A DNA stretch of 64,000 bases, taken from the IMG/VR virus record IMGVR_UViG_651053022_000007, positions 28,836 to 92,835 of that record; one strand, given 5' to 3'. The position numbers and the translations under genes are program-made. Source of the stretch: a virus. Its lineage: Duplodnaviria > Heunggongvirae > Uroviricota > Caudoviricetes. Positions within the stretch are counted from its first letter, which is position 1, and each line of letters starts with the position of its first letter. This document shows positions 1 to 64,000 of the stretch, piece after piece. Under the pieces are notes generated by a model. It had not been told where the DNA came from and did not search any database. It was given only the letters and a program-made list of their open reading frames with translations.

Positions 1-33
1 GGATGGCGGTCTACAGAGGGTTGTTGCCAGATA

Positions 34-264
34 TCATGAGTAGAAGAAGTATGCCAGTTCCGCTTTTGAGCGCAGCCATTGTCTTGTTTTACAGGCTTTA
101 AAAAGCCCATTCATCAATACCTTACCTGGCATTTTGCGCTTACCTGTTAAGTGAGTCTGGATATAGTGACTCGTCGTTCCGGCTTCCTGTGCGAAGGCTT
201 CACGCTCATCCGGAGTAAGTGCAAGCCAGTGCTTTTTGAAATCGAAATGTCCGTTATCGCTCAT
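34..264 (-). CDS. Cro/CI-type HTH regulator (Cro-like), divergent from 419..1003
   Basis: 76-aa ORF; small basic protein with HTH-like segment; divergent from a tandem-HTH gene across an operator-bearing intergenic region. Confidence 0.4.
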   Translation of the reverse strand: MSDNGHFDFKKHWLALTPDEREAFAQEAGTTSHYIQTHLTGKRKMPGKVLMNGLFKACKTRQWLRSKAELAYFFYS

Positions 265-418
265 AGCTATTGCCTGATATTTATTTCAGATAATAAATAT
301 TCACCCATAAGGTAACAAAAATCAAGGATAGTTACCTATGAGGTGCATTTACCTGTTGGGTAATATTGCTTTAAATTGAATCATCTACTGATTCATATAT
401 GAGGCGATTTTCCAGAAA
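265..418. promoter_or_regulatory. divergent immunity-region control region with operator-like palindromes
   Basis: TTACC-TGTTG-GGTAA at 349-363 and GGTAA..TTACC pair at 311-336 between divergent regulator genes. Confidence 0.4.
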
Positions 419-1003
419 ATGAAAAGTATCCAGGACGTCCGCAGGCAAAATCTCAACGACTTGATCGACCGTGAATTCAATGGTGTTCAGACGCGGATGG
501 CAGAAAAACTTGGAACTCAGGCAAATCTGGTAAACCGCTGGGCTCTTGGAAAGAAGGTTATCGGCGACCAGGTTGCGCGAAAAATTGAAGCTGCCGCCAA
601 TAAACCCCGTAACTGGCTTGATATCGATCGCTCGCTTTCTCAGGAAGGTTTTCAGCCTGTCGGCCCAAGCGACATTGGTCAGCTGGCGGCTCACAACCTG
701 GAACGCTGGATGAGCGAAAGCCGCGACCTTTCAACGCAGGGAAAACTACACCGCGCATCCGGCGTCGCCCAGGTGACAATCAGCCGCCTGTTAAACAATG
801 AAGTCAGCGTTTCCATTTCCACCCTGGAGAATGTTGCATCCGCATTCGGGCGTCACGGCTATGAATTACTGATTCACCCGCACGACCCTGCGACTATCAA
901 CTATGATCGCTCGCGCTACGCATTGTTACCTGAAACAGAGAAGGCAAAGATCGAAAGTTACATTGAATTTGTCATCAACCAGAACGAAAAAAGAAAACAA
1001 TAA
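419..1003 (+). CDS. tandem-HTH (XRE-like) DNA-binding protein, putative phage repressor/regulator
   Basis: 194-aa ORF with two HTH-like segments (QTRMAEKLGTQANLVNRW and ASGVAQVTISRLL). Confidence 0.5.
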   Translation: MKSIQDVRRQNLNDLIDREFNGVQTRMAEKLGTQANLVNRWALGKKVIGDQVARKIEAAANKPRNWLDIDRSLSQEGFQPVGPSDIGQLAAHNLERWMSESRDLSTQGKLHRASGVAQVTISRLLNNEVSVSISTLENVASAFGRHGYELLIHPHDPATINYDRSRYALLPETEKAKIESYIEFVINQNEKRKQ

Positions 1004-1024
1004 AATCATATTTTTCAGTAAGTA

Positions 1025-1048
1025 AGCCGCCTCATGGCGGCTTTTTTA
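1025..1048 (+). terminator. rho-independent terminator
   Basis: hairpin AGCCGCC-TCAT-GGCGGCT followed by T6 immediately after the 419..1003 stop. Confidence 0.55.
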
Positions 1049-1060
1049 TTGCCTATACGA

Positions 1061-1075
1061 TTACCTTATGGGTAA
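1061..1075. promoter_or_regulatory. operator-like palindrome TTACC-N5-GGTAA
   Basis: TTACCTTATGGGTAA read directly. Confidence 0.45.
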
Positions 1076-1094
1076 TTTTTTTAACTCATATCTA

Positions 1095-1137
1095 TTGACA
1101 TCAAACCAGATACGCATAATTATTACCTCAACGGTAA
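1095..1137 (+). promoter_or_regulatory. putative early promoter overlapped by operator palindrome
   Basis: TTGACA at 1095-1100, -10-like TAATTA/ATAATT near 1116-1122, then TTACC-TCAAC-GGTAA at 1123-1137. Confidence 0.4.
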
Positions 1138-1156
1138 CAGACCGAGGTAACAAGTT

Positions 1157-1309
1157 ATGCAGTGGAAAATCATCAACGGTTGGTACTGCGTTACTGCATG
1201 CGGATTCATGAGCTGGAAGTTCCGCACCTTACAGGAAGGCATTAAGTGGGCTTTCGTCAGCAAAGAAGCTCGCGATGTAGCCAACGATAACGAGATATGG
1301 GAGGGCTGA
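1157..1309 (+). CDS. small hypothetical protein (50 aa)
   Basis: ATG..TGA ORF not in supplied track (MQWKIINGWYCVTACGF...); first ORF downstream of promoter. Confidence 0.25.
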   Translation: MQWKIINGWYCVTACGFMSWKFRTLQEGIKWAFVSKEARDVANDNEIWEG

Positions 1310-1311
1310 TA

Positions 1312-1611
1312 ATGAACGTTAATCAGCAGAAAAATCTTCAAAAAATCATGCTGGCATTCGACAAGGACTACCCCCTGTCAGAACAGCTATATGACCGACA
1401 AGTTGAACTGATTGAGAGCATCCGACTTCATCAACTGTCCTCAACTTTCGACGTTGTAACAGGCAAAGGCGTTCGTCAGGAAGTGCTGGAGGCTGCTAAA
1501 GACAGCCCTGAGTTCGAAGAACTGATGGATGCCTACCGGCGCGAGGCAATGGCAATTATAGCGCGCTGGGATCTGGCGGATCAGCTTGATGGGCAGAGGG
1601 ACGCGGCATGA
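1312..1611 (+). CDS. hypothetical early-operon protein (99 aa)
   Basis: ORF 1297..1611 with likely start at MNVNQQ; immediately upstream of and overlapping the exonuclease gene. Confidence 0.45.
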   Translation: MNVNQQKNLQKIMLAFDKDYPLSEQLYDRQVELIESIRLHQLSSTFDVVTGKGVRQEVLEAAKDSPEFEELMDAYRREAMAIIARWDLADQLDGQRDAA

Positions 1612-2507
1612 TGCGGAACGCTGGAATCATGGATAGAACAAAATACATCGGAGGAAGCGATGTTGCAGGGATTCTTGGAATTAGCCCATGGCGCACCCCG
1701 CTTGAGGTTTATCTGGATAAGGTACAGCCACGTGTCAAACCAGTAGACCCAAGCAAGCAGAAAGTTTTCACGCGTGGCCAGCGTATGGAGCCATACGTAA
1801 TAGACCTGCTTTCTGAGGAAACAGGGATGGAAATCGTTCATCGCGGAAACCGCTATATCCACCGTGATTACGATTTTATTGCAGCTGAGATCGATGCAGA
1901 AGCAGCGTCAGGCGAGAACATTGAGATCAAAACAGTTAGTCCGTTCAAAGCCAAAGAATGGGGAGAAATCCAGACAGATGCAATTCCTGTGCATTACACG
2001 GCCCAGGCCATGCACGGGTTGATGGTTACAAACAAACAGGTATGCGTTTTCGGTGTGCTTATCGGTGGCGACGACTTCCGAATCTATCGGGTTGAGCGTG
2101 ATGAAGAAACTATCCAGGCGATCTTAGAAAAAGAAATCGCTTTCTGGGACCGAGTGAAAAATCTTAACCCGCCGGAAGCTACCAGCGTAAGCGATGTATC
2201 GCTGATGTTTGAGAAAGATGCCGGGACAAGTATCGAGGCTGACGGAAAGGCACTCGCACTATTCAACGATCTACGAGACATGAAATCACGCAGAAAATCA
2301 CTGGAAGAAGAAATAGCTATATCAGAAGAGAAGCTGAAGATGTACATGCAAGAGCACTCAGTCCTGACCCTGGACGGAAAGCCGCTCTGCACATGGAAAT
2401 CTCAGATCAGCAACAGATTCGACCAGAAGCTATTCCAGTCAGTACACCCTGAGTTATTCGAAAAATTCAAAACAACAACGACACAACGCGTCTTCAGAAT
2501 GAAGTAA
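1608..2507 (+). CDS. YqaJ-type PD-(D/E)XK recombination exonuclease
   Basis: 299 aa; N-terminal GGSDVAGILGISPWRTPLEVY motif typical of YqaJ viral recombinase exonuclease; precedes RecT. Confidence 0.7.
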   Translation: MMRNAGIMDRTKYIGGSDVAGILGISPWRTPLEVYLDKVQPRVKPVDPSKQKVFTRGQRMEPYVIDLLSEETGMEIVHRGNRYIHRDYDFIAAEIDAEAASGENIEIKTVSPFKAKEWGEIQTDAIPVHYTAQAMHGLMVTNKQVCVFGVLIGGDDFRIYRVERDEETIQAILEKEIAFWDRVKNLNPPEATSVSDVSLMFEKDAGTSIEADGKALALFNDLRDMKSRRKSLEEEIAISEEKLKMYMQEHSVLTLDGKPLCTWKSQISNRFDQKLFQSVHPELFEKFKTTTTQRVFRMK

Positions 2508-2516
2508 GGAGAAAAA

Positions 2517-3539
2517 ATGTCTATCAATGCACTTAAGGCAGCGGCTACCGGTAACCAAGTTGCACATCATAATGAGAAACCAACAACTCTGGCCGGACTT
2601 CTGGCAGACCCAAAAATTAAAGCTCAGATGGCTTTGGCACTTCCAAAGCACATGACAGCAGACCGTCTGGCGCGCATAGCAACCACAGAGATCAGAAAGG
2701 TTCCAAAACTTGCATCATGCGACCAAGCCAGCTTCCTGGGGGCAATTATGCAATGTGCCCAATTGGGTCTTGAACCAGGCGGAGCTCTTGGACACGCTTA
2801 CCTGATACCGTTCGACAAACGCCAGAAAGTAAATGGAAGATGGGAAACCGTATCTACAGAAGCACAGCTGATTATCGGCTATCGCGGAATGATTGACCTT
2901 GCCCGCCGCTCTGGGCAGATCCTGAGTATCTCGGCTCGTACCGTACATACAAACGACAAATTCAGCTACTCATACGGCCTGGAAGAAACGCTCGAGCATT
3001 TACCTTGCGAAACAGGTGACCGCGGAGAATTAACGCACGTTTACGCCGTTGCACGACTGAAAGATGGCGGAGTCCAATTTGAAGTTATGAGCCGGGCAGA
3101 CGTTGAGAAAGTTCGTGCACTGAGCAAAGCCGGTAGCAGTGGCCCATGGGTTGATCACTTCGATGAGATGGCTAAAAAAACAGTAATTCGCCGACTGTTC
3201 AAATATCTTCCTGTTTCTATTGAAATGCAGAAGGCTGTTGTTATGGATGAGCGCGCTGAAGCTGGACTTAGCCAAGATAACGCAGCTGTTATCACTGGTG
3301 AATATTCCGTAGTTGACGATGAGCGTCAACACCTGTCGCCAATTTCAGATTCAGAACGAGAAGAAGCTCGAGAATATATCATCGCGATACTTAATAGCCT
3401 GGATCCATCTGCTGAAGATGCAAAAACGATGTTCAAGCGCGCTGAAAATGAAATTAACACCATGGCTGAAAAGCTCGGTGATGAATATCACCAAAAATTC
3501 ATGATGACGCTTAACGATATGCGTCCAGAATTCGAGTAA
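2517..3539 (+). CDS. recT: RecT-family single-strand annealing recombinase
   Basis: 340 aa; strong similarity to RecT (RIATTEIRKVP, GLEPG..LGHAYL.PF, LIIGYRGMIDLARRSGQI, GPW, AKKT.IRRLFKYLPVSIE). Confidence 0.85.
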   Translation: MSINALKAAATGNQVAHHNEKPTTLAGLLADPKIKAQMALALPKHMTADRLARIATTEIRKVPKLASCDQASFLGAIMQCAQLGLEPGGALGHAYLIPFDKRQKVNGRWETVSTEAQLIIGYRGMIDLARRSGQILSISARTVHTNDKFSYSYGLEETLEHLPCETGDRGELTHVYAVARLKDGGVQFEVMSRADVEKVRALSKAGSSGPWVDHFDEMAKKTVIRRLFKYLPVSIEMQKAVVMDERAEAGLSQDNAAVITGEYSVVDDERQHLSPISDSEREEAREYIIAILNSLDPSAEDAKTMFKRAENEINTMAEKLGDEYHQKFMMTLNDMRPEFE

Positions 3540-3588
3540 CCACCACCGCGGCGCCACGTGCGCCGCACTGCAACCAAGAGAGGTATTC

Positions 3589-3837
3589 ATGAAAGGTGCA
3601 TTAGGTAAGAAAGAACTCCTGGCGGTGGTGCCACTGTCATGGAGCACTATCGACCGTATGGAGCGCGCAGGGGAATTTCCTAAACGCTGGTATATCACCG
3701 ATAAACGCTGCGCATGGAACCGTGATGAAGTTGAGCGTTGGCTTGATGAACGTCAGGCAGCAAGCCCGGCAGAGTTCCAGGGTAAAAAGCCTCCTGTTCA
3801 GCAACGTGTATATCGTCCTGTGAGCAACGCGGCATGA
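3589..3837 (+). CDS. AlpA-family phage regulatory protein / excisionase-like
   Basis: 82 aa; small HTH protein with AlpA-like motif (LSWSTIDRMERAGEFPKRW). Confidence 0.6.
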   Translation: MKGALGKKELLAVVPLSWSTIDRMERAGEFPKRWYITDKRCAWNRDEVERWLDERQAASPAEFQGKKPPVQQRVYRPVSNAA

Positions 3838-3946
3838 GTGTGCTGCTAAGGCACTGGAGCAAATGGTCAGGATGGTACTTATTCCTGGCCTCTGTTTCAG
3901 CATGGCTTTATCTGCTGGCATTAATTTTCAGAGAGGGTTGGATTAA

Positions 3947-4246
3947 GTGAGAAAGTTAAGCCGACTTGAAAAATATCACATGAACAAGGTTTCAATGCGC
4001 AGCCCTTCAAAGGTTGTTGCCGTTACTCCTGCGGCGATAGAGATCGAAAAACGCGCGATTGAAAGAGAGAAAAAAGGGCAGTTCCGCATTGCCGCCCACC
4101 TTTGGCTTCAGTGTATGGATGTTGCTTCTGGTGATGTTGAACGTGCAAGGATCGCGATTCTCAGGGACCAATGTATCACAAAAGGTAACGGACTTCGCCG
4201 TGGCGACTATAGCGGCATAGGATGTTGTGGGGTGGTTTATGACTAA
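3947..4246 (+). CDS. small regulator, tentatively PerC-family-like
   Basis: 99-aa ORF; pattern EKKGQFRIAAHLW...ERARIAILRDQC resembles PerC/Pch small activators; recalled from memory only. Confidence 0.3.
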   Translation: MRKLSRLEKYHMNKVSMRSPSKVVAVTPAAIEIEKRAIEREKKGQFRIAAHLWLQCMDVASGDVERARIAILRDQCITKGNGLRRGDYSGIGCCGVVYD

Positions 4247-4889
4247 GAAATACACACTAATCTATGCAGATCCACCCTGGGCATACCGGGACAAAGCCAC
4301 AGATGGTAATCGCGGTGCCGGTTTTAAATATCCGGTTATGAGTGTGCTGGATATCTGCCGCCTTCCTGTGTGGGATTTGGCCGGTGAAAACTGTCTGTTG
4401 GCCATGTGGTGGGTGCCAACACAACCACTCGAAGCACTAAAAGTTGTTGAAGCCTGGGGATTTCGTCTGATGACGATGAAGGGCTTCACGTGGATAAAAT
4501 GTGGTAGTCGACAACCAGATAAACTGGTTATGGGTATGGGACACATGACTCGCGCCAATAGTGAAGATTGCCTGTTTGCGGTAAAGGGAAAACTACCTAC
4601 GCGCATTAATGCAGGGATCGTTCAGTCATTTACCGCACCGCGGCTTGAGCATTCAAGAAAGCCAGATATCGTTCGTGAAAAACTTGTGCAATTATTAGGC
4701 GATGTTTCTCGCATTGAACTGTTCGCCCGCCAGACGTCTCATGGCTTTGATGTTTGGGGTAATCAGTGCGAAGACCCGGCAGTGCAACTACACCCTGGAT
4801 ACGCGTTGGATATTGGCGGATTAACAAATGCATTCAGCAATGCTCCGCTGTCACCAATAGACAACCAGGGGCGGGAGCGTGCAGCATGA
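4239..4889 (+). CDS. MT-A70-family DNA N6-adenine methyltransferase
   Basis: ORF 4227..4889; YADPPWAY (DPPW) catalytic motif. Confidence 0.7.
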
Positions 4890-5545
4890 GCCTATATCAA
4901 CGCATCAATGGCGCTGACTGGTGCAATATCTTCGTCGTCGGCGATCTGCATGGGTGCTACACGCTGCTGATGAACGAACTCGACAAAGTTTCATTCGACC
5001 CGGCGCGCGATTTACTTATTTCCGTTGGTGACCTTGTTGACCGCGGCGCTGAAAACCTCGAATGCCTGGATTTGATTACTATGCCGTGGTTCCGAGCTGT
5101 TCGTGGCAACCATGAGCAGATGATGCTGGATGCACTGGTCAACGGCGGAAGTTTCGGACATTGGATGTCAAACGGCGGTGGATGGTGGCACCAACTTGAT
5201 TCTGAGCAGGATGTGCAAATCAAATACCTTCTGCCAAAGATTGCCAACCTCCCGATGATTATCGAACTGGTTACCGGCAATAAGAAGGTCGTCATCTGTC
5301 ACGCAGACTACCCGCACAACGAATACGCATTCGATAAGCAAGTACCAGAAGAAATGGTGATATGGAATCGTGAGCGGGTTAGCGACGCGCAGGACGGTAT
5401 TGTCTCGGAGATAACCGGTGCCGATTTGTTCATCTTCGGTCATACGCCAGCACATCACCCACTGGTGTATGCAAACCAGATGTACATCGACACCGGCGCA
5501 GTGTTCTGCGGAAATCTGACGCTTATCAAAGTCCAGGAAGGATAG
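4886..5545 (+). CDS. lambda-type Ser/Thr protein phosphatase (metallophosphoesterase)
   Basis: Start [12 protein letters not shown] inside ORF 4766..5545; motifs GDLHG, GDLVDRG, GNHE. Confidence 0.75.
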
Positions 5546-5547
5546 AA

Positions 5548-6804
5548 TTATTTATTACTGTCTTCCATCCACTTCTCAAACTTCGACGGGGAGAACGGAA
5601 TCAGATCCGTATGCTCCCCGTCAATCCAGGAATCAATCATATCTGCCCACTGCTGCAACATGTAGGCGCGCTGTCTGGCGTATTCCGCTTTGTTATATAC
5701 GGCGCGCACACCTTTCTGCTCATGTGCCAGAGCCTTTTCAATCCAGTCTGAAGGATAACCAGCCTCATGCAACAACGTACTGGCTGTACGGCGCATATCG
5801 TGTACGGTGAAGTCCTGAATATGCTCACCATCTTCATTTATTATTTTCACCGTTCTGTCGATCAGAGAGTTCAACGCGGCATTAGATAATGGCTTCCGGA
5901 AATTGTAACGACCAGGAACCAGGTATTCACTTCCACCAGCGCACATCTGCAACCCAACCAATATATCCTGTGCTTGTTTAGGCAGGTAAATAACGTGCGC
6001 CCGGCTTCCCTTCATGCGGCCTGAAGGAATTGTCCATGTCCATTTTTTAAAATCTATTTCATCCCACGTTGCATTGGTGAATTCGCCTTTACGAACCATA
6101 GTGATAAGCACCAGCTTTAAAGCCATTTTCATAGTGCCCATAGCACCAATGGCATCCAGCGTGCGGAAGAACAGACCAATTTCTTCTGGTGTCAGTGTTC
6201 GCTCTCGTGGTTTAAATATGGCGATAGACGAAGGTTTAATGTCAGCAGCAGGATTAAACAAACCATGACCACGGTCATTGGCGTGACGGTATACGCTGCT
6301 GATGATCTCCCTGGCCTGTACTGCTGTTGCCCGACCACCGCGTTCGACAATCCGGTCACACAAATCACGAACCATCGATGTGGTAATTTCAGCCATCATT
6401 TTGTTGCCAAGAACCGGAAGTATGTCACGGTCGATCACCGCCTGCTTCATTGCGCGGGTACTTTCAGCCAGGATGACGTGTTTCATATAACTGTCGGTAT
6501 GTACCGCAAACGTCTCGGCACCACGAATCTTTTTGATACCGTCACGTTTAGCCGCAGCCGGCGACTGGCCTGCTTTAAGCAGCTTCTTTGCAGCAATCAG
6601 TTCTTCTCGCGCTTCTGCCAGGCTGATACCGTCACGCCCATACTGCCCGATTACCAGTGTTTCGCGGCGACCGTTGATACGGTAGTCATAGCGAAACGAG
6701 ACCGTACCTGACGTAAGCACAGCTACATACAGCCCGTCACGATCGGAAACTTTGTACAGTTTGTCCTGTGGCTTGAGGTTTTTTAATTTTGTATCGGTAA
6801 GCAC
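5548..6804 (-). CDS. int: tyrosine integrase (P4-type, N-terminal arm-binding domain)
   Basis: 418 aa; MLTDTKLKNLKP...LYVAV N-terminus and C-terminal catalytic region (HDMRRT, Y near C-terminus). Confidence 0.85.
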   Translation of the reverse strand: MLTDTKLKNLKPQDKLYKVSDRDGLYVAVLTSGTVSFRYDYRINGRRETLVIGQYGRDGISLAEAREELIAAKKLLKAGQSPAAAKRDGIKKIRGAETFAVHTDSYMKHVILAESTRAMKQAVIDRDILPVLGNKMMAEITTSMVRDLCDRIVERGGRATAVQAREIISSVYRHANDRGHGLFNPAADIKPSSIAIFKPRERTLTPEEIGLFFRTLDAIGAMGTMKMALKLVLITMVRKGEFTNATWDEIDFKKWTWTIPSGRMKGSRAHVIYLPKQAQDILVGLQMCAGGSEYLVPGRYNFRKPLSNAALNSLIDRTVKIINEDGEHIQDFTVHDMRRTASTLLHEAGYPSDWIEKALAHEQKGVRAVYNKAEYARQRAYMLQQWADMIDSWIDGEHTDLIPFSPSKFEKWMEDSNK

Positions 6805-7121
6805 AATTCACCCGTATAGAAACCATTTTCATGACGGTATGAGAGTATACCTTTAAGGTAATACCGTCACCTGTACCGCCGAAAAATATGGTGTAGAGTG
6901 AATAGAAATGAATACGTAAAAACAAAAACCCTCTGCAAAAACAGAGGGTTGAGTTGGCATCTGAATAGGAATGATTTGCTATGAGTTAGCTGTTAATCAT
7001 TCCCACTCAATTATTTACGGATACCATAACCAATTGAGTGATAACATTTTTCCAAAACTCAATTTTCCTCGTACCGTTTTATATACCGTCACCGGAAATC
7101 AGTACCATGAAAAATGCCATG
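6805..7121. promoter_or_regulatory. integrase upstream region / candidate attP
   Basis: repeated ATACCGTCAC-like motifs, degenerate palindrome ATACC-TTTAA-GGTAA at 6847-6861, hairpin AACCCTCTG..CAGAGGGTT at 6925-6950; lies between int and the lysis cassette. Confidence 0.3.
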
Positions 7122-7604
7122 CTATCTGGTCAGGGTGTCGTACTGTTTTTCACAGACTCTTCCGGCTTCGGCTGCCCGGTCAGCATACTCTGCCAGTTGT
7201 CTGTTTCTCTCGAGAGATTTACTGAGCACGTCGGCAAGCAAAACTCCGGTGTCTGCGGCTGACGTCCCAGCGCCGACAATGGCGTTATACTGCCTGAGCT
7301 GCTCACGGATGGCAACGAGCTGTTGCTGCAACCGGCCAGCGCGAGCGGCAGCATCAAGAGCATCATTGCGCGCCTGGTCGATCCTCTGCTGCGCTTCACG
7401 TTCATTGATCGCTTTCTCCTGTTCGTAGTGCTGACGAATTCTCTCATCTTCGGTTTTGCGGTCTTCTTTCGCCTGCGCATACCCGGCGTCGTACTGACGA
7501 CTGCCGTGTACACTCCAGGCAGCAACTCCTGATATGACCAGAACAGCAAGCACCGCCATGATAATCAACTGTTTCCGGTATGCTTTTACGAATGCCCAGA
7601 TCAT
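7122..7604 (-). CDS. Rz-like i-spanin
   Basis: 160 aa; N-terminal TM segment then charged coiled-coil-like region; last gene of lysis cassette. Confidence 0.6.
7130..7366 (-). CDS. Rz1-like o-spanin lipoprotein embedded in Rz (+1 frame)
   Basis: internal start [14 protein letters not shown] with lipobox LAGC and proline-rich mature part, within ORF 7130..7549. Confidence 0.5.
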   Translation of the reverse strand: MMLLMLPLALAGCSNSSLPSVSSSGSITPLSALGRQPQTPEFCLPTCSVNLSRETDNWQSMLTGQPKPEESVKNSTTP

Positions 7605-8230
7605 ACCGCCAGCACCTTACTGGCAGCGATGTACCGCGCGCGCCGGTCGTCGATGCCGTTCCGGCCACCATTGATAATCAGAGTTACACGTGCAATATCG
7701 CCGGTATACTTCATGCATCCTTTGCTGGCGAAGAACCACGCCGCGCTACGAGCCGCATATTCGTCCTGCGCCAGCAGTTCAGGGCTCTCCAGCAGGTCAA
7801 CCTTCAGACCGTTTCCGCAATCACGATAGTTATTCAAACCGGTAATCTGGATAAGTCCGCGCCCTCGGTAATTCCAGCCATCACCAGGGGCATTGTTCCC
7901 CATGCGTTTGCTGTATACCAGATTTGCGATCGCGCGCTGGCGCTCAAGTGGCAATGGTGGTTCACCAGCACGGCGCCCCAGTGCATTAGCCTGCCCCTGA
8001 GTGAGACGCCCAGCCCGAACGAAGTTAGCCAGTCCGCTGACACTGTAGTTGAAATTCTCCTGCAACCTGGTGAAGCCCCCAGACTCATGCCCGACTTGAG
8101 CAATAAACATTGCCTGATCTTCTGCTTTGCTGATACCAAACTCTTTCATCGCAGAAGTTATATGCGAGAACCAGCGTGCGGCCAGCGCCTCGCTAATACC
8201 AGCAGCTCGCTGGAATTGTTTAATCTCCAT
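7601..8230 (-). CDS. endolysin, glycoside hydrolase family 19 type
   Basis: 209 aa; motifs [10 protein letters not shown] and GRGLIQITG typical of GH19 phage lysozymes. Confidence 0.75.
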
Positions 8231-8528
8231 GTTTAGACCTCGTTATCTTGAAAATCTGAACGACGTTACCGCGAGTTTTAAGAACCGCAGCAAGCATGAC
8301 AGCGTTGATAATGACCTCAGATAAATCCACAGCCATTGGCGTGCGTAACCAGATTGCATAGGCGACTCGAACAGGAATACTGGCCGCAGCAACAATCAGG
8401 AAATAAGCAAGCCATCCTCCCCACCTTCGATGTTGAGAGCCGTTACGCCGGAATGTGACAACGCGAATTGCTATGCCAGTGCAAATAACTGCATTGGTGA
8501 TAAGCAAAAAAAACTCATGCGTTACCAT
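8220..8528 (-). CDS. membrane protein, putative holin/antiholin
   Basis: 102-aa hydrophobic ORF between holin-like gene and endolysin. Confidence 0.4.
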
Positions 8529-8919
8529 CGTCTTTTCTCCCCGGAATTAACTCGCGTGGATTATCGGAACGGTGATAGAGCCATATACCAATACGCACAG
8601 CGACAATTGCTGACACGAATGCGCCTGCAGAGAAAACAATCCCTTTTTCAAAAGAGTCCTGCGTGATGGTAGGGATCAGGCTGGCTATGCCGATAAGAAT
8701 TGATGCTGCTGGTTTGTAAAAGAGAAGGCCGCAAAGAAAGCTGAGCATCGACAGGAGCACCCGGCGACGGATGGGGTACTCTACTGCAGAGGTAACAAAA
8801 ATTACCGCCCCAGCCAAAGCCCCTAAAGCAACCTCCGGAGGGACACCTGCAATAACCGCAGCAAGAGAACTAACACTAAGCCACTGATTTGAAGTTTCAT
8901 TGGTTAGTTGGAATGACAT
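8515..8919 (-). CDS. membrane protein, putative holin
   Basis: 134 aa with several hydrophobic segments, first gene of lysis cassette downstream of tailspike. Confidence 0.45.
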   Translation of the reverse strand: MSFQLTNETSNQWLSVSSLAAVIAGVPPEVALGALAGAVIFVTSAVEYPIRRRVLLSMLSFLCGLLFYKPAASILIGIASLIPTITQDSFEKGIVFSAGAFVSAIVAVRIGIWLYHRSDNPRELIPGRKDDGNA

Positions 8920-8991
8920 AACGAAACCCGTTTATTTGCAAACACCCTGCTTCAGGAAAAGTATACCGCGCAACAACACACCATTTACGGT

Positions 8992-11454
8992 TCAATTCCC
9001 TGTTAATTGCAAAACTTGCTCTTCCAGCTTTTTAACCCTGCGTCTCATCATCGCAGATTCCAGAATCAGAGCCTCTTCATAACGGATACCGTAACATTCA
9101 CCAGCCTCGACGGCTTCGCGTACCAGAACCTTTGTCTGTATAAGTGGGTAAACTCCTGCAGAATGCTCTTCTTCCGTCACATCCCTGTATTCTGCCGGGG
9201 TCTCATTCCACTTGTCATAACAGATAAATGCCAGTCGTGACACATCTATGCCTTCATTCTGAAATACACTGATAACATGCTGCGCAACTGCACCAAAGTG
9301 CCATCTTGCTCCGTCTTTACCTTTCACTTCGATCCTGTCAAGGTACTGGTATGAAACCCATTCCACTCTTTCCCATGCGTCCAGTATTTTCTCATCAATA
9401 ACCTCTGGAGCAGTCTTGAAACGCGCATCGGACAGCACCGTAAACGCTGACTGGGTAAATCCCCCCGACCATGCACGACCAGCCAACCCAAGAGAATAAG
9501 TATTCGTTGTCGATGGTGTCATGGCTGAATCAGAAAACTGTATATATTCTGAATTTCCAGTAGATATTCGAATATTTCCATTTATTAGCGACATAGTGCC
9601 TTTAGTATTATCACTATTGAATAATTTCAATTGCGAACTTATACCGCCTCCCACAGCCAGAGATACATCGCCTTCAGCAAGCATTCTGAATTTATCTGCA
9701 GAAACAAGCGTCTGGTTAGCAAGGTTAAAATATTTAACCCACCATTCAAAACGCCCTGACATAGTCCCAACGTACTGACCAAGCGCAGGGACGTGAACAA
9801 CATTGCTATTTGTAGTGCCGTCTATACTGGAAATACCAGTCACCGCTGATGCAGAACTCAGAATATTATTTCTGTCACCCGGATGTTTAATTTCAACAAA
9901 GTTCCTGATACACCCTTCCTCGAAGGTAACCACGCCGGAAGAACTATACATGGGGAATATTGACGCATAATTACTGCGTGCAGCATCTAAGAAACGAATG
10001 GTTGTAGATGTCTGCAGATCTCCTGATTCATTTTTCCCATCACACCCAGTCATTAGAATATTACTGGCAATATTATTATTTCCCTGAACGGTGACTCCGT
10101 GCGCCTGCTTTGCGTCCGATTCAGAGTAATCAACCAGCACATTCGAAATCAGGTTACCAGTCCCCTTGCCAACAACTACTGCGGCGTATTTTGGGTTGTT
10201 AGCCATTACACTGCTAATGATATTATTCGTTGGGGCAGTTTCCGTCTCAGTTCCATTGTAAACAACGTGCTGACACTCTTCACCAATAACATTGCTGACA
10301 ATGTTATATTTTGCTGCTGTTTTAAGTTCCACTGCACCAAACTGAGGATAATTTCTGGCTATCACACCATCAATTAGCGTATTTTGCGATGAATCAAAAA
10401 GCACACAACCTGCTTTTTTATTATTTGCGAACCCTAAATACTCTCCTCTTATATCTCTAACAATGTAACCTGACGGAATACCATTATTCGGATAAGCGAT
10501 CAAGCTAAATCCTGTTCCTCGCGTATTTGTAAATCTGATATTTTTAACCGATACATCATGGCCACCTGAAAATGACACCTGGTGTCCCTGCACACTATCA
10601 TCTGATTTATTTCCCATAATTGTTAGCGTACTAAGCATGCCACCATCGGGCATGTTAAAAACCAGATGATTACCATCTCTGTCATACTGTTTTATCGTTC
10701 CCCCACCTGTTCCGTACAAGCCACAACGTGAAAGAGAAACTAAAGATGTATTGAATACCCCTTCCGGAACAAAAACACTGCTAAACGAATGTAATGATTT
10801 TGTAAAAGCATCCTTGTTATCATTTAAGATTCCATTTTGAGCTCCAAAATCCTTAATGCTGACACCATCACGCATCTTATCCTGGAACGTTCTGTATACC
10901 GCTCCAGAACCATACTGAATAAACCAACCAAAACCACCAATAACTCCGGCGATTGCAGCATCGACATAATTACGCATTGAGCGATTATTTACAGCGTCCT
11001 GCTCAAGTGATGGATCGGCAAGGTTAGATATTCTGTTTTGCTTTGCATCGTAATATTTTGCAAGCAAAGATGGTTTCATCAATGCACGTCTGAACCACCC
11101 AAAACATCGCTGGATCAGCATCGTCAGGTAGTCAAATGCATCCTCATGAACTTCGGGGAAAAATTTTCCCTGATTGCGAAGATCAGTCTCCTGCACCACA
11201 TCAAGCACACGCTCTATCGTGATTCGCCAGCCAGCAGCAAGCGGCGACGGAAGAACCACTGCACCGCCACTATAAGTTCCCGCCCCTGTTACCGTATAAC
11301 CAGCATCCAGCACTAGTTTTGTAACGTTACCGTTAAGGTCAGACACCTGAACAACCAGGTCGGATTTTTTGAAAATACGGAAGGTATACGGAAATGATGT
11401 CGTAACGCCGTTACCTGTGTATTCGTTGTGGTCAACTTCGGTTGAGACCGTCAT
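8992..11454 (-). CDS. tailspike / tail fibre with C-terminal S74 intramolecular chaperone domain
   Basis: 820 aa; conserved N-terminal head-binding-like segment (NEYTGNGVTTSFPYTF), long beta-rich central part, C-terminal chaperone-of-endosialidase-like domain (DARFKT...GARWHFGAVAQ). Confidence 0.8.
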   Translation of the reverse strand: MTVSTEVDHNEYTGNGVTTSFPYTFRIFKKSDLVVQVSDLNGNVTKLVLDAGYTVTGAGTYSGGAVVLPSPLAAGWRITIERVLDVVQETDLRNQGKFFPEVHEDAFDYLTMLIQRCFGWFRRALMKPSLLAKYYDAKQNRISNLADPSLEQDAVNNRSMRNYVDAAIAGVIGGFGWFIQYGSGAVYRTFQDKMRDGVSIKDFGAQNGILNDNKDAFTKSLHSFSSVFVPEGVFNTSLVSLSRCGLYGTGGGTIKQYDRDGNHLVFNMPDGGMLSTLTIMGNKSDDSVQGHQVSFSGGHDVSVKNIRFTNTRGTGFSLIAYPNNGIPSGYIVRDIRGEYLGFANNKKAGCVLFDSSQNTLIDGVIARNYPQFGAVELKTAAKYNIVSNVIGEECQHVVYNGTETETAPTNNIISSVMANNPKYAAVVVGKGTGNLISNVLVDYSESDAKQAHGVTVQGNNNIASNILMTGCDGKNESGDLQTSTTIRFLDAARSNYASIFPMYSSSGVVTFEEGCIRNFVEIKHPGDRNNILSSASAVTGISSIDGTTNSNVVHVPALGQYVGTMSGRFEWWVKYFNLANQTLVSADKFRMLAEGDVSLAVGGGISSQLKLFNSDNTKGTMSLINGNIRISTGNSEYIQFSDSAMTPSTTNTYSLGLAGRAWSGGFTQSAFTVLSDARFKTAPEVIDEKILDAWERVEWVSYQYLDRIEVKGKDGARWHFGAVAQHVISVFQNEGIDVSRLAFICYDKWNETPAEYRDVTEEEHSAGVYPLIQTKVLVREAVEAGECYGIRYEEALILESAMMRRRVKKLEEQVLQLTGN

Positions 11455-11558
11455 GTTAAATCTCCAGATAGTCGCAGCACCCGTTGCGCCGCATATCTGG
11501 TTATTCTATTACCCAAAAAACCATATATGGATAGAAAGACTGTGAATATGAATAGATA

Positions 11559-11573
11559 TTACCTTTCAGGTAA
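11559..11573. promoter_or_regulatory. operator-like palindrome TTACC-N5-GGTAA
   Basis: TTACCTTTCAGGTAA read directly. Confidence 0.45.
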
Positions 11574-11610
11574 TTTGCAAAACGTGCTGGATAGCAAACA
11601 AATTATTTGC

Positions 11611-11630
11611 TACTGTATAAATATACAGTT
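11611..11630. promoter_or_regulatory. LexA (SOS) box
   Basis: TACTGTATAAATATACAGTT = CTGT-N8-ACAG with AT-rich spacer, about 20 nt upstream of the 11651 start. Confidence 0.6.
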
Positions 11631-11650
11631 ATTGCATGGAGAAGATTAAG

Positions 11651-11908
11651 ATGCAGCAGTATCACTATCCACTGGAAGAGGGATTTACCGAAAGGATTCA
11701 CACGCCGGGAGGCGTCAGGTCACTGGTGGAGGGATCGCACTTGATGAAATTACTCCGGGATCTCGATAAGGATGGATTTAATGTCGATGGCCCACTTGCC
11801 GAACTGACTGCACTGATTAACTACGTCACCAGCTCACAGATGTCTATGCAGGATCTGCAAACACATCTCGACTATTGTGCCGAACAATTACGAAAACAAA
11901 CCAGATAA
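11651..11908 (+). CDS. small protein homologous to the C-terminal domain of Ant; putative SOS-controlled antirepressor-like factor
   Basis: ORF 11636..11908, likely start at MQQYHY (GGAG 8 nt upstream); about 40% identical by eye to the C-terminal 65 aa of 12224..12919. Confidence 0.45.
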   Translation: MQQYHYPLEEGFTERIHTPGGVRSLVEGSHLMKLLRDLDKDGFNVDGPLAELTALINYVTSSQMSMQDLQTHLDYCAEQLRKQTR

Positions 11909-12223
11909 GGTTTGCAATCACCAAATGGAGTGCTTATATTTACCTTTGCGGTAAATTTACAACGCACTCCTCTTGTGCCATAGTAATCGAGCACTGGCAA
12001 AATCCAGTGCCGGGATTGGCGTCCCGGATTACTAAAAGGCGCATTCACCGCGCAAGCGGTTTTTTTATGCGTATAGCACGGCCACATTCGTATTATGGTG
12101 GGCTGTGTGGGGGCACCGAAAGGTGCGCCGGGTCCTTTTAGCCGGTTACGCCAACCCTGCACAGTTCACCACCAACCGATTGGCGTCGGTAGTGGTGATT
12201 AACCAGACTAAAAGGTAACCACT

Positions 12224-12919
12224 ATGACAGCTACAAAAAGCACGTCCATTTTTTCTTTCGAATCCCAAGCCGATATACGGGTAATCGTCATTAATGGTGA
12301 GCCATGGTTTATCGCTTCAGATGTTTGTCGGGCTATAGGCATAGCAAACCATCGAGATGCTGTTCGAAAACTTGATGATGATGAGAAGGGCGTCGCTTCA
12401 ACCGACACCCCTGGCGGTGAGCAAGAATCGATCATCATCTCCGAGTCAGGCCTCTACACACTGATCCTCCGCTGCCGCGACGCAGTGACACCAGGCACTA
12501 TCCCCTACCGCTTTCGCAAATGGGTTACAGGTGATGTTCTTCCTCAGATCCGTCGCACCGGAAGTTACATTAAAAACTCGCTCCCGCAGGAAGAACGCAT
12601 AAAGATGGTTGCCGACCAGGTAGCCAGCGCCACAGCATCAGCAGTGATGCAGGCAATGAAGGTAGAGAACAAAACCTACAGCGCCCCACTGAAGCCCGGC
12701 TACCGCAGCCTGATTCATTCGCCGTCTGGTGTTCTTGGCCTGACGGAGAACTCACTGCTGATGAATCTGCTGAACCAGTTACAGGACGACGGGCATGACG
12801 TATCGGGCGCGGCGGCGGAGCTGACCACCATGTTCTGCTACATCGTCGGTGTGAGCAAATGCCTGCGTGATATCCAGACGCACGCGGAGTACATCAGCGA
12901 CAAAGCAGGGTTCTTCTGA
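12224..12919 (+). CDS. ant: Bro-N domain antirepressor (Ant)
   Basis: 231 aa; N-terminal Bro-N-like region (IRVIVINGEPWFIASDVCRAIGI...SGLYTLIL). Confidence 0.75.
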   Translation: MTATKSTSIFSFESQADIRVIVINGEPWFIASDVCRAIGIANHRDAVRKLDDDEKGVASTDTPGGEQESIIISESGLYTLILRCRDAVTPGTIPYRFRKWVTGDVLPQIRRTGSYIKNSLPQEERIKMVADQVASATASAVMQAMKVENKTYSAPLKPGYRSLIHSPSGVLGLTENSLLMNLLNQLQDDGHDVSGAAAELTTMFCYIVGVSKCLRDIQTHAEYISDKAGFF

Positions 12920-12985
12920 CGGGCGGCGGCACAGGGATGTGCCTTTAAAATAATCATTGGCGATGTGATGTAGATTCGCGTAATA

Positions 12986-13000
12986 TTACCTTAAAGGTAA
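12986..13000. promoter_or_regulatory. operator-like palindrome TTACC-N5-GGTAA
   Basis: TTACCTTAAAGGTAA directly followed by AGGAGG RBS. Confidence 0.45.
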
Positions 13001-13011
13001 AGGAGGCGCGA

Positions 13012-13179
13012 TATGACAGCGTTGAAAAATCGTACTCAGCACAATGAACAAGCCAAGCAATGCTGGGATGTCATTGGAAAAGTTATGCTTGGTCGCGCAA
13101 GCAAAGAGCGCGACAAGGATATGGTTTACCAGACAGGAACATCTTTTAGCGACTTCAAGGCGGCATTTCGCTCCAAATA
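13012..13179 (+). CDS. small hypothetical protein (55 aa)
   Basis: ATG 5 nt after AGGAGG; MTALKNRTQHNEQAKQCWDVIGKV...; not in supplied track. Confidence 0.3.
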
Positions 13180-13200
13180 GAAGCACATCAGGAGTTTTCC

Positions 13201-13644
13201 TTGAAGTTTAACATTAGAATATCTAATAGTTTTCTACATGGGGAAAGCAACACCCCTTTCGCTGTAGACGGACCTTTCCTTACTGATGATGAAATAAAAA
13301 TCATACAAAGGTTTTTAGAGGATGTTGCCAATGGAAGGGCGCTTGTTGGAAAAAACAAGCCATCGTGGGTTGATGATAACCATGATAAAATTCCCGGCTC
13401 AGACAATTATGAGCAAGAGAATTATTGGCATTATCATTGTGGGCCAACATGGTATCCAAACACATTTAAGAATTATACCATTAACTTAAATTTCAACCCT
13501 GGCGGAATGCATTCTAATGAATGCATTCATTATGCAAAAAATGATAATGAAATTGTCATTGTTGGATTTTCAAGAGAACACATACCTTTCCTTTCATCAG
13601 ATGGAAACAACAATCCGCTTTTTAATGATGAAGAAGAAGAATAA
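13201..13644 (+). CDS. hypothetical AT-rich moron protein (147 aa, acidic C-terminal tail)
   Basis: TTG start 8 nt after CAGGAG; low-GC coding region; Cys/His-containing, ends NDEEEE; followed by terminator. Confidence 0.45.
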   Translation: MKFNIRISNSFLHGESNTPFAVDGPFLTDDEIKIIQRFLEDVANGRALVGKNKPSWVDDNHDKIPGSDNYEQENYWHYHCGPTWYPNTFKNYTINLNFNPGGMHSNECIHYAKNDNEIVIVGFSREHIPFLSSDGNNNPLFNDEEEE

Positions 13645-13666
13645 GCCCGCGCTGCGGGCTTTTTTG
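13645..13666 (+). terminator. rho-independent terminator
   Basis: GCCCGC-GCT-GCGGGC hairpin plus T-run directly after stop. Confidence 0.6.
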
Positions 13667-13737
13667 TGGACGAAACAAAAGTCAGTGCTACACTCATTGA
13701 CGCCACATTGAGGTGGCTTATAGATGGAAATTTCACA

Positions 13738-13899
13738 ATGAAAAAAGCATTTGCTGCACTGTTCGTTTTGTTGTCTCTGGTAGCTTCAACTCAGGCCTTT
13801 GCCGGTCGTTGTCAGCACGACAGCGATACTGCCGCTGACGGCTCCCGCTGCGGTGGGCGTTCTGCGGATTCCCGCCCGGGCGGCGGTGGCATTCGTTAA
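13738..13899 (+). CDS. small secreted protein (53 aa) with signal peptide
   Basis: MKKAFAALFVLLSLVASTQAFA then Gly/Ser/Arg-rich mature part with 2 Cys; within ORF 13666..13899. Confidence 0.35.
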   Translation: MKKAFAALFVLLSLVASTQAFAGRCQHDSDTAADGSRCGGRSADSRPGGGGIR

Positions 13900-13935
13900 A
13901 AACAAGGCCGCGAAAGCGGCCTGTGACATGTCACG

Positions 13936-14496
13936 CTACATTGATATATGATTCATAAAGTAGCTTAAAGATTTACTTCCCAGAAAAGAAATTTCTTTTC
14001 CTGGATATGTCGCAATAATTGAGCATGACTTATCCCCGTTAGAGGTAACAAATCCTGAATAACCTACTTGTTCTTTACCATTTTGTTGCTTGGCTAAAAA
14101 GTAGAGGTAGCTTATCTTTTTGCCCTCTGGGTAAAACTCTGCCAAACCAGTATCGGTGATTGAATATTTTATTCTCCCGCCTTGAGTAACGTTTTCCATC
14201 TCAAGTTTAGCTATGTCTTTTCTGTTGTATTCAGCATTGATTTTCCTTTCGAAATCAATGTTGTTTTCAAATGAGTAGGAAGCAACAGTCTGAATAGATG
14301 GGAACACGTTTATCTGGATGCCCCCACAGTCGGCACAGGTATAAAGGTATGAATCAGATGGAATCCCCATAAAAGAAAACTGAGTTACCTTAAATTTATC
14401 GCTATCTCCAAAGTATTGAAGTTCGCATTTAACATTTTGCCCTGCAAAAGAAAATGCAGACATCAATATTGAAACAAAAAATATAATTGCCTTCAT
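13936..14496 (-). CDS. secreted protein with N-terminal signal peptide (186 aa), moron
   Basis: MKAIIFFVSILMSAFSFA signal-like N-terminus; AT-rich; 2 nt downstream of ejection-protein gene on same strand. Confidence 0.55.
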   Translation of the reverse strand: MKAIIFFVSILMSAFSFAGQNVKCELQYFGDSDKFKVTQFSFMGIPSDSYLYTCADCGGIQINVFPSIQTVASYSFENNIDFERKINAEYNRKDIAKLEMENVTQGGRIKYSITDTGLAEFYPEGKKISYLYFLAKQQNGKEQVGYSGFVTSNGDKSCSIIATYPGKEISFLGSKSLSYFMNHISM

Positions 14497-14498
14497 TA

Positions 14499-17051
14499 TT
14501 ATTTACCTAGCATGAACTGCGATGGTGGGATCAGAAAGTCGTTCCCCTGCTCACGCTCAACACGGCGCTGATAACGCTCAAGAGAGCCTGGGTCAAGGGC
14601 ATCTTGTATCCGGTTCAATATTAAACCATTCATCGCCGTACGAAGCCAGAACACGTTGAGGAATGGCGTATTGTCAAGTGCCGTGCGATACCAGTCACCC
14701 AAATCTGCATCCCCTCTCGTGGTCTGCTGGAGCAGCGTGATAATGCTGTCAGCGTTCGATGCTGCTGGCCCCATTAGCGACGTAACCGGCCCGGCCCCCA
14801 TGCGGTTGACCTCACCAAACATGAAGTCACCCAAGATGCCAAGACCGCCCCCCTGAGATGCGGCTGCGAGAAACGTCTTGGCATCTGCCGGGCGTGGTGT
14901 TTGCCCTTTCAGCATGAGTTTTGACTGCATGGAGATATAACCAAACATAGTCGCCCAGACAAAGAGGTTTGCAGCACCAAGGAAAGCCCCCTTCCCGTTA
15001 CGTAGCAGCGCATTCGTCAGCGATCCGGTTTTCGACTCACCAAGCCCAGCAGGAATATAACCACGCCCGAATACTTCGCGTCCTAGTACGTTCTGCATGA
15101 AGCTTGCAGTGAACGATTTGTACTGACCAGCGAATCGTATTGCTTCCCCAGCCACCGTTCCTGGCACCGTGCCCATCTTCATAAACGCCTGCGTGCGATC
15201 GCCAGGCTCTGACATGGCGATATTCAGACGGTCAAGGATGTAGCCGCGCAACTGCCCTTCCAATTGATCGCGTGCGTCAGCGATAGCGCGCTGCGTTGGT
15301 TTGATCCCCTTACTCTCTACATAACCGGCAATCACTTCGTCAGGCACGCCGCGGATGCCGCTGGTCGTCATGAACTTACGACCTTCGCTATCGGCCATGT
15401 CCATGTTGCGAAAAATTTCCCACTCACGTTCGCCAATACCGTGCAGATCCAGCACGCGTCGCAGGTCTTCCGGTAGCCGCGCATGAGACTGGTCAGCATT
15501 CTTTGCAAGCCAGTTGGTTATCATCATGGCGTTGCTGTTGCGACCGCTCTCGGTCCAGAAGTTCATGAGGTTGTACTTAAAGAAAAGCTGCTGCGCGCGA
15601 CCAAGCTTTCCATTCAGCGTGTCATCACCAGATATGCGCCGGATGATTTCCTGCGTCATGGAGTCGGAATAAACTCCGATAGAGGAAAGGATCTCTTTCT
15701 GCTCCGCGCTGTTGTAACGCGTGAAGCGGCCTCTCATAGCACCAAGCAACGCCTGCATAAAATTCTGCCCTTGGTAGCGCATCTCGGTAGCGGCGATAGG
15801 CACGTCGTTAAACGATGAGATTACCGCGCCACCAAGTTGGCTCATACGCAACCAGCCGCGTACAGCCGCCGACGCATTGGCCCAGCCTACGCTGCCAGGA
15901 ATATTTAGCGAGCCGTCAACCTGCGGCATTACGGTACGGTTAATGCGACGCACCTTCGTCATGTAGTCAGCCAACGCTGCCGGTCTTCCGGATTTGCTGA
16001 TATCTTCAGCAATGGCGTCCGTCAGGTACTTAAACATGTTCTGTGGGTTAGTGCCCAGTACGCGCATCATGCCCGTTGTGCGGGCAGCGCTGTTTAAGCC
16101 ACCAAACAGCGCTTCTCGCAGGCTGCCGGTGCCGAATTGCTGGTTGTACTCGTGCCACGAGATACCATCTTTGAAGTGCAAAATTCGCTCTTGGCTGGCG
16201 CGTTTAGCTGCGTTCGCCGATCCCTTAAAGCCATTCATCCAATCGGGCTTTTCAGATGTAAGATGCACGCCGGAAGCCAGCCCGTTATAAATGTTACGCA
16301 TGAACTGCTCGCGGTCAGCCACGCCGTCAAAAGTGCGCTCATCAAGGCGCGGGAGAATAGCATTTCGCCATGCTTCATAACCTGCGGCGCGGATCTTCAT
16401 GATGTCGTGTGACTGGCGCACTATATAGCCCGGCTCTTTGCGTATCCATGCCCCGGCGCGGTTCTCATCAATGCGCGCAGTTTCCTGCCATTTCATGATG
16501 ATTTGTGCAGCGCTTACGGATTGCTTTGTCATACCGTCAGTTGACTGCCCGCGCCCTATGCGCCACATTGCATCGGCAATTTCCCGGTCATTGCTGCCGC
16601 TGGCGATGAATTGCACCAGCCCGGCACGGTCAAAATCGTAGTTGATACCGGAATGATACTTGCCGCGCAGTTGCGCCACCTCCGAAGATACCGACCGGCG
16701 GGCGCCGGTACGCGCATCGTTGCGGCCAACCAGCATTGCTTCAAGCCCGATATCCGGGCGGTCTTTCCAGATAGTACGAAGCTCTCTAAGTCGTTGTGCG
16801 GCAATACGGGCGTCGATTGCCTTATTGCGAGCCTCAATCTGTTTTGCCAGCATATCGGCATTGCTCAGTTCTTCCGCTGCGCGCATCGCGGCCTCTTCCA
16901 GAGACAGCGCCTCATTGGTCGCCAGAATTCGCCTAGTGGTGTCGTTCATGTCACGCACCAGCGACTCCATCTCATCGGAAGAAAGCTCGCGACCAGCGGC
17001 AGCATTTACACTGCGCTCGCACTGCGTCAAAAATTCGTTTGCTGCCATCAC
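14499..17051 (-). CDS. internal virion / DNA-ejection protein
   Basis: 850-aa ORF in series of three large genes between tail and tailspike genes, as for podovirus ejection proteins. Confidence 0.5.
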   Translation of the reverse strand: MMAANEFLTQCERSVNAAAGRELSSDEMESLVRDMNDTTRRILATNEALSLEEAAMRAAEELSNADMLAKQIEARNKAIDARIAAQRLRELRTIWKDRPDIGLEAMLVGRNDARTGARRSVSSEVAQLRGKYHSGINYDFDRAGLVQFIASGSNDREIADAMWRIGRGQSTDGMTKQSVSAAQIIMKWQETARIDENRAGAWIRKEPGYIVRQSHDIMKIRAAGYEAWRNAILPRLDERTFDGVADREQFMRNIYNGLASGVHLTSEKPDWMNGFKGSANAAKRASQERILHFKDGISWHEYNQQFGTGSLREALFGGLNSAARTTGMMRVLGTNPQNMFKYLTDAIAEDISKSGRPAALADYMTKVRRINRTVMPQVDGSLNIPGSVGWANASAAVRGWLRMSQLGGAVISSFNDVPIAATEMRYQGQNFMQALLGAMRGRFTRYNSAEQKEILSSIGVYSDSMTQEIIRRISGDDTLNGKLGRAQQLFFKYNLMNFWTESGRNSNAMMITNWLAKNADQSHARLPEDLRRVLDLHGIGEREWEIFRNMDMADSEGRKFMTTSGIRGVPDEVIAGYVESKGIKPTQRAIADARDQLEGQLRGYILDRLNIAMSEPGDRTQAFMKMGTVPGTVAGEAIRFAGQYKSFTASFMQNVLGREVFGRGYIPAGLGESKTGSLTNALLRNGKGAFLGAANLFVWATMFGYISMQSKLMLKGQTPRPADAKTFLAAASQGGGLGILGDFMFGEVNRMGAGPVTSLMGPAASNADSIITLLQQTTRGDADLGDWYRTALDNTPFLNVFWLRTAMNGLILNRIQDALDPGSLERYQRRVEREQGNDFLIPPSQFMLGK

Positions 17052-18745
17052 ATCCCCCGGTTAATCATACAGGCGGCAAATGCCCGGAAAGCGTTGCTCA
17101 TGCTATTGTCGCTGGCGTCGGCACGAATATCATTGAGTTTCTGGCGCAACGTGGTCGCAAGATCAGGGTTATCGACAGCGATATCGTCAAGCAGGGCGTT
17201 ACTCAGGTTGAGCTCGTTATCAAGGTCTGCAGCGGCAGCGGTAATTTCATGATCTGCCTTTTGCGTTTCTTGATAAACCCGATCGGCTGTTTCGCTTGCT
17301 GGGCGAGCCGTTTCATCAACCTGCCGTGCCGGGTTCTGTATGCGATGGATGGCGCGTTCACGCAGTGCTGGTTTGTGCAGTTCATAGAAGGGCTCAACAT
17401 CTGGGCTACGTCCTTCCATCATGTGTGCCAGCGCAGCGCGATACGCCTGCTGGTTCACGTTCCAGTCAGCATCCCTGATGGCGCTTGCGGCAGTGCGAAC
17501 TGCGCCAGCGACCGGCGACATCTGCATGCCGTCCAGGATCTGCTGCGCACGCTCGGAAATGGTGACTTTCAGGTCGTCGGGGATCTCGCCGCGGGAAATC
17601 TGAGACTGGCGCCAGCGCGCCTGCTCTGCTGTCGCGTTCTGCTCCAGCGATGTGTTGATCTCCTGATTGCGTGCAGCGATGGCGTCTTTCTCGGCCTGAA
17701 TCTCTTTCAGTGCCCTAGAGCGCGCATCCTTAAACTTCATCCGCTGCCCCTGATACTTTTTGGTGCGCTGCTGCAGCGTCGCATCAAGCGAGTCAGCATG
17801 ACGTTGATTAGCCGCAAGCTCGGCACGCAGGTCGGCAACGTTACCGATCTGCCCGCTCTGTAACTCCTGCTGGCGCGCCATATAGTCAGGAACCACGTCG
17901 TCATAAGCTCGGCTGTATGCGTAGCTCTCCGCTTCACTGGAAATGGCCGCCGCCAGATCTGCGTTAGCGCCAACCTCAGGGATATTCACGCCCGCCGGAA
18001 TGTTGTCAGGCGTTATCACTGGGGTTGGCTGCGCATCGCCAGAAAACGCCGGGGACTCTCCCGTTGCAGCATCGGGAACGCGACGCGGTCGCACGATATC
18101 GGCGATAAGGCCGCCGCCGGCATGCATTAGACCGCCAGCCATCGTGTTAAAGAAAGTACTTTCCAACGCGTTGCTATAGGTGAAGTCGTCACCTTCCGCC
18201 GCCGCTGCCAGCCCGGTAAGCGGCACGGTCACCAACGCCTGCGCTGCCCCCATGCGTGCACCAGCAACAAATCGCTCGCCAAATCGGCCAAGCACAGAAG
18301 CCGCCTTTGCTTCTCCAGCGAACGGAACCAGCGCCAGCGCCACGTTACCAGGATCTGCCATTGAACCAGCTAGGCTGGCTGCGAAATTAAGCGGCGTGGC
18401 TACCCACCCGCTCGGTGCCGACATCGCGATCTGCTGGCGTGCCAGAGAATCTTTGCGTTCGGCAATAACATGATCGAGAAAAGCCTGCGTAACGCCAGAA
18501 TCTGGCACGTTTATGCTCTTTACGCCGTACTGCTTCAGGAGCTCATCCGCTTCCTGCTTACTGATAACTGTAGAGTTTGGGTCATTCGCCAGCGAGTCGG
18601 CCTGCGCAAAGCGGTAGCCGGACATGACCGGCCCCTCTTCAAATCCCTGCTTAAGGGAAGAAAGCAGCGATTCGCCAAGCCCTGCTGGCGCGTTGCCAAT
18701 TGGCTGGTTAATTCCCTGTCCCGGATCATCTGTGTAAATTGGCAT
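17048..18745 (-). CDS. internal virion / DNA-ejection protein
   Basis: 565-aa ORF, translationally coupled to flanking large structural genes. Confidence 0.45.
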   Translation of the reverse strand: MPIYTDDPGQGINQPIGNAPAGLGESLLSSLKQGFEEGPVMSGYRFAQADSLANDPNSTVISKQEADELLKQYGVKSINVPDSGVTQAFLDHVIAERKDSLARQQIAMSAPSGWVATPLNFAASLAGSMADPGNVALALVPFAGEAKAASVLGRFGERFVAGARMGAAQALVTVPLTGLAAAAEGDDFTYSNALESTFFNTMAGGLMHAGGGLIADIVRPRRVPDAATGESPAFSGDAQPTPVITPDNIPAGVNIPEVGANADLAAAISSEAESYAYSRAYDDVVPDYMARQQELQSGQIGNVADLRAELAANQRHADSLDATLQQRTKKYQGQRMKFKDARSRALKEIQAEKDAIAARNQEINTSLEQNATAEQARWRQSQISRGEIPDDLKVTISERAQQILDGMQMSPVAGAVRTAASAIRDADWNVNQQAYRAALAHMMEGRSPDVEPFYELHKPALRERAIHRIQNPARQVDETARPASETADRVYQETQKADHEITAAAADLDNELNLSNALLDDIAVDNPDLATTLRQKLNDIRADASDNSMSNAFRAFAACMINRGM

Positions 18746-18746
18746 G

Positions 18747-21443
18747 TTATCGTCCTGATTGCTGGCCGTTCTGGAAAATGTTAATCAGGTTGTCGCGCTG
18801 ACTTTCTGCGCTGTATTCCTTAGACTGTCCGGGAGTATATTTCACCGGAGTATCAATGAACTTGGTAATGCTGTTCCATACTGATCGGTTGGTTGTTCCC
18901 AGTTTCGCCAGATCGTTGAACGGCACCGTAATCGGGTTGCCGTCGGCACCGTTGACGATCAGCCCGTTGAGCATCAGGGTAAGTCCTGTTTCGTCGCTGT
19001 TGGTAACCCACTGCGCATTATCACGAATGCGGGAGATACTCTGCTCACGGTTGACCTCATCAGGTAGCCTTGGGTCACCAATAAGCGGCATAATCTGATC
19101 TGCTGACAGGTTTTTCAGATACGCATTGGCACCATCGTTAACGTCACGAATATCTATCCCTGCACGCTTAGGTAGCCGCCAAGTGCCATTGGTCTGGTAC
19201 TGCTCGCCGAGGATGTCCTGATACGCCTGTTTTGCTGCATCAGACGCCGACATTCCGCGCTGCATGTTGATGTAAGTAAGTCGTTTTCCCTGCTCGTTGA
19301 AGTTATTCCACACGGCAGTGCCACCAGGCTGAACAACCATCGTGCCAGCAAAATCTTTCGATTGGTCATTCCATGACGAGTCGGCGCTATCCGCGTCGGT
19401 TTTCTCAAGACTGCCGCGTAAGTCAGCAGTTTTAACGCTACGGTTTTGCCAGAGCGCATTTGCCGCGCGCGGGTTCTCGGTAGCCATGACAACCTGCAAC
19501 GCAGGATAAGCGCTCTTCTGAACCTGCTGCATCACCTGATCCGAGTATTTGCCGAACGACTGCGCCACCGACTGAATGGCCTTTACGCTAGATTCCTGCG
19601 TGTTGTCAATACGCTGCAGTACGTCGTTGACCATGGACTCCGGTAAAACTTTTTTGCTCATTATCCCCAGGCGGTCTTTTTCAGACTGTATGCGGGAAAC
19701 TAGGTATTCACCAGATGAAGGGTCATTCAGGTACTGCTGGAATGCAGCCTGCACAACCGGAGAGTTTTGTTGCAGCCATGCCCCCGGATCCGCTTCCCGC
19801 GCCTTCAGTACCTGCCCAAGCTTGACCTTTGCCGATGCATAAAGCTCTGCTTTGTATTTAAAGTCAGGGTCGTTTTCCTGCGGTGCCATTGCCTGCACGG
19901 CGGCGGTACCCTGCTGGACGTTGCCCTGCATAATGGTCTGATAAACAGGTTGTAGCGTCATTGCCTGCTGGTATTGCTGGAAGGTTTTTTCCATCTGCAG
20001 GCGCTCGGCAGGCGCTGCCTGAAGCGGCATAACGGCGGCCCATTCGTGCGCTGAAATAGGCGTCACCTGCTTACCGGCCTCAATTTTGGATAGGTCGTCC
20101 TGCATTCGACTCTGTAGCGCAACGCGACCGGCTGAAGCCTGCATGTCGTACATGCCAGCAACCTTGCTCATCATCTGCGACTTTTTGTCCGGACTCATGG
20201 CGTTCCAGAATGGCTGTGCGATGAGGTTTTCCATCGTCGCAGATCCAGGAATAGCTCCAGCACTGCCAGTTACTTTTGCCACATAATTGCGCGTCTCGTC
20301 GTATGGGATAGCTGCGGCAAACTGGGCGTTACTGACTTCGCCTGTGCGCGGATCGCCAATCTGTTTAATCCAGCCGTCAACCTTTCCTGGGCCAGCGTTA
20401 TAGGCAGCTACTGCCAGAACCGGGTTATTGTCGTATTTCTTCATCTGCGCGCCGAAATAAGCTTGCCCCAAGCGGGCATTATAGCGCGGGTCATTCAACC
20501 ATTTATCTCGGTCCCACGGCACGCCAGCAAGGCGGGCAGCTTCGGGGCCAGTATCTTCCGTCACCTGCGCTACGCCAACAGCGCCTTTTGGCGACACCAG
20601 AGGTGTTCCGTCCTTTCCGTACTGATTTCCGCCACTCTCCTGCCAGATTATTGCAGAGAATAACTGCGCCTCACTCGGTGTATCGGTTACCTCAATCTTG
20701 CCGTTCGGACCCATCATCTGTTGATACATCGGCACATACCACGCCTCCGCCGCACCGTTCGCGGCATTCTCGCGCCACGAAACCCAGTTCTGTTCGATCT
20801 CTTCCTGACTCTGGCCGTGGGCTTCGCCGTAAGCGATGATGCTATGATATGCCTTCAATCCTGCCTGGTTTGCCATTGTCGGGTTACGGAACTGCATCGA
20901 TAGGTTTTTTAGTGTCGCATCCTGCATATCCGCCTCATACTGGCGAACCTGTCCTATTTCGTACCTCCCGGCCTGCGTAGTGAACTGAATGCGCTGCTGC
21001 TGCGCCTGCTGCATGAAAGCATTACGAGCCTGTTCATCCGGCAGCGACATAGCCAGTTGTTCGACCTGAGCATCAAACTGCTGCGTATACTCATGGCCTT
21101 TTCCAATAGCATTTTTCCCTTTCAGGTTAAGCAATCCTGTTTCAGGATTATTCAGCAGATCGCTGCTTATCTGACTGAGGTTAAGAGATGCCTCCTGAGC
21201 CAGAGCGATATTGGCACGCTGTTTTGCCTGCCCCAAAACATCAATTGCCTCTGTCCCTGCCCGAACAAAAGCATCACCAATACCTGGCTGAGAAAACGTC
21301 TGCAAGCCTGCTGACTGAACTCCACGACTCTCAACCTGACGTCCGGATACTGTTGGTACGACTGGCATTATAATCCTCCGGGTAATCTGGTTCCTGCTGC
21401 TGCCCCGATTGGCGCAGGAGTGCTTTGAGTAAACGGACTCCAC
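18747..21443 (-). CDS. internal virion protein with lytic transglycosylase (SLT) domain
   Basis: 898 aa; SLT motifs AIIWQESGGNQY...VGVAQV...AYNAGPG. Confidence 0.7.
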   Translation of the reverse strand: MESVYSKHSCANRGSSRNQITRRIIMPVVPTVSGRQVESRGVQSAGLQTFSQPGIGDAFVRAGTEAIDVLGQAKQRANIALAQEASLNLSQISSDLLNNPETGLLNLKGKNAIGKGHEYTQQFDAQVEQLAMSLPDEQARNAFMQQAQQQRIQFTTQAGRYEIGQVRQYEADMQDATLKNLSMQFRNPTMANQAGLKAYHSIIAYGEAHGQSQEEIEQNWVSWRENAANGAAEAWYVPMYQQMMGPNGKIEVTDTPSEAQLFSAIIWQESGGNQYGKDGTPLVSPKGAVGVAQVTEDTGPEAARLAGVPWDRDKWLNDPRYNARLGQAYFGAQMKKYDNNPVLAVAAYNAGPGKVDGWIKQIGDPRTGEVSNAQFAAAIPYDETRNYVAKVTGSAGAIPGSATMENLIAQPFWNAMSPDKKSQMMSKVAGMYDMQASAGRVALQSRMQDDLSKIEAGKQVTPISAHEWAAVMPLQAAPAERLQMEKTFQQYQQAMTLQPVYQTIMQGNVQQGTAAVQAMAPQENDPDFKYKAELYASAKVKLGQVLKAREADPGAWLQQNSPVVQAAFQQYLNDPSSGEYLVSRIQSEKDRLGIMSKKVLPESMVNDVLQRIDNTQESSVKAIQSVAQSFGKYSDQVMQQVQKSAYPALQVVMATENPRAANALWQNRSVKTADLRGSLEKTDADSADSSWNDQSKDFAGTMVVQPGGTAVWNNFNEQGKRLTYINMQRGMSASDAAKQAYQDILGEQYQTNGTWRLPKRAGIDIRDVNDGANAYLKNLSADQIMPLIGDPRLPDEVNREQSISRIRDNAQWVTNSDETGLTLMLNGLIVNGADGNPITVPFNDLAKLGTTNRSVWNSITKFIDTPVKYTPGQSKEYSAESQRDNLINIFQNGQQSGR

Positions 21444-21913
21444 GTCCCACCAAACATCTGGTACGCACCGTATGCCTTCAGAGGCGCAGTGAGCAATGTT
21501 GTTGCTGCTCCCACATTCCCCTGTTTACGGGCTGAACTGGCTTCTGCTTTATAGTTGGCAGCCTGAACCTGATAACCGTAAGCCTCGCGTTGCGCGTTAT
21601 TCACCGTCGTCAGCGAATCAAGAGCGCCGAACTGAGCAGTGTCACCAAATATATCCAGCGCGTTACCTGTAGATAAATCAGCGCCGGTAGCCCCCATTGT
21701 CGCCGCCTGTGTACCAAGCCGCTGTCGGGTCTCTCTGCGCCGTTGCTCAGCTTCAGCGTTACCTCTGTTTATTGCATCATTTGCCTGAGCTGTGGCTATA
21801 TCTGCGTTCGCTTCTGCAACCTTCGAGGCATACTTTCCCTGTTGGTACTGGGTGTATGCCTGAATGCCACTCATGGCGAGCATTGCGCCACCAGCAATAA
21901 CCGGATCGCACAT
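21368..21913 (-). CDS. virion structural protein, unknown role
   Basis: 181-aa ORF in structural operon. Confidence 0.35.
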   Translation of the reverse strand: MCDPVIAGGAMLAMSGIQAYTQYQQGKYASKVAEANADIATAQANDAINRGNAEAEQRRRETRQRLGTQAATMGATGADLSTGNALDIFGDTAQFGALDSLTTVNNAQREAYGYQVQAANYKAEASSARKQGNVGAATTLLTAPLKAYGAYQMFGGTWSPFTQSTPAPIGAAAGTRLPGGL

Positions 21914-22377
21914 TATTTTCTCTCCATGTGAAATCTGTGGAAATTAAGACCAAGAGCACCATAAGGCGCGGCTTCTTCAAGCCTGAATCCAAGCCAGTGC
22001 AGCCATGCTTTGGCAACATGGTTTCGCTCGTCGACGTAGTTTTCCAGGCGCGGATAAACTGCCAGCATCTGCTGCAATACAGGGCGGCAGTGGCGAAGAA
22101 ATGTCTTCTGATATTTTTCAATACGGCTGGTTCCTACCAGCCAGGGCGTACCATTGCCACCGATCATTGACGCCGGAGATACGCCAAACATGGTTACCAG
22201 TTCTCCGTTCGCAAATCCTGACCAGGCCATAGTCGCAGTGCGAAGACCAACACGCAGCGCATCTTCGGTAGTCATCAGTGATACCGCATACAGTTCGTCA
22301 ATATCAGCCTGACGAACATCCGGCAAAATCATCTGAAGATGCTCTTCGGTTGCGGGAATAATTTGAACATCGATCAT
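21913..22377 (-). CDS. virion structural protein, unknown role
   Basis: 154-aa ORF, start overlaps stop of upstream gene. Confidence 0.4.
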   Translation of the reverse strand: MIDVQIIPATEEHLQMILPDVRQADIDELYAVSLMTTEDALRVGLRTATMAWSGFANGELVTMFGVSPASMIGGNGTPWLVGTSRIEKYQKTFLRHCRPVLQQMLAVYPRLENYVDERNHVAKAWLHWLGFRLEEAAPYGALGLNFHRFHMERK

Positions 22378-24848
22378 CAGAACCCACCAACAGTAAGGCG
22401 AGGAATAACGGCAAGAACAGACAGCGGCAACGGATCAAGCTGACGGATTTTTACACGTCCGTTTTTGCCCCAGTTACTGTCCAGTTTCACTTCTACTTTT
22501 CCGGTAGCATCATCAACAGGATCATCGTAGAACTCGAATTCACGCTGTGGATATTCGTACCATTTGCCGCCGGGCGTAGTCGCCCAGATGCCGCGGCTGG
22601 CATTCACAACCAGAGTAACGGAGGGGATCACCTGTTTTTTGTCCAGCAGCGTTTCCTGTCCGTTAATGTTGATATCCAGTGTTTCGAATTCAGCAGTTAT
22701 TGGCAGGCCGATGTGCACAACAGCCCCCGGAGATTCCAGCGTGACGGCACCTCCGGAAACAACTTTCTGTGGTTCCACGTTCGCATCAGAGAGAATGTTT
22801 ACGGTCTGGCCTTCAAGATGAGACAGGCCTCCAAATGTCCGGCGCGCCATCTGCCAGTTCGTGGTGGCCACATTCCTGAGGGATGGCGGGACGTTCCTGT
22901 TAGCACGAACCACTACAGCGGTGTTGCTGGTTACAGAAATAATGTCGCAACGTAATTCTTTTGACACTTCATCGCCAGTATCAGGATCAGTTCCGGTATA
23001 AGGGAACTGTAGTTGCGCACCGACATCACTACTGGTGAAGTACGCACCACCAGAAACACTGATTGTATATTCCTCGCGGTAATCCCATTCGCCAGAACCA
23101 CCAGTGATGATCATCGTTCTGTCAGACGTATTTCTTCCATCATAGCTAAGGCCAGAATCAACAAAGAAAGCATCTTCATCGCTGGTAAATAAACGGCTGG
23201 ACAGTCGCTCGATGTATCTCACTGTTTGCCCGTTAACGGTTCGGTTAACGACGAAATACACCGCATCTTCATTGCCTTCACTGATACTGCATGTGCTTTC
23301 ATATTTTCCGGTACTGGATTGTGGTGCCCATGCAAAAACCTGCTGATCACGCAAATAGGTCATCACCAGTAATTTACCGTCATCACGAATGCAGAAGGCG
23401 CTGGAGTAAGGGACAATAGAGAAGCACCAGTCAACAATGCTGTGCTTCTGAAAAAGATGATTGGCAAGGATGGTCAGGTCGTTCCCCTGATAGCCGTCAA
23501 CATCGAATGAGTAGGCCAGATCACGGACAACACTGCCTTTCTCCTGGACGAACAGAGCAATATTCGCCACGGCAATTGGTGGGACATTGCTCGAGCCATT
23601 TGATCCCTGAGAGCTGAATGCAAATGATGATGGGGTAAGCACTTTGTTCTGGTCGCCAGTGATGACGTACTCACCTCCGGAAGTCAGCGCCACCAGCGAA
23701 CCAACATCAATCAGGTGACGGATCTCATTAACCTGACGCCCGGCATAGGTGTAGATAATTCTGTCGTCATCCTGCGTAGGGTTGCTTTTGCCAAAATCCT
23801 TATAATCCCCGGTACGGCTGGCCCCGATAGTCTGAGGAAACGCAGTCGATGCGGCGAAGTAAAGACGTTGTTGATAATAAACAACAGTGCCAGGATAACC
23901 ATTAACACTGTTCCAGGCATATTTAGCCCATTTATAGCTGGCATTATCCTCGCCAACTACCTGCGAAGGGATATAGGAAATCACCTCGGCAGTTGCAGTA
24001 GTTCCATTTGCAGCAGAGATACGGGCAATGCCAAAACCACTGTGCAGATACTCCCACTCAATGCCGGTATCATCATCACCGGATCCGCCCCAGCCATCCC
24101 ATGATGTGCCTTCTGTATGCGAAGGGCGCAAAGTGCCTGTTTTGCCTACTGTAACGGCGCGATAGTAGTTACTGTCTGCACGGCGAATATCGCCAATTGA
24201 CGTACTCTTACTGGTTTCCCATACCGGCACAGAATCCACTGCAGGCTGTTCCAGATAGAACAATTTGCCTACCTGCTCCGCGCCAAAAATAGAGGCGCTT
24301 GCCGTTAGCGTAATTGTCCCGGTGCTGGCGCTGGCATAAACCGTCACTGACTCGTCAATATTGATATCTTCAAATGGTCCGTTCTTCGTTACCACATCAA
24401 CCAGTTGCCAGTTGTCATGCGCATAGCGACGCAACTCTTTCGGCGGGTATGCCGGATGAACAAGCGTAAGCACGTCGGCGCTTTGCGTGAATTTAATTCG
24501 GAACAGATCGGCTTCAGTATATGGCGTGGCAATTTCATAAATAACATTGCTGCTGTTCAGCACCAACGCACCATCTTTGATAACGCGCATGTACTGGTGT
24601 CCGAACTCCAGAGCATAGGTCTGAACCGTCGAGAACTGGAACGGGATCAGGCGGCATTTCCGATTTGGGTATTTGGCGGCACCGACAAAACGCGTACCTG
24701 GTCGATTCTCAACGCCGCCATACTGCCGCACGATAAAGTTATCGCACTTGCGCAATGCCACCTGGTACTTCGCCATGTCAATACGCCCGTACAACGACGG
24801 TCCAATCTCACCACCGGCAAAGCTGGGCTGGATCCAACTGATAGCCAT
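22377..24848 (-). CDS. large tail (tube/nozzle-like) structural protein
   Basis: 823-aa ORF downstream of capsid module; size and position as podovirus tail tubular protein B; no motif-level proof. Confidence 0.45.
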   Translation of the reverse strand: MAISWIQPSFAGGEIGPSLYGRIDMAKYQVALRKCDNFIVRQYGGVENRPGTRFVGAAKYPNRKCRLIPFQFSTVQTYALEFGHQYMRVIKDGALVLNSSNVIYEIATPYTEADLFRIKFTQSADVLTLVHPAYPPKELRRYAHDNWQLVDVVTKNGPFEDINIDESVTVYASASTGTITLTASASIFGAEQVGKLFYLEQPAVDSVPVWETSKSTSIGDIRRADSNYYRAVTVGKTGTLRPSHTEGTSWDGWGGSGDDDTGIEWEYLHSGFGIARISAANGTTATAEVISYIPSQVVGEDNASYKWAKYAWNSVNGYPGTVVYYQQRLYFAASTAFPQTIGASRTGDYKDFGKSNPTQDDDRIIYTYAGRQVNEIRHLIDVGSLVALTSGGEYVITGDQNKVLTPSSFAFSSQGSNGSSNVPPIAVANIALFVQEKGSVVRDLAYSFDVDGYQGNDLTILANHLFQKHSIVDWCFSIVPYSSAFCIRDDGKLLVMTYLRDQQVFAWAPQSSTGKYESTCSISEGNEDAVYFVVNRTVNGQTVRYIERLSSRLFTSDEDAFFVDSGLSYDGRNTSDRTMIITGGSGEWDYREEYTISVSGGAYFTSSDVGAQLQFPYTGTDPDTGDEVSKELRCDIISVTSNTAVVVRANRNVPPSLRNVATTNWQMARRTFGGLSHLEGQTVNILSDANVEPQKVVSGGAVTLESPGAVVHIGLPITAEFETLDININGQETLLDKKQVIPSVTLVVNASRGIWATTPGGKWYEYPQREFEFYDDPVDDATGKVEVKLDSNWGKNGRVKIRQLDPLPLSVLAVIPRLTVGGF

Positions 24849-25456
24849 CAGGACAACCTCGCAATGGTAAACTCGTCAACCGGTGGCTGTGGTTCCTGTG
24901 ATTCATTCTGGCTATGCGAGCCAGCACTAAGAATCACGCGATTGTACATATTGAGAGCAAATGTACCGAGGTCTGCATTCCCAGTCAGCGCCATGTTAAT
25001 AGCTGCCGCAAGACGCCAGGCCAACGCCTCCATAAAAATGGCATCAAACATGTTCACATCTGTAACGCGAGAGACATACTTGAGCCATGCCTGAGGCTGG
25101 TCTGTGTAGATCAACTTTCCTGTTCCGTTGGTGTCTGCACCAACTTCGTACTGAACGCGCATTGCTGCTGTTGGATTGCGTACACCAGGAAGCATAATTT
25201 CAGTAATGCGCAGACAATCTGACGGGTACTGGTACGCATATTCCCAGTCAGGCGGTGGATTGCTCGTATCTGCAAGCGCCACGCGTTTGGTAGCAAAGTT
25301 CCAGTCAAAATCAGAAAGCACAGTATCACGGCAGGCCTCAAAGTGCAGCGAACATTCCCCCGCTTCCTTGCTGGCTTCCGTCAGGCTGTTAATGCTGCGG
25401 CTGTTGCCAATATTGGACAGCGCACGATTACAGATCTCTACTACAGAGGCCATCAC
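24848..25456 (-). CDS. tail adaptor/tubular-A-like structural protein
   Basis: 202-aa ORF immediately upstream of the large tail protein; call by position only. Confidence 0.35.
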   Translation of the reverse strand: MMASVVEICNRALSNIGNSRSINSLTEASKEAGECSLHFEACRDTVLSDFDWNFATKRVALADTSNPPPDWEYAYQYPSDCLRITEIMLPGVRNPTAAMRVQYEVGADTNGTGKLIYTDQPQAWLKYVSRVTDVNMFDAIFMEALAWRLAAAINMALTGNADLGTFALNMYNRVILSAGSHSQNESQEPQPPVDEFTIARLS

Positions 25457-25782
25457 TCACCTCCGTTACCGTACAGAGTTTCAGCCGCTGATTTTTCTAC
25501 ATCCCCGGAAACAGGAGCGATCGCCATATCAGTGATCTGCAGATCGGCGCTGCGATTAACGCCATCGTCAGTTTCTCTGGCAGACAGGCCTCGGATAACA
25601 GCCTTTGCAGTTATCATCACTTCTGTTCCGACGCCCTGAGGTTGCGCCTTCAGCTTATTCAATGTGTCGTTATTCAGCGTGATGCACAGCCCCCACGGGT
25701 ATTCATCGCGAGTTCTGGTTTCTCCGCTCTCATCCTGGTAGCTGTCAGTGCCGGTTTTGAGGTTTACGAGTTCCATATACAC
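25453..25782 (-). CDS. structural-module hypothetical protein
   Basis: 109-aa ORF with overlapping stop/start. Confidence 0.35.
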   Translation of the reverse strand: MYMELVNLKTGTDSYQDESGETRTRDEYPWGLCITLNNDTLNKLKAQPQGVGTEVMITAKAVIRGLSARETDDGVNRSADLQITDMAIAPVSGDVEKSAAETLYGNGGE

Positions 25783-25826
25783 TCCTGCAATAAAGGGGCC
25801 GAAGCCCCTTGTCTCATCCGCGAGGC

Positions 25827-26171
25827 TTACACGCCCAGTTCTTTACGCTTATCTGCGATCTTCTCGCGGAGCGTTTCTGCTTTGGCGTTATGGTGTGGCT
25901 TCTCGTTAAAGAGCAATTCGTACTCTTCACGGAGCTTATCCAGTTCACCATCATCTGACACATCGTTGATGATTTTGGTGCTGGTTGCTGCCATAGACAC
26001 CTTTCCTGCTACCTTTGCTTTTGCCTGTCTGGCTGCATCGTTAACAGGTTCCAGTGCGCTACCAGGCTCACCTTCGTATTCGATTTCTGCCCCCTCCGGC
26101 CACAGAGTGTTATGGATATGAGAGAGGCGCAGAACGCGGTATCTTGGTTTCTCACCTGACATCAATATCAC
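25827..26171 (-). CDS. structural-module hypothetical protein
   Basis: 114-aa ORF. Confidence 0.35.
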   Translation of the reverse strand: MILMSGEKPRYRVLRLSHIHNTLWPEGAEIEYEGEPGSALEPVNDAARQAKAKVAGKVSMAATSTKIINDVSDDGELDKLREEYELLFNEKPHHNAKAETLREKIADKRKELGV

Positions 26172-26172
26172 C

Positions 26173-26610
26173 TTAACCAGTTACTTTTGAGCGGATCGGA
26201 TACGGCGTATTGGCATCAACATCAAGACTGATACCAGCAGTGAATTCGCCAGCCGTTAGTGGGCCAGTTGCGACGGAGTAGTTAACACGCAGATATCGCT
26301 GAACACCGGCAGGCACCTTTGCAGAAACAACTCGTTTACCTGCTGTCAGGGCGGTCTTTGCCAGTGCGCCACTATCATAAATAGTGGTCCATGAGCTGTT
26401 ATCCTCACTCGTCTGCAACTGGATGTTTACAGTTGCATCACCGCTTGCCGCGGCGGCTGTGTTAACCAGCGCCCAAAACTCAAGCGGGTAACCCACGCCG
26501 ATATCACGACGTTTTCCGTCAATTGGACCGAGATCGATTACGTCAGTAGAAGCCGCGGTATTCGTAACCGCCTGAGCTTCGGAGAACATCAACAGTTTGT
26601 CGGTGATCAT
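26173..26610 (-). CDS. structural-module hypothetical protein (possible capsid accessory)
   Basis: 145-aa ORF directly downstream of capsid gene. Confidence 0.35.
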   Translation of the reverse strand: MITDKLLMFSEAQAVTNTAASTDVIDLGPIDGKRRDIGVGYPLEFWALVNTAAAASGDATVNIQLQTSEDNSSWTTIYDSGALAKTALTAGKRVVSAKVPAGVQRYLRVNYSVATGPLTAGEFTAGISLDVDANTPYPIRSKVTG

Positions 26611-26661
26611 CTTCTTTCTCCATTAGTGGGTCTGTTACGACCCACAGGTTAATAACAGGCG

Positions 26662-27654
26662 TTACACCACGCGGGCTTCTGTTTCCAGAAGCGCATCAGT
26701 CTCACGGATTGGTACACCACGGAATGAAGTCCACCACTCGCCTTCTGTCTCTTTTACGCTGATCGCCAGAGATGTTTTCTCCAGAGATTGCAGATCAAGC
26801 GCCTGGCCTACAGTGCGGTTCATGTAGAACACCGGGCTGCCCATGCCACGGTTTGGAATGCGATGCAGTGCTTTAACCATCAACTTCGCAATATTTGCTG
26901 CAGAGGAAGGTTCTGAAAGATTGCTGACATCGATGTTTGCAATGCGAACAACATAACGCCAGTCACGCAGAGCAAGTCCGTTATCCCATTTGTAATGGGT
27001 GCGATAGCCTTCGTACTTGCCGCCATTAGCATCTTCCAGTGTCACCTGGCCTTTATCTTCCATCTGGATGCCAGCCTTCTGCCCTTTCGGGAAGATGCCA
27101 TGCACGGTGTTTTCGCCCCACACCACTAACCAGATTGAGGTGTTATCTGTACCCGTGCCACCAGCATCAATGATGTTCTGAGCATTACCCGCAGACAGGC
27201 TGGAATAGCGGGAGGACAGTCCCATAAACTGCTGAGGGTTAACGCTGGAATCACCATAAAACAGCGTCTGCGCCATCTGCTGATTCATCGCTTCAATAAA
27301 TGCGCGGTCTTCAGACAGGCGGAATTCGGCGGTATTGCCGTTCAGATCAGCCAGTGACTTATCGACTTCCGCATAGGTTTCCAGCATGCCAACGGAATCG
27401 GTTACCTGTACTGTGTTTGATTTGCTTGGCTGTACGCCATAGTTCAGCAAACGCCAGGTAGCTGAAGGTAAACCAGAACGAATGGTGGTTCGGTGTCCGG
27501 TAGGAAGATTCCCTTCGACAAAAGGCATATCCTGAAGGATCGGGTTAGTTTGACCGAGAAGCTCGATAATCTTATCGACTTTCCCGTTTGGATCGACGCG
27601 CTTACCCCAGTCAGCCAGCGTTAGCGCAGTTAAGCCTTTAACAGCCATTGTCAT
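26662..27654 (-). CDS. major capsid protein
   Basis: 330-aa ORF directly downstream of scaffold-like gene. Confidence 0.6.
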   Translation of the reverse strand: MTMAVKGLTALTLADWGKRVDPNGKVDKIIELLGQTNPILQDMPFVEGNLPTGHRTTIRSGLPSATWRLLNYGVQPSKSNTVQVTDSVGMLETYAEVDKSLADLNGNTAEFRLSEDRAFIEAMNQQMAQTLFYGDSSVNPQQFMGLSSRYSSLSAGNAQNIIDAGGTGTDNTSIWLVVWGENTVHGIFPKGQKAGIQMEDKGQVTLEDANGGKYEGYRTHYKWDNGLALRDWRYVVRIANIDVSNLSEPSSAANIAKLMVKALHRIPNRGMGSPVFYMNRTVGQALDLQSLEKTSLAISVKETEGEWWTSFRGVPIRETDALLETEARVV

Positions 27655-27662
27655 TTCCTCTC

Positions 27663-28364
27663 TTATTTGCCATAGAGCACTTCGGCCGCACTACGCTGGC
27701 CTTCATTACCACCGGTGACCATGCCATCTTCAGACATCGCCTTTCCGATTTTCACGAACGTTTTGACCAGATCAGGGTGATTACCCAGTCCGGTGGTGTT
27801 CAGATATTCTTTGAGTTCAGGTGTCCCGAACTGGTCAAGCGCACGCTGTGCGGCGCTAAGGTTAGAAATCAACTTGTCGCCACCGATTTCTTTGTCAGCT
27901 TTTACATCCGCAGCCCACTGCTCGGTTGTTTTCTGCCAGGCTTCTGCCTGGCGCTGCTGAACACCTGCCAGAATCTTCGGATAAGCATCAACCAGCTTTT
28001 GCGCTTGCTCGTTGGTCAGGTTTAGTTCTCGCGCCACCGGCTCGAATTCCTTCAACGCTTCTGTATCCAGCTCTACGCCTTCGGCAGCCTGAAACTCGTA
28101 CTTCTCCGGCGCACCCTCCGGTTTATCGCCGCCCTTTTTTTCATCCTGCTTATCGTTTTCAGGCTTTTTGTCATCAGCAGGTTTATCGCCATCAGCAACA
28201 GGTTGTGGCTTATCACCTTCCTGTTGTGATGGTTCACCAACTGGAGCAGGGGTATCACCTGCAGGCGCTGACGGTTCTGACGCAGCCGGAGCTGCTCCAC
28301 CATCGACTGGTTGCTCATTGCAAAGACGGCGATACAGCAAACGCTCAAATAAATTCATGATCAC
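27663..28364 (-). CDS. scaffolding protein
   Basis: 233 aa, acidic, Pro/Glu/Lys-rich N-terminus then helical region; between portal and capsid. Confidence 0.55.
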   Translation of the reverse strand: MIMNLFERLLYRRLCNEQPVDGGAAPAASEPSAPAGDTPAPVGEPSQQEGDKPQPVADGDKPADDKKPENDKQDEKKGGDKPEGAPEKYEFQAAEGVELDTEALKEFEPVARELNLTNEQAQKLVDAYPKILAGVQQRQAEAWQKTTEQWAADVKADKEIGGDKLISNLSAAQRALDQFGTPELKEYLNTTGLGNHPDLVKTFVKIGKAMSEDGMVTGGNEGQRSAAEVLYGK

Positions 28365-28657
28365 TCCTGTTCACTGGCCTCTTTGGCCATCTTCAAATAC
28401 TGTTCAGGGCAATGCGCCATAACGCGCTGAAACAGTTCCAGCGCCAGATTGCGTTGCCCCTCATTAAATGCCATTGCCATAGCGTCCATCGGTGAGATAG
28501 CGGAAAACACACGGCCTTTCTCCAGCACCGACCAGACAACGCGACGCCCCTGTTCACTGCTCATGACAAAGCGAATGTCATCAATTTCACGCTGCGCCAT
28601 GTCACGTTGCTTACGGGCGTTTTCTTCTTTCAGTTGATCGTCTTCGTAATCAGTCAT
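28361..28657 (-). CDS. small structural-module protein
   Basis: 98-aa ORF overlapping portal stop. Confidence 0.35.
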   Translation of the reverse strand: MTDYEDDQLKEENARKQRDMAQREIDDIRFVMSSEQGRRVVWSVLEKGRVFSAISPMDAMAMAFNEGQRNLALELFQRVMAHCPEQYLKMAKEASEQE

Positions 28658-30333
28658 TGTGATTGCCCACCCTGACCACTAACTGCATTCGCCATAGCTG
28701 ACAAAACACTCGGATCCGAAGTTTTAGCTTCGCTTAGCGTCTTGGCGCCCTGTGCCGCCGCCATCCCCATCGCCATCATTTGTTGCTGCTGTTGCTGCTG
28801 TGCCCGTTGCTGGCGAGCCTGCTCAACCTGTTCCTGCGGAACAATGACGGTTGGAGACACTCCGGACATATCAGCGAATGCATCGATCGCCTGATCAACG
28901 TTGAGTTTGTCGAGAGCTTCTGGTTTCGCTTGCGCAAGTTGACCAATGAAGTTGACCGTAGACGCCAGACTGGACAGGCCGATAGACTTCTGCGCCTGAG
29001 CCATGACGGAAATGTATTCGACCTTCAGGGGCATACCTTCCATCACGTCTGGCGGTGGCGGCAGCATGTTTTTACGCACCATCATTGAGAAAGCGCGGTC
29101 AATGAGAGGATTAAGACATTCGTCGTTCAGACGCTCCAGAACCGGCCCCAACATCAGAAGTTTTTCTTCTTTCATTTCGATCACTGCTTCAACAGGCATC
29201 GAGCGGGTATTGATGTTCTGCAACATCATGAACAGATCGACAAAGTAGGCGCTGTTAATGATTTGACGAGTGTCCTGAATGTCTGCTACCAGATCTGCTG
29301 TACTGGGGTTAACCAGATAAGCAGGCCTGAAGCCATCCTGACCAGTAATCTGATCGATATACGTGATGTCGCCAGGAAGAAGGGAGGCGCGCTGATTCTT
29401 GAGGGAAGTCGGAGCAACCATCGGCGGATTGGTGGCTTTATCAATCAACTGCGACTTGCGCTTCTGGAGAAGTTGCAATGCCTTAACAGGTCCAAGCGCC
29501 AGCATACCCGGGCATGATGATCCATAAACATCTTCGCCATTAACTTCCCAGCGCGGAGCCATAATTGGAAACTCATCAAATCCGGACTCACGCAACAACT
29601 TGTCGTTATCGCCACCAACCTCGTAATAAACCGATTTGAATGGCTTGTTCTTGCTATCCAGCTTCGATGTATCGCGGTCAATGTTCGGGTAAACCGAATG
29701 CATCACGTCAATCCACTTCTCGTAGGTGCCGCTTTCCCACATGCTTTTTACGGATTCGCTGACGTTATTTAGCCCGAACTCCTGAACAAGCTGACGAACA
29801 GTCATAGAGAACTTGCGAAAACAGGTGTCCACACTGCCACGAGGTGAGTTAGCCAGGTAGTAACTGCCTATCGGGAATGGCATTGTGCGAATGATGTCCT
29901 CGTCATCCTCCAGCACCGCCATTGCACCAGTGCTGTATGTGCCGAGGCTTCCGTATAACTGCGGAAGAGACTGGTAGAGATTCGACTTATTGAACATATC
30001 GTTCATGCGGTTCTGCACCGCCTCGAGCCACAACTTAACAGGACCATAATCCATCATTTCAGGATCTGGCGTAGCCAGGCGAAACCACGGACGCGCGGGG
30101 CTTGTGATGCCTGACATCATGCCGCTGGCGAGAGTGCGCGCCGCCATAGTCCCGGTCGAATCAATAATGCGTGTATTGCGTCGATCGTTACGGTTGACCT
30201 CAGAAGTCAGAAAGCGGGAACCACGCGGGTTGATGTAATCACTCAACTCGCGCCAGTGCGGCTCAAACGACTGACGCTCGCTTTCAAGTTGTGCGAACTG
30301 TTTGTTCAATCGCTCTTTAGTTGTTTCCGCCAT
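28654..30333 (-). CDS. portal protein
   Basis: 559 aa; position upstream of scaffold and capsid; C-terminal Gln/Ala-rich tail. Confidence 0.7.
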   Translation of the reverse strand: MAETTKERLNKQFAQLESERQSFEPHWRELSDYINPRGSRFLTSEVNRNDRRNTRIIDSTGTMAARTLASGMMSGITSPARPWFRLATPDPEMMDYGPVKLWLEAVQNRMNDMFNKSNLYQSLPQLYGSLGTYSTGAMAVLEDDEDIIRTMPFPIGSYYLANSPRGSVDTCFRKFSMTVRQLVQEFGLNNVSESVKSMWESGTYEKWIDVMHSVYPNIDRDTSKLDSKNKPFKSVYYEVGGDNDKLLRESGFDEFPIMAPRWEVNGEDVYGSSCPGMLALGPVKALQLLQKRKSQLIDKATNPPMVAPTSLKNQRASLLPGDITYIDQITGQDGFRPAYLVNPSTADLVADIQDTRQIINSAYFVDLFMMLQNINTRSMPVEAVIEMKEEKLLMLGPVLERLNDECLNPLIDRAFSMMVRKNMLPPPPDVMEGMPLKVEYISVMAQAQKSIGLSSLASTVNFIGQLAQAKPEALDKLNVDQAIDAFADMSGVSPTVIVPQEQVEQARQQRAQQQQQQQMMAMGMAAAQGAKTLSEAKTSDPSVLSAMANAVSGQGGQSQ

Positions 30334-30622
30334 TTCAATGACTCCGGTTACTGACCAAGCAGCGTTTTACCGCTGGTATTAGCGGTTGATGTGTCGCCCT
30401 GAGAACCGGTAAGCAGCGTAGAACTACGACCAGCAGCAGCGCGACGGCGACGTGTTTCTTCGTCGCGGGCATCAACAACGGCGACATCCTGCTCCTGTGG
30501 TGCTGCCTGAACTTCTGGTGTTGCAGGCACTGATGGTGAGCTACCCATGCACATATCAATGACTCCGTACGCAATTAAATTATTACCAATTTAACCACAT
30601 ATGTTTTATTTATCGTAGAAGG

Positions 30623-30659
30623 TTGACATTTAACGCGCTAATTATTACCTTTCAGGTAA
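30623..30659 (+). promoter_or_regulatory. putative promoter with operator-like palindrome
   Basis: TTGACA at 30623-30628 and TTACC-TTTCA-GGTAA at 30645-30659. Confidence 0.4.
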
Positions 30660-30981
30660 CTAAAGAGTTCATTCCGGTTACTAACCTGACTGGCTTGTCG
30701 TTAAATTGAACAGGTGGAGTGAGCTTTTATTTTGAGCAGTACGGCGTATGGCACATGCGCCGATAGCGGTCTGGATACGTTTAAGGGGCACCCTCCCTTG
30801 CTCGGGCAAACGAACCAGGTAGCCGGAATGTGCAAGTCGAGCGGTTTTATTCCGCGCACGGGGATTCACCATCCCGGCGATTCGGTGTGACGCCTCGGAA
30901 GAGACGAGGGTACAACGATGAGAGCATTTATGGAGCCGCGACAAAGTGTGGCGCCTTAACAGGCTAAGTGCTCTCAGCGTT

Positions 30982-31058
30982 GTGGCATTAGCTCAGTTGG
31001 ACAGAGCAACCGCCTTCTAAGCGGTTGGTCGCAGGTTCGAATCCTGCATGCCACGCCA
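30982..31058 (+). tRNA. tRNA-Arg (anticodon TCT)
   Basis: cloverleaf folded by hand: acceptor GTGGCAT/ATGCCAC, D-arm GCTCAGTTGGACAGAGC, anticodon loop CTTCTAA, T-loop TTCGAAT, CCA end. Confidence 0.85.
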
Positions 31059-31256
31059 GAATCACGCCTAAGGACCGTGATGCCAGAAGTTCCAGGGGGT
31101 TGGCGGTGATGGTTTCCCTTGAAGGACTATCACCGCCCTTTTTACAGCAGGACGCCATTGCGATGACTTCATGCTGTAAACCAGTACAGCCACGGAAGGC
31201 ATAACTCATTGCTTCCAGTTCGCCCGGTTCGCCGGGCATTTTTTTAAGGTGAGATT

Positions 31257-31613
31257 ATGAACGACCAGCAAATCGAAAAAGAAATCGTTGAGAAAGGCAA
31301 AACCGCTCCGCGAGTTACGCCTCAATATATCGAAAGCATCATTCTTGAAGAGCATTTCTTTACTGCTTATGACGGCATTCGTGCTGCCAATATGGGCGTT
31401 GGCGATTCATGGACAGCGCATAAATCTACAGACCTCCTGACTTTCTGCGTATTGGTACTGAAGAATGGCTTCACCGTCACCGGAGAGAGTGCCTGTGCAA
31501 GTCCGGAAAATTTTGATGCAGAAATTGGTCGGAAGATTGCCCGGCAGAATGCTGTAAACAAAATCTGGATGCTCGAAGGTTACTTGCTGAAGCAGAAGTT
31601 AAGCGAGCAATAA
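31257..31613 (+). CDS. conserved phage protein of unknown function
   Basis: 118-aa ORF opposite in orientation to the flanking terminase and portal genes. Confidence 0.45.
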   Translation: MNDQQIEKEIVEKGKTAPRVTPQYIESIILEEHFFTAYDGIRAANMGVGDSWTAHKSTDLLTFCVLVLKNGFTVTGESACASPENFDAEIGRKIARQNAVNKIWMLEGYLLKQKLSEQ

Positions 31614-31703
31614 CACCGTGGCATGTCACAAACAGCAAGCCTATGAACTGGCTTTGTTTTATCCTCACCAGAAGATATCAACGACATTATCCCCACCAGC
31701 GAA

Positions 31704-33179
31704 TTAAGCATAAGGGTCATAATCCGTTATGGCCCTTCCCTGCTGGCTTTGCTGTCCTGGTATATTTATGCGTTTCGAGACCGGGAAAGCAAACGTCAGC
31801 AGTAGCGCATCGCCTTTACCAGGAGAACGCCCAAGACGCTCTTTGATATCTTCCTTCGGTTCGATAACGATTTTACCGTCCACACGAACTTTGTACTCTG
31901 CCGCAGACAGGTCGTCCGCTGTTTCCTGGTCATCCAGCATGCCGCCCAGCCTCAGCCATGTCTTGCATGAGTTGAACATCTCCCCACGCTTGTTGAGCAT
32001 CTGCGGGTCAGTAGACGCGCCACCGAACGGAACAAGTTGCCATGTGCGCCCCCAACCATCACCGATTGACTTCAGACCGGTACCGTAACCGAAGTCGATG
32101 AACACCGCGTCAGCCTGATACTGGTCTTCAAAGTCAGCGATACGCTTCGCCATAATCAGATCGTCGGTAGTCTTGTTGCCAGTCCACAGCACCTTACTGT
32201 GTAGCCCCTGCCGCAGGTATATCACCGCGTCATCAACGCCTGAATATGCCGGGTCAACACCGATTATCACCGGAGCATGCGCCACCTGCGCAGCGGTTAC
32301 CACCCGTTTCATTGCCTCATCAGTAAGACCGGTAGGGATAAACTGCAATTCAGATGCATCAGGGAATATGCCGCGCACACGGATTTTAACGAAGTCGCTG
32401 TCTTCCCCGTAGTCATCGACCCATTTCTGCAACTGCTGTTTGTTAGTGCCTTCCACCGTCCGGCTGTCAATCTGCGCAGTTTTCCAGCGGTGTTTATATT
32501 TGCGGAAACATTCGCGGAAACGCCCGGTGTTACGTGTAGGGTTTCCGAACGCCACCCAGATAATCTCAGTGTCTTCGTCCGTAAGCGCACCCTCAGCAAC
32601 TTCCCACACCAGATCCGCAATGTTCGACGCTTCATCGAATACCACGATGATGCGTTTGCGCTCGTTGTGTAGTCCGGCGAATGCCTCAGTGTTGTGCTCA
32701 GACCAGGGGATTGCGTCAGCTCGCCACCGCTTGTCGTGCCCAGGATCATTGCTGTACATCGCGGTAGCGGTACAGGTAAACCAGTCTTTCGTGATAGCAA
32801 GGTTCGACCACTTGATAATTTCCGGCCAGGTCTTCGTTCGTAGCTGGTTGTCGGTGTTGGCGGTCACCACGACCTTACAATCCTCGCAAGTGGACATGCC
32901 CCAGTTGATCAGCATTGAGATGAATGCGGATTTACCAATACCGTGACCAGAAGCACGTGCCAGCATAAGCGGCTGATAGCGCGTCTCTGGATTCTGCAGG
33001 TGATCACGTATCTCTCGGAACGCATCAGCCTGCCACTGACGTGGACCGGTGGCATGTGCCAGTTCAGTCCCCTCTTCCCCCCACGGGAACGCATAGATGG
33101 CATAGCCAAGCGGATCGTGAGTGAACCCTGCAATATCCTCGATCAACTGCTCTTCAGGAGATAACGCTGTATCTGTCAC
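31704..33179 (-). CDS. terminase large subunit
   Basis: 491 aa; ATPase Walker A-like GHGIGKS, nuclease-domain acidic residues. Confidence 0.85.
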   Translation of the reverse strand: MTDTALSPEEQLIEDIAGFTHDPLGYAIYAFPWGEEGTELAHATGPRQWQADAFREIRDHLQNPETRYQPLMLARASGHGIGKSAFISMLINWGMSTCEDCKVVVTANTDNQLRTKTWPEIIKWSNLAITKDWFTCTATAMYSNDPGHDKRWRADAIPWSEHNTEAFAGLHNERKRIIVVFDEASNIADLVWEVAEGALTDEDTEIIWVAFGNPTRNTGRFRECFRKYKHRWKTAQIDSRTVEGTNKQQLQKWVDDYGEDSDFVKIRVRGIFPDASELQFIPTGLTDEAMKRVVTAAQVAHAPVIIGVDPAYSGVDDAVIYLRQGLHSKVLWTGNKTTDDLIMAKRIADFEDQYQADAVFIDFGYGTGLKSIGDGWGRTWQLVPFGGASTDPQMLNKRGEMFNSCKTWLRLGGMLDDQETADDLSAAEYKVRVDGKIVIEPKEDIKERLGRSPGKGDALLLTFAFPVSKRINIPGQQSQQGRAITDYDPYA

Positions 33180-33772
33180 TGATTACCATCCTGACGTTCT
33201 TTGAGTCGCTTCCTGGCTGCTGCTATGCGATCAGCAATTGTCACATTCACATTAACATCCAGGCGTTCTTTGAATGCGTTGACGTCGACGTGCTTACCAA
33301 TCAGTTCGAGGTTCTTCACCTTGTCAGGCCATTTAATTTTTTTGAGGATTGTCTCTATCGAATCCTCGTTCATGTTCATGATGGTCGATGACAGATCAAA
33401 GCCACTAAGCGTAGTGCGCCAGATTTTCGGCCACTCACGGATTGGTTTAAGGCTCCCATCGTCGTTGAGGATGTCGATCACGTCCATCTGGTCGATCTCC
33501 ACCAGGCGCATGAGAACGTAATCAGCACTGACGCGCATTCGTTTGTTGCGCTCCTCCATCAACTCGGCAATCCGTTTTTGAATGCGTTCATCGCGCATCA
33601 TGACACTGGCTTTAACTGCCGCTGTATTTGGAGAGAATCCTGCGTTAATCGCTGCCTGAGTCTGGTTTTCAGGCGTTTTGATGTATGACTGGCAATAAGC
33701 CTCCTGCATTGCTGTTAGTGGCTTAAATTGCGTTGATTTGCGTTTATAGGTTTTAGGTTCAGCAGGCATCAT
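33176..33772 (-). CDS. terminase small subunit
   Basis: ORF 33176..33850 with probable internal start MMPAEPK; overlaps terminase large start. Confidence 0.55.
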   Translation of the reverse strand: MMPAEPKTYKRKSTQFKPLTAMQEAYCQSYIKTPENQTQAAINAGFSPNTAAVKASVMMRDERIQKRIAELMEERNKRMRVSADYVLMRLVEIDQMDVIDILNDDGSLKPIREWPKIWRTTLSGFDLSSTIMNMNEDSIETILKKIKWPDKVKNLELIGKHVDVNAFKERLDVNVNVTIADRIAAARKRLKERQDGNQ

Positions 33773-33890
33773 AACCACCGTGGTAATAGTTACCGTTGTG
33801 GTAATAGTACCATGCAAAATAAAGCCGCCATAGTTGGCGGCAGTATTCAAAACCCATCAAATTCATCATGCATAATCTACTCGTGACATG

Positions 33891-34232
33891 TCACACTATT
33901 AATTTCGTTTCATGCCAGCCTTTAGTCACCCAGCATTGCGAGTCACCATTACACGGGCATGAATTAACTGGAACTCTCTCGCCGCACTTACCGCAACATT
34001 TTCTGCTGATCGATTTTATACGCCCGCGCACGCGTGCATCATCCTGGCGGATCAGTAACGCTATATACTCACCAAATTCGTAAGGCGCACGCCCGGGGCG
34101 ACGCGTGGCACAGTTACGCTCCAGCATTTCAATTTCCTGAGCATCAAGCACAATTTCCAGCTTACGCACACCAGATGCAGCTTGTCTGGCTCTCTGAGCG
34201 GCTTTGCGCTCTGCTGCTGATTTAGCCATCAA
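33891..34232 (-). CDS. hypothetical Cys-rich phage protein
   Basis: 113 aa with CCGKCGE..C.C motif. Confidence 0.35.
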   Translation of the reverse strand: MMAKSAAERKAAQRARQAASGVRKLEIVLDAQEIEMLERNCATRRPGRAPYEFGEYIALLIRQDDARVRGRIKSISRKCCGKCGERVPVNSCPCNGDSQCWVTKGWHETKLIV

Positions 34233-34503
34233 TATTTACCTTTATCGCGAACACATTTACCGGTTTATCGCCGATGTGCGGATGTGTGATTGTCTTGATT
34301 TCATATCCGTCATACGGAACATCAATTCTACGGCTGGGATCGTCGCGCTTCGGATATCCCTTTGTGATAATCAGGCGGTCATATTCCCGGAACATAATTC
34401 GCTTATTCCAGTAGTCATTACACAGGCGATACTCTTCCGTTTTATCTCCGCGAATCATGGCATCGAAGTATTCACCTTTGACGGCAAGTTGCAGGTTAGC
34501 CAT
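34222..34503 (-). CDS. ASCH/PUA-like domain protein
   Basis: start MANLQLAVKGEYFDAMIRGDKTEEYR within ORF 34222..34524. Confidence 0.4.
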   Translation of the reverse strand: MANLQLAVKGEYFDAMIRGDKTEEYRLCNDYWNKRIMFREYDRLIITKGYPKRDDPSRRIDVPYDGYEIKTITHPHIGDKPVNVFAIKVNIDG

Positions 34504-34763
34504 TACCGCACCTCCAGTCTCCATACCGCCTGACCAATCCGGCTGGCATGGTTATCTTTAGATACTGTTCCGTCTTTAGCAATCTCCATAAGAATTTTGC
34601 GCAAATCTTCCGAACGCCATTCTTCATCAGGAAATTCCTTCTCCATTGCCAACCGCAAATTCCAGGTTGCCATCCTGAATGGATATTCCCCGCCGAGAGC
34701 TTTATCTTGCAGGGCAGCCCGGGAACGCATCACCTGCAAAACCTTCTCTTTTACATCCATCAT
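34503..34763 (-). CDS. hypothetical phage protein
   Basis: 86-aa ORF. Confidence 0.35.
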   Translation of the reverse strand: MMDVKEKVLQVMRSRAALQDKALGGEYPFRMATWNLRLAMEKEFPDEEWRSEDLRKILMEIAKDGTVSKDNHASRIGQAVWRLEVR

Positions 34764-35719
34764 TTCGCCTCCTGCGGCGGTTCCGGTAGCGGAATCCAGT
34801 GAGTTGCTTGCTCAATACCATTACCCGGCTTAATCGTTGCATCTCCGCGCCGAAAGGTGCTTCCGGTATAGCGTGCGGAGCATATTAGCGGCTCAACCAG
34901 ATCACTATCGAAATTCACCGAAATAAGTACGTTCTGATTCTTTTTCGGCATTCGCTCACTACAGCTTATCCAACCATCCGGAGTTACCGGAGTTGGTCCA
35001 TCGAATTCGGGCATGTCAGGACCTTTTCTGATAGCTTTAGCCAGCTCCAGCGGGTCATCGTAAAGCCAGTCGCCAGTTTGTGGGTGATTTGCTTCTGCAA
35101 GCTGCGCAGCCCATTCAAGACCATCTTTTTGACCTTGGAGATAATCAAGCGGCAACTCTTCATGATTACTTACAGGTTCGGCACCATGAAGCATGGCGCC
35201 GCTCCGCTCTATGCCATCCAGCGCGATTCGCAGTGCCTGAATTGTGGTAGAGCTATCGTTTGGGGCTATTCCATATCGCTCGAATACAGCTAAATGGTTG
35301 CGCATAATCTCAGGCGTAAGCTCTTTGTAAGCATAAGCAAGAGGCTCTGATGCATTATCCAGCACAACCGACGCAGGCGCGGCAGCATAAACAGGAATAA
35401 CGTCCGCTTGCTCTTTATTGCTTTCATCCGTTAAAGCCCAGAATAATTTCCCGGCCGGATGTTTGAAAATATAAGCAACTGGATCTGCTTCCAGCGATGC
35501 CAGCGCAATCCGTGCCAGTTCCATTTGTTCACCACGGGTAAGCCCGTTTTCAAGCGGGTTTTTAATGAACAATTCAATACGTTCTTTGGTAATAGTGGTC
35601 ATGACCCACTGCTTCCCCTGAAAGTCTGTAACGCCTTTTTTCACGTAGCGATATCGCCATGCCACTGGTTTTGCCTGCCCTGCCTTTTCATGCCCTTCCT
35701 GATAATTAATCTCGCTCAT
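34760..35719 (-). CDS. DUF551-like domain phage protein
   Basis: 319 aa; C-terminal DGWISCSERMPKK...VLIS segment resembles the DUF551 family. Confidence 0.5.
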   Translation of the reverse strand: MSEINYQEGHEKAGQAKPVAWRYRYVKKGVTDFQGKQWVMTTITKERIELFIKNPLENGLTRGEQMELARIALASLEADPVAYIFKHPAGKLFWALTDESNKEQADVIPVYAAAPASVVLDNASEPLAYAYKELTPEIMRNHLAVFERYGIAPNDSSTTIQALRIALDGIERSGAMLHGAEPVSNHEELPLDYLQGQKDGLEWAAQLAEANHPQTGDWLYDDPLELAKAIRKGPDMPEFDGPTPVTPDGWISCSERMPKKNQNVLISVNFDSDLVEPLICSARYTGSTFRRGDATIKPGNGIEQATHWIPLPEPPQEAK

Positions 35720-35751
35720 TCATCGCCCCACTCATCACAATATGCTTCGAC

Positions 35752-35884
35752 CGGTAGGCATGATAAGACGCGTCAGCGTCGCATCAGGCATCTGCGCACG
35801 GTGTCGGATGCGGCGCGAGCGCCTTATCCGACCTACGGTTCAGGCCTGTAGGCATGATAAGACGCGTCAGCGTCGCATCAGGCA
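35752..35884. repeat. two REP-like palindromic units
   Basis: GGCATGATAAGACGCGTCAGCGTCGCATCAGGCA occurs twice; resembles E. coli chromosomal REP elements. Confidence 0.55.
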
Positions 35885-37080
35885 ATTGATGTCTTAGGGC
35901 CGGAGAAACGCAGACGGCGTACCACACAGGAAAAGATCGCAATTGTTCAGCAGAGCTTTGAACCGGGGATGACGGTCTCCCTCGTTGCCCGGCAACATGG
36001 TGTAGCAGCCAGCCAGTTATTTCTCTGGCGTAAGCAATACCAGGAAGGAAGTCTTACTGCTGTCGCCGCCGGAGAACAGGTTGTTCCTGCCTCTGAACTT
36101 GCTGCCGCCATGAAGCAGATTAAAGAACTCCAGCGTCTGCTCGGCAAAAAAACGATGGAAAATGAACTCCTTAAAGAAGCCGTTGAATATGGGCGAGCAA
36201 AAAAGTGGATAGCGCACGCGCCCTTATTGCCCGGCCTGCTCGGCAAGAAAACGATGGAAAATGAACTCCTCAAAGAAGCCGTTGAATATGGACGGGCAAA
36301 AAAGTGGATAGCGCACGCGCCCTTATTGCCCGGGGATGGGGAGTAAGCTTAGTCAGCCGTTGTCTCCGGGTGTCGCGTGCGCAGTTGCACGTCATTCTCA
36401 GACGAACCGATGACTGGATGGATGGCCGCCGCAGTCGTCACACTGATGATACGGATGTGCTTCTCCGTATACACCATGTTATCGGAGAGCTGCCCACGTA
36501 TGGTTATCGTCGGGTATGGGCGCTGCTTCGCAGACAGGCAGAACTTGATGGTATGCCTGCGATCAATGCCAAACGTGCCGATGACTGGAAGGACGGCCGC
36601 CGCAGCCGTCACACGGATGATACGGATGTGCTTCGCCGTATACACCATGTTATCGGAGAGCTACCCACATATGGTTATCGTCGGGTATGGGCGCTGCTTC
36701 GCAGACAAACAGAACTTGATGGTATGCCTGCGATCAATGCCAAACGTGTTTACCGGATCATGCGCCAGAATGCGCTGTTGCTTGAGCGAAAACCTGCTGT
36801 ACCGCCATCGAAACGGGCACATACCGGCAGAGTGGCTGTGAAAGAAAGTAATCAGCGATGGTGCTCTGACGGGTTTGAGTTCCGCTGTGATAACGGAGAA
36901 AAACTGCGGGTCACGTTCGCGCTGGACTGCTGTGACCGTGAGGCACTGCACTGGGCGGTCACAACGGGTGGCTTCGACAGTGAAACAGTACAGGACGTCA
37001 TGCTGGGAGCAGTGGAACGCCGCTTTGGCAGCGAGCTTCCGGCGTCTCCAGTGGAGTGGCTGACGGATAATGGTTCATGC
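35885..37080 (+). mobile_element. IS2 remnant (5'-truncated orfA, 3'-truncated orfB, internal tandem duplications)
   Basis: orfA from codon 2 ([55 protein letters not shown]) and orfB to ..WLTDNGSC; 98-bp duplication at 36137-36333 and 170-bp duplication at 36407-36747. Confidence 0.8.
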
Positions 37081-37102
37081 CTCACCACTGAGCTAAAGGG
37101 CC
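37081..37102 (-). other. 22-nt fragment identical to the 5' end of the tRNA(CAT) at 58856..58931
   Basis: CTCACCACTGAGCTAAAGGGCC plus about 30 nt of shared flank. Confidence 0.5.
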
Positions 37103-37263
37103 GGGAGCAGAATAATAACGGTCCGTAATTAATTCCGCAATAAAAAACCCGCTCGGCGGCGGGTTGTAGAAACTCTTCTAACGTCAGGCATAAAAAGCCC
37201 ATTGTTATGACGAATTTACCACAGATTCCGGAAAAATCAACCTTGTTACCTAGTTACCTTTTT

Positions 37264-37452
37264 TAACTGCCGCTCAGCCCATGCTTCTTCAATATCAAAC
37301 CGGGTCACCAGCGCATCATAGAATTTCTTAACTGTTTTTTCCCATGACGCGCGTGTTATCTGGTTTGTCACCTCGCATATAGCATTAAATGCCTCCGTTG
37401 ATGGTAGTCTTTCATAGCCACGACCACCACAACGCTGGCAGTCTCTGATAAC
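37264..37452 (-). pseudogene. Q antiterminator 3' fragment
   Basis: about 80% identical by eye to the 3' end of the Q gene at 60606..61427 including its downstream flank. Confidence 0.5.
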
Positions 37453-37697
37453 ACGAAGCTAAGGTTGGTAATTAAGGAGTTCTCCACGGGTCAGGTGGAG
37501 TGCGTGCGCCGGACACGGGTGAACATCCGGCACTGACAGTTTACTGAAAGGATATGTCCCTGAAAAGTCAGGGCATAAAGCGAAAGCGCACGGCGAAATT
37601 GGTCTCTCTGTACGGTGTCGTTAAATTTAGTTCGACCGTGCGCTTCCGGTTGTGGCACTCCGCGAAATGGCGCGGCGGTAAGTATGGCGGGGTTATT

Positions 37698-37716
37698 CGG
37701 TTGGATCACCTCCTTA
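37698..37716 (+). rRNA. 16S rRNA 3'-terminal 19-nt fragment (start of an rrn spacer fragment)
   Basis: CGGTTGGATCACCTCCTTA, followed by spacer with tRNA-Ile and tRNA-Ala. Confidence 0.6.
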
Positions 37717-37784
37717 CCTTAAAGAAGCGTACTTTGAAGTGCTCACACAGATTGTCTGATGAAAATGAGCAGTAAAACCTCTAC

Positions 37785-37861
<77 letters not shown>

Positions 37862-37903
37862 AATTTGCACCGCAAATTTGAAGAGGTTTTAACTACATGT
37901 TAT

Positions 37904-37979
37904 GGGGCTATAGCTCAGCTGGGAGAGCGCCTGCTTTGCACGCAGGAGGTCTGCGGTTCGATCCCGCATAGCTCCACCA
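37904..37979 (+). tRNA. tRNA-Ala (anticodon TGC)
   Basis: GGGGCTATAGCTCAGCTGGGAGAGCGCCTGCTTTGCACGCAGGAGGTCTGCGGTTCGATCCCGCATAGCTCCACCA. Confidence 0.85.
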
Positions 37980-37994
37980 TCTCTGTAGTGATTA

Positions 37995-39193
37995 AATAAA
38001 AAAACGATATTGATTTCATCAAACTGCTCATCGTCCATTAACACTCCCGCATGCGTCAGCGCATCCAGCGGTGCTTTCAGGATATTGTCCAGGTCGCGAC
38101 GACGCTTATCCGGTGGCTCTGCAATCACCTTTATCGCCAGCCTTCCGGACAGGTTTAATTTCAGCCGCTGCTGGCGAACAATTAGCGCCACATCACGGCG
38201 ATAACGCTTTCCGGCCTCCGAGATGAAATACGTATTGCCATGACGTCGCCAGTAGGTATTCACCGTCGGCGGGTAAGGCAAAACAAATTCTATGCGTTCA
38301 GTCATACCTCCCAGGCCATGACCAATGATGTGATGCGGATCATCTGCCTGATTACCGCACGTCATGCATTTCTGCGTTTTTACCCAGCGCGTGTATACAG
38401 GCATCTCTTCCCGTTGTGGTTTCTGGCGCTGGAGATACTGAGCCGGAGACTCCGGATCAACGGCGATGCTTACTAACGTCTTTTCCTGGAGTGGGGGCTG
38501 TTGCTGGTGGACGTGAAGTGGCAGCGCAATATTTTTTGTGCGCTGCTTCAGTATGCTGGTGGCAGTCTGTTCTCCCGGTACGATGTCACTCTCACGGTAT
38601 ACGGAGCGGATTTTTTCCACCGGTAATCCCAGTGAACGACACAATACAGACTCCGGAAGCACATCAGCCACCTGATTGCAGACCGCCCACCAGGATAATT
38701 CGGCCAGCGATAACTCCCTCTCCTGCGTACCGCTGATTGCGTGACGGATGACGTCAATCATCCATGCTGACAAGTTTTGGTGAGCAAGTTGCTCAAGTGA
38801 TTCTGAGGTCTGGTCACACAACTGGTTGTCGCAGTGCCAGCACAACACCATTGCGCCGGTACCATAACGGTGAATGACGGTTTCACTGTGGTGATAATCA
38901 CCGTGTGGCCACTGGCAGGATTTAATATGGCGCAACAGCCAGTCAGACAGTGCACCAGCGCCGCCAGCAGCACGAATCACACGCTCATTGCTGAAAAATG
39001 GCAGTAATGATTTATCCTCCGCCAGCGGCTGGCGAACGGCAGGGACGACTCCGGATGGCAGGCCGCACATGCTTTTCGGTTCCGGCTCCACCAGCACTCG
39101 AGGATTATGAAATATCTGTATGGATTCACGGCCCGGCTTAAGGACCACCAGCCCAAGCTCAGGCACCAGAACAGGTCTAAGTAATACCCGCAC
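37995..39193 (-). pseudogene. YdfU-like (DUF968) :: RusA in-frame fusion remnant
   Basis: relative to intact copy at 61442..62860, about 62 codons at the YdfU/RusA boundary are missing (HGLGGM|TERIEFV) and rusA ends at EINIV; ORF 37889..39193 then reads through antisense tRNA-Ala. Confidence 0.6.
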
Positions 39194-39194
39194 G

Positions 39195-39467
39195 TTACCT
39201 CCAGATCCGTTGCTGGAAAGTGCGGGACGGACGTGGTGGGCGTTCGGAATAAGGCAGCCTGACAGAGATTATCCAGTGCCGATAGTCGAGACTGAGAGCT
39301 TTCTTAACCTCGAACCCGCGCCTGCGGTAAGAATGAATCAGCCATTCGGCCTGTTCTTCAGTACATGGTGGGTGTTGGTACCAGTCGGTTTTAAATGCGT
39401 GTGAACGCCGCTCATGCCGGATGGCAAGGTCGGTATCAGAATTGTGAAATTTGGTTTTGTGCGCCAT
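39195..39467 (-). CDS. nin-region hypothetical protein
   Basis: 90-aa ORF; C-terminal 60 aa conserved upstream of the second ydfU-like copy. Confidence 0.35.
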   Translation of the reverse strand: MAHKTKFHNSDTDLAIRHERRSHAFKTDWYQHPPCTEEQAEWLIHSYRRRGFEVKKALSLDYRHWIISVRLPYSERPPRPSRTFQQRIWR

Positions 39468-39634
39468 CTGTTTTCTCTGCTGGCGCAGCAGGTGTCAGGT
39501 GTTCAGGCTGACGTGCGAATTGTAAACCAGAATGCCAGGAAAAAACAAAACCCGCCGAAGCGGGTTAAGTGCGGGTGCGTTGAGGATGCCTGACACATCA
39601 GAGGTGGCGAGGGATTTCTCCCCCGCCGGGTCTC

Positions 39635-39790
39635 TTACTCCTCAGGTTCGTAAGCTGTGAAGACAGCGACCTCCGTCTGGCCGGTTCGGATTCGTACCTC
39701 GCAGAGGTCTTTCCTCGTTACCAGTGCCGTCACTATGACGGTTAAACAGATGACGATCAGGGCGATTAACATCGCCTTTTGCTGCTTCAT
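39635..39790 (-). CDS. hokD: Hok/Gef-family type I toxin
   Basis: 51 aa MKQQKAMLIALIVICLTVIVTALVTRKDLCEVRIRTGQTEVAVFTAYEPEE; not in supplied track. Confidence 0.75.
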   Translation of the reverse strand: MKQQKAMLIALIVICLTVIVTALVTRKDLCEVRIRTGQTEVAVFTAYEPEE

Positions 39791-39807
39791 AGCCTGCTTC
39801 TCCTTGA

Positions 39808-40127
39808 CCTTTCGGTCCGTAAGAGGCTAATCTCTATGTGTCGCATAGATATGGCCTCAGATTAATGTTAAGCGTCTTGCAGGACGCGTAATGTTAACTG
39901 GGGCTTTTCTCTATCTGCCTTTTGGTGTTCATGCCTGAGACAGATAGCCTCAAGCACCCGCACCCTTGCCTTTCGGCACGTAAGAGGCTAACCTACATTT
40001 GTGAGACATAGATTGGGCCTCAGATTAATGTTAAGCGTCTTGCAGGACGCGAAATGTTAACTGGGGCTTTTCTCTATCTGCCTTTCAGTGTTCATGCCTG
40101 AGACAGATAGCCTCAAGCACCCGCAGC
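39808..40127. repeat. tandem direct repeat, 2 x about 160 bp, immediately upstream of hok
   Basis: units 39808-39968 and 39969-40127, a few percent diverged, each with internal palindromes. Confidence 0.6.
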
Positions 40128-40189
40128 CATTCTACTTAACTCACGTCACCTCGCCAATATGAAATCAATCAGAAAGGTGATCCATAAAA

Positions 40190-40876
40190 TTACTCCTTCT
40201 CTTCTTTTCCGTAGTGGAGTTGGCCAATTTTGATAAGAGGGCGTCCCTGAGATTTGCGGTGTAGATTGGTATCGCGCAGAGAATACACACAGCCACAATA
40301 TTCCTGCTGATAGAATTTTTCGCGCTTGCTGATTTCAATCATACGGGACGAGCCGCCCTGCTTGCGCCAGTTATAATCCCAGTACACCATACCCGGATAA
40401 TGCGCAACAGCTCGCCGCCCACACTCGTTAACCTGCTGCATATTTTTCCAGCGTGAAATGCCCAGTGAACTGCTGATCACACTGAAACCATTTTCAGCAG
40501 CGTACAACGCTGTCCGCTCAAAACGCATGTCAAAACACATGGTACAACGGATCCCCCTCTCAGGCTCCCATTCCATTCCTTTGGCACGTTCAAACCAGTT
40601 GTCGGTGTCGTAATCAGCATCGATAAACGGCACGCCGTGTTGTTCAGCAAAGCGAATATTTTCATCCTTACGAATTAAATACTCTTTCTGAGGATGAATG
40701 TTCGGGTTGTAGAAAAAGATGGTGTAGTCGATTCCCGAGGCCTGAAGCGCCTCCATCACTTCACCGGAACATGGAGCACAGCAAGAGTGCAGTAGTAGTT
40801 TGTTTGCCCCGTTTGGGAGCTCCAATTTAGGCCGTTTGAAATCAGCAATAGTCATAAATATTTTTATTGGGGTCAT
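40190..40876 (-). CDS. queH: epoxyqueuosine reductase QueH-like (DUF208)
   Basis: 228 aa; [11 protein letters not shown] motif and conserved Cys pattern. Confidence 0.65.
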
Positions 40877-41029
40877 GAAAATAGCACAGAGTGTAGCATC
40901 AGAGCAGGGCTATCGGGAATATATGTCTAAATCTGGTAATATCTGGTTTTGACGCAAAGCGGACAACCACGCTGGCTCTACCCTGCGCCATGAAAATGTC
41001 AATTCACATCTGAACTAATGCTCTTTAAT

Positions 41030-41428
41030 CTAGTAACGTCTAAAATACCTAACATTTCCTTGATAAAATGCCAGTACACGCTGCATAGCTTCGCTCTTCC
41101 GGCACTCGCCGTCTGGTAACGACCAGATAAGGTCCGGATCAACCACTGCAGGTTTCTTCACCTTTGCCCTTGAGAGTTTTTTGCGAGCATTTTGCCAGTC
41201 CTTACGCGCCTGTTCAGACGGGAATAACCCGTAACCAGAGTTGTATACATCGCCACTGGCAACCAGCTCTCTGGCGAGAACACTCATCAGATATCTTGTC
41301 GCACCTGTCTTGGCTTCCAGTTGCCGCAACGTCTCGCGACCGCTCAGACGTACAAGTTCAACAACCTGCCCTTTAATTTTTTCCCGCTCTTCTTGTGTAA
41401 ATACTTTTGCCATAAGCGCCTCCGGCAA
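41030..41428 (-). CDS. hypothetical phage protein
   Basis: 132-aa ORF. Confidence 0.4.
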   Translation of the reverse strand: MPEALMAKVFTQEEREKIKGQVVELVRLSGRETLRQLEAKTGATRYLMSVLARELVASGDVYNSGYGLFPSEQARKDWQNARKKLSRAKVKKPAVVDPDLIWSLPDGECRKSEAMQRVLAFYQGNVRYFRRY

Positions 41429-42199
41429 TCACTTTTCCGATACAACACGGCGGGAAGAATCAGTAATCTGTCGAACAATATCCCGGTGCTTGTTCAGCTC
41501 CCGCAGCGCGGCGCAGACTCGCTCCCACTTCTGAACATCACTTTTCGCCCTGCGCAGCGCCAGGTTTGCCCTGCGAAGGGACGGAAAAATCAGCTCATCT
41601 GCTTGCGTTTCGGTAAACGATGGCAACGGCTGCACAATGTCCGCCACAGTTTCTGTTTTAATTTCTTCCTGTGTTGCGGCTTCCCGGACTGGTAACGCAG
41701 CACCTGCTGGCTGAGGAAAGGCCTTACCATCACTTTCCGTTACCAGCGCGGCTTTCGGCTCTGCTGGTAAATTATCGCCCGGCATGCAGTAACGAAATTT
41801 ACCGTTCTGATTAACGCGTGCCAGCCGCCCCGTTGCGGTTACCACCGCCAGCGTGGAAGCAACCTTGCGAGTACTGACACCGAACTTACCCGCCAGTTCC
41901 TCACACGTTTTAGCCCCATCCTGACCGATAAACTCAATCATCATGTCTGCGGTAACTTTTTGTTCGACCTCCCCGGTCAGCATATCCTGTGCTTCAGATT
42001 TTACTGGCCGCTCTTCGGTTACCCGGGATTCACCTTCGCCAGCCAGAAACCAGGTGTGACCAGTTTTATCAACGACGCCTTTTCTTTTGAGTTCCCACAG
42101 CTCGTTGACAGCCTCTTCACGACTGATTCCAAGGCGAGCTGCCACCACATGTGAAGAGGCTTTTTTCAGTGCTTTCAGTGCGTCAGATACGGTTTCCAT
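41429..42199 (-). CDS. DUF1627-like phage protein
   Basis: 256 aa; N-terminal HTH-like segment; downstream of DnaC-like gene. Confidence 0.45.
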   Translation of the reverse strand: METVSDALKALKKASSHVVAARLGISREEAVNELWELKRKGVVDKTGHTWFLAGEGESRVTEERPVKSEAQDMLTGEVEQKVTADMMIEFIGQDGAKTCEELAGKFGVSTRKVASTLAVVTATGRLARVNQNGKFRYCMPGDNLPAEPKAALVTESDGKAFPQPAGAALPVREAATQEEIKTETVADIVQPLPSFTETQADELIFPSLRRANLALRRAKSDVQKWERVCAALRELNKHRDIVRQITDSSRRVVSEK

Positions 42200-42220
42200 T
42201 AAAATTTCCTCCGGACAAAA

Positions 42221-42967
42221 TTACTTCACAACCCTCATATTGCTGACATTTGGACGCCAGCTATCCCAGTTAAACGTCACCCATCGACCACCGTTCATGG
42301 TCATGCGGTCCATAATCCTCTCACCAAGAAGCGTACTCATTGCGGCATGATTCAGGTTTGTTAACATCCCGACACTGCACAGTGATGCTGTCCGGCGATC
42401 AATTATCTGGTGCAATACCACCTGCTCGTTTTTCGTCTCCCGCTGAACGCCTATTTCATCCAGGACCAGCAAATCAACCCCGCAAAGCTCCTGTAAAAAT
42501 TTTTCCCCGGATTTGCCGTTGTCGTAGCTGTCATGCAACACGCTCATGACGTCAGACACGGTGACGATAATCACGCTGCGCCCCTTCACCATCAGCCGGT
42601 TGCCCATCGCCGCTGCAAGGTGATTTTTCCCGGTGCCGGTTTTACCGCTGAACACAAAATTCGTGCACCCGGTCATCAGTTCGTCAGCTATGGATTTGGC
42701 CTGGCTCAGCGCGTATTTTTGCCCGTCGTTCTGCACCTGATAATTTGCAAACGAGCATTTGCTGTGCAGAGGCTGGATGCCCGAACGATTCAGGATTTTT
42801 TCCACCCGCAACTGGCGATTCTGGCGGTTAATCTCCTCGCTGCGTTTTCGTCCTTCAGCAAGTTGCCATTCCCGCCACTCCTCCACCGTCCGGTACGGTG
42901 GAACCGACCCCTGTGGTGCAAGTCTGCGAATACGTTCAAGAACCCCAACTGCCGCAATGTTTTTCAT
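42221..42967 (-). CDS. DnaC-like replication ATPase (helicase loader)
   Basis: 248 aa; Walker A GKTGTGKNHLAAA and Walker B LLVLDEIG. Confidence 0.7.
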   Translation of the reverse strand: MKNIAAVGVLERIRRLAPQGSVPPYRTVEEWREWQLAEGRKRSEEINRQNRQLRVEKILNRSGIQPLHSKCSFANYQVQNDGQKYALSQAKSIADELMTGCTNFVFSGKTGTGKNHLAAAMGNRLMVKGRSVIIVTVSDVMSVLHDSYDNGKSGEKFLQELCGVDLLVLDEIGVQRETKNEQVVLHQIIDRRTASLCSVGMLTNLNHAAMSTLLGERIMDRMTMNGGRWVTFNWDSWRPNVSNMRVVK

Positions 42968-43023
42968 GACACGTCACCCCCTGAATCCCGGCGGTATTTC
43001 AGTGTCCGGTTCAGAAATGTGAT

Positions 43024-45093
43024 TCACGCAACGCGGGGTTCCAGGGTCACCCACTGTGGAATGAGGCCAAAATGCTGCGGCCAGAAGCTGATGCGCTGTT
43101 CATCAGGGACTATGGTGGCAACCAGTTGTTGCAGGCCAGTCTCCGGTGCACAGGCCGAAGAGGTGGTGTTCTGAGCATCATCTAACGGGATTTCATCGGT
43201 CATAATGGCAGATTGCGCTTCGCGTGATTGCTTAAGCCACCATTTAATGGTGTCCCGATCAATGACTCCGCCAGCAGTTTCCAGATCGATAGTCTTACTA
43301 AATTCCGGTCCCATATCTCCGGTTTGCGGATCGAAAAATATTGCATCTATTGAGATAATCGGGGCATCAGGATTTTTTCCCATGGTTTCAAGGTCAATCA
43401 TCAGATGGTGCCACAACCTGCTGGTGGATGTGCTTTTACGATGACTGTTCACCTTAATTAAGGGATTTGCTGTCTCGCCTATTTCATTATTGTCATTGGC
43501 ATGTTGATCGCCTTCGGTGCACTCCTTGTTCGGGAGTCCGGCATTTTCTATTTCCTCTGGATCTTTTTCCCGGGCTTCATCCTGGCTTTCTTCGTTGAAT
43601 GTCTCCTGGTAGGTTGCGTCACCCATCACTGCGCCACAATCAGGGCAGTTACCACCACCAGTCTGATTGCATGCGGTACAAACTTTTTCCTCTTCCTGTT
43701 GCACGACTGGTTCAGGTTGTTTCGTTTCTGGCTCGTTTTGTAACGCATTTTGGCTGTTTTGTTCCGCTTTTTGGTCGTACTGTTCCGTTTCTGACTGGTT
43801 CTGGTGCACAGAATCGCGGGTTTCAATCCCCTTCACCCATTTCGGATCATTCGGGTCGCTAATCCCTTCAACAAATTCACCACGTGATGCAGCGAGCAAC
43901 TTATTAGCGTCAGGCTGGCTGATACTGGCTGCCTGCATAATTTTGTTTACTTCGTCAGCGGTAACTTTTACCAGGTCTGGTTGTGCGGTCGTGTCAGATG
44001 CATCAGTATTTTGTTGTGAACCTGTGTATGTGCCGTTTTTGCGGGCAAAATATTCTTCTTTCGTGATTTCAGTTGCCCCGGCAGCCAGCGCCTTATCCAG
44101 ACCAGAAAGTTTGTTTGCGCGACCGTATTTTTCGCCATCCTTGTCGGTGAAGAGGAAGTAGAACGGCCCCTCACGCTCTACAGATGGTTCGACTTCCACT
44201 TTGCATTCGGTTTTTTCGTTGTCCGGAATTGCCGTTTCCACTGCATCAGTTTCTGGTACTGGCGACGAGAGAGTATCAGTTGCGCTCTGATTTCTTCCTT
44301 CATCTTCAAACACGCCCTTTGTAGTCAGGTATTCAGTAATGTATTTGTTCAGTGCCACAGGGTCTTTGTGAATGTCGATCGGACGTTCACGGACAAGGCC
44401 AAAAATAGTCTGGCGGTCGTAGCGAAGGGCATCAGGCTGTTTGCGCATTGATGCCGAGATACGCTTCCAGTCTTCGCGGTCGTTGTCGATAACTTCTTTT
44501 TTTGCCCAGCGATGGATGCTGCCGTCAATGTTTCCGGCATCCACATCACCAGGCCAGAGAGCGTAGGCCAGTTCGTCATCCAGTGTTTTCCATGTCTGCT
44601 TGTATTCGCGATGAATGGCAGCAATGACCGGGCTGATTTTTCCTGTTGAATTTTCAGTGTACTGTTGATTGGCTCTGGCGCGGGCGAGATCAACAACAGA
44701 CGTGTATTTTCCGGTTTCCTTGCGTTCACCTTCACGACGTTTTTTCCAGATGCGCATCTCTGCCTGAATTTCGGGCCATTTGGCACCAGGCTTACATTTA
44801 TGCTTAACCCACCCGATGGCATGCAGCTTAAGCTCCGGATACATGGCGTTAACTTCTGGCATTTTCATCAACGCTTCAACGATATGTCCGTCGAATGTTG
44901 CCATGTCTTCCTGCAACAATTCCTGTGCGCTAATAACCATATCAACGGTGATGTTTTCACATGTGTCGAACTTAACCATGACAGCGTTCTGTACTTCAGG
45001 GGCCAGCTTGTCAAAAGTGACGTTCATCGGATCGGATTCAGTCTCAACCGGGACAAAAGAAGCAGACTCCTCATCCCAGCGGTTTTCCTGCAT
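43024..45093 (-). CDS. chimeric exonuclease ORF: RecE-like central region plus DEDD 3'-5' exonuclease domain
   Basis: 689 aa; KLLAASRGEFVEGISDPNDPKWVKGI and CTACNQTGGGNCPDCGAVMGDATYQETF match RecE middle region; C-terminal IDLETMG exo-I-like motif. Confidence 0.45.
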   Translation of the reverse strand: MQENRWDEESASFVPVETESDPMNVTFDKLAPEVQNAVMVKFDTCENITVDMVISAQELLQEDMATFDGHIVEALMKMPEVNAMYPELKLHAIGWVKHKCKPGAKWPEIQAEMRIWKKRREGERKETGKYTSVVDLARARANQQYTENSTGKISPVIAAIHREYKQTWKTLDDELAYALWPGDVDAGNIDGSIHRWAKKEVIDNDREDWKRISASMRKQPDALRYDRQTIFGLVRERPIDIHKDPVALNKYITEYLTTKGVFEDEGRNQSATDTLSSPVPETDAVETAIPDNEKTECKVEVEPSVEREGPFYFLFTDKDGEKYGRANKLSGLDKALAAGATEITKEEYFARKNGTYTGSQQNTDASDTTAQPDLVKVTADEVNKIMQAASISQPDANKLLAASRGEFVEGISDPNDPKWVKGIETRDSVHQNQSETEQYDQKAEQNSQNALQNEPETKQPEPVVQQEEEKVCTACNQTGGGNCPDCGAVMGDATYQETFNEESQDEAREKDPEEIENAGLPNKECTEGDQHANDNNEIGETANPLIKVNSHRKSTSTSRLWHHLMIDLETMGKNPDAPIISIDAIFFDPQTGDMGPEFSKTIDLETAGGVIDRDTIKWWLKQSREAQSAIMTDEIPLDDAQNTTSSACAPETGLQQLVATIVPDEQRISFWPQHFGLIPQWVTLEPRVA

Positions 45094-45109
45094 ATATTCA
45101 GCATCCCAG

Positions 45110-45281
45110 GAATCGAGGGCAGGGCGGGGTATACCGGGTTTATCCTCGCAGACAAGAAATTTATAAGCGCAGTCCTGAGCAGCCGGATAATGTTTGAATC
45201 GAGGGCAGGGCGGGGTATGCCAGGTTTATCCTCGCAGACAATAAATTTATAAGCGCAGTCCTGAGCAGCCGGATAATGTTT
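45110..45281. repeat. tandem direct repeat, 2 x 86 bp
   Basis: units 45110-45195 and 45196-45281 with 3-4 mismatches, just upstream of the 43024..45093 start. Confidence 0.5.
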
Positions 45282-45573
45282 TTTCGGTTTTAAACGTTTT
45301 GCTTTTGGTATACGTCATCGCGGTGAATGTGCCGTCCTGGTTGGGAAACACGCCGTACACCAGAGATTCGTTGTTGCCAAGATCGATAGTATCCATGTTG
45401 ACCTCATTTCCCCTTAACGCCGGGGTAGCGGAACAAAAACCTGCTGCATAGTTATTAAAGTTGATTCAATTTTCAGCTTGATCCAGATTTTTAAAGAGCA
45501 AATATCTCAAACATCACCCGAAGATGAGTTTTGAGATATTAAGGCAGGTGACTTTCACTCACAAACCAGCAAG

Positions 45574-45649
45574 TGGCGTCCCCTAGGGGATTCGAACCCC
45601 TGTTACCGCCGTGAAAGGGCGGTGTCCTGGGCCTCTAGACGAAGGGGAC
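45574..45649 (-). tRNA. tRNA-Glu (anticodon TTC)
   Basis: reverse complement reads GTCCCCTTCGTCTAGAGGCCCAGGACACCGCCCTTTCACGGCGGTAACAGGGGTTCGAATCCCCTAGGGGACGCCA. Confidence 0.85.
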
Positions 45650-45734
45650 GTATCAGTCTGCTTCGCAAGACGCCTTGCTTTTCACTTTCTATCAGACAAT
45701 CTGTGTGAGCACTGCAAAGTACGCTTCTTTAAGG

Positions 45735-46781
<1,047 letters not shown>

Positions 46782-46982
46782 TAAAATAGTGGTAAGCGTA
46801 CAGCCTGAACCGTCTGGTCAGAATCTGACTGAACAAATCCCTGCCATTGCTGGCATATAAGAATGAAACCGGATATTTATTACGGAACTGTTTTAAAGAC
46901 CTGCCGGGATTTCGTTATTATCCTGGTGAATAACTTTATCGACCGGGTAACAGTTACCGGGAATTTTCTGTTCGGTTGCTGC

Positions 46983-47103
46983 GCACCAGAAAATCATTGA
47001 TATGGCCATGAATGGCGTCGGATGTTGCGCCAGTGCACGCATTATGGGCGTTGGCCTCAACACTGTTTTACGTCACTTAAAAAACTCAGGCCGCAGTCGG
47101 TAA
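46983..47103 (+). mobile_element. IS1 internal fragment (diverged)
   Basis: GCACCAGAAAATCATTGATATGGCCATGAATGGCG...CTCAGGCCGCAGTCGGTAA. Confidence 0.55.
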
Positions 47104-47355
47104 TCGCTTACGAACCGAAGAAGTAGCCGTTGTGCGGGGAGCAATCCCCGCATATCCGGTTGTCAGGTCAGGGTGGTAAGGCACCTGCTTTACACTTTCG
47201 CCCGCGGTCAGTGATGGCTGCGGGCGACCGTCTCCCGTTATCCGGAAGCTGACAACAATAAAAAAGCCACCAGTTAACTACTGATGGCTCTGATAACTCA
47301 TGCAAGCGTCTCAGACGATCCACTGACACTACCGGTGAGTTTAACGATACCTTCC

Positions 47356-47422
47356 ATTCTGTATTCTGGTCATTTGTTGATACCCTTACATAGCCAATCA
47401 GCACACTGAATCTCCCGTCCAA
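47356..47422 (-). pseudogene. DNA invertase (Pin/Gin/Hin family) N-terminal fragment
   Basis: MDGRFSVLIGYVRVSTNDQNT then unrelated sequence. Confidence 0.55.
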
Positions 47423-47438
47423 AAGCGCAAATCATGCC

Positions 47439-47888
47439 ATGCAGGCCAGAAACGGCCATTATTTAAAACCTCGGTTTACGAGAACTCGGCACAAGCGGGG
47501 AGAAAATGTTATGGCTGCGATCGCTGCCCTCGTGGACTCGTCGCCTGACGCACTGAATACGCTGAACGAGCTGGCTGCGGCGTTGGGCAACGACCCGAAT
47601 TTTGCGACCACCATGACTAGCGCGCTTGCGGGTAAGCAACCGAAAGATGCCACCCTGACGGCGCTGGCCGGGCTTGCTACTGCGGCAGACAGGTTTCCGT
47701 ATTTTACGGGGAATGATGTTGCCAGTCTGGCAACCCTGACAAAAGTTGGGCGGGATATTCTTGCGAAATCGACCGTTGCCGCCGTATACCGTTACTCAGT
47801 ACAGCGAATACCTGGACCAATCGACAAACATTCAGCGGTGGCCTTTCTGGTGAACTATCCGGCAATGCTTCTACAGCTGCAAAATTAA
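47439..47888 (+). pseudogene. side tail fibre (Stf) conserved middle segment, frameshifted relative to the C-terminal part
   Basis: SPDALNTLNELAAALGNDPNFATTMTSALAGKQPK...TKVGRDILAK matches lambda Stf middle region. Confidence 0.5.
47459..47484. promoter_or_regulatory. gix-like invertase crossover site
   Basis: TTATTTAAAACCTCGGTTTACGAGAA matches recalled gix consensus at about 22 of 26 positions. Confidence 0.4.
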
Positions 47889-47911
47889 AAACTGCCAGGA
47901 AAATAAGCAAT

Positions 47912-49105
47912 GTGGCTTTTGATGGTTCCTCCGATATCACATTAAAAGCAAGTCATGTTGGTGCGTTTGCCTTAGGGAAAACAGGAAGCACCGTTGCGAA
48001 TGATAAAGCAGTTGGATGGAACTGGAGTAGCGGAGCCTATAACGCAAATATTGGTGGTGCATCAACGTTAATTATTCATTTTTATATGGGAGAAGGAAGT
48101 TGTCCTGCAGCTCAGTTTCGGATTAATTATAAAAATGGCGGTATTTTTTATCGTTCAGCCCGTGATGGTTATGGTTTTGAAGCCGACTGGTCCGAATTTT
48201 ACACCACCACCAGAAAGCCTTCAGCAGGAGATGTTGGTGCACTGCCGTTATCTGGTGGTCAACTGAATGGTGCACTGGGTATCGGAACATCCAGTGCTCT
48301 TGGCGGTAATTCGATTGTATTGGGTGATAATGACACGGGCTTTAAACAAAATGGCGATGGTAATCTGGATGTTTATGCTAATTACGTCCATGTTATGCGC
48401 TTTGTTCCCGGAAGCATTCAAAGTAATAAGACCATAAATATTACGGGGCGTGTTAATCCCTCGGATTACGGTAACTTTGATTCCCGTTATGTGAAGGAAC
48501 TGTCCGGCAATGCCGCTACTGCAACAAAGCTGAAAACAGCACGAAAAATTGCTGGAGTTGGTTTTGATGGTTCTAGCGATATTTCAATTAGTGCCAAAAA
48601 TGTCAATGCATTTGCACTCCGACAAACAGGTAATACTGTTAATGGTGATACATCCGTTGGATGGAATTGGGATAGTGGTGCATATAACGCCATGATTGGT
48701 GGTGCATCTGCATTAATTCTTCACTTTAATATAAATGCTGGTAGCTGTCCTGCCGTACAATTCCGTGTGAATTATAAAAATGGTGGCATTTCCTACAGGT
48801 CGGCTCGTGATGGTTATGGGTTTGAATTAGGTTGGTCAGATTTCTATACCACGACACGAAAACCTTCAGCGGGAGATGTTGGTGCATATACGCGGACAGA
48901 ATGTAACTCAAGGTTTATTACAGGTATTCGCCTTGGCGGTCTGTCATCTGTTCAGACATGGAATGGTCCCGGCTGGTCTGACAGGTCAGGTTATGTCGTT
49001 ACGGGTTCAGTTAACGGAAACCGTGATGAATTAATTGATACAACACAGGCAAGGCCAATTCAGTATTGCATTAATGGGACGTGGTATAACGCGGGGAGTA
49101 TTTAA
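47912..49105 (+). CDS. side tail fibre C-terminal (variable, receptor-binding) region
   Basis: 397 aa with internal duplicated domain; directly followed by tfa. Confidence 0.55.
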   Translation: MAFDGSSDITLKASHVGAFALGKTGSTVANDKAVGWNWSSGAYNANIGGASTLIIHFYMGEGSCPAAQFRINYKNGGIFYRSARDGYGFEADWSEFYTTTRKPSAGDVGALPLSGGQLNGALGIGTSSALGGNSIVLGDNDTGFKQNGDGNLDVYANYVHVMRFVPGSIQSNKTINITGRVNPSDYGNFDSRYVKELSGNAATATKLKTARKIAGVGFDGSSDISISAKNVNAFALRQTGNTVNGDTSVGWNWDSGAYNAMIGGASALILHFNINAGSCPAVQFRVNYKNGGISYRSARDGYGFELGWSDFYTTTRKPSAGDVGAYTRTECNSRFITGIRLGGLSSVQTWNGPGWSDRSGYVVTGSVNGNRDELIDTTQARPIQYCINGTWYNAGSI

Positions 49106-49107
49106 CG

Positions 49108-49641
49108 ATGATGCACTTAAAAAACATTACTGCTGGCAACCCTAAAACAAAAGAGCAATACCAGCTAACAAAGCAATTTAACATCAAATGGCTTTATTCA
49201 GCTGATGGAAAAAACTGGTATGAGGAACAAAAGAATTTCCAGCCAGACACTTTGAAAATGGTCTATGACCATAACGGCGTTATTATTTGTATTGAAAAGG
49301 ATGTTTCAGCAATTAATCCGGAAGGCGCAAGCGTCGTTGAATTACCTGATATTACAGCAAATCGCCGGGCTGATATTTCGGGGAAATGGATGTTCAAAGA
49401 TGGCGTAGTGGTAAAGCGAACTTATACCGAGGAAGAGCAGAGGCAACAAGCGGAAAATGAAAAGCAGAGCCTGTTGCAACTTGTCAGGGATAAAACTCAG
49501 CTATGGGACTCACAGCTACGGCTGGGCATCATTTCCGACGAGAATAAACAAAAATTAACCGAGTGGATGCTCTATGCGCAGAAAGTCGAATCCACAGACA
49601 CCTCCAGCCTGCCAGTAACATTTCCCGAACAACCTGAATGA
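49108..49641 (+). CDS. tfa: tail fibre assembly protein Tfa
   Basis: 177 aa; [21 protein letters not shown]...[15 protein letters not shown]. Confidence 0.8.
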   Translation: MMHLKNITAGNPKTKEQYQLTKQFNIKWLYSADGKNWYEEQKNFQPDTLKMVYDHNGVIICIEKDVSAINPEGASVVELPDITANRRADISGKWMFKDGVVVKRTYTEEEQRQQAENEKQSLLQLVRDKTQLWDSQLRLGIISDENKQKLTEWMLYAQKVESTDTSSLPVTFPEQPE

Positions 49642-49669
49642 GACAAGGCCCGATAACGGGCCTTAATTT

Positions 49670-50040
49670 TTATTCAGGCTTTTGTGGCCATTCAGGATTT
49701 GCCGTATCCACACGGTTGACCAGAACACTGTAGCGTTCCCATGCTTCCAGTCGTGTGCGTTCCTCGTCTGTTGCCATATTCAGCCTGACAGCGCGTTCCA
49801 GCGGCTGGATGACTGATTCAGCTTCGGAAAGCAATGCGGCCTTTTGTGATTCGGCCTGTTGTTGCTGTTCGTCAGCCGTATAAATCCGTTTAACCACAGC
49901 TCCGTCCTTAAACATCCACTTACCGGAATCATCGGTCCGACGATTGGCCGTTATATCGGGAACCTCGACGACGCTAAAACCTTCGGGATTAAGCGTGGAG
50001 GCATCTCTGGTGATGGCGACAATAATATTATTTTCATCGT
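49670..50040 (-). pseudogene. tail fibre assembly protein fragment (N-terminally truncated), inverted
   Basis: ...[25 protein letters not shown]...EWPQKPE on minus strand. Confidence 0.55.
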
Positions 50041-50051
50041 AAACAATCTTT

Positions 50052-50354
50052 ATGGTTTATTACTTTGTGACCTATGATAAAAATATAGAAGAACTAGCGA
50101 GAATTGCTGATGGTGGAGCATATCCTGCTATAAAACCTGATGATATTTGTACATTACCTCTAATTATTCCATCAATAAATATAATTGAGAAATTTGATGA
50201 ATTAACAAGCAATTTCAGAGAGATGATGAATAACTCATTAATTCAAAACGAATATCTCACCAACCTCCGAGGCACCTTGCTCCCGAAACTCATCTCCGGC
50301 GAGCTATCCCTGGAAGATCTTCCGGATCTCACCACCGATACAGAAGCCGCATAA
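50052..50354 (+). pseudogene. type I R-M specificity subunit (HsdS) C-terminal fragment
   Basis: ends LRGTLLPKLISGEL, the conserved HsdS repeat-end motif; no N-terminal target-recognition domain. Confidence 0.55.
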
Positions 50355-50436
50355 CGCATTTTGCCCCTGTAAAATCAGGGGCTTTCTGGTAAGGTTTTCT
50401 ACTGATACGGGAATGCTTACCAGAAATTAGCCAGGG

Positions 50437-53400
50437 TTGGAGCGCGATATGAGTCTCTCTTTCAGTGAAGCAAAATTAGAACAAGCGATCATTGAACTGT
50501 TACAGGATCAGGGATATCAACACCTGATCGGCGATAATGTCCCACGTTCGAGCCTCGATCAGGTCATTATCGAAGACGATCTCCGTCATTATTTAGCGGC
50601 ACGCTACCAGCCTGATGGCATTACTGAAGAAGAGATTCAGCGACTGATCAAACAGTTCACCACGCTTCCGGCCTCCGATCTTTATGAAAGCAACAAAACA
50701 TTTTGTCGCTGGCTGGCAAATGGTTTTCTGTTCAAACGCGACGATCGGCAACAAAAAGATCTCTATATTGAATTGCTCGACACCCGGCATCTACCTGCCG
50801 CACTGCGCCAGATATTTGACGCCGAAGATGTCCCGTTGCAACAGGCGGCGGAACTCCCGCCTTCCTATATGAATCCGCCGCTTAACCGGATTAAGATTGT
50901 TAACCAGCTTAAAATCTCCGGCAAAGATAATCAGACTCGTATTCCTGACGGCATTCTCTATATCAATGGTCTGCCATTGGTCGTCTTTGAATTTAAAAGT
51001 GCGGTGCGCGAGCAGGAAGCCAGTATTGGCGATGCCTGGAAGCAGCTCTGTAAACGCTATCGCCGGGATATTCCGCAACTGTTTATCTACAACGCGCTCT
51101 GCATTATTAGCGATGGCGTAAATAACCGGATGGGCAACCTGTTTGCGCCCTATGAATACTTTTACTCATGGCGCAAAGTCACCGGTAATGAAAACCGTGA
51201 ACAGGACGGAATTCCATCATTGCACTCAATGATTCAGGGGCTGTTTCATCCGGTACGTCTGCTGGATGTGATTAAAAACTTTATCTGCTTCCCGGATAAA
51301 GCCAAGCACGAAGTAAAAATTTGCTGCCGATATCCGCAGTACTATGCCGCCCGCAAACTCTATTACAGCATCAAGCAAGCGCGTAAACCTTTCGGTAGCG
51401 GTAAAGGCGGCACTTACTTTGGCGCAACGGGCTGTGGTAAAAGTTACACCATGCAATTTTTAACGCGTCTTTTGATGAAGAGCGTGGAGTTTGCCAGCCC
51501 GACCATTGTTTTGATCACCGACCGCACCGATCTGGACGATCAGCTTTCTGCGCAAATGTGCAACGCCAAAAATTACATTGGCGACGACACCATCGTTCCC
51601 GTTACCAGCCGTGAAGATTTGCGTAATCAACTGGCAGGACGCAATAGTGGCGGAGTCTTTCTGACAACGATCCATAAATTCACCGAAGACACCGAACTCC
51701 TTTCTGAACGCAACAATATCATTTGCATCTCGGACGAAGCACATCGTAGCCAGGTTAACCTCGACCAGAAAGTCATCGTTGATAAAGAAAGCGGAAAAGT
51801 GCGCAAAACGTATGGCTTTGCGAAATACCTGCACGATTCACTGCCAAACGCCACCTATGTTGGCTTTACCGGCACACCGATTGACGCGACGCTCGATGTC
51901 TTCGGTGAGGTGATCGACAGTTACACCATGACCGAATCCGTTCAGGATGAAATCACTGTACGCATCGTGTACGAAGGCCGTGCGGCTAAAGTGATCCTGG
52001 ACTCCAGCAAACTGGAAGAAGTCGAAAAGTATTACGAAGAGTGCGCAAACGCAGGCACCAATGAGTGGCAAATCGACGAAAGCAAAAAAGCCACCGCCAC
52101 CATGAATGCGGTTCTGGGTGATGAAGATCGGTTAAAAGCCCTCGCAGAAGATTTTGCCAAACATTATGAAAAACGCGTAGCCGAAGGTTCCACCGTAAAA
52201 GGCAAAGCCATGTTTGTTTGTGCCAGCCGTGAAATTGCCTGGGATTTCTACCGTCAGCTTAAAGCTATTCGCCCTGCCTGGTTTGAAGTGAAGCAAGCAC
52301 CCGATGGCGTCGTCCTGACGGAACAGGAGCAGAAAGAGTTACCGCCTTCAGAAATGGTGAAGATGGTCATGACGCGCGGTAAAGATGACGACGAGGCGCT
52401 TTATGATTTACTGGGCACAAAAGAATATCGCAAAGAGCTGGATAAGCAGTTCAAAAACGCTAAATCGAATTTCAAAATTGCCATTGTTGTTGATATGTGG
52501 CTGACCGGTTTCGACGTCCCGGAACTGGATACCATCTATATTGATAAACCCTTACAAAAACATAATCTTATCCAGACTATTTCTCGCGTTAACCGTAAAC
52601 TGGAAGGCAAAAGTAAAGGGTTAGTGGTGGACTACATCGGCATTAAAAGTCAGATGAACCAGGCACTGGCAATGTATTCCCGCATTGATGCCACCAACTT
52701 TGAAGATATTCAGCAATCGGTAATAGAAGTTAAAAACCATCTCGATTTGTTGGGGCAAGTCTTTTACGAATTTGACAGTCGGGATTATTTTAGTGGTGAG
52801 CCACAAGCGCAATTATCCTGCCTCAACCGCGCGGCGGAATTTGTTCTGCGTACCCAGAAAGTTGAACGTCGTTTTATGGGACTGGTTAAACGCATGAAAG
52901 CCGCCTACGACGTCTGCTGCGGCAGCGAAGCATTATCACAGACAGAACGTGACTATATTCACTATTATCTTGCTGTTCGTTCAATTGTTTTCAAACTGAC
53001 GAAAGGTGACGCACCGGATGTTACCCAGATGAATGCACGCGTTCGTGAAATGATTGCAGAAGCGTTAAAAGCTGATGGCGTAGAAGAAATTTATTTTCTT
53101 GGCGATAAAAAAGCGGAATCCATCGATATTTTTGACGAAGATTATCTGGCGCGAATTAACAAGATCAAACTTCCGGCAACGAAGATCCAGTTATTACAAA
53201 AATTACTGGAAAAAGCGATCAGCGACTTCAAGAAAGTGAACCAGTTGCAAGGGATTAACTTCACCCGCCGCTTCCAGGCGATTATAGATCGTTATAATGA
53301 GCGGCGAGAAGATGATGTACTCAACGGTGAAGAATTCGATACATTCAGTCAGGAAATGACCGATATTATCTATGATATTAAAACCGAAATGGGCACCTGG

Positions 53401-53598
53401 GCCGATTTAGGCATTGATATTGAAGAAAAAGCCTTTTTCGACATTCTTGCTCATATGCGCGATAAATATCAGTTCACCTATGACGATGAAAAAATGCTGT
53501 CACTGGCAAAAGAGATGAAAAGCGTGGTTGACAACACATCTAAATATCCTGACTGGAGTAAACGCGATGATATTAAAGCGAAACTGAAATTTCCCGAT
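50437..53598 (+). CDS. hsdR: type I restriction enzyme R subunit (HsdR), 3' end replaced by tRNA gene
   Basis: nuclease motif [10 protein letters not shown], helicase motif I GATGCGKS, motif II DEAHRSQ; ORF 50437..53715 reads through tRNA-Arg. Confidence 0.7.
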
Positions 53599-53675
53599 GC
53601 ATCCGTAGCTCAGCTGGATAGAGTACTCGGCTACGAACCGAGCGGTCGGAGGTTCGAATCCTCCCGGATGCACCA
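53599..53675 (+). tRNA. tRNA-Arg (anticodon ACG)
   Basis: GCATCCGTAGCTCAGCTGGATAGAGTACTCGGCTACGAACCGAGCGGTCGGAGGTTCGAATCCTCCCGGATGCACCA. Confidence 0.85.
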
Positions 53676-53711
53676 TCTCTTACTTGATATGGCTTTAGTG
53701 GCGGTATCAAG

Positions 53712-53951
53712 GTGAGTCAGTATCCGGAGTTGATAGCGCAGTTTTCAAGCGGTAATCAAACACGTATAAAACAAGGATTAATCGCAAAAGCACCACTTGA
53801 AGGTTGGCATTATGGCACTAAAGAAATCGTTAAAAAATTCCACATGTATCATCGTGTTGCGATTGAATATAGTGGCGGAATTTACGATATTGATAATTTA
53901 AGGAGGGCACACCTCATTTGCATGATGAAATTTATTACAGGAGATAGTTAA
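53712..53951 (+). pseudogene. HNH-type DNase bacteriocin/toxin, C-terminal domain fragment
   Basis: 79 aa; FHMYHRVAIEYSGGIYDIDNLRRAH resembles colicin/pyocin DNase core; no N-terminal delivery domain. Confidence 0.45.
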
Positions 53952-54200
53952 ATGTATAATTTTAAAGATAAAATAGAAGATTACACAGAGCGGGAATTCA
54001 TTGAGTTGCTTGGCGAGTTTACAAATCCAACCGGGGATAACGCTCAATTAAAAGGGGAAGAGCTTGACAAATATTGGGATGATCTAGAAGAACATCTTAC
54101 CAGAATTACACAACATCCGTTGATGAGCGATCTTATCTACTATCCTGCAAAGAAGGGAGATGATGAACCTGAAAACATCCTGAAAATTCAGGGAATTTAG
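53952..54200 (+). CDS. colicin/pyocin DNase-type immunity protein (Im family)
   Basis: 82 aa; DYTEREFIELL...HPLMSDLIYYP..GDDEPENI matches Im9-like pattern. Confidence 0.7.
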   Translation: MYNFKDKIEDYTEREFIELLGEFTNPTGDNAQLKGEELDKYWDDLEEHLTRITQHPLMSDLIYYPAKKGDDEPENILKIQGI

Positions 54201-54319
54201 TCTCCAGGATTCCCGGGGCGGTTCACAGTAATCATGCCGGGTCTGGCTGGCTAACACCCCATTATAAGGGGTACGAATAAAGTAACGGGGATGTTACTCA
54301 CCGATCTCCTTCACGGTAA

Positions 54320-54550
54320 TACGCAACTTTCTCCGGGGATTATCTCCGCGTAACTGACAACAAGGGGAAAACGCACGATGTGCTGACCGGAAGTGATGAC
54401 GGTCGCCACAGCAACACGTCTCTGGCGTGGGGGGCTGGCGTGCAGTTTAACCCGACCGAATCCGTGACCATTGACCTTGCTTATGAAGGTTCCGGTAGTG
54501 GCGACTGGCGAACGGATGCATTTATTGTTGGTATCGGATACCGTTTCTGA
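54320..54550 (+). pseudogene. Ail/Lom-family outer-membrane protein, 3' fragment
   Basis: ...SLAWGAGVQFNPTESVTIDLAYEGS...FIVGIGYRF stop; only about 76 codons. Confidence 0.6.
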
Positions 54551-54701
54551 CAACAGACGCCGATTTATCTTCTGTAAATATTGTTATGATACGCAGGTTC
54601 ATCCACCTTATGGGGTGAACTGCGTTTGAGGAAACGTAAAGTTACACTGTCCTGAAGCCCGTGGCGTCACTGCTGCGGGCTTTTTTTATTGGTGGAAAAG
54701 T

Positions 54702-54861
54702 ATGACAGTGAAAATTTCTGGCGTGCTTAAAGATGGCACAGGAAAACCAGTACAGAACTGCACCATTGTGCTGAAGGCCAGACGAACCAGCAGCACGGTG
54801 GTGGTGAACACGGTGGCCTCTGAAAATCCGGATGAAGCCGGACGTTACAGCATGGATGTAC
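54702..54861 (+). pseudogene. side tail fibre (Stf) N-terminal fragment
   Basis: [53 protein letters not shown] matches lambda Stf N-terminus; cut by IS1 fragment. Confidence 0.65.
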
Positions 54862-54982
54862 GCACCAGAAAATCATTGATATGGCCATGAATGGCGTTGG
54901 ATGCCGGGCAACAGCCCGCATTATGGGCGTTGGCCTCAACACGATTTTACGTCACTTAAAAAACTCAGGCCGCAGTCGGTAA
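54862..54982 (+). mobile_element. IS1 internal fragment
   Basis: GCACCAGAAAATCATTGATATGGCCATGAATGGCGTTGGATGCCGGGCAACAGCCCGCATTATGGGCG...GCAGTCGGTAA. Confidence 0.6.
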
Positions 54983-55276
54983 CGAAAACCTGCTGTACCG
55001 CCATCGAAACGGGCACATACAGGCAGAGTGGCCGTGAAAGAAAGCAATCAGCGATGGTGCTCTGACGGGTTCGAGTTCTGCTGTGATAACGGAGAGAGAC
55101 TGCGTGTCACGTTCGCGCTGGACTGCTGTGATCGTGAGGCACTGCACTGGGCGGTGACTACCGGCGGCTTCAACAGTGAAACAGTACAGGACGTCATGCT
55201 GGGAGCGGTGGAACGCCGCTTCGGCAACGATCTTCCATCGTCTCCAGTGGAGTGGCTGACGGATAATGGTTCATGC
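54983..55276 (+). mobile_element. IS2 orfB internal fragment
   Basis: ...[45 protein letters not shown]...WLTDNGSC, ending at the same codon as the copy at 37080. Confidence 0.7.
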
Positions 55277-55669
55277 ACCATAAAGATTGTTTACGATGAA
55301 AATAATATTATTGTTGCCATAACCAAAGATGCCTCCACACTTAACCCTGAAGGTTATAGCGTCGTTGAGATTCCTGATATTACCGCCAACCGGCGTGCTG
55401 ACGACTCAGGTAAATGGATGTTTAAAGATGGCGCAGTCATTAAACGTGTATATACCGAAGAAGAGTTGCGCCTACAGACGGAAAACCAGAAAAAAATATT
55501 ATTACAGCAGGCCAGAGAAAAAACGCAGTTCTGGCAAACACAGCTTACTTTGGGGATTATCACTGATTCAGACAGACAGCAACTGATGAACTGGATGCGA
55601 TACGTGCAACAGGTTGAGACAACTGATACCTCGGTTCTTCCTGTAACATTCCCGGAACCACCAGAATAA
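55277..55669 (+). pseudogene. tail fibre assembly protein fragment fused behind IS2 fragment
   Basis: ...[28 protein letters not shown]...[11 protein letters not shown]. Confidence 0.55.
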
Positions 55670-55699
55670 GAAAAGGCCCGTACGGGCCTTAATTTGTTG

Positions 55700-56227
55700 T
55701 TATTCTGGTTTCTGTGGCCATTCAGGCTTTGCAGTATCCACACGGCTGACCATAACGCTGTAGCGTTCCCATGATTCCAGTCGTGTGCGTTCCTCATCAG
55801 TTGCCATATTCAGTCTGACAGCACGTTCCAGCGGTTGAATCACAGACTCCGCTTCGGAAAGCAAAGCGGCTTTTTGTAACTCTGCCTGCTGTTGCAGTTC
55901 CTGTTTTGTATATTCCCGCTTTACTACTTTACCATCCAGAAACTTCCAGTTTCCCGAGATATCGGCGCGACGGTTGGCTGTTATATTCGGTAACTCAACA
56001 ACACTTAACCCGTCAGGGTTAAGTGTTGATACGTCTTTCTCAATACAACGAATAATCCCCTTCTGGTCATAAGCTATTTTTAAAGTATCATCCTGAAAGT
56101 TTTTTAATTCGTCATACCAGTTTTTACCGTCTTCTGTATATAGCCAGATAACGCCAGCTTTTTTCGTAAGCTGATACTGCTCAATGGTTTTGGGGTTTCC
56201 GGCGGTAATATTTTTCAGATGTTGCAT
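55700..56227 (-). CDS. tfa: tail fibre assembly protein Tfa (alternative copy)
   Basis: 175 aa; [21 protein letters not shown]... Confidence 0.8.
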
Positions 56228-56242
56228 ATATTCTCCTGATGG

Positions 56243-57313
56243 CTATGCCTGTTCAACGTTATACCAGTTACCAGAAATGTATTTTTGTAGTGGTCGTGAC
56301 ACCATCCAGTCATCTCCATCAACCTCACCAATAATTTGCAATCCTGTTGTCACATGACCATTACCTGGTTCGCAAAGTCCTCCGCGATATAATGTGTCAG
56401 AACGTCTGCCTCCCAGACGCACATTTCTGATAAAAGAACTATTCAGGTAATCATTTAAGTTTGACCCCCAGCACCCACCAAATATATTTCCATCGGTGTT
56501 ATAACGGACGCCACCCGCAATAAGAGCACCCGGTGAAATAAAGGATTTATCGTTCGGGTTAAACTGCCATAAAGCATCATTACCGCCATCGCCACGCATA
56601 TGAATACATGGAACCGGAAATCCATACTGTTCTGTCAGTAAATACCCAAAGCTGACCGCGCCGGGATAGCCCTGTCCATTGCGAATGGACAAGCCCTTAA
56701 CTATCGGCACGTAAAGACCACCAGGAGTGGGATTCCAGGCAAACTGCGTCTGAACAAAAGGCGCGGTGGCATTATTCAACTGGTCTGCAAATGCGCCACT
56801 TCCATCAGGAATTATTCCCTGATGAATATATGCAACCCGCTTATAAAAATCAGCAGATGCGGGTTGAAGCCCAAATGCCAGTTGTCCATTTGAATAGAAT
56901 AAAAGGACACCGTCGCCGCCCTGTTTAATACCAGTGTCGTTATCTCCGAGAGTAATGGAATTACCGCCCAGTGCGTTATCTGTACCAAGCGCCAGCCCAC
57001 CATCAATTTTGGCCCCGTGGCTGACAGATATAGCACCTGTTCTCAGATTTATAGCGAATGGCCTTAATGGGCCGATATCACCGTTTTCGCCTTGTCCTTC
57101 AGCCGTCGGAATGAAATGAAGAAAATCTTCTGAACGACGGAAAATAAGACCGAAGGCATCATTGAAAATTCGCAGCGCATTCACCGTGCCAATTTTCAGT
57201 TCTCCGGTCATTTTATCGCCGGAACGCTGAACGGCGTTACCAGCCTTGTTTACCGTTTCCTGTAAACCGAGGTTCTGCAACGAAACGCTCTTGTTTGTGC
57301 AGGATATGAACAA
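56243..57313 (-). CDS. alternative tail fibre C-terminal (variable) segment
   Basis: 356 aa; start overlaps gix-like site (..NLGLQETVNKAGNAVQRSGDKMTGELK); followed by tfa. Confidence 0.55.
   Translation of the reverse strand: MFISCTNKSVSLQNLGLQETVNKAGNAVQRSGDKMTGELKIGTVNALRIFNDAFGLIFRRSEDFLHFIPTAEGQGENGDIGPLRPFAINLRTGAISVSHGAKIDGGLALGTDNALGGNSITLGDNDTGIKQGGDGVLLFYSNGQLAFGLQPASADFYKRVAYIHQGIIPDGSGAFADQLNNATAPFVQTQFAWNPTPGGLYVPIVKGLSIRNGQGYPGAVSFGYLLTEQYGFPVPCIHMRGDGGNDALWQFNPNDKSFISPGALIAGGVRYNTDGNIFGGCWGSNLNDYLNSSFIRNVRLGGRRSDTLYRGGLCEPGNGHVTTGLQIIGEVDGDDWMVSRPLQKYISGNWYNVEQA
57257..57274. promoter_or_regulatory. partial gix-like site (about 18 of 26 positions) abutting invertase-derived sequence
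   Basis: TTCCTGTAAACCGAGGTT then sequence continues as invertase codons. Confidence 0.35.
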
Positions 57314-57393
57314 ATATTTGAAGATAAATTAAGCGGAACAAGGACAGGCCGACCTGGATTAAAACGTGCTTTAAAGCGCCTTCAAAAAGGTGA
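57268..57393 (+). pseudogene. DNA invertase internal fragment (codons about 16-48)
   Basis: EVLQRNALVCAGYEQIFEDKLSGTRTGRPGLKRALKRLQKGDALVV then stop. Confidence 0.55.
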
Positions 57394-57668
57394 CGCACTG
57401 GTTGTCTGAAAACTGGACTGACTGGTTCACTGTATGCGGCATCTTGTCGTGCTGGTGGTGGAAGCCTAGAAAAAGTATCGGGTGTTACTGAACCGTGTTG
57501 ATACATCAACTGCACCTGATATTGAGTGGCCTACGAACCCTGTCAGGGAGTAATCATTGGGATTATGCCGCAGCACGTCTTAAGCAAGAACGTGCTGCGG
57601 TTGGATGCTATTTTTTCCCTGAAGCGGAAAACATTACTAGTATATTTACACTGACTCACACAGGCATC

Positions 57669-57854
57669 ATGCTCAATAACAAAGTGCTACCTGTAACCAT
57701 TTACAACGTAGTACCATTCAATAAAACATTCTGGAATTTAATCAAAAACAGCCAGGAATGCCCTACAAATACAGATAACGTATTGAATGAATGCTTTAAT
57801 AACCGTTGCACTCTGCAAATATGTCCTTATGGACTAAAACAACAAAGTCCATAA
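57669..57854 (+). CDS. small Cys-rich hypothetical protein (61 aa), AT-rich
   Basis: [15 protein letters not shown]...[26 protein letters not shown]; stop lies in a hairpin. Confidence 0.3.
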
Positions 57855-58134
57855 GGAGTTTACTCACATCTGACAAAATCAATATAAACAGCCCCTCCGG
57901 AGAGGGGCTGGAGAGTGGCGCTATGTGCCATTGCATGGTGCCGGGTGCCTCCCGGTGAATTCAGTACCAGCACCTGAATCCGCGATTATCCCATATACCT
58001 ACTCGCTGATTGCCCCTCCGCACAGGGGGATTCACCATGCCAGTTTCTTTTAACAAACTCCCCGCAAACCAGACAACAATCAACCGCCTGAATTGTGAAG
58101 TATTTAAAAATTTCTCCCGCTAACTGATACCCGG

Positions 58135-58221
58135 CTAACAGTCTGGCGTTTTCTTTTTCAGCAACGGGAAAGCAACAACCACCACACCCGCCACCAGCAC
58201 ACCGTCAGCCAGCACTGACAT
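58135..58221 (-). CDS. 28-aa hydrophobic peptide, start overlapping upstream stop (TAATG)
   Basis: MSVLADGVLVAGVVVVAFPLLKKKTPDC. Confidence 0.2.
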   Translation of the reverse strand: MSVLADGVLVAGVVVVAFPLLKKKTPDC

Positions 58222-58568
58222 TATCCGGCTGCCCGAAGTTCATCCATACCACAGGTCCTGGCTATTCTGTTGTACTCCTGAACAAGAGTAAATAATTCTG
58301 AATTAGCCACCATGAACTCATCGCAAACCCTCTGTATAGCATCACTATTCAGAATAATAACGTCTCTTCCCGAAAGACGATCAGGAGTACAGAACAAAAC
58401 TGTCAAACGGCTGAAGGCCTTTGCTCGTGCTGCATTGACTATATCAATACGCTGCCTAAGGATGAAACACCCCGACGCCTCATCAATATTCACTCTACCC
58501 ACACCATATGAATGATAAATATTTAATGCTGAAAAAACCATTAGACCGTATAACAAACACTCAATCAA
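58221..58568 (-). CDS. hypothetical protein, AT-rich cargo downstream of tRNA pair
   Basis: 115-aa ORF in low-GC DNA. Confidence 0.35.
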   Translation of the reverse strand: MIECLLYGLMVFSALNIYHSYGVGRVNIDEASGCFILRQRIDIVNAARAKAFSRLTVLFCTPDRLSGRDVIILNSDAIQRVCDEFMVANSELFTLVQEYNRIARTCGMDELRAAG

Positions 58569-58681
58569 TACTTAACAGAACTTTTATTTTTGACAAACAT
58601 AAAATATTTTCAACAATATCCTGAGCCAGGTATATTTCAGTATAAGGCTCTGCCGGAAGGAATCTGGAAGAATGAATATAG

Positions 58682-58755
58682 CGCGCTGTACTGGATTCGA
58701 ACCAGTGACCGATTGCTTAGAAGGCAATTGCTCTGTCCGGCTGAGCTAACAACGC
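58682..58755 (-). tRNA. tRNA-Arg (anticodon TCT), no encoded CCA
   Basis: reverse complement GCGTTGTTAGCTCAGCCGGACAGAGCAATTGCCTTCTAAGCAATCGGTCACTGGTTCGAATCCAGTACAGCGCG folds as cloverleaf. Confidence 0.7.
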
Positions 58756-58855
58756 TGAATACCGATAATGGACCGCCATCGGGGACCCGCCCCCGCACCA
58801 ACAACCCTGTTATCGTGTCGTCTGCTCTTCCTGATAAGCTAATGGCGGTTTGTGA

Positions 58856-58931
58856 TGGTGGCCCTTGCTGGATTTGAACCAGCGACCTGGCGATTATGAG
58901 TCGCTCGCTCTCACCACTGAGCTAAAGGGCC
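58856..58931 (-). tRNA. tRNA with CAT anticodon (Ile2/lysidine-type or Met)
   Basis: reverse complement GGCCCTTTAGCTCAGTGGTGAGAGCGAGCGACTCATAATCGCCAGGTCGCTGGTTCAAATCCAGCAAGGGCCACCA. Confidence 0.8.
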
Positions 58932-58980
58932 GGGAGCAGAATAATAATGGTGCGTAATTAATTCTGCAATCTCATCCGTT

Positions 58981-60030
58981 TCAAACGATTAAACCCTGAA
59001 CTTCCCTGACTGTCTGCTCAAAACGTCCGGTCTCCAGCTCAACGCCAATCGCACGACGCCCGAGCGCCAGTGCCGCTTTTACCGTTGAACCTGAGCCCAT
59101 AAAAAAATCTGCAACCAGGTCACCCGGACGACTGCTTGCGCTGATTATCTGCTGCAGCATTTCTGCCGGTTTTTCGCACGGATGTTTCCCGGGATAGAAC
59201 TGCACCGGTTTATGTGTCCACACATCCGTGTACGGCACCTGCGCCGTCACACCAAAATACCGCCGCAGATGCTTATATTCACTCTGCAGCTCCACATACT
59301 GCCGGTTCAGTGACGTATACGTATCCACCAGCTGGTGGTGGGGCTTTTCCAGTTCACCGCGCTGATGTTTCTCTTCTGCCACCCGGGCAAACAGCGACTG
59401 TAATTTCAGATAATCGCTTTCGTTCGGTAGCTGCCACTGACTGGCACTGAACCAGTGCGACACCATGTTTTTCTTTCCTGTGGCATCTGCAATCTGTTTT
59501 GCCGTTATCCCCAGGGCCGCGCGCGCATCACGAAAGTAAGAAATCAGCGGGGCCATCACATGCTGTTTCAGTGCACTGCCCTTCGCCGCATACCCGGCAT
59601 CTTTCGGACGATACGGCCCCTGATAATGTTCCGCGAACAGAATGCGCTCTGTGGCGGGGAAATACGCCCGCAGGCTTTCCTTGTTGCATCCGTTCCAGCG
59701 TCCGGACGGCTTCGCCCAGATAATATGGTTCAGCACACTGAAGCGTTCACGCATCATGATTTCGATATCAGATGCCAGGCGATGACCACAGAACAGGTAA
59801 AGACTTCCGGCAGGTTTCAGCACCCGCCAGAACTGCGCCAGACACTGGTCCAGCCACTTCAGGTAATCATCGTCGCCCTTCCACTGGTTATCCCAGCCCT
59901 CAGGCTTCACTTTAAAGTACGGCGGGTCCGTGACTATCAGGTCAACAGAATTTTCGGGTAACGACCGGATAAATTCCAGGCAGTCGGCGTTGATTAACTC
60001 ACAACTGGATATTTTTACAGTATTAGCCAT
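58981..60030 (-). CDS. DNA methyltransferase (N6-adenine/N4-cytosine class, DPPY motif)
   Basis: 349 aa; DLIVTDPPYF and FFMGSGST motifs. Confidence 0.75.
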   Translation of the reverse strand: MANTVKISSCELINADCLEFIRSLPENSVDLIVTDPPYFKVKPEGWDNQWKGDDDYLKWLDQCLAQFWRVLKPAGSLYLFCGHRLASDIEIMMRERFSVLNHIIWAKPSGRWNGCNKESLRAYFPATERILFAEHYQGPYRPKDAGYAAKGSALKQHVMAPLISYFRDARAALGITAKQIADATGKKNMVSHWFSASQWQLPNESDYLKLQSLFARVAEEKHQRGELEKPHHQLVDTYTSLNRQYVELQSEYKHLRRYFGVTAQVPYTDVWTHKPVQFYPGKHPCEKPAEMLQQIISASSRPGDLVADFFMGSGSTVKAALALGRRAIGVELETGRFEQTVREVQGLIV

Positions 60031-60181
60031 AGATCAATAAGCACTTCTCTGATAGGCTCATACCGCTTTTGCGCAAAGCAGATGGGCCTGAGGTTTGCTT
60101 GTGACCCCAACGCATGAGCAGATGGCTGGTGGGTGCCCCTAACACCCACCAGCCGCCCATTTACCACAAATAAAAAAGCCT

Positions 60182-60379
60182 TCACTGCGGAAGGCGTCTG
60201 TAACAACCGAACTGATAGTCTGCCAGACCCGCCATAACCAGCTGGGTCAGTATTAACTGGCAGCGTTCGCGTGAAAGGTAAGTATTCTGCGCAATCTCCC
60301 CGGCTGTCGCCGGTTCGGTGACGCTTAATTCATTAAACACCACTCTGGCGGTTTCTGTCATATCCTGCTGTTTCAGCAT
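60182..60379 (-). CDS. small hypothetical protein
   Basis: likely start MLKQQDMTE within ORF 60182..60466. Confidence 0.3.
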   Translation of the reverse strand: MLKQQDMTETARVVFNELSVTEPATAGEIAQNTYLSRERCQLILTQLVMAGLADYQFGCYRRLPQ

Positions 60380-60605
60380 GTCTTTTTCCCTTTTCCGGTT
60401 AACGTGACACACCAATAACTCTTGTCGAAAAAGCCAGCAAGCTGAAAGACAGGTATTCACCGCCACCAGCGCGTTTACTGTACTGACGCGATTTCAGTCA
60501 TAAAAAACCCGCCAGGCGGCGGGGTGTAAAAAATCTTCTAACGTCAGGCATAAAACGCCCATCGTTAGAGCAAATTTACCACAGATTCGGGAAAAATCAA
60601 CAACA

Positions 60606-61427
60606 CTATCGCGTTACCCTCTTTAACTGCCGCTCCGCCCATGCCTCTTCAATGTCAAACCGAACCACCAACGTATCGTAAAAGCGTTTCACTGATTTTT
60701 TCCACGTATCAAGCGTGATAGCACTCGTCACTTTGCATATGGCATTAAATGCCTCCGTTGATGGTAGTCTTTCACAGCCACGACCACCACAACGCTGGCA
60801 GTCTCTGATAACAGGCATACCACGTTTTACCGACTCTTCACGATGAATGGCGACACCACGCCCACGGCAATCCTTACAGGCGGTGGAAACCTCACCCTTT
60901 CCGCCACACTCCGGACAGGCAACTTTTACCACTTCCTTGACTTTTTTCCATTCTTCCCAGTAAGACGAATACACACCTTTCGTACACTTTGCCCATACCG
61001 GCGGCTTACCATCCGGATACTGGACCTTGTTTGTAAAAACTACGCTTTCAATAAATTTTTCCCCATAGCAACAAGGGCACTGCTTTTTACTCGCTACGCT
61101 GCGGGCATAATCCTCAAAAGCGTACGAAGCCATAATGCGCATCACTACCGGTTTTATTTCTGCCGGAAGTTTTCTCAACGCCGCCACACGATCGCACCGA
61201 CTGAGTGCATAATCTGCCAGTAATTCTGTTGCCCGCGCCCTGTCATTCATACTGATGCCCATTTTCCCCAGGAACGCAGAAAACCCCATCTCAGCCCGAT
61301 TCTGTGTCATGCCCTGCGCGGCCATCACATCAGTGATACTCAGCGCATCTTTCGACGTTGAGGCCGATGCATCAGTCAGGCCGGGGGATTTTGGGGAGTA
61401 GTATTTCGGTAAATCTTCCAGTTTCAT
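60606..61427 (-). CDS. lambda-type late antiterminator Q
   Basis: 273 aa; similar to lambda Q (FHSPKSP-like YYSPKSP, DVMAA.GM, ASYAFEDYARS, Cys clusters, C-terminal TWKKSVKRFYDTLVV). Confidence 0.75.
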   Translation of the reverse strand: MKLEDLPKYYSPKSPGLTDASASTSKDALSITDVMAAQGMTQNRAEMGFSAFLGKMGISMNDRARATELLADYALSRCDRVAALRKLPAEIKPVVMRIMASYAFEDYARSVASKKQCPCCYGEKFIESVVFTNKVQYPDGKPPVWAKCTKGVYSSYWEEWKKVKEVVKVACPECGGKGEVSTACKDCRGRGVAIHREESVKRGMPVIRDCQRCGGRGCERLPSTEAFNAICKVTSAITLDTWKKSVKRFYDTLVVRFDIEEAWAERQLKRVTR

Positions 61428-61441
61428 TTTTTGACCTGCTC

Positions 61442-61804
61442 TTAATGCATTATGGGGTAAATCTTCACCCCCAGACGTCCACCAGATACTGGCTGACCAC
61501 GAACGATATTGATTTCATCAAACTGCTCATCGTCCATTAGCAACCCCGCATGCGTCAGCGCATCCAGCGGCGCTTTCAGAATATTGTCCAGATCACGGCG
61601 GCGCTTATCCGGTGGTTCTGCAATAATTTTTATTGCCAACCTTCCGGACAGGCTTAATTTCAGCCGCTGCTGGCGAACAATAAGCGCCACTGCCCGGCGA
61701 TAACGCTCCCCGGCTTTTGATACAAAATATGTGCTGCCACGACGACGCCAGTAAGTGTTCACCGTTGGCGGGTAAGGCAAAACAAATTCTATGCGTTCAG
61801 TCAT
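61442..61804 (-). CDS. rusA: RusA Holliday junction resolvase
   Basis: 120 aa; LPYPPTVNTYW...PDKRRRDLDNILKAPLDALTHAG. Confidence 0.8.
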   Translation of the reverse strand: MTERIEFVLPYPPTVNTYWRRRGSTYFVSKAGERYRRAVALIVRQQRLKLSLSGRLAIKIIAEPPDKRRRDLDNILKAPLDALTHAGLLMDDEQFDEINIVRGQPVSGGRLGVKIYPIMH

Positions 61805-62860
61805 TCATGCTTTCCACTTCAGGACACCCGAATTTCTCGCGTGCATTAAAAAACGAATCAGCAACAACAGCTGGCTGCCGTGTTTTTCTTCAAAATCTTT
61901 TACCCCGGCGTGCAGTTCGTTATGACATTTACGGCACAGCGGAATAACAAACAAATCATCAGCCTTTGTTCCCATCCCTCCCAGTCCATGACCAATGATG
62001 TGATGCGGATCATCTGCCTGATTGCCACACGTCATGCATTTCTGCGTTTTTACCCAACGCGTGTATACAGGCATCTCTTCCCGTTGTGATTTCTGGCGCT
62101 GGAGATACTGAGCCGGTGACTCCGGATCAACGGCAATGCTGACCACCGTCTTTTCCTGTGGCGGGTTTTGCTGGTGGGCGTGAGGCAGCGGCGCAAGATT
62201 TTTTGTGCGCTGCTTCAGTATGCTGGTGGCGGTCTGCTCTCCCGGTACGATGTCGCTTTCACGGTACATTGAGCGGATTTTTTCCGCACGCAACCCCAGC
62301 GAACGACGTAATACCGCTTCCGGTAGCGCGTCCGCCACCTGATTGCGGACCGCCCACCAGGATAATTCAGCCAGCGATAATTCCCGTTCCTGCGAGCCAT
62401 TCATTGCATGGCGTATGACGTCAATCATCCATGCAAACAGGTTTTGGTGAGCAAGTTGCCCGAGTGATTCGGAGGTCTGGTCGCGCAGCTGGTTGTCGCA
62501 GTGCCAGCACAACACCATTGCGCCGGTACCATAACGGTGAATGACGGTTTCACTGTGGTGATAATCGCCGTGTGGCCACTGGCAGGATTTAACATGGCGC
62601 AGTAACCAGTCAGACAATGCGCCAGCGCCACCAGCAGCACGAATCACTCGTTCGTCGCTGAAAAATGGCAGTAATGATTTATCCTCCGCCAGCGGCTGGC
62701 GAACGGCAGGAACGACCCCGGACGGCAGATTACGCATGCTTTTCGGTTCCGGCTCCACCAGTACCCGGGTATTGTGGAATACCGGCATGGATTCACGGCC
62801 CGGCTTAACGATCACCAGCCCGAGTTCCGGTACCAGAACAGGTCGAAGTAATACCCGCAC
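61805..62860 (-). CDS. YdfU-like (DUF968) protein with HNH-like C-terminal Cys/His motif
   Basis: 351 aa; CMTCGNQADDPHHIIGHGLGG...IPLCRKCHNELHAG. Confidence 0.6.
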   Translation of the reverse strand: MRVLLRPVLVPELGLVIVKPGRESMPVFHNTRVLVEPEPKSMRNLPSGVVPAVRQPLAEDKSLLPFFSDERVIRAAGGAGALSDWLLRHVKSCQWPHGDYHHSETVIHRYGTGAMVLCWHCDNQLRDQTSESLGQLAHQNLFAWMIDVIRHAMNGSQERELSLAELSWWAVRNQVADALPEAVLRRSLGLRAEKIRSMYRESDIVPGEQTATSILKQRTKNLAPLPHAHQQNPPQEKTVVSIAVDPESPAQYLQRQKSQREEMPVYTRWVKTQKCMTCGNQADDPHHIIGHGLGGMGTKADDLFVIPLCRKCHNELHAGVKDFEEKHGSQLLLLIRFLMHARNSGVLKWKA

Positions 62861-63174
62861 GTTACCTCCAGATGCGTTGCTGGAATGTGCGGGACGGACG
62901 CGGTGGGCGTTCAGAGTAAGGAAGCCTGACGGAGATTATCCAGTGACGATAATCGAGGCTGAGGGCTTTCTTAATCTCGTATCCGCGTCTGCGGTAGTTA
63001 TGAATTAGCCATTCGGCCTGTTCTTCAGTACATGGTGGGTGTTGCGTGCCGGTGATTACCGCGCTCCGGGATCACTGGCCGGAATGATTGAACAGGCCTG
63101 GTGCAGTGCCCTGGGGGTGGATGCCGGATGCCATGCCACGCTGGTGCATTTTCCGGCCTGGCCGGCACACCGGG

Positions 63175-63270
63175 TTCATGAAGATGGCGGTCCAGGGTTT
63201 TCAGAGCCCGCAGAATGAGACTGCGCTCGCCGGGCGTCATTTCTCCGGGCAGAAAGGAAAGCTGCTGCAT
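63175..63270 (-). pseudogene. RadC-like (YeeS/YfjY-type) N-terminal fragment
   Basis: MQQLSFLPGEMTPGERSLILRALKTLDRHLHEPGV then unrelated sequence; identity recalled from memory. Confidence 0.35.
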
Positions 63271-63320
63271 TGTCCCTGCCTCCATTCAGTCGATGATGCG
63301 CATAATGGCGCTGCATTGAG

Positions 63321-63427
63321 CTGCTGGAAACGCAGACCGTGGACTTCAGCGTGGGTGCTGAAGGGCTTCGCCATGTACCGGGGGATGTCATTGAAATCTG
63401 CGATGATGACTATGCCGGTATCAGCAC
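63321..63427 (+). pseudogene. J-like internal fragment, second copy
   Basis: same ~110 bp as 46614-46732 ([35 protein letters not shown]). Confidence 0.5.
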
Positions 63428-63675
63428 ATTGATGTCTTAGGGCCGGAGAAACGCAGACGGCGTACTACACAGGAAAAGATCGCTATCGTTCAGCAGAGCT
63501 TTGAACCGGGAATGACGGTCTCCCTTGTTGCCCGGCAACATGGTGTGGCAGCCAGCCAGCTATTTCTCTGGCGTAAGCAATACCAGGAGGGAAGTCTTAC
63601 TGCTGTGGCTGCCGGAGAACAGGTCATTCCTGCCTCTGAACTTGCTGCCGCCATGAAGCAGATTAAAGAACTCCA
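63428..63675 (+). mobile_element. IS2 orfA fragment, 5'-truncated at codon 2
   Basis: [84 protein letters not shown]; same start point as 35885. Confidence 0.7.
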
Positions 63676-63790
63676 GCGCCAGAAGTTAACGCCATGTATC
63701 CGGAGCTTAAGCTGCACGCCATTGGGTGGGTTAAGCATAAATGTATTCCTGGTGCTAAATGGCCCGAAATTCAGGCAGAGATGCGCATCT

Positions 63791-64000
63791 GGAATTGAAG
63801 GCTGGCAAGAAGGTAAATTAGAAGGTTTGCAGCAAGGTAAATTGGAGGGTTTGCAGAAAGGTAAATTAGAAGGTTTGCAGGAAGGCATGCATGAGCAAGC
63901 CATTAAAATTGCCTTGCGCATGCTGGAGCAGGGCTTTGAACGTGAGATTGTGCTGGCGGCAACCCAACTCACTGATGCTGATATTCCGAACTGTCATTAA
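63791..64000 (+). pseudogene. Rpn (YhgA-like) nuclease family C-terminal fragment
   Basis: GKLEGLQ repeats then [33 protein letters not shown] stop. Confidence 0.4.

Follow-up and report, generated by a model that had tools for sequence, protein, structure and literature searches.

A plus-strand block lying within the minus-strand packaging genes of a phiV10/epsilon15-like prophage is very probably an early, repressor-controlled counter-defence cassette. Its first part is a putative promoter overlapped by the operator, followed by a conserved RNA of ~250 nt that contains a pseudoknot and belongs to a family without a previous name; then come tRNA-Arg(UCU), two intrinsic terminators and a gene for a predicted Acb4-family anti-CBASS sponge. 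The parts of the block, their order, conservation, structure and strand are observed; the window refers throughout to the whole stretch of DNA that was analyzed (64,000 nucleotides).

Position and layout of the block

A preliminary description of this DNA had placed a plus-strand block inside the minus-strand packaging genes, and its boundaries agree with this, as terminase lies on one side and a 68-aa ORF followed by the portal gene on the other:

28654-30333, minus strand, portal gene, flanking the block beyond the 68-aa ORF
30348-30554, minus strand, 68-aa ORF, flanking the block on the portal side
31704-33179, minus strand, terminase gene, flanking the block

The same description regarded the block as inserted and unusual at this position, a view that has to be abandoned because the same plus-strand block occupies the same site throughout the genus, including phiV10, ZX5, SPN1S, PAT1, Tyrion and Klebsiella relatives. 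Phage epsilon15 carries it in a deleted form, having lost RNA helices P3-P5, the tRNA and the first terminator (T1) and retained the second terminator (T2) and the ORF.

A putative early promoter overlapped by an operator

30578-30587, plus strand, direct repeat AATTATTACC, copy 1 (repeat search)
30623-30651, plus strand, putative early promoter (-35 TTGACA at 30623-30628, 17-nt spacer, -10 TACCTT at 30646-30651)
30644-30660, operator, 17-bp palindrome ATTACC-TTTCA-GGTAAC, overlapping the -10 and the start site, which is predicted at about 30655-30660
30652-30689, plus strand, 5' leader hairpin (arms 30652-30663 and 30678-30689; 12-nt inverted repeat, 83% complementary)

The operator-bearing putative promoter reported earlier was recovered here as TTGACA-17-TACCTT with a palindrome over the -10, an arrangement that is identical in epsilon15. 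A consensus promoter scanner made no call at 30623-30651, as the -10 is too weak (3/6 consensus matches). The inner palindrome (TTACCTTTCAGGTAA, 30645-30659) is an instance of the motif TTACC-N5-GGTAA, which has 15 occurrences in the window where 1.07 are expected, a count reached by 0/100 shuffles. The cro/repressor intergenic region contains two of them, and the motif also stands ahead of the isrK/C4-antirepressor operon in the window. In the epsilon15 record, a 17-mer of the same sequence class is annotated as a 'protein_bind repressor' feature (2931-2947). The predicted operator is of the epsilon15 type, an ATTACC-N5-GGTAAT palindrome that is found again at the immunity region and at further early promoters of the phage. 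Together, motif enrichment, the cro/repressor sites and the epsilon15 annotation support the repressor-type control proposed previously, with the palindrome as the predicted operator. The HTH repressor of the prophage is encoded at 419-1003 of the window. A second copy of AATTATTACC (30640-30649) continues into the operator; with ≤1 mismatch, the repeat was found 8 times in the window vs 3.4 expected. Conservation of the 5' leader hairpin is confined to close relatives.

The leader contains a conserved structured RNA

The leader is one copy of a conserved sense-strand RNA family of ~190-250 nt that was previously unnamed, with the following elements in the window:

30726-30928, plus strand, main body of the conserved structured RNA with helices P1 to P5 (covariance model R1)
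30742-30762, plus strand, P1 hairpin, 9 bp, GCA loop; fifth pair G-C in 21 sequences and A-U in 24
30766-30823, plus strand, P2 helix; 30766-67 and 30770-73 pair with 30816-19 and 30822-23
30854-30912, plus strand, minimal core, ~60 nt, with P4, pseudoknot, GGCGAUUCGGUGUGAC and P5; retained in natural truncations
30861-64 with 30872-75, plus strand, P4 hairpin, part of the core
30867-70 with 30884-87, plus strand, pseudoknot of loop CACC with GGUG; a pair switches from C-G to A-U
30893-97 with 30905-09, plus strand, P5 hairpin CCUCG-GAAGAGA-CGAGG, 7-nt loop GAAGAGA

Covariance model R1 gave a single match in the window (30726-30928, 160 bits, E = 1e-46), and model R2 scored 78 bits on the core. 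The interval 30690-30975 had been described as a GC-rich, non-coding and structured leader without an assigned family. Its non-coding character stands, since all six frames contain stops in 11/45 homologues and indels are not multiples of three, whereas its GC content is only mildly raised (0.549 vs 0.518 for the prophage). When searched against Rfam 15, the plus strand of 30660-30981 gave no match to E = 10 (801-nt scan), and a lax-filter scan of 251 nt of the leader returned zero matches to the same limit. The preliminary description had named the lack of a known family together with a lack of conserved structure as grounds for dismissing its reading of the leader, which was a badly framed test, as the structure is strongly conserved and covaries despite its absence from Rfam.

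In alignment A4 (main body, 45 sequences), 97.2% of cells were paired, 12/28 pairs showed two-sided change, and the covariation score was 0.260 vs 0.115 in shuffles, 0/500 of which reached 0.260. For alignment A5 (core), 95.5% of cells were paired with two-sided change in 9/13 pairs, and covariation was 0.335 vs 0.112 (0/500 reaching 0.335). Four helices (P1, P2, P4 and P5) and the pseudoknot are supported by covariation above shuffled and slid controls. Within P2, where 100% of cells were paired, one pair alternates between C-G (34) and U-A (11) and another between G-C (43) and A-U (2); its apical insertion varies in length and forms a three-way junction in this copy. G-U wobbles were found on the plus strand only, indicating that the transcribed strand is the functional one. 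Long stretches of the complex fold are conserved and unpaired; the 19-mer GGUAGCCGGAAUGUGCAAG is situated inside the RNA at 30818-30836 and the conserved stretch GGCGAUUCGGUGUGAC within the core (30854-30912). Natural variants missing over half of the RNA persist, and those truncated at the 5' side keep the core only, with a new promoter fused directly upstream.

The 5' strand of helix P1 can alternatively form a long-range pairing with 30824-30838, which is 98-100% compatible and nearly invariant. No compensatory changes were found for it among the 45 sequences, only one-sided wobble changes, and it is absent in truncated variants; as evidence, it was set aside as compatible but uninformative. 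The P4 region is complementary to STnc100 over 13 nt, which was treated as probable chance.

Distribution of the RNA family

The RNA family was found in >200 viral contigs, with exact copies of GGUAGCCGGAAUGUGCAAG in >120 and further contigs identified via a P5-keyed pattern; copies in different phages are 70-98% identical. Carriers fall into three unrelated groups, namely phiV10/epsilon15-like podoviruses, N-less SfV/mEp460-like lambdoids and phages P1/P7, with Stx2c-converting phages also among them. In the lambdoids, the RNA lies directly past pL (in ~60 contigs as the first element past the S24 repressor gene and oL/pL), and in P1/P7 it is located between trnI and ban. It is always sense, near a promoter and in early operons. 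Its downstream neighbour varies (tRNA, 120-nt spacer, terminators, ban or rdgC), as does the distance. That the leader is a mobile RNA module common to lambdoid and P1-like phages had previously been missed.

The family is confined to temperate phages of Enterobacteriaceae. Outside Enterobacteriaceae, the pattern matches of the genome scan arose by chance and were not supported by a model hit, save for one 1.7-kb "Bacillota" MAG contig, which is probably misbinned. A single copy was present in 79/80 loci, and locus L025 has two tandem copies around an inserted opposite-strand gene; neither R1 nor R2 detected a second, diverged copy near pR (cro/cII side) or near the other tRNA-Arg. Among complete E. 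coli genomes, 1831/5426 (34%) carry the RNA, with no annotation as RNA. A full-text literature search for GGUAGCCGGAAUGUGCAAG or its sub-strings gave no match, and the element is unmentioned in literature on ZX5, P1 transcriptomics and mEp phages. As a family present in a third of complete E. coli genomes is absent from both Rfam and RefSeq annotation, naming it would improve the annotation of thousands of genomes.

A long duplex and a tRNA gene follow the core

30912-30983, plus strand, 3' module, long closing duplex of ACAACGAUGAGAGCAUU with AGUGCUCUCAGCGUUGU around a variable 38-nt interior (MFE -35.6 kcal/mol)
30982-31058, plus strand, tRNA-Arg(UCU) with encoded CCA (ARAGORN; Rfam RF00005; RefSeq-annotated)

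The closing stem extends into the tRNA, whose first two bases take part in its final two pairs. A closing stem of 15-19 bp, with compensatory changes, was present in 18/19 distinct flank types, around interiors of 37-66 nt that belong to ~9 unrelated sequence types; phage P1-type copies are wholly without the 3' module. An antisense or "immunity" role of the variable interior was rejected, as the longest complementarities were 9-14 nt and inconsistent between phages, and a recurrent 11-12-mer complementarity in the portal gene is at about chance level for 64 kb.

The identity of the tRNA agrees with the initial assignment (ARAGORN anticodon tct at position 35; RF00005 73.3 bits vs threshold 29). 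A second, different tRNA-Arg(TCT) is indeed present at 58681-58755, with ~19/75 positions differing, subject to the correction that it lies on the minus strand. The suggested rare-codon role is in line with codon usage, as AGA and AGG occur at 5.9 and 2.9 per 1000 codons in prophage genes vs 0 in three adjacent host genes. Across 128 loci, a tRNA gene abuts the element exactly at its 3' end in 27 and at its 5' end in 17, and 84 have no adjacent tRNA. The sequence GUUGUGG is conserved even where no tRNA follows. The mEp460 spacer was considered as a tRNA remnant and discarded, as shuffled sequences fold just as well (z = -0.06).

Two terminators precede a predicted anti-CBASS gene

31102-31145, plus strand, intrinsic terminator T1, 14-bp stem then CUUUUUAC, dG about -22 kcal/mol (terminator scan)
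31222-31245, plus strand, intrinsic terminator T2, GCCCGG-UUCG-CCGGGC + U7, dG -11.5 kcal/mol (terminator scan)
31257-31613, plus strand, Acb4-family (PF13876) ORF, 118 aa (Pfam 118.6 bits, E = 1.7e-34, threshold 27)

Both in the window and in lambdoids, two terminators stand between the RNA and the first ORF, beginning 120-190 nt past the core. T1 and T2 each present the GC-rich hairpin and U tract of a rho-independent terminator on the transcribed strand. The terminator downstream of the element in lambdoids shares the ends of T1 (GGCGGU... and ...ACCGC, then a U tract of the CUUUUUAC type), and the mid-stems of the two do not align. T2 directly adjoins the Shine-Dalgarno (SD) sequence of the ORF, and the same terminator-SD junction is found ahead of different cargo ORFs in Klebsiella, Tyrion, PAT1 and epsilon15 phages. 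Because T2 abuts the SD of any cargo ORF, cargo expression would need read-through; no promoter-like site was found between T1 and the ORF in the promoter scan. This expression logic (promoter, RNA, two terminators, cargo) is directly testable by reporters.

At the level of all loci, terminator finders were of little help. The first was unspecific, its reverse-strand control yielding more matches, and the second found at least one terminator in 88/113 loci, which is uninformative given a background of 1.4 per kb; terminator enrichment downstream of the element was no better than background. As the enrichment statistic is uninformative, the terminator argument is drawn from individual strong terminators only.

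The 118-aa ORF, noted earlier as a conserved phage ORF, matches PF13876 over its full length (E = 1.7e-34). This is the Acb4 family, in which 8/8 tested homologues bound 3'3'-cGAMP (bioRxiv 10.1101/2024.12.30.630793), and the ORF is accordingly a predicted cyclic-dinucleotide sponge (anti-CBASS). Its nearest solved structure is Acb4 ('anti-CBASS 4', PDB 9e4w), a weak match (E = 0.006), and against the SPO1 Acb4 protein it scores only ~20 bits. The predicted Acb4-family sponge had gone unrecognized in the preliminary description. A Tad2-like gene takes the ORF slot in a Klebsiella relative. That the RNA has a rare-codon tRNA and the predicted Acb4-family sponge (Tad2-like in Klebsiella phages) as partners in one repressor-controlled cassette points to a modular early counter-defence locus.

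Possible functions of the RNA

We tentatively favour a role in cis, on the transcribing polymerase, in which the RNA would serve as a nascent element enabling read-through of T1 and T2; this is the likeliest single reading, held at somewhat below even chances. Once the repressor leaves the operator, the nascent RNA would fold, with the P4/pseudoknot/P5 core as the essential part. Either by itself or aided by Nus-type factors of the host, the RNA in its folded state would make RNA polymerase termination-resistant, and only transcription begun at the cassette promoter would then pass the tRNA, T1 and T2 into the sponge gene. In N-less lambdoids, the module would open the early-left operon from the place of nutL/putL. 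The RNA and tRNA would then be released by RNase P, cutting at the 5' end of the tRNA, and probably by RNase III, acting within the long 3' duplex. For the block, we infer promoter activity, processing and an effect on termination.

The variation in downstream neighbour and distance fits an effect on polymerase and not on a single ribosome-binding site. Among the annotated genes of mEp460, there is no N, and the first pL ORF is without an arginine-rich motif. How N-less lambdoids pass early terminators has been raised explicitly by phage specialists, who suggested that early antitermination is mediated by RNA in an N-less relative whose immunity is mEp460-like (PMC12315714). The fixed place of the element at the start of the early operon makes it a concrete candidate for this task.

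Similarities to HK022 put RNA, which acts in cis by binding RNA polymerase and making it resistant to pausing and termination, are consistent with antitermination. Both are structured sense RNAs just past an early repressor-controlled promoter in N-less lambdoids, with terminators following. They are also similar in size, the core having ~60 nt and two hairpins and put ~70 nt and two stem-loops, which suffice for its action independently of tethering through the transcript (PMC9378689). Homology to put was rejected for want of any similarity in sequence or structure, as R1 with filters off gave ≤5.4 bits on the HK022 immunity region, R2 gave nothing, and HK022 was absent from blastn matches. 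Unlike put, the element has a pseudoknot, usually an extra ~110-nt 5' domain and a long 3' duplex, and its range extends beyond lambdoids to P1 and podoviruses.

The position of the element is equivalent to that of lambda nutL, and its P5 loop starts with GAAGA, presumably as in the nutL boxB. A nut site combines a single-stranded boxA (GCUCUUUA-like) with an adjacent boxB hairpin bearing a GNRA-like pentaloop, a combination not found in the element, whose P5 loop has 7 nt and is not GNRA-like; unlike lambda, mEp460 has no annotated N-like protein. In the 3' strand of the long duplex, UGCUCU(U/C) followed by GUUGUGG resembles what we take to be boxA and boxC of the rrn leader antiterminator (boxB-boxA-boxC). 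This assignment was rejected, as UGCUCUY is base-paired in the covarying 15-19 bp duplex.

Several observations count against antitermination. The element is present in a single copy per phage with none near pR, unlike the pair putL and putR of HK022, and no terminator follows it in P1/P7 and rdgC-type contigs. Since T2 and the ORF are retained in epsilon15 without P3-P5, this phage can dispense with the RNA, and T2 need not be accompanied by it. Furthermore, the tRNA flanking 44/128 loci, the RNase III-like duplex and the co-travelling T1 fit a released RNA equally well. With slightly less confidence than the role in cis, the RNA may be considered a phage effector RNA of a new class, either a processive antiterminator, unrelated to put, that works as RNA alone or with Nus assistance (the missing early device of N-less lambdoids) or an RNA counter-defence factor made together with the tRNA and the nucleotide sponge. 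If true, a third of E. coli genomes, as well as laboratory phage P1, would carry a new class of effector RNA that was never annotated; the element is tractable in P1 and in inducible prophages.

The main alternative, possible though on balance unlikely, is a stable, processed RNA that acts in trans on a host or defence component, for example as decoy, sponge or inhibitor, and would thereby add to the counter-defence products of the cassette. Its release could come from RNase P at the tRNA, from tRNA 3' processing in phage P1 or from RNase III cleavage of the 3' duplex, or the RNA could terminate at T1. The exactly abutting tRNA genes (27 loci 3' and 17 loci 5' of 128), the near-perfect 15-19 bp closing duplex kept by covariation, and the travel of T1 with the element between phage types all fit such an RNA. 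So do its accessory, mosaic distribution over three phage lineages with loss in epsilon15, its anti-defence cargo neighbours (Acb4 here, Tad2-like in Klebsiella), and a complex fold with long conserved unpaired stretches, as in partner-binding RNAs. Conversely, in P1/P7 and rdgC-type contigs the element is a plain 5' UTR with no terminator, variants without more than half of the RNA persist, and the variable interior has no consistent complementarity to nearby sequences.

A leader that tunes the early operon by sensing or binding something, either as a riboswitch-like aptamer or as an mRNA operator to which a protein of the phage or host binds, is improbable. It would possibly alternate between P1 and the long-range pairing, two mutually exclusive states that are both ~100% compatible in 45 sequences, and the 5' leader position of the element in every context would suit it. 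The core, a compact H-type pseudoknot whose joining nucleotides are invariant, also resembles what we take to be typical of small aptamers and protein-binding leader pseudoknots. A riboswitch couples its aptamer to an adjacent terminator or RBS platform, and the element shows no such coupling: there is no conserved expression platform, the downstream element differs in kind and distance, and in the window an entire tRNA lies between the RNA and the terminators. Moreover, variants without P1 cannot switch and still persist, and the alternative pairing shows invariance and one-sided wobbles in place of compensation.

A little less probable again is a leader for tRNA processing or folding, or a recombination-prone shared module with no other function. 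The start of the tRNA falls within the final two pairs of the closing stem, GUUGUGG might be a remnant where it is kept with no tRNA following, and the L025 tandem copies around an opposite-strand gene recall a recombination hotspot. This is opposed by the 84/128 loci without an adjacent tRNA and by the mEp460 spacer, which does not look like a tRNA remnant (z = -0.06); compensatory changes under purifying selection in five helices across unrelated phages would be hard to explain without a function. A small protein-coding gene or a DNA-level site in place of any RNA is scarcely credible: hypothetical proteins are annotated over the element in GenBank for mEp460 (mEp460_037, opposite strand) and Ayreon, and an 87-codon minus-strand ORF is present in the window, but coding on either strand was rejected by the six-frame stops in 11/45 representatives, with no frame consistently open, and by common indels of 1, 2 and 5 nt, and a non-RNA site is contradicted by covariation with G-U pairs on the plus strand only.

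Comparison with other phage RNAs

Species 1 and 2 RNAs of phage T4 are small stable RNAs that are co-transcribed with a phage tRNA cluster, adjoin its tRNA genes and are released by tRNA processing. In contrast to these, two thirds of the element copies have no adjacent tRNA, and the element is found in temperate phages of Enterobacteriaceae only. P1/P7 c4, P4 CI and isrK (Rfam C4 clan) are regulatory phage RNAs processed by RNase P; they too are structured and come from the 5' part of an operon transcript, and for the element tRNA-type processing is likewise implied. The element differs from these in that it is three times larger, has no Rfam model match and is without complementary target sites nearby (9-14 nt at the longest, inconsistent between phages). 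A genuine isrK/C4 pair is present elsewhere in the window, behind the same operator motif.

A plus-strand tRNA block is a regular feature of the genus

The prophage in the window is phiV10/epsilon15-like (Uetakevirus). Over the 1.6 kb around its tRNA-Arg(TCT) locus it shares 100% identity with the chromosomes of several E. coli isolates of human origin, and identity to phages phiV10, ZX5, TL-2011b, PAS61 and others is 91-98%. On the minus strand, RefSeq annotates both terminase subunits (small and large), a 68-aa ORF and the portal; between terminase and portal, on the plus strand, it has a tRNA-Arg and a "Gp49 family protein". On these annotations and the ARAGORN and Rfam calls, the coordinates and inventory of the preliminary description were correct.

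30982-31058, plus strand: tRNA-Arg(TCT) (ARAGORN, Rfam)
58681-58755, minus strand: second tRNA-Arg(TCT) (ARAGORN, Rfam), adjoining a tRNA with anticodon CAT and an STnc100 RNA
31102-31145, plus strand: intrinsic terminator T1, between tRNA and ORF
31222-31245, plus strand: intrinsic terminator T2, between tRNA and ORF, touching the Shine-Dalgarno (SD) sequence of the ORF

The two tRNA-Arg(TCT) genes differ at ~19 of 75 positions. The locus had been interpreted as a repressor-controlled tRNA with a structured leader, unusual at this position. Control and leader were upheld, but the block occupies the identical place, with differing cargo ORFs, in Salmonella SPN1S, SPC32H and PAT1, Enterobacter Tyrion and Klebsiella relatives, and epsilon15 itself keeps it in partly deleted form; ~37 contigs from Uetakevirus relatives show the arrangement seen in the window.

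The leader is a conserved RNA with covarying helices

Main interest attaches to the leader element (main body 30726-30928), which represents an abundant, unannotated, covariation-supported RNA family common to P1, lambdoid and podoviral temperate phages; judged by sequence, there is nothing exceptional about the tRNA, terminators, operator motif and Acb4-family ORF within their respective kinds. The covariance scan proposed for the leader assigned it to no Rfam 15 family, even at E ≤ 10 with a 251-nt query, which rejects a C4/isrK-type or any other Rfam RNA, but conserved covarying structure is present. A model of four helices and a pseudoknot was evaluated in alignment A4, whose 45 representatives share less than 95% identity.

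30742-30762, plus strand: helix P1
30766-73 with 30816-23, plus strand: helix P2, variable insert inside
30861-64 with 30872-75, plus strand: helix P4
30867-70 with 30884-87, plus strand: pseudoknot, P4 loop CACC with GGUG
30893-30909, plus strand: helix P5, CCUCG-GAAGAGA-CGAGG
30912-30983, plus strand: 3' module (outside the four-helix model), closing duplex of 15-19 bp around an interior

Standard pairs filled 97.2% of alignment cells (88.8% in shuffles), 12 of 28 pairs changed on both sides (shuffle mean 7.4), and the covariation score was 0.260 against 0.115 in shuffles, with 0/500 equalling it and slid controls at ≤0.071; because the counts come from related sequences, these shuffle statistics are not true probabilities. 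Pairs switched from G-C to A-U in P1 (21 vs 24 sequences), from C-G to U-A in P2 (34 vs 11) and from C-G to A-U in the pseudoknot (CACC/GGUG to AACC/GGUU). A 59-nt alignment of P4/pseudoknot/P5 from independently retrieved sequences scored 0.335 against 0.112, again equalled by 0/500 shuffles. The structured leader was therefore borne out by covariation in all four helices and the pseudoknot. G-U pairs in the helices are tolerated on the plus strand only, and the functional strand is therefore co-oriented with the tRNA. The P1 5' strand may alternatively pair with an invariant AUGUGC; this pairing is 98-100% compatible, through invariance and one-sided wobble changes, with no compensatory changes across the aligned sequences.

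The RNA family is widespread in Enterobacteriaceae

Distant blastn matched ~30741-30985 at 70-83% identity to unannotated DNA of unrelated phages, including lambdoids (cdtI, mEp460, 2H10, Ayreon, Stx2c- and Stx2a-converting phages), P7, P1 and D6, and Klebsiella, Enterobacter and Salmonella podoviruses. At least 120 IMG/VR contigs carry the 19-mer GGTAGCCGGAATGTGCAAG (collection-scan figures being lower bounds), giving 111 distinct core sequences among those listed. A P5-keyed scan added contigs, and the 19-mer was intact in 107/132 sequences of that set, so its conservation is no retrieval artefact. Among 5426 complete E. coli genomes, 1831 carried the 192-nt core, at 2462 places of which 548 were on plasmids, presumably mostly P1-like phage-plasmids; none of 12 records sampled across the ranking had an annotation under the match. 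A species-level genome scan placed the element in Enterobacteriaceae only, and the few pattern matches elsewhere were rejected as the covariance model does not recognise them. A full-text literature search for the sequence found no paper.

Phages carry one element, with a single exception: in one contig (L025, 3980-4973, minus strand) two tandem copies (181 and 142 bits), the second with a mutated 19-mer, lie on either side of a 166-codon ORF on the opposite strand. Between mosaic phages, the element may act as a joint for recombination. A weak match to the minimal-core model R2 at window 7950-7985 (16.6 bits, E = 0.015) is probably chance.

Natural variants define a ~60-nt core

Natural variants at three loci (L161, L195, L218) lack P1-P2 and a fourth (L180) lacks P1-P3, each with its own strong promoter fused further downstream; all four retain P4/pseudoknot/P5 and the 3' module. 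Copies in phages P1/P7 have P1-P5 without the 3' module. The common denominator of these variants is a predicted core of ~60 nt (30854-30912). In the 3' module, compensatory changes maintain the duplex in 18/19 flank types around ~nine unrelated interior sequence types. The epsilon15 remnant has only helix P1 and half of P2 (42 bits), the deletion having taken P3-P5, tRNA and T1 and left T2 and the ORF. In context counts derived from fragmentary viral contigs, tRNA-Arg(UCU) starts within the last pairs of the 3' duplex at 27/128 loci, a tRNA with anticodon CAT ends just 5' of helix P1 at 17/128 (P1-like), and 84/128 have no adjacent tRNA.

At L180, a tRNA-like gene (8176-8300) lies 3' of the truncated element's 3' module, with acceptor GUGGUU/AACCAC, D and T arms, a CUCGUAU anticodon loop and a ~60-nt insertion before the T arm. 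In a second phage tRNA cluster (57880-58931, minus strand), tRNA(CAT) and tRNA-Arg(TCT) are followed by STnc100 (132 bits). Both STnc100 and the element adjoin tRNA-Arg(UCU) genes, and conserved STnc100 sequence AUGGUGAAUCCCC is the exact complement of 13 nt in the P4 region (~30860-30872), probably by chance.

A dispersed operator motif overlaps the putative leader promoter

30623-30628 and 30646-30651, plus strand: putative promoter, -35 TTGACA, 17 nt, -10 TACCTT (sequence)

A consensus promoter scanner made no call at this promoter, whose -10 is weak; epsilon15 has exactly the same TTGACA-17-TACCTT arrangement. The palindrome TTACCTTTCAGGTAA overlaps the -10, and its motif, TTACC-N5-GGTAA, was counted at 15 places in the window (≤1 mismatch) where 1.07 would be expected. 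Genes neighbouring the sites were read from the annotated strain 4/0 prophage, onto which the window was mapped.

301, 349: operator sites between divergent cro-like and HTH-repressor genes
1061, 1123: operator sites just past the repressor gene, before early recombination genes
11559, 11940: operator sites upstream of the isrK/C4-antirepressor operon
11327: operator site with one mismatch, upstream of the same operon
301-363, 1061-1137, 6847, 11327-11954, 12986, 14120, 33772-33804: further operator-palindrome copies, the sites above included, dispersed over the prophage

Because motif sites, in excess, lie at the immunity region and the epsilon15 GenBank record labels the equivalent 17-mer as a repressor-binding site, the putative operator-bearing promoter is well supported at sequence level. 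The dispersal of the palindromes suggests a single repressor acting at several promoters spread over the prophage, in the manner of C1 in P1.

Some operator copies lie close to where the small terminase gene begins. The isrK and C4 antisense RNAs (11991-12176; Rfam 77.9 and 77.7 bits), directly 5' of a BRO-N antirepressor gene, give this podovirus prophage a predicted antisense immunity module of the immI type, like that of P1/P22. The epsilon15 record also annotates an IHF site overlapping the operator and, on the late strand, an 'RNaseIII mRNA processing' site (2720-2819) that mostly covers the 5' leader upstream of the element remnant and overlaps the remnant's first nucleotides.

Cargo downstream of the terminators

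The 118-aa ORF (31257-31613), the RefSeq "Gp49 family protein", is a full-length PF13876 protein with "anti-CBASS 4 (Acb4)" as its best PDB match; PF13876 has been equated with the Acb4 sponge family, in which 8/8 tested homologues bound 3'3'-cGAMP (bioRxiv 10.1101/2024.12.30.630793). In a Klebsiella phage, the ORF in the same slot (L005, 3011-3532) has a Tad2-like (anti-Thoeris) domain (E = 4e-26); two other cargo ORF types had no known relatives found. Because of the Acb4-family and Tad2-like ORFs, the slot behind T2 looks like an exchangeable anti-defence cargo position. A rare-codon role had been proposed for the tRNA, and AGA and AGG usage (5.9 and 2.9 per 1000 in prophage genes, none in three neighbouring host genes) is consistent with supply. 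Given both cargo types and this usage, the block is very probably an early, repressor-controlled accessory and counter-defence cassette.

Candidate modes of action

The element's parts, order, strand, conservation and structure are shown, whereas everything about its activity is inferred; we tentatively favour a cis action on transcription, which would be processive antitermination, and the mechanism is directly testable. In favour of this, the element is always promoter-proximal, sense and in an early operon, lacks a fixed expression platform and has a put-sized minimal core. In ~60 contigs of SfV/mEp460-type lambdoids, the S24 repressor gene, its terminator, operators and promoter are followed ~40 nt on by the element, then by a strong terminator whose GGCGGU/ACCGC ends and U tract are also those of T1, by another long hairpin that likewise has a U tract, and only after that by the first early-left ORF. 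No promoter-like site was found between T1 and the 118-aa ORF in the window scan, and the same T2-plus-SD junction leads into other ORFs in the Klebsiella, Tyrion, PAT1 and epsilon15 phages. Tandem terminators after the element thus bar the sole route to downstream genes in two unrelated contexts, which further favours antitermination, as does the element filling the nutL/putL position of N-less lambdoids: mEp460 has no annotated N gene, and put-like RNA antitermination was suggested by Casjens and colleagues for an N-less relative with mEp460-like immunity (PMC12315714). Against antitermination stand the single copy per genome, terminator-free contexts (no terminator lies 3' of the element in P1/P7 and rdgC-type contigs), the epsilon15 deletion and a statistic for downstream terminator enrichment that was no better than background. 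The element may work like the HK022 put RNA by functional analogy, and lies outside that family because HK022 gave no model match and a pR copy is absent; it differs from a classical nut site since its boxA-like stretch is paired.

The second lambdoid 'terminator' (L002 2930-3015; L180 8385-8470) is a conserved ~85-nt hairpin, GAGCAUCACC...GGUGYUCU then U tract, that may constitute an independent structured element.

A released, trans-acting RNA is the main rival and somewhat unlikely; flanking tRNAs, an RNase III-like duplex, the terminator travelling with the element and anti-defence neighbours argue for it. A sensing or protein-binding leader is improbable, and a mere tRNA-processing or recombination module seems doubtful indeed. 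A coding or DNA-level explanation is very hard to credit, and a protein-coding element was rejected, given stops in all six frames in 11/45 representatives and indels that are not multiples of three.

Arrangement of the window

Beyond 35488, unrelated DNA carries naRNA4, two sok copies and lambdoid late-region RNAs; tRNA-Ile(GAT) and tRNA-Ala(TGC) at 37785-37979 are spaced as in an rRNA operon spacer, with no rRNA match anywhere in the 64-kb window. The order of segments in the window (1-7011, 10359-12954, 13643-35488) is not collinear with the prophage as integrated in strain 4/0: the cro/repressor-to-integrase-to-att segment leads, ~3.3 kb of other sequence follows, and the genes from tail fibre to terminase come next, an arrangement resembling a circular permutation (a phage form, a tandem or a composite).

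Follow-up and report, generated by a model that had tools for sequence, protein, structure and literature searches.

A tandem hok/sok leader in an Escherichia coli prophage record as the probable product of a k=39 de Bruijn assembly

The hok locus and its two leader copies

The window (the whole stretch of 64,000 nucleotides that was analyzed, positions 28,836 to 92,835 of the IMG/VR record IMGVR_UViG_651053022_000007) carries on its minus strand a short open reading frame whose product is MKQQKAMLIALIVICLTVIVTALVTRKDLCEVRIRTGQTEVAVFTAYEPEE. This product matches the Pfam family HOK_GEF (PF01848) with E=1.2e-23 and a score of 82.9 bits (cutoff 22), and the counterpart of the gene in E. coli strains 4/0 and AZ189 is annotated hokD (WP_000813254.1). 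A first-pass annotation, made from the letters alone, had proposed a Hok/Gef-type toxin of 51 aa at this place, and the PF01848 match bears this out; judged by its sequence, the frame is clearly a Hok/Gef toxin gene, the toxicity of which is predicted. The gene for QueH adjoins the 5′ side of hok, a hypothetical gene, DUF968 and RusA follow on the 3′ side, and DUF977 and DUF1627 were found by Pfam farther upstream, beyond QueH. The set of QueH, DUF977, DUF1627, hok, DUF968 and RusA is that of a lambdoid prophage early region. No relBE genes were found by Pfam among the neighboring genes in the window, as had also been remarked in the first pass.

On the 5′ side of hok, and on the same strand, two copies of a leader of 162-163 nt stand head-to-tail (Table 1, in which P1 and P2 denote the two prophages to which the parts are attributed below). 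The copies, designated A and B, are 90-93% identical to each other, and each is a full-length match to Rfam family RF01794 (E ~1e-23), with a bit score far above chance and above the gathering score of 59. The earlier proposal that the palindrome-rich repeats sit where the mok/sok leader would lie is therefore upheld, the palindromes being the hairpins of the hok leader. In the comparison with known hok leaders, both repeats fit the family model and each spans the stretch of the Sok gene; because both are hok leaders, the reservation that they might bear no likeness to such leaders falls away.

The promoter scan places the hok mRNA promoter of P1 just 5′ of leader B. In 4/0 and AZ189, the P2 locus carries a separate TAGAAT box 5′ of leader A; the window includes no promoter for leader A because the flank that would precede it has been omitted. 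A putative Sok promoter, antisense to the leader, can be read in each copy; the two were assigned by their position relative to what we take to be the site of the sok promoter of plasmid R1, and a simple consensus promoter scan flagged neither of them. The mok-like frame of leader A, the stop codon of which overlaps the start codon of hok, would by analogy serve as a translational coupler to hok. Differences between the two alleles cluster in the mok-start hairpin and at the 5′ end of Sok, and are ordinary allelic variation among hok loci. In E. coli O26:H11 11368 (1884627-1884955), a single hokD leader is a mosaic, in which the 5′ part is identical to leader A and the 3′ part to leader B, so that the hok loci of prophages would seem to recombine frequently.

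When a single-leader mRNA of 420 nt is reconstructed (39959..39540), its predicted fold has a free energy of -172.8 kcal/mol (z = -7.5), and nucleotides 1-12 are predicted to pair with CCUCAACGCACCC near the 3′ end in both the minimum free energy (MFE) fold and the centroid fold. The structure prediction that had been proposed in the first pass thus yields a single-leader transcript with its 5′ end predicted to pair with the 3′ fbi-like element. Two weaker Rfam matches were discounted, namely an isrK-like match at 39545-39626 (27 bits, gathering score 50), which reflects a resemblance to the hok terminator hairpin, and a ceN48 match (24 bits), which was regarded as noise.

Table 1. Coordinates of the hok locus, its flanks and the repeats discussed in the text
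Feature	Position	Strand	Basis or remark
hok ORF (HokD/HokW type, 51 aa)	39635..39790	-	Pfam; annotated hokD at matching position
Leader allele A (proximal copy; attributed to the P2 hok locus as its true leader)	39801..39962	-	RF01794, 106.7 bits; match to 4/0 and AZ189
Leader allele B (distal copy; attributed to the P1 hok locus as its true leader)	39963..40125	-	RF01794, 101.1 bits; match to AZ189 P1
mok-like frame of leader A, 19 codons	39787..39846	-	Read from sequence; TGA stop overlaps hok ATG (ATGA)
P1 hok mRNA promoter, TTGGCG-17-TAGAAT	40129..40157	-	Promoter scan
Putative Sok promoter, allele A, TTGACC-18-TAATCT	39804..39833	+	Read from sequence
Putative Sok promoter, allele B, TTGCCT-17-TAACCT	39966..39994	+	Read from sequence
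fbi-like 3′ fold-back element, CCTCAACGCACCCGC	39571..39585	-	MFE fold of reconstructed single-leader mRNA
Intrinsic terminator after fbi-like element	39549..39566	-	Terminator scan
Collapsed hok core, common to P1 and P2 in the assembly graph	39340..39800	-	Exact 38-mers at both bounds
P2 downstream flank: hypothetical gene, DUF968, RusA fragment	38003..39339	-	4/0 L007; Pfam
P1 upstream flank: QueH (40190..40876), DUF977, DUF1627, DnaC/IstB-like ATPase	40126..43034	-	AZ189 L006, 99.9-100%; Pfam
Displaced P1 downstream part: DUF968, RusA, Q, methyltransferase, tRNAs	58233..63044	-	AZ189 L006 6662-11473, 99.2%
Probable artefactual join of leader A and leader B	39962..39963	.	Absent from genomes searched
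Tandem in IS2-like element, 99 nt	36137-36333		Same 38-nt rule
Tandem in IS2-like element, 171 nt	36399-36748		Same 38-nt rule
Tandem of 86 nt, 96.5% identical, just upstream of 689-aa ORF (43024..45093)	45110-45281		Same boundary rule
Alternative-allele pair	36787-37080 and 54983-55276		
Alternative-allele pair	46613-46722 and 63318-63427		
Alternative-allele pair	38003-38305 and 61502-61804		

Boundaries of the tandem and the k-1 = 38 signature

The positions at which the two leader copies begin and end follow a simple rule. On the plus strand, the first differing base of the two alleles (39963 C vs 39801 T) is where copy 2 starts, and copy 1 runs to exactly 38 nt past the last differing base. 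The natural upstream continuations of the two leaders differ one base past a 39-mer that they share (P2 GAATGA/CTGCGGG..., P1 GAATGG/CTGCGGG...), and because of this divergence a leader A node must end at 39962 at k=39, as is observed. The true next base, G, is missing after copy 1 because the 39 nt that are common to both natural loci constitute a node of a single k-mer.

All four tandems of the window obey this rule, with copy 2 beginning at the first difference and copy 1 extending 38 nt beyond the last. Two of the others lie in an IS2-like element of the IS3 family at 35.9-37.1 kb, where the copies are 94-96% identical, and the doubled HTH_21 hit of the transposase results from these two internal variant duplications; they are assembly artefacts arising from diverged IS copies. 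The remaining tandem (45110-45281) is presumably another serialized variant pair. The 689-aa ORF beside it, which has an Rv2179c-like exonuclease domain, contains an array of 21 nt x 4 (71% matches) at 43717-43800, and a second array, of 24 nt x 3.9 (84% matches), occurs at 63793-63885; these arrays may be iterons or coding repeats.

The length distribution of exact repeats carries the same signature through the window. Seventeen maximal exact repeats are exactly 38 nt long, and each other length between 20 and 40 nt is represented 0-7 times; only three exact repeats exceed 40 nt (52, 54, and 78 nt). Leaders A and B share one exact 38-mer (at 39925 and 40088), and many short segments are alternative alleles that have exactly 38 identical bases at both ends and no further extension (three pairs are given in Table 1). 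In a real stretch of E. coli DNA containing IS copies and two prophages of 90% identity, the repeat spectrum would be smooth, with repeats of kilobase length besides, and the spike at 38 nt is the mark of a de Bruijn graph built at k=39. The strict form of this expectation, that no 39-mer occurs twice in the window, failed, as there are 75 repeated 39-mers; these derive from the repeats of 52, 54, and 78 nt, which are attributed to repeat nodes resolved by the assembler.

These boundaries bear on the possibility that the tandem is real, in which case two prophages would have undergone illegitimate or unequal recombination at their hok loci, leaving a single locus that has two leaders and two sok genes and yields a hok mRNA longer by 163 nt. 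Such an origin would be in keeping with the completeness of both copies by the Rfam model, with the plausible antisense promoter in each, with the retention of the hok promoter by the distal copy, and with the 7-10% divergence, which could in principle reflect two parental loci. The junction, however, shows no microhomology and coincides exactly with de Bruijn node boundaries, as do the junctions of the independent tandems elsewhere in the window, and real recombination is for these reasons, together with those given in the next three sections, regarded as extremely unlikely.

Origin of the leaders and their flanks

The first 6 kb of the window are 100% identical to several ST131 genomes, and the leaders and flanks of the hok locus can each be placed in finished genomes of this lineage. 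Window 38303-39962, from DUF968 through the hypothetical gene and hok to leader A, agrees at 99.94% identity with a single-leader prophage locus of ST131 strain 4/0 (L007), and the match ends exactly at 39962. Beyond that point, the window follows the P1 locus of AZ189 (L006), at 99.9% identity over 39963-41109 and 100% over 41106-43034. The continuation of P1 on the other side of hok is found in a displaced segment (58233-63044), which ends exactly 38 nt before the first difference between P1 and P2. The two halves of this early/late-control region of P1 (39963-43034, on the QueH side, and 58233-63044) lie 15 kb apart in the window, and they are contiguous around hokD in AZ189. The 38-mer at 39340 recurs at 63007, at the end of the P1-specific segment, and that at 39925 recurs at 40088, so that an exact 38-mer marks each bound of the hok core. 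That the downstream part of P1 should be found ~20 kb away, with the same 38-nt overlap at its end, also argues against recombination in the organism.

The finished chromosome of AZ189 has both loci, one at 0.71 Mb and the other at 5.19 Mb, with a single leader each: the hokD at 712,015-712,170 carries leader A, and the hokD at 5,189,967-5,190,122, beside QueH, carries leader B. In a three-way alignment, each AZ189 leader is identical to one of the window copies, and 163 nt of the window are left unmatched. The two antisense-RNA genes, or the altered fold-back structure, that had been suggested for a single locus in the first pass find no support once the tandem is taken as not real, because the copies are alleles of two prophages, each of which has a single leader in ST131.

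Two strains in the library, or a mixed culture, might have supplied the alleles in place of two prophages of one genome, and the de Bruijn bubble would look identical for paralogous variants and for variants from different cells. Against this, the single complete ST131 genome AZ189 has both loci with exactly these leaders and flanks, and the P1- and P2-specific flanks of the window match ST131 genomes at 99-100%; two paralogous prophages therefore suffice, and a mixed origin of what would still be an artefact seems very unlikely.

The downstream flank of the P2 hok locus is itself composite. Window 38003-38305 is 100% identical to L007, positions 6661-6828 of which are skipped before the next block, so that two P2-specific graph nodes have been joined with 168 nt missing relative to 4/0. 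An ORF of 434 aa (37889-39193, minus strand), in which DUF968 seems to be fused to RusA, extends into tRNA-Ala. This false fusion results from the joining of the P2 nodes minus the 168 nt and then of an rRNA-spacer contig, and the ORF is not a real gene.

Other signs of a patchwork record

Two fragments of rRNA spacer, both ~290 nt long, occur in the window. In the first (37697-37995), tRNA-Ile(GAT) and tRNA-Ala(TGC), at 37785-37979, follow the last bases of 16S rRNA, GGTTGGATCACCTCCTTA; the fragment stops ~15 nt past tRNA-Ala, where a truncated RusA gene starts. The second (~45465-45745), on the other strand, contains tRNA-Glu(TTC) and the 3′ end of 16S rRNA. No rRNA genes were found in the window. 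Spacers without rRNA cannot be a real arrangement, and small contigs have been concatenated into the record. The position in the 4/0 genome that would be expected from collinearity with window 1-6000 holds housekeeping genes, and the window is therefore not collinear with that finished genome. Since the surroundings of the tandem are in this way demonstrably a patchwork of contigs, the case for a real tandem is weakened further.

Several other elements were observed in the window. Two REP/BIME-like copies, consisting of a 37-40-nt repeat, lie at 35751-35884 directly before the IS2-like fragment, with an naRNA4 match of 70 bits at 35757-35833. At 11991-12176 on the plus strand, Rfam isrK (77.9 bits) and C4 antisense RNA (77.7 bits) are matched side by side at gathering level, and the pair resembles the immunity/antirepressor control regions of prophages of P1/P7 or Gifsy type. 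The Rfam sRNA STnc100 (132 bits) is matched at 57880-58069 on the minus strand, beside prophage tRNA-Arg and tRNA-Met (58681-58931).

Searches for the junction in other genomes

The junction 39962/39963 was sought with a 64-nt probe centered on it, under a limit of E<=1e-9 that nothing but a true junction would pass, and no match was obtained in 20,395 records from 5,426 complete E. coli genomes. A longer query of 121 nt was uninformative, as single-leader loci scored 99% with it through swapped halves over a span of 162 bp. A degenerate pattern of the junction (leader end, 4-12 nt, leader start) was found neither in IMG/VR nor in the JGI metagenomes, and among GTDB representatives it had one match, in a Bacteroidetes MAG. 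By our own estimate, ~2 hits are expected by chance in GTDB (21 specified bases, 9 gap lengths, 596 Gb, two strands), and the match is at chance level.

The locus itself is common. A 661-bp hok query matched 4,939 of the 5,426 complete E. coli genomes, at a median of 2 places per genome and nearly always at loci annotated hokD, and it also matched 102 phage records, including those of 933W and Sp5. The good matches to this query all span <=499 bp and not 661 bp, and the loci concerned therefore have a single leader.

The absence of the junction from the complete genomes and the three other collections counts against recombination as its source; by itself it does not argue away a duplication private to one strain. 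Such a private recombination, which would give one isolate two non-identical sok genes and a two-leader hok mRNA, is barely credible when the evidence is taken together. If the join were nevertheless real, the extra leader could be a decoy for Sok or a second checkpoint on Hok translation.

A model for the origin of the tandem

The tandem leaders are, with very high probability, those of the single-leader hok/sok loci of two prophages, which a k=39 de Bruijn assembler strung together, as judged from comparisons of sequence. The source genome would be that of an ST131-like E. coli with two related lambdoid prophages, P1 and P2, each of which would have one ordinary hok/sok locus of the hokD/hokW type with a single leader. 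The two loci would share a near-identical hok core and differ in the leader of ~162 nt and in the outer flanks. The assembler would have collapsed the shared core, so that the hok ORF belonging to P1 was absorbed there, and the alternative leader nodes would then have been laid down serially and not in two loci. The resulting order would be P2 downstream part, shared hok, leader A, leader B, and then the P1 promoter, QueH, and the genes beyond. The tandem of ~160-bp palindrome-rich copies described in the first pass accordingly stands as a feature of the assembled record; the boundary rule, the absence of the junction elsewhere, and the splitting of the flanks speak against its presence in the DNA of the organism.

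The Velvet paired-end scaffolder typically concatenates node sequences minus their first k-1 bases, and we infer that the assembler was Velvet. Plain end-to-end joining of two contigs was considered and rejected, because leader B is without the 38-nt left overlap that the free-standing contigs of the window have; the join of A and B seems to have arisen within the assembler, by concatenation of nodes. Gapless joins of this kind make the entire window a patchwork of contigs.

Each of the two natural loci would be expected to function in the manner of the hok/sok paradigm. By analogy, the full-length hok mRNA would be inert, with its 5′ end paired with the 3′ fbi element, and trimming of the 3′ end would allow the mRNA to refold. 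Antisense Sok RNA, transcribed from the promoter inside the leader, would pair with the mok initiation region, leading to decay of the mRNA and a block of coupled Hok synthesis. This mechanism is carried over from the paradigm and from the validated hokW-sokW locus, which is 92% identical (PMC8621323).

Comparison with known systems

One close relative is hokW-sokW of the Stx2 prophage Sp5 and phage 933W, which belongs to the same class of prophage position and likewise has a Hok-family toxin and a leader with an antisense sok. The nucleotide identity is ~92% over the locus, and AF125520 and AP000422 are annotated with mokW, hokW, and sokW. The difference from hokW-sokW is one of allele only, as the structure is the same once the second leader, taken as artefactual, has been removed. 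The sokW promoter has been validated in Sp5, and the toxicity of Hok and its neutralization by Sok have been demonstrated for hokW-sokW (PMC8621323).

The Hok sequence differs little or not at all from that of E. coli hokD (relF), which PGAP annotates in thousands of genomes (WP_000813254.1/WP_000813262.1). Among K-12 derivatives, the match is confined to the ORF and the 3′ part (query 397-660, 99.2%). The Qin copy of K-12 presumably has no leader and adjoins relBE. Compared with K-12 hokD, the loci of the window type are intact prophage versions without relBE.

With hok/sok of plasmid R1, the loci described here share the pairing of a tac-like 5′ end with an fbi-like 3′ element, a mok-like frame, an antisense promoter in the leader (putative in the present case), and the Hok ORF, and they differ in being chromosomal and prophage-borne. 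The mok-like frame is also short here (19 codons) and ends at the start of hok, whereas mok of R1 presumably overlaps most of hok.

A precedent for the assembly itself is ST131 strain NA114, whose "complete genome" was made by ordering Velvet contigs, built from paired reads of 54 bp, on SE15 and concatenating them; a mixture of prophage and island fragments, ~160 kb in all, lies upstream of dnaJ (PMC4134206). The window shares with this misassembly the ST131 background and the gapless patchwork of prophage, IS, and rRNA-spacer contigs, and its k-1 = 38 overlaps are compatible with the 54-bp reads of NA114. What was described for NA114 is the misplacement of contigs, and not the serial placement of the branches of a bubble (PMC4134206).

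Implications

Short-read contigs assembled at k=39 and strung together without gaps make up the window and, probably, the entire record. Tandem duplications, gene fusions, orphan tRNAs, and odd juxtapositions in the record are consequently suspect; this applies, for instance, to the ORF that fuses DUF968 to RusA, to the repeated stretches of IS2, and to the rRNA spacers that stand apart from any rRNA gene. The spike of 38-nt exact repeats provides a cheap test that requires no reference, and it could be used to flag such records automatically. Once the artefact is removed, what remains is two conventional type I toxin-antitoxin loci of the hokD/hokW type, both already annotated.

Follow-up and report, generated by a model that had tools for sequence, protein, structure and literature searches.

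Results

The queH locus and its neighbourhood

The window, that is, the whole 64,000-nucleotide stretch of DNA that was analysed, carries on its minus strand an open reading frame (ORF) at 40190..40876 that encodes 228 amino acids from its first ATG and contains the motif HSCCAPCS. The sequence-only reading of this DNA had placed a DUF208/QueH-type ORF with a CCAPCS motif exactly there, and the Pfam and PDB matches described below agree with it. The first seven codons are not conserved across homologues and include a stop codon in one allele (locus L005), and M8 is the start used in homologues and in RefSeq; because of this, the real queH coding sequence is probably 40190..40855 (minus strand; 221 amino acids), a feature documented by Pfam QueH, PDB entry 7LC5, seven cysteines and allele comparison. 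At the nucleotide level the gene is 100% identical to Escherichia coli alleles annotated as QueH. RefSeq already uses the name QueH for the identical proteins, and the identity of the gene is therefore not new.

All of the genes around queH are read from the minus strand, in the order DnaC-like, DUF1627, DUF977, queH, sok/hok, small ORF and DUF968-truncated RusA. Upstream lies a replication module with a DnaC/IstB-like ATPase gene (42221-42967) and a DUF1627 gene (41429-42199), both recognized by Pfam, followed by the constant upstream neighbour of queH, a DUF977 gene (41030..41428; Pfam DUF977; phrog_142, named ‘Ren-like exclusion protein' in PHROGs) and an intergenic leader (40856..41029) defined by alignment of upstream regions. 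Downstream of queH are the sok/leader region (39802-40125), a 163-bp tandem repeat in two copies with two Rfam sok matches, the hok toxin gene (39635-39790; Pfam HOK_GEF), a small conserved ORF (39195-39467) at the downstream edge of the nin-like module, and a DUF968 gene fused to a truncated RusA (37889-39193; Pfam DUF968 and RusA; phrog_1212). The DUF1627/DnaC-like order is the same in L005 and in an E. albertii locus (L094), and intact prophages share the module order of the window around queH. For example, a prophage of the O104:H4 strain 2011C-3493 runs from integrase, exonuclease, dicB, repressors, a helix-turn-helix protein and DUF977 to QueH, and then through hokD, DUF968, RusA, Q, DNA methyltransferase and tRNAs to lysis genes; its helix-turn-helix protein occupies the position of the replication gene and is annotated as O-like in phage HannyBb. 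The description of the surroundings as lambdoid nin-region remnants was thus roughly right, as the gene order fits that of intact lambdoid prophages; the prophage in the window is a remnant that has neither immunity region nor early promoters.

A consensus scan for promoters and terminators returned none convincing for queH and none on the minus strand in the leader. The leader harbours the block CTCTGATGCTACAC at ~40891-40904, ~35 nt upstream of M8, which is conserved in the alleles compared, including the most diverged, except for one T-to-C substitution in L006; it is a possible candidate for an extended −10 element (TGn-TACACT). Rfam gave no riboswitch or other match in the leader at E values up to 1, and the fold of the leader is not unusual (z of −1.26). 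By default, queH would be read within the early rightward transcript after induction or infection.

Integrity of the window

Taken as a whole, the window has the appearance of a mosaic and not of a natural contig. It contains four tandem duplications with copies 90-96% identical: 99 bp at 36137-36333 and 171 bp at 36407-36748, both in frame in the IS2 orfA/orfB region, 163 bp in the sok/hok leader (39802-40125) and 86 bp at 45110-45281. The three that were checked are absent from natural E. coli copies; the sok/hok leader, for instance, has one copy in natural genomes and two in the window. This pattern suggests corrupted, misassembled or synthetic DNA. Two junctions were found in 0 of 5,426 complete E. 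coli genomes. At ~43035 the DnaC-like gene directly adjoins a truncated exonuclease gene of a prophage, read from the same strand, and the immunity region is missing between the two. At 37698-38005 a piece of rRNA-operon spacer of 307 bp, which carries tRNA-Ile and tRNA-Ala at 37785-37979, is fused to the truncated rusA and cuts off the nin-like module. Moreover, of positions 30000-54000, at most 26% is present in one place in any complete E. coli genome.

Several ORFs of the window are chimeric. A type I restriction R-subunit ORF (50437-53715) that runs into a tRNA-Arg gene (53599-53675) looks like a chimeric join, and so does the fusion of a tail-fibre assembly domain with an rve integrase core in another ORF (55028-55669). 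A second lambdoid nin/late-control module (57880-62860) carries an STnc100 sRNA, tRNA-Arg, tRNA-Met, an N6/N4 DNA methyltransferase, antiterminator Q and DUF968, with no queH at this module. Positions 1-35720 hold a separate prophage with a helix-turn-helix regulator, YqaJ exonuclease, RecT, MT-A70 methylase, integrase (5548-6804), an endosialidase-chaperone tailspike, a Bro-N protein, a GP7 capsid protein and terminase, as well as isrK and C4 antisense RNAs at 11991-12176; positions 30000-35756 are 100% identical to E. coli genomes. The DNA around queH (~38.0-43.0 kb) matches natural prophages, and because queH itself is 100% identical to natural alleles, the finding of queH is independent of the integrity of the window.

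Sequence and predicted structure of the protein

The ORF protein matches the Pfam QueH profile (PF02677) over positions 1-174 of 175 (E value of 1.1e-65; 221.5 bits, against a curated cut-off of 23.5 bits); no model in the NCBIfam library matched. In the PDB it matches Thermotoga maritima QueH (7LC5; E value of 8e-22). Alignment to this characterised QueH, which the sequence-only reading had proposed, places the cysteines of the query on T. maritima C9, C10, D13, the CxxC pair and the CGC pair, so that the ligand positions correspond. Loss of the conserved Fe-S ligands, which that reading had named as the outcome speaking against its assignment, is not the case: all seven ligand positions (C32, C33, C36, C111, C114, C194 and C196, in the numbering of the 228-residue ORF) are cysteines. 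The set CCxPC(/D)...CxxC...CxC is reported to bind a [4Fe-4S] cluster and an adjacent iron.

The query was also aligned with 150 representatives from a library of 1.8 billion proteins clustered at 50% identity. For every ligand position, at least 96% of the diverse representatives with coverage there have a cysteine. At position 36, 117 of 120 diverse family members have cysteine and 3 have aspartate; ‘CCAPC' is thus the norm, and D13 of T. maritima the minority form. The PDB contains T. maritima QueH mutants C9S and D13N at these same positions. Further near-invariant residues of the family, N57, N59, R110, R118, S141, K144, Q191 and G195, are present in the query as well.

An AlphaFold model of the protein, of moderate confidence (pLDDT of 75; pTM of 0.75), had T. 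maritima QueH as all of its top five Foldseek matches (7LC7, 7LC5 and 9DEU among the best), with target-normalised TM scores of 0.80-0.81, and this predicted model superposes on T. maritima QueH with an rmsd of ~3 Å over 180 columns. The more distant structural matches are enzymes with the adenine-nucleotide-alpha-hydrolase fold, such as TtuA and LarE. Profile, ligands and predicted fold, the in silico tests of QueH membership that were run, all point to an intact member of the family.

Distribution of queH in E. coli and its phages

A megablast search with queH alone found the gene in 995 of 5,426 complete E. coli genomes (18%), leaving 4,431 that lack it. The match covers at least 80% of queH in 985 of the carriers and is at least 99% identical in 707, with one or two copies per carrier genome, and every record among the matches listed is annotated ‘epoxyqueuosine reductase QueH'. 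Carriers are spread across unrelated lineages, including ST131 (EC958 and JJ2434), O104:H4, O157:H7 and O111:H11. The statement of the sequence-only reading that E. coli normally uses QueG for this step fits the counts, as queG is present in 5,426 of 5,426 genomes compared with 995 for queH.

Every E. coli and E. albertii queH locus whose surroundings were examined lies in a prophage; a normal chromosomal copy, taken by the sequence-only reading as the sign of a host origin, was found at none of them. Among GTDB species representatives, only E. albertii shares the DUF1627-DUF977-queH-hok context. Furthermore, the complete 45-kb Escherichia phage HannyBb encodes the protein at the same place (95% amino-acid identity), and 188 viral contigs of IMG/VR encode it, the 80 retrieved being all 100% identical in protein. 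Prophages, a complete phage and viral contigs thus bear out the placement of queH on phage DNA.

A tblastn search of a phage collection gave 25 matches, among which HannyBb was the only credible phage of those assessed. The ‘Bacteriophage sp.' record MT835504.1 (L093), the one virome scaffold examined, was rejected as a QueH phage and assigned to bacterial DNA, because ABC transporters, argininosuccinate lyase and aspartate-semialdehyde dehydrogenase surround its queH homologue; the ‘Acinetobacter phage MD-2021a' records (328-378 kb) with QueH matches we likewise take to be bacterial DNA. Phage resources leave queH unannotated: the HannyBb gene is ‘hypothetical', and in PHROGs the family is phrog_3217, of ‘unknown function'. 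As its profile starts at residue M41, phrog_3217 does not include the CCAPC ligand motif; in phage genomes, queH seems to be called consistently too short at its N-terminal end. A literature search combining QueH, DUF208 or epoxyqueuosine reductase with phage or prophage returned no paper on a phage-borne QueH.

Origin and selection

Outside the prophage lineage, the nearest relatives of the protein (80-92% identity) are encoded by chromosomal queH genes of other Enterobacterales: Scandinavium (92%), Kluyvera (91%), Enterobacter (88-90%), Erwinia (86%), Providencia and Proteus (84-86%), and Photorhabdus, Serratia and Dickeya (~80%). In Erwinia, queH has purL on one side and, on the other, a histidine-kinase/sigma-54 response-regulator pair, after which come glnB-, hmp- and glyA-type genes; Providencia has tmcA next to queH; and the neighbours in Scandinavium, Kluyvera and Enterobacter are dehydrogenase, DHDPS-family, hydrolase and GGDEF genes. 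Since at the loci examined the relatives sit among housekeeping or metabolic genes, the phage queH may be regarded as a captured housekeeping-type gene, which temperate phages of a lambdoid (Rac/Qin-like) lineage in E. coli and E. albertii would have taken from an Enterobacterales chromosome.

Among five diverged prophage alleles, dN/dS is 0.03-0.09 with pairwise dS of 0.02-0.45, and all 86 of the 86 copies examined are intact. The prophage alleles are under strong purifying selection. These data bear on whether queH could be a chance passenger, a copy that is redundant, decaying or silent and serves neither phage nor host, as might be supposed from the universal presence of QueG in E. coli, the lack of a clear queH promoter in the consensus scan and the degraded state of the prophage in the window. 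However, such low dN/dS over dS of up to 0.45, together with 86 of 86 intact copies, counts out a decaying passenger; moreover, queH is fixed in position while the adjoining cargo turns over in at least 14 variants (see below), and it has reached 18% of complete genomes across unrelated lineages that include ST131, O104:H4, O157:H7 and O111. As a whole, the passenger explanation therefore keeps a small chance.

A variable slot downstream of queH

The 300 nt upstream and 1,200 nt downstream of queH were clustered across 86 queH loci. The upstream sequences form one cluster in 79 of the 86, whereas the downstream sequences fall into at least 14 unrelated classes. Downstream cargoes include hok/sok (35 loci), a type II restriction-modification pair of cytosine methyltransferase and restriction enzyme (20 loci), a 130-residue lipoprotein (8 loci), two variants of RosmerTA (RmrT/RmrA; 6 and 1 loci), Kiwa (KwaA/KwaB; 1 locus), a ParE-like toxin-antitoxin pair (1 locus) and IS insertions (several loci), with examples drawn from loci L012, L017, L078, L006 and L008; in the window, the slot holds hok/sok. 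As the upstream side is constant and the downstream side turns over, queH forms the constant left edge of a hot spot for defence and toxin-antitoxin genes, located between the replication module and DUF968-RusA-Q. PADLOC recognized KwaA/KwaB, RmrT/RmrA and the type II methyltransferase and restriction enzyme among the neighbours in other loci, and none of its defence-system models matched QueH. Because the downstream partner of queH is not fixed, no obligate system can be defined.

The position of queH raises the idea that it serves phage-phage or phage-host conflict, either by setting the oQ/Q state of anticodons against tRNA-targeting toxins and defences, or in concert with the adjacent cargo. 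It borders, constantly, a slot that holds hok/sok, type II restriction-modification, RosmerTA, Kiwa and a ParE-like pair, and phage infection of Shewanella affects both Q levels and queG. Against this, PADLOC has no match for QueH, the protein is an unmodified housekeeping-type enzyme, and the link with the defence cargo is one of position alone. We regard a role in conflict as improbable on this balance, with a slim chance of being correct.

Partner genes and the remaining alternatives

The E. coli proteins QueA, Tgt and QueG and the phage 9g proteins DpdA, FolE, QueD, QueC and QueE were used as tblastn queries. Nothing below an E value of 0.01 was found in the window, L001, L002, L004, L005 and L006 (four prophage loci and the whole of HannyBb), in a BLAST search that a very distant DpdA could escape. 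The Pfam scans covered 38 ORFs of the window and detected no que or TGT family besides QueH, and the annotations of the HannyBb genome and of the O104:H4 prophage region that was examined list none of the preQ0 genes (FolE, QueD, QueE and QueC). The search for dpd or other que genes that the sequence-only reading had called for thus came back empty in the window, related prophage loci and HannyBb, and its remark that the gene sits alone holds, in that tblastn and Pfam scans showed no other queuosine or 7-deazaguanine gene nearby.

The same reading had offered, besides tRNA, a role in 7-deazaguanine modification of DNA. Such a role, for example a Q-like base in phage DNA that guards against restriction, is unsupported, as no tgt or dpdA, queA or preQ0 genes lie alongside queH. 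Phages such as 9g do modify their DNA via the preQ0 pathway and DpdA (PMC6884629; 9g gene cluster), and queH adjoins slots with restriction-modification and other defence genes. However, with no transglycosylase or other partner found (no homologue of DpdA/Tgt, FolE, QueD, QueE, QueC or QueA by tblastn in the window, the four loci and HannyBb), the DNA-modification route would have to work without an essential component. Hutinet et al. (2019; PMC6884629), who surveyed viral 7-deazaguanine genes, found QueA, QueG and QueH absent in the DNA-modifying viruses analysed. The phage protein, moreover, is 80-92% identical to chromosomal QueH of the tRNA pathway. We know of no oQ- or Q-type base in DNA. 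Modification of phage DNA by QueH is accordingly very improbable.

Least credible of all is that queH belongs to the ordinary gene set of the host chromosome and only happens to have prophage debris next to it: it is chromosomal in other Enterobacterales, but phage genes flank it in every E. coli and E. albertii locus with surroundings examined, it is part of the complete phage genome of HannyBb, and it is missing from 4,431 of 5,426 E. coli genomes.

Discussion

A probable role of the phage-borne QueH in host tRNA

The reading we favour, and hold to be likely, is that the gene encodes a functional, cobalamin-independent QueH, captured by phages, that would convert oQ34 to Q34 in host tRNA independently of B12. 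It builds on the family assignment, the intact ligands, the fold, the phage location, the purifying selection and the lack of partner genes, and given these a tRNA role would be the natural one. The host would supply oQ34-tRNA through preQ1 synthesis, Tgt and QueA; in an infected or lysogenic cell, the phage QueH, if active in E. coli, would then turn epoxyqueuosine (oQ34) into queuosine (Q34) in the tRNAs for Asp, Asn, His and Tyr. On paper this single gene is enough, as there is no second que or dpd gene alongside it. E. coli has no de novo cobalamin synthesis and QueG needs cobalamin, so a queH prophage would free the completion of Q from B12. In the gut E. coli imports B12, and there queH may be redundant. 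How oQ and Q differ in their physiological effects is poorly defined. A queH gene alone reportedly complements an E. coli queG mutant, and the enzyme is said to use a [4Fe-4S] cluster and an adjacent iron.

The literature fits this division of labour: the QueG step is described as cobamide-dependent in E. coli and Salmonella in a statement of PMC4646009 that cites Frey (1988), and QueH as a cobamide-independent alternative to QueG (PMC6461909). In addition, according to a 2026 preprint, both queG expression and the Q/oQ ratio go up when phages infect Shewanella; since it describes regulation upon infection, the oQ-to-Q step is a plausible point of phage-host interplay.

As to how the phage might profit, an idea based on codon bias was rejected. 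In HannyBb, NAU makes up 0.567 of the codons for Asp, Asn, His and Tyr, with the same value in structural and early genes, and queH itself has 0.46; none of this is distinctive, and a benefit for phage translation is thus not evident. A bolder version of our reading, which we think unlikely though worth stating, is that this is the first phage-encoded tRNA enzyme of the queuosine branch, acting by lysogenic conversion to free Q-tRNA from cobalamin in ~18% of E. coli (ST131 and O104:H4 among them) and, by setting the oQ/Q state of four tRNAs, altering NAU/NAC decoding, with consequences for biofilm and virulence or for phage-phage conflict. If a setting of oQ and Q were indeed at work, it would account for the fixed place of queH at the edge of a hot spot of prophage defence genes.

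The locus is a modest new case of a phage-carried QueH and no new kind of system. If prophage QueH is active, however, the Q status of many clinical E. coli lineages would not depend on B12 as it does in K-12, which would bear on the generalization of K-12 results on Q, oQ and queG. It would then also serve as a backup for the B12-dependent QueG in about one-fifth of E. coli genomes, and a tRNA-modification enzyme would join the functions donated by temperate phages.

Comparison with known systems

The phage protein and QueG (YjeS), which is cobalamin- and [4Fe-4S]-dependent, share the same predicted reaction, from oQ34 to Q34 in tRNA. Yet the two belong to unrelated families, and tblastn with QueG finds nothing in the window; QueG needs cobalamin and is core (5,426 of 5,426 genomes), whereas queH is accessory (995 of 5,426).

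The DpdA clusters of the phage 9g type likewise consist of phage-encoded genes from the queuosine/preQ0 pathway. Those genes act before or at base insertion, and on DNA, whereas the prophage has the last, tRNA-specific step alone and no transglycosylase. Like the morons of lambdoid phages, queH is a single host-derived gene of a non-phage type in an accessory slot between the replication and Q/late modules; it is, however, far more constant than the cargo that adjoins it. The consensus scan showed no promoter or terminator of its own, and the conserved TGn-TACACT-like block upstream is a possible candidate for an extended −10 element.

With T. maritima QueH, the phage protein shares a full-length family match, the same predicted fold and seven filled ligand positions at ~30% identity, and it differs in having Cys36 where the crystallised enzyme has Asp13. 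What sets it apart from the known QueH is its location, in the nin-like region of a temperate phage, beside a defence and toxin-antitoxin hot spot, and in a host that already has QueG.

Follow-up and report, generated by a model that had tools for sequence, protein, structure and literature searches.

Annotation of the DNA analyzed here, a stretch of 64,000 nucleotides (to be referred to as the window), raises the question of whether it contains a rearranged, chimeric exonuclease gene. The initial annotation had described a 689-aa open reading frame of this kind, preceded by a two-copy 86-bp repeat and by a 49-codon reading frame that may be its displaced N-terminus, with about 110 bp of its 5′ region dispersed to a second position on the opposite strand. 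The four sequence features are located as follows, and none of them is a chance match.

43024-45093, minus strand: 689-aa reading frame
45247-45396, minus strand: 49-codon reading frame (MDTIDLGNN...)
45110-45195 and 45196-45281: directly adjoining 86-bp copies, with 97% identity (3 mismatches)
63678-63794: reverse complement of 44744-44860 in a pairwise comparison, with 112 of 117 positions identical

Every one of these features sits at or across a join of unrelated assembly pieces. Their bases are not contiguous in a genome, and the premise of contiguity fails. The locus as described is not a real feature. It is an artefact in which sequence that is not contiguous was combined with a gene of a known family. 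Almost certainly, it is the product of assembly or concatenation, with contigs or graph branches generated at k = 39 from a strain that carries two or more related prophages and placed end to end.

Composition of the window and of the two reading frames

Two lambdoid prophages of ST131-type E. coli are used here for comparison, prophage A at ompW (reference sequences L001 and L002) and prophage B at tRNA-Ser/mtfA (reference sequence L003). In local BLAST searches against these three sequences, the window from about 35-37 kb on is a patchwork of pieces that are close to 100% identical to one prophage or the other. Pieces of A and B alternate, with identities of 99.9-100%, and rRNA-spacer and genomic-island fragments are found between them. 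The pieces at the locus, and the one that carries the distant match, are the following.

41106-43034, minus strand: prophage-A piece that includes the genes for a DUF1627 protein and a DnaC-like ATPase, plus 60 nt from the end of the O-like gene; 100% identity to L002 37528-39456 (PF07789, PF01695)
43035-43174, minus strand: fragment of about 140 bp from the 5′ part of a genomic-island gene for an antirestriction protein; 98.6% identity to 'antirestriction protein' genes in complete genomes
43175-45194, minus strand: internal 2,020 bp (codons 46-720 of 823) of the prophage-A exonuclease gene of the YdfE family; 99.9% identity to L001 4001-6020
45195-45280, minus strand: 86-bp prophage-B allele of the end stretch of the preceding piece; 100% identity to L003 23161-23076 and 96.5% to prophage A
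45281-45464, minus strand: 184-bp prophage-B piece with codons 1-38 of ydfA (DUF1391) and its upstream region; 100% identity to L003 21485-21302
45465-45754, minus strand: rRNA-operon spacer fragment with a tRNA-Glu gene at 45574-45649 (ARAGORN)
63678-63794, plus strand: 117-bp prophage-B allele of the exonuclease gene, covering codons from about 78 to 116 of the reading frame; 100% identity to L003 23410-23526

The reading frame of 689 residues runs through three of these pieces. In a translation comparison, its residues 1-641 correspond to residues 80-720 of an 823-aa reference protein. Residues from about 642 to 686 are encoded by the antirestriction-gene fragment, which is in frame by chance (phrog_10132 matches residues 656-688), and the piece at 41106-43034 contributes the three final residues together with the stop codon, through 11 bp adjoining the DnaC-like gene. 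The C-terminus had been taken for an exonuclease domain. The beginning of the PF16473 domain is indeed located there, but the last 47 residues are not exonuclease and belong mostly to the antirestriction-gene fragment. This fragment (43035-43174) has no match in prophage A or prophage B by local BLAST. An origin from the O-like replication gene, as a variant of its 3′ end, was also considered for it, and was rejected on the basis of its identity to antirestriction genes and its match to phrog_10132.

The exonuclease portion of the reading frame is itself incomplete. It keeps just positions 1-84 of the 177 in the PF16473 profile, corresponding to Exo I (IDLET), and covers positions 80-720 of 823 in the full-length PHROG 2082 architecture. 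Exo II and Exo III are absent from the window copy because the assembly piece ends there. On the other side, the piece at 43175-45194 lacks the first 136 nt of the gene, in addition to its last 316 nt. The true reading frame is open upstream to the end of the piece (…HYPAAQDCAYKFLVCEDKPG…). The real N-terminus of the exonuclease, MSKVFICAAIPDE…, is absent from the window, as are the last 103 residues. The window contains an internal part of the gene for a YdfE-family member, not a complete member, and an exact-protein look-up found no gene on record for the 689-aa product.

The 49-codon reading frame is not the displaced N-terminus of the exonuclease, which has the different sequence given above. 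It is ydfA of prophage B, cut at codon 39, and matches positions 1-38 of the 48 in the PF07151 (DUF1391) profile. Its last 10 residues are read out of the ydfA piece into the 86-bp exonuclease piece. The two 86-bp copies are present as bases, with their 3 mismatches, but they are not a duplication, being the allele of prophage A followed by that of prophage B. Similarly, the match at 63678-63794 is real, but it is not a dispersed copy. It is the prophage-B allele of the same segment, with 38-nt identical flanks.

In the spacer fragment located directly upstream of the 49-codon reading frame, which is sequence of an E. coli rRNA operon, the 16S gene is represented by just about 19 nt of its 3′ end. 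A second fragment, at 37697-38002, contains a tRNA-Ile/tRNA-Ala spacer (37785-37979), and the two fragments have in common a 40-nt end (37697-37736) made up of the 16S 3′ end and the spacer start. Both are typical isolated spacer-variant contigs. Despite these tRNA-Glu and tRNA-Ile/Ala spacer fragments, there is no rRNA family match anywhere in the window. Spacers of rRNA operons amid prophage genes, with no rRNA genes, are not a natural arrangement.

Several other regions of the window were characterized. Two tandem matches to the sok antitoxin RNA (Rfam RF01794) are found at 39788-39959 and 39960-40122. They flank the join 39962/39963, at which a prophage-B piece (L003 15178-16837) ends and a prophage-A piece (L002 36343-37489) begins, and the tandem sok is an artefact of one allele placed beside the other, as with the 86-bp repeat. 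Two prophage-A pieces at 57639-63044, about 5.4 kb in total, extend from the region of the DUF3927 gene as far as the DUF968 gene, with 99-100% identity to L002. They include tRNA-Arg (58681-58755), tRNA-Met (58856-58931) and a match to the STnc100 sRNA (57880-58069), and appear to be ordinary late-regulatory sequence of a prophage. Positions 1-25000 belong to a different prophage, with matches annotated as SLT transglycosylase, endosialidase/tail fibre, RecT and PD-(D/E)XK nuclease, and with matches to the isrK and C4 antisense RNAs at 11991-12176. This part is largely contiguous in complete genomes (for example strain 4/0, 99.9% over 18 kb), and these first 25 kb or so look like genuine contiguous sequence.

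The 38-nucleotide signature at the piece ends

The ends of the pieces follow a rule. Among the 20 piece ends for which prophages A and B could be compared, 12 run 38 or 39 nt into sequence that is identical in the two prophages, and the identity goes on past the end of the piece. The terminal 38-mers of the pieces around the 689-aa reading frame occur in both prophages. For the 86-bp piece a terminal 38-mer is common to A and B, and for the 184-bp piece (45281-45464) the 38 nt at either end are common to them.

The same length is obtained in a test that makes no use of the references. The window contains 44 maximal exact repeats of at least 25 nt, of which 17 are 38 nt long and four are 39-40 nt, while none is longer than 78 nt, although parts of two prophages that have long identical stretches in common are present. 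In the control, made of the two natural prophages in direct succession, a length of 38 nt is found for 2 of 115 repeats, 28 exceed 78 nt, and the longest has 1,070 nt. Moreover, the alignment of 63678-63794 with 44744-44860 consists of 38 identical bases, 41 bases with 5 mismatches and another 38 identical bases, the layout that an alternative bubble branch has when k = 39. A value of k = 77, considered from the 153-bp piece (2k-1), was discarded. That piece is bounded by mismatches between A and B, and the consistent overlap is 38 nt.

Additional exact repeats of 38 nt link the regions 35600-37700, 46600-47400, 54860-55320 and 63300-63800 with one another. These repeats indicate further small allele pieces, examples of which are a 153-bp ydfD piece (46830-46982) and a 131-bp piece (47228-47358). 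Features called in these four regions call for equal caution.

De Bruijn graph assembly of short reads produces allelic bubble branches and collapses repeats. The overlap of 38 nt at the ends and the missing long repeats are the signature of such an assembly at k = 39. As in contig sets of this kind, the pieces in the window extend at their ends k-1 = 38 nt into shared sequence, long exact repeats are missing, shared sequence of at least 39 nt is present once only, the 117-bp piece has the 38 + 41 + 38 layout, and the rRNA spacer variants are isolated small pieces. Unlike in such sets, the pieces in the window abut without spacers and in no evident order.

In the model proposed here, short reads from an E. 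coli strain that carries two or more closely related lambdoid prophages would have been assembled in a de Bruijn graph with k = 39. Where A and B differ, each allele would have become a small piece of its own, and stretches identical over at least 39 nt would have been collapsed. Every piece would end 38 nt inside shared sequence because the alleles split and identical sequence of 39 nt or more collapsed. The contigs or graph branches would then have been written consecutively, without spacers. Reading through the joins would give the apparent 689-aa gene (the interior of the exonuclease gene, the antirestriction-gene fragment and some bases from a third piece), the tandem 86-bp repeat (in fact the prophage-A allele and then the prophage-B allele) and the dispersed inverted copy (in fact an alternative bubble branch). 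The identities of the pieces, the 38-nt rule, the lack of the joins in other sequences and the domain content are direct results of the analysis. The kind of assembler, the existence of the pieces as separate records before joining, and their joining either in the record or later are inferred.

Some observations count against this model. The 86-bp piece has a left end (45195-45232) that prophage A does not share, and that does not fit a case with two alleles; the model needs a third paralogue here, which is considered likely, or a break in coverage. At the 43175 end, the window allele is identical to L003 for 171 nt, and this join fits the model only when an L002-type allele is taken for comparison. 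In addition, pieces of 86-184 bp are below the size that most public archives take as contigs, and no rule was found in the order of the pieces.

Occurrence of the joins and alternative explanations

The segment 42900-45560, which also crosses the join 45194/45195, was compared by megablast with 5,426 complete E. coli genomes. It is found there only as three separate pieces, in the arrangement of the reference prophages. The matching sequences are common, with a median of 11 places per genome, and 2,414 of the 5,426 genomes have a place that covers at least 80% of the query. For the join region 43034-43175 and for the join 45280/45281, on the other hand, no place with at least 80% coverage exists in these genomes. 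Exact patterns across 45194/45195 and 45280/45281 have 0 matches in the GTDB genome collection (two patterns), the JGI metagenomes and IMG/VR. The initial annotation had asked for confirmation of this region by long reads, aptly so, as the joins occur in no complete genome.

The reference prophages show how far apart the joined segments are located. In L001, the best match (at ompW), the gene order is int, xis, exonuclease (823 aa), ydfD, dicB, ydfC, ydfB, ydfA, cI-like, cro, ydaT, O-like, DnaC-like and DUF1627. The exonuclease gene and ydfA are separated by 1.6 kb (ydfD, dicB, ydfC and ydfB). The DnaC-like gene lies about 4 kb away and is encoded in the opposite orientation. A simple deletion from ydfB to ydfD, as the origin of the join between ydfA and the exonuclease gene, was also considered and rejected, since this join lies in prophage-B sequence beside a prophage-A contig and is found in no genome.

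The arrangement could be real if recombination between prophages, together with deletions, had brought ydfA together with an 86-bp segment present in duplicate and cut the exonuclease gene short at the antirestriction fragment, leaving a decayed, pseudogenised region. E. coli genomes do contain numerous lambdoid prophages that resemble one another (median of 11 places per genome, as noted above) and are able to recombine, and ydfE of K-12 is itself a truncated copy of the exonuclease gene. However, all of the rearrangements would have to end exactly 38 nt inside sequence identical in A and B, fragments of rRNA spacers would have to sit amid prophage pieces with no rRNA genes, and all sequence longer than 78 nt shared by A and B would have to be gone from a region with parts of both prophages. 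With the joins tested present in 0 of 5,426 complete genomes, such a history is extremely improbable. Less probable still is a true tandem duplication of 86 bp in the 5′ part of the exonuclease gene, frameshifting and inactivating it in a region that is otherwise contiguous. The copies are directly adjoining and 97% identical, as would be expected of a duplication, but the second copy is 100% identical to the L003 allele, from a different prophage, and the first is the prophage-A allele. Moreover, the second copy is followed by ydfA, which is 1.6 kb away in every reference, in place of the 136 nt that would complete the gene. The duplicated arrangement is present in 0 of the 5,426 complete genomes and has 0 exact matches in the three public collections.

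A different origin of the joins would be a single chimeric contig instead of several contigs written one after the other, made by an assembler or a scaffolder that took wrong paths through repeat nodes. This would be consistent with the lack of N spacers between the pieces, with the several pieces that are shorter than the usual minimum length of contigs, and with the match of the first 25 kb or so to one prophage region in complete genomes. It is nonetheless unlikely, as neighboring pieces have no overlap of the graph type; those at 45195-45280 and 45281-45464, for example, are 1.6 kb apart in prophage B. The consequence would be the same, with joins that are not biological.

Under the preferred explanation, separate contigs or branches placed end to end, the importance of the locus is mainly that of a warning. 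From about 35 kb on, the window is not contiguous genome sequence, and reading frames, repeats and gene neighborhoods that cross piece boundaries are unreliable, for example the tandem sok copies (39788-40122) and the spacer fragments that bear tRNA genes. The gene beneath the artefact is a common, already annotated prophage exonuclease.

The YdfE-family exonuclease and its relatives

The intact gene is found in the reference prophage (L001 3685-6156) rather than in the window. It is the exonuclease gene of the early left operon, located between xis and ydfD/dicB, and encodes a protein of 823 aa, the intact form of the pseudogene ydfE in the K-12 Qin prophage. The first 255 residues of the reference protein are 98% identical to K-12 ydfE, a pseudogene that adjoins IS2E in the annotation. 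The N-terminal region of the protein contains no known domain, and is followed by a RecE-like center with a CxxC...CPDC motif and by a C-terminal DEDD domain. It matches the PHROG 2082 'exonuclease' profile over its full length (1-823), and PF16473 is complete in residues 641-813 (positions 1-177 of 177, 221.8 bits), with the GANFD and HNALDD motifs present.

The initial annotation was right for the family, therefore, in its description of a RecE-like center and a C-terminal DEDD domain (PF16473), but this is the normal architecture of a common 823-aa protein, not a local chimera. The composite is conserved, annotated and widespread among prophages, and not a local fusion. Residues 1-641 of the window reading frame are residues 80-720 of the 823-aa protein of this family (PHROG 2082; WP_089564729.1, WP_016230610.1; K-12 Qin ydfE, b1577). 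In comparison with the intact members, the window copy is missing 45 codons at the start and 103 at the end (the latter with Exo II and Exo III), and its tail is foreign.

The central region resembles that of RecE (exodeoxyribonuclease VIII) of the Rac prophage. In a BLASTP comparison with K-12 RecE, residues 262-625 of the L001 protein align with residues 278-591 of RecE (38% identity, E = 2e-56), and are nearly identical over the last 150 or so aligned residues, which include the CxxC...CPDC motif. The two genes also have the same position in the early left operon, adjoining xis/int. The protein differs from RecE in having no match to the C-terminal nuclease domain of the latter (residues 606-866). 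The NCBIfam model NF007259 is matched at positions 271-602 of 877 only, with 253-254 bits against a cut-off of 1,269, which places the protein outside the RecE family as defined by this model. In the reference prophages, the exonuclease gene has no recT beside it (the order is xis, exonuclease, ydfD and dicB), whereas recT is located beside recE in Rac.

The intact 823-aa protein is a natural composite of a RecE-type scaffold and a DexA-like nuclease. It might represent an exchange of modules, in which the 5′-3′ nuclease domain of the scaffold was replaced by a 3′-5′ domain like that of T4 DexA, giving a prophage-encoded nuclease that would act, like EcD (see below), against modified phage DNA and not in recombination. 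This is an unlikely reading, and nothing in the window bears on a defence-like role of the YdfE family.

A search of the literature on Rv2179c-type exonucleases of prophages found no papers. A stand-alone DexA homolog of E. coli, EcD ('HREX' defence), is reported to defend against T4 by degrading 5hmC DNA (PMC12153337). The full-length YdfE-family protein is similar to the Rv2179c-like/T4 DexA group of DEDD 3′-5′ exonucleases, with an E value of 1e-7 against T4 DexA (PDB 8KEL), and in this alignment IDLET is matched with IDFET, and GANFD with GMSFD. In contrast to the stand-alone DexA type, of about 200 aa, the PF16473 domain of the YdfE family is located at the end of an 823-aa protein.

Follow-up and report, generated by a model that had tools for sequence, protein, structure and literature searches.

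UPEC and other B2 strains of Escherichia coli possess an Hcp-ET3-4 array of the UTI89_C0121 type (PMC6099711 and PMC12466380), and the orphan immunity array between aroP and pdhR has already been described (PMC6730261). In this native array, an Hcp protein fused to a Pyocin_S domain and a colicin-type HNH DNase (Hcp, Pyocin_S and Col-Pyo_DNase in Pfam) is followed by a cognate immunity gene and then by 2-3 pairs, each composed of a DNase stub and an immunity gene. Such orphan pairs were found after the Hcp-ET3-4 effector and its immunity gene in strains 536 and JJ1887 and in six further assemblies, and their number varies with the strain (two in 536, three in JJ1887). The primary description of the Hcp-ET proteins is reportedly that of Ma et al. 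in 2017 (Virulence 8:1189). The type I restriction operon hsdM-hsdS-hsdR is found between yjiA/brnTA and symE, with hsdM (539 aa, N6_Mtase and HsdM_N) directly upstream of hsdS. tRNA-Arg(ACG) genes form a tandem array, an argQZYV-type cluster, downstream of csrA and tRNA-Ser.

We analysed a 64,000-nt stretch of DNA, hereafter the window, in which positions 50052-54200 had been predicted to form an orphan type I restriction subunit and an orphan toxin-immunity pair joined by a tRNA. The elements named in this original prediction are present, and the domain calls (HsdS C-terminus, HsdR, tRNA-Arg(ACG), HNH/colicin-DNase C-terminal fragment and Im-family immunity protein) proved right by Pfam, Rfam and ARAGORN; the elements do not form one locus, for they lie on blocks that map to separate chromosomal places (Table 1). 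Each of the three blocks is ~100% identical to a different place in ST131/B2 chromosomes of E. coli, with 99.8-100% identity to the respective loci. In JJ1887, the hsd DNA lies at ~5.02 Mb, the aroP-pdhR array at ~0.13 Mb, and the tail-fibre blocks at ~0.96 and 1.49 Mb. The stretch 50052-54200 is very probably made up of three unrelated, known pieces of E. coli DNA that abut one another without constituting a single genetic unit. Every component belongs to an already-known gene set of B2/ST131 E. coli.

Table 1. Blocks of the window around positions 50052-54200 and the features they carry
Feature	Position	Strand	Content
Left neighbour block	48496..50055	+	P2-like prophage tail-fibre C-terminus, tail-fibre assembly gene, part of an inverted assembly gene cut at 50055
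hsd block	50056..53589	+	hsdS 3' end, intergenic stretch, hsdR codons 1-1047 of 1087
HsdS C-terminal ORF	50052-50354		ORF opening with the ATG at 50052
hsdS 3' end	50056-50354		native part of the HsdS ORF
hsdR codons 1-1047	50449-53589		native part of the HsdR ORF
tRNA block	53590..53709	+	common core of one tandem tRNA-Arg(ACG) array unit
tRNA-Arg(ACG)	53599-53675		tRNA gene
Orphan toxin/immunity block	53710..54187	+	decayed DNase stub and first 79 of 96 immunity codons
DNase stub	53712-53951		colicin-type DNase fragment, 79 aa
Im-family ORF	53952-54200		truncated immunity gene
Right neighbour block	54188..54290	+	103-bp multi-copy prophage sequence

The blocks on either side are prophage DNA. 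The left one showed 100% identity to positions 8390-9950 of JJ1887 record L006 and matched gp37_C and Caudo_TAP in Pfam; the right one showed 100% identity to 2-50 places per genome in ST131, Nissle and other strains, where it is annotated as Rz spanin or as a hypothetical protein.

The hsd block is 100% identical to positions 6001-9534 of Nissle 1917 record L001 and to many ST131 chromosomes. Protein comparison and Pfam confirmed the predicted C-terminal fragment of HsdS and the near-full-length HsdR at their coordinates. The last 98 residues encoded by the HsdS ORF are identical to residues 337-434 of the 434-residue native protein, which is all that the window holds of an HsdS with two target-recognition domains; the ATG of this ORF is supplied by the left neighbour block and is unrelated to the hsd block. 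No Pfam match to Methylase_S was found on the fragment, whereas native HsdS matched it. The HsdR ORF is identical to residues 1-1047 of native WP_000058884.1 and then runs into tRNA sequence, so that 41 residues encoded by tRNA and spacer DNA stand in place of the final 40 of 1087. HSDR_N, SWI2_SNF2, T1R_D3-like and T1RH-like_C were all detected in Pfam, the coverage of the last falling from profile positions 5-328 in the native protein to 5-296 in the window (of 329).

As predicted, the window lacks hsdM: blastn and tblastn revealed no DNA or protein similarity to it anywhere in the window. The genes are not orphans, however, for the genomes with identical DNA hold a complete hsdM-hsdS-hsdR operon. 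hsdM, the 5' part of hsdS and the 3' part of hsdR were cut off at the block edges and are deleted in no genome examined. Likewise, the claimed replacement of the hsdR 3' end by tRNA-Arg(ACG) was seen in the window only and in none of 5,426 complete E. coli genomes, and a separate search found the hsdR 3' end running into symE as one stretch in 963 genomes.

The identity of the tRNA was confirmed by ARAGORN and Rfam (67.1 bits), and 77 of its 77 nt are identical to all four tRNA-Arg copies in the K-12-like cluster L003. Its flanks, TTTCCCGAT and TCTCTTACTTG...GGTATCAA, match spacers of the native array. The cluster in L003 has 198-nt spacers carrying a remnant of the tRNA 3' end, which had prompted the idea of a "shortcut" taken inside the block by an assembler, in which a shared 20-mer would have linked the tRNA 3' end with the tail of the spacer. 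This idea was rejected: the short-spacer form is natural, being present in 44 metagenome contigs and 16 species genomes, where tandem copies at a distance of ~141 bp are frequent. The tRNA fragment is the core common to the units of the tandem tRNA-Arg(ACG) repeat, in collapsed form. The "linker" role of the tRNA most likely reflects assembly fragments that were concatenated or misjoined.

Downstream of the tRNA, the predicted C-terminal fragment of an HNH DNase was verified by Pfam (PF21431, E=1.8e-8, profile positions 54-112 of 124). It falls short of a full DNase domain with an intact H-N-H motif: in the alignment with the full effector, QIHH has become HMYH, and the terminal 'IVTPRLHDEIHY' is replaced with the unrelated 'RAHLICMMKFITGDS'. 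The following ORF is indeed of the Im family (PF01320, E=1.1e-18, profile positions 1-67 of 82, compared with E=6.4e-28 and positions 1-82 for the native 96-aa protein), and it shows the family motif DLIYYP as SDLIYYP at residues 59-65, in the conserved helix III region. The gene was predicted to be intact and is not. Its 79 native residues are followed by a foreign QGI-stop supplied by the right neighbour block, the native C-terminus VKEWRRSQGLPLFKDSK is lost, and a complete four-helix domain including helix IV is missing. For similarity to the Im fold family, sequence matches to solved structures of Im proteins and colicin DNases (PDB) were decisive.

The orphan block is 100% identical to positions 6001-6478 of E. 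coli 536 record L002 and shows 1-2 mismatches to both the orphan-1 and the orphan-3 copy of JJ1887. Protection against a related bacteriocin or CDI/Rhs toxin had been proposed; the toxin is neither a colicin nor a CDI or Rhs toxin, being carried by a T6SS Hcp protein encoded in the native aroP-pdhR array. The Hcp-ET3-4 effector locus itself, i.e. the Hcp-Pyocin_S-DNase fusion with its immunity gene, is absent from the window and present in L002, L004 and L069-L074. The notion of an orphan immunity gene kept beside a truncated toxin holds for the native locus, in which orphan toxin-tip/immunity modules were found; the window carries a cut piece of one module, in which the immunity gene itself is truncated. 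In the native array, the stubs are probably non-functional relics of earlier toxin tips that were displaced. They start at ~residue 516 of the 593 effector residues, and their C-terminus is divergent, with loss of the last His residues of the HNH motif. The immunity genes kept at full length would protect against the Hcp-ET3-4 variants that neighbouring strains carry.

The four junctions (50055|50056, 53589|53590, 53709|53710 and 54187|54188) are all blunt, with 0-2 bp in common between the sequences that meet, and these sequences are megabases apart in every complete genome examined. No IS ends, att-like repeats or integrase were found at the junctions. Employing junction-spanning queries against 5,426 complete E. 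coli genomes, we found no genome with a single place covering at least 80% of a query. In metagenome contigs, a 31-mer across J2, the sole junction scanned there, gave 0 matches. A catalogue of 153 billion gene positions contained none of the chimeric HsdR, immunity and HsdS ORF products; the one ORF that lies wholly within a block was recorded in ~11,000 collection blocks, and the context of this ORF was aroP-HcpET-imm-orphans-pdhR in all six cases shown.

Three of the six edges of the blocks coincide exactly with points at which repeat copies diverge. Both edges of the tRNA block lie exactly where the tandem units diverge, and the right edge of the orphan block lies one base before the first difference between orphan-1 and orphan-3 beyond the block. 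For both hsd-block edges and for the edge on the left of the orphan block, no coinciding repeat or allele boundary was found. The hsd edges are not those of within-genome repeats: the search for internal repeats gave nothing significant, with one weak 20-nt repeat at most, and in the ST131 records listed the 3' end of hsdR has a single copy. Assemblies of mixed strains would also break where alleles diverge; sliding identity against two other hsd alleles showed no such boundary at the hsd edges. The left edge is inside the variable TRD2 of hsdS, which ends at ~6207 of L001 and not at 6001; the right edge (9534 of L001) is in a uniformly conserved stretch, and identity is unchanged there. Nor is the left edge of the orphan block a copy-divergence point, for the JJ1887 orphan copies are identical over 123 nt upstream of the block. 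These three edges must have arisen otherwise, perhaps through drop-outs of coverage where the DNA is AT-rich.

Because the junctions are blunt and absent elsewhere and three of the six edges coincide with repeat boundaries, we regard the joining as artificial: the juxtaposition almost certainly arose from sequence assembly or concatenation and not from a biological process. Most likely, small contigs or graph nodes from a fragmented, short-read-type assembly would have been concatenated or misjoined, which would leave three chromosome fragments standing end to end without spacers. The joining agent would be an assembler, a scaffolder or record concatenation, or else deliberate splicing. By their identities, the fragments point to a phylogroup-B2, ST131-like E. 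coli chromosome as the source-like genome. In 1,266 collection blocks, the longest stub-carrying contig was <2 kb; this duplicated module is therefore often left as a tiny contig of its own.

An artificial adjacency could also have come from a source other than draft contigs, such as concatenation of segments from a pangenome or variation graph, or deliberate splicing. Blunt junctions without the k-mer overlaps expected of de Bruijn contigs, edges in unique sequence, and blocks that are not ordered by length would all fit this origin. Random splicing, however, would not bring three of six edges exactly onto repeat-divergence points, and it would not give both rrn-spacer fragments of the window the same start base; simple graph bubbles are opposed by the hsd edges, which lie off the allele-divergence boundaries tested with the two other hsd alleles. 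We consider such a source improbable.

A real rearrangement, in which illegitimate recombination joined hsdR at codon 1047 with a tRNA-Arg unit, followed by an orphan immunity module, is less probable still. Its outcome, equally improbable, would be an orphan HsdR that lacks hsdM and is re-tailed at its C-terminus, together with a truncated Hcp-ET3-4 immunity gene, in a hyper-rearranged ST131-like segment. The window contains no N spacers or linkers at its junctions, and the hsd-block edges lie away from detectable repeats, as illegitimate recombination might give. But at least 12 independent blunt events within ~10 kb would be needed, in segments that are still 100% identical to standard ST131 DNA, and several of the breaks would have to hit repeat-divergence points exactly. 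The absence of the junctions from the complete genomes, of J2 from metagenomes and of the three chimeric products from the catalogue also speaks against this rearrangement, which in addition would leave rrn spacers without rRNA genes.

tRNA genes are common integration sites of islands, and the toxin/immunity module lies 3' of the tRNA, yet the idea that a genomic island at tRNA-Arg(ACG) imported the pair, with the tRNA as a true attachment site linking two defence/competition modules, can practically be dismissed: no integrase ORF beside the tRNA and no direct repeat of its 3' end were found, the 34 nt that follow are ordinary array spacer cut where the units diverge, the toxin/immunity DNA shares 100% identity with the aroP-pdhR array, to which all native contexts examined belong, and the module is itself cut at both ends.

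Assembly or concatenation of fragments also accords with the wider window. The region 35.7-57.7 kb is mostly multi-copy DNA (IS1, IS2/IS3, prophage tail-fibre and early genes, REP elements, tRNA and rrn spacers), and unique DNA in the window occurs in long blocks, e.g. prophage blocks of 22 kb and 6 kb. The two rrn-spacer fragments begin at one and the same base, 19 nt ahead of the 3' end of 16S, and no 16S or 23S is attached to either. From 35.7 kb onward, the window looks like a patchwork of the same type, made of IS, prophage and rrn-spacer fragments. From ~35.7 kb on, and partly before 7 kb, its DNA should be read as a string of fragments without linkage, and findings here that rest on gene neighbourhood, truncation or fusion ORFs are suspect. 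The rve::tail-fibre-assembly fusion ORF at 55028-55669 is an example of such an ORF.

The architecture described as "joined by a tRNA" apparently results from fragments set side by side artificially. The arrangement of restriction subunit, tRNA and toxin/immunity pair is no real biological feature, and as a biological finding the locus has no import: the orphan HsdR, the tRNA linker and the adjoining pair are by-products of juxtaposition. Function, if any, belongs to the native loci of the fragments. The one piece of real biology touched here, the Hcp-ET3-4 orphan stub/immunity array, is already in the literature.

In its overall make-up, this part of the window resembles the collapsed-repeat and edge contigs of short-read bacterial assemblies. 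It shares with them short blocks rich in IS, prophage, tRNA-array and rrn-spacer DNA, several edges at repeat divergence points, and unique DNA kept in long blocks; it differs in having no N spacers or record breaks and in that three of its six edges lie in unique sequence. Compared to the hsdM-hsdS-hsdR operon of the 'immigration control' region (yjiA-symE) in ST131 and Nissle 1917, the hsd block matches completely over the hsdS 3' end and hsdR codons 1-1047 and has Pfam matches to all HsdR domains, that to T1RH-like_C being shortened. hsdM is missing, as are codons 1-336 of hsdS and the final 40 of hsdR. The toxin/immunity block likewise corresponds without mismatch to one orphan module of strain 536, taken from an array in which a native effector is followed by repeated Im-family immunity genes, whereas only 478 bp of it are in the window: effector, cognate immunity gene and the remaining orphan pairs are missing, and the module's own immunity gene has lost its last 17 codons. 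Relative to colicin DNases, the stub has neither the N-terminal half of the DNase domain nor the His residues that end the HNH motif. The native pair, in contrast, resembles the colicin E2/E7/E9 and pyocin S2/AP41 pairs: the C-terminal domain of the Hcp-ET3-4 effector matches the DNases of colicins E9 and E7 (E ~1e-32, PDB), and the 96-aa immunity protein matches, nearly over its full length, the AP41 immunity protein, Im7, Im8, Im9 and Im2 (E=2e-19 to 1e-13, PDB). Unlike colicins and pyocins, the native toxin has no colicin translocation/receptor module and is delivered by fusion to the type VI Hcp tube protein.

All elements of the original prediction, which had described an HsdS fragment, HsdR, a tRNA-Arg(ACG) and a toxin fragment with an intact immunity gene as one locus at 50052-54200, were reproduced by ORF listing, a tRNA scan and Pfam. 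The parts are present, although without any apparent linkage between them, and the immunity gene lacks its 3' end. Of the colicin/pyocin DNase domain, the 79-aa ORF matches the C-terminal half alone in Pfam. Nothing resembling hsdM, whether as DNA or as protein, was detectable across the whole 64-kb window.

Table. Positions of coding and RNA features in the window
Feature	Position	Strand	Evidence
HsdS-labelled ORF, 100 aa	50052-50354		ORF listing
HsdR ORF, 1092 aa	50437-53715		Pfam HSDR_N, SWI2/SNF2, T1R_D3-like, T1RH-like_C
tRNA-Arg(ACG)	53599-53675		tRNA scan
DNase fragment ORF, 79 aa	53712-53951		PF21431, positions 54-112 of 124
Immunity-family ORF, 82 aa	53952-54200		PF01320 (colicin/pyocin immunity), E=1.1e-18, profile positions 1-67 of 82
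sok antitoxin RNA (hok/sok-type), two adjacent full-length matches	39788-40122	-	107 and 101 bits
Gammaproteobacterial sRNA STnc100, full-length match	57880-58069	-	132 bits
tRNA-Arg(TCT) and tRNA-Met, after STnc100	58681-58931		tRNA scan
rrn 16S-23S spacer fragments, one with tRNA-Ile and tRNA-Ala, one with tRNA-Glu	37703-37979; 45574-45766	+; -	

Compared with native chromosomes, 50052-54200 consists of three unrelated blocks. In megablast searches of 5,426 complete E. coli genomes, 50056-53589 (the hsd block) showed 100% identity to the chromosomes of ST131 and Nissle 1917, and 53710-54187 (the orphan block) showed 100% identity to E. coli 536 at ~125.5 kb. The orphan block differs from JJ1887 at ~133 kb by 1-2 mismatches, and its chromosomal origin is quite distinct from that of the hsd block. 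The 120 nt between the two (the tRNA block) derive from the tandem tRNA-Arg cluster that follows csrA and tRNA-Ser. When the window was compared directly with the native DNA, the switch points fell at 50055|50056, 53589|53590, 53709|53710 and 54187|54188, with 0-2 bases in common at each; none of the four switches has an IS end, an att-like repeat or a linker, and the window contains no Ns. For junction-spanning queries, none of the 5,426 genomes had a single place covering ≥80% of the query.

The adjacency of the three blocks is most probably an artefact. A 31-mer over the hsdR/tRNA junction had no match in metagenome contigs, and the products of the three chimeric ORFs were not in a catalogue of 153 billion gene positions; as a control, the one ORF lying entirely within a block was recorded in ~11,000 collection blocks. 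As a real linked feature, the locus did not stand, with junctions found nowhere else searched and the same patchwork extending well beyond 50052-54200. Three of the six block edges, including both edges of the tRNA block, are repeat-divergence points. The third lies at the right-hand end of the orphan block: orphan 1 and orphan 3 of JJ1887 (pairs of a DNase stub and an immunity gene) first differ, beyond the block, at exactly the next base. The stub was confined to contigs of <2 kb in 1,266 collection blocks; therefore, the module is commonly a tiny contig in real assemblies. No repeat or allele boundary was detected at either end of the hsd block or at the left-hand end of the orphan block; these edges may plausibly stem from loss of coverage in AT-rich DNA. 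The joining agent would have been an assembler, a scaffolder or simple record concatenation.

The natural tRNA-Arg(ACG) array unit is a 77-nt tRNA plus a spacer, which in the short form reads TCTCTTACTTGATA..GGTATCAA, a variable middle and TTTCCCGAT. The tRNA block in the window is TTTCCCGAT, the tRNA and TCTCTT...GGTATCAA, exactly the portion common to successive array units, with the variable middle left out on both sides. It has the appearance of a tandem repeat collapsed into an assembly node. An internal mis-join within the tRNA block was ruled out by natural short-spacer arrays. Among the native loci compared, these arrays show two spacer forms (L003 749-1495 versus L053, L060, L023 and L024). 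The 198-nt spacers of strain S10 include 19-20 nt left over from the 3' end of the tRNA, AATCCTCCCGGATGCACCA, and then the tail that other strains have in their short spacers of 62-64 nt, which suggests that the long form was created by insertion or duplication.

In Nissle, the hsd block lies inside a complete operon of hsdM (539 aa), hsdS (434 aa) and hsdR (1087 aa), with symE at one end and yjiA/brnTA/a restriction endonuclease gene at the opposite end. The window retains HsdS residues 337-434 and HsdR residues 1-1047; in place of its final 40 residues, HsdR ends in 41 that are read from tRNA and spacer DNA, and the start ATG of the "HsdS" ORF is part of the neighbouring tail-fibre block. 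The 3' end of hsdR is single-copy, and 963 genomes contain one stretch from there into symE. Because the native operon is complete and continuous into symE, the "orphan" status proposed for hsdS and hsdR is a product of the block cut site, not of the genome; hsdM, absent from the window, is present in the native Nissle operon.

Unique DNA in the window forms long blocks, 6995-12954 and 13643-35755, with 99.7% and 99.98% identity, respectively, to one prophage of E. coli strain 1446; 1459-6994 and 12955-13642 had no match to this prophage locus. The prophage encodes portal, capsid, a T7 gp14-like core protein, an SLT transglycosylase and a tail-fibre protein; its blocks carry tRNA-Arg(TCT) at 30982, and 1-1458 matches another part of it. 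REP/BIME-type repeats at 35757-35833 and ~35840-35890 (Rfam naRNA4/CssrE, 70 bits) directly follow the long block end at 35755, which fits a contig ending at a dispersed repeat. At 35.6-47.5 kb, pieces of IS2/IS3, IS1 and lambdoid genes form a patchwork. Both rrn spacer fragments start at the identical base, 19 nt upstream of the 3' end of 16S, with unrelated DNA upstream of each, and no attached 16S, 23S or 5S was detectable. At 47.3-57.7 kb, at least 12 blocks of 100-3,500 bp come from scattered JJ1887 loci, including tail fibre, lom, IS1 and a multi-copy prophage fragment near Rz. A 213-aa ORF at 55028-55669 (+) combines, by Pfam, an IS3-family integrase-core (rve) fragment with the C-terminal region of a tail-fibre assembly protein; a blunt junction in the block map, 55275|55276, lies inside it, and it is a further fusion ORF from fragment juxtaposition. 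An invertible tail-fibre segment remnant (tail-fibre assembly gene, tail-fibre C-terminal gene and truncated recombinase) occupies 55276-57639, with 100% identity to JJ1887 (L005 8001-10474), but 109 bp (L005 10000-10108) are skipped at window 57274.

The components of the "locus" are already known genes, and the "locus" itself is not a real feature. The native site of the orphan block in 536, JJ1887 and six other assemblies is an array flanked by aroP and pdhR. The first gene of this array encodes a protein of 593 aa whose domains are T6SS_HCP, Pyocin_S and Col-Pyo_DNase and whose C-terminal end matches the DNases of colicins E9 and E7 (E about 1e-32). It is followed by a 94-aa immunity gene and then two or three pairs of a DNase stub and a 96-aa immunity gene. 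The 593-aa effector is Hcp-ET3-4, reportedly described by Ma et al. 2017. A paper cited alongside Ma et al. 2017 reports the Hcp-ET3-4 cluster in phylogroup B2 and F isolates only. The pair number differs among strains (JJ1887 L004 14775-18938 compared with L002, from 536, and L069-L074): two in 536, L069 and L071, three in JJ1887, L070, L073 and L074. Orphan 3 of JJ1887 duplicates orphan 1 almost exactly, with 3 SNPs over 478 bp, and L071 and L072 have a truncated or split effector gene.

Aligned to the effector, the DNase stub begins at about residue 516; HMYH replaces QIHH, and its C-terminus is unrelated and without the final His residues, features by which the stub would be a non-functional relic. 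Along its length, the immunity protein of the native array has matches to Im7, Im8, Im9, Im2 and the immunity protein of pyocin AP41 (E=2e-19 to 1e-13). The window copy, intact according to the original prediction, is cut after codon 79 of 96, loses helix IV and ends in a foreign QGI-stop. The idea of orphan immunity does not apply to the window locus; it holds solely for the native, already described Hcp-ET3-4 array.
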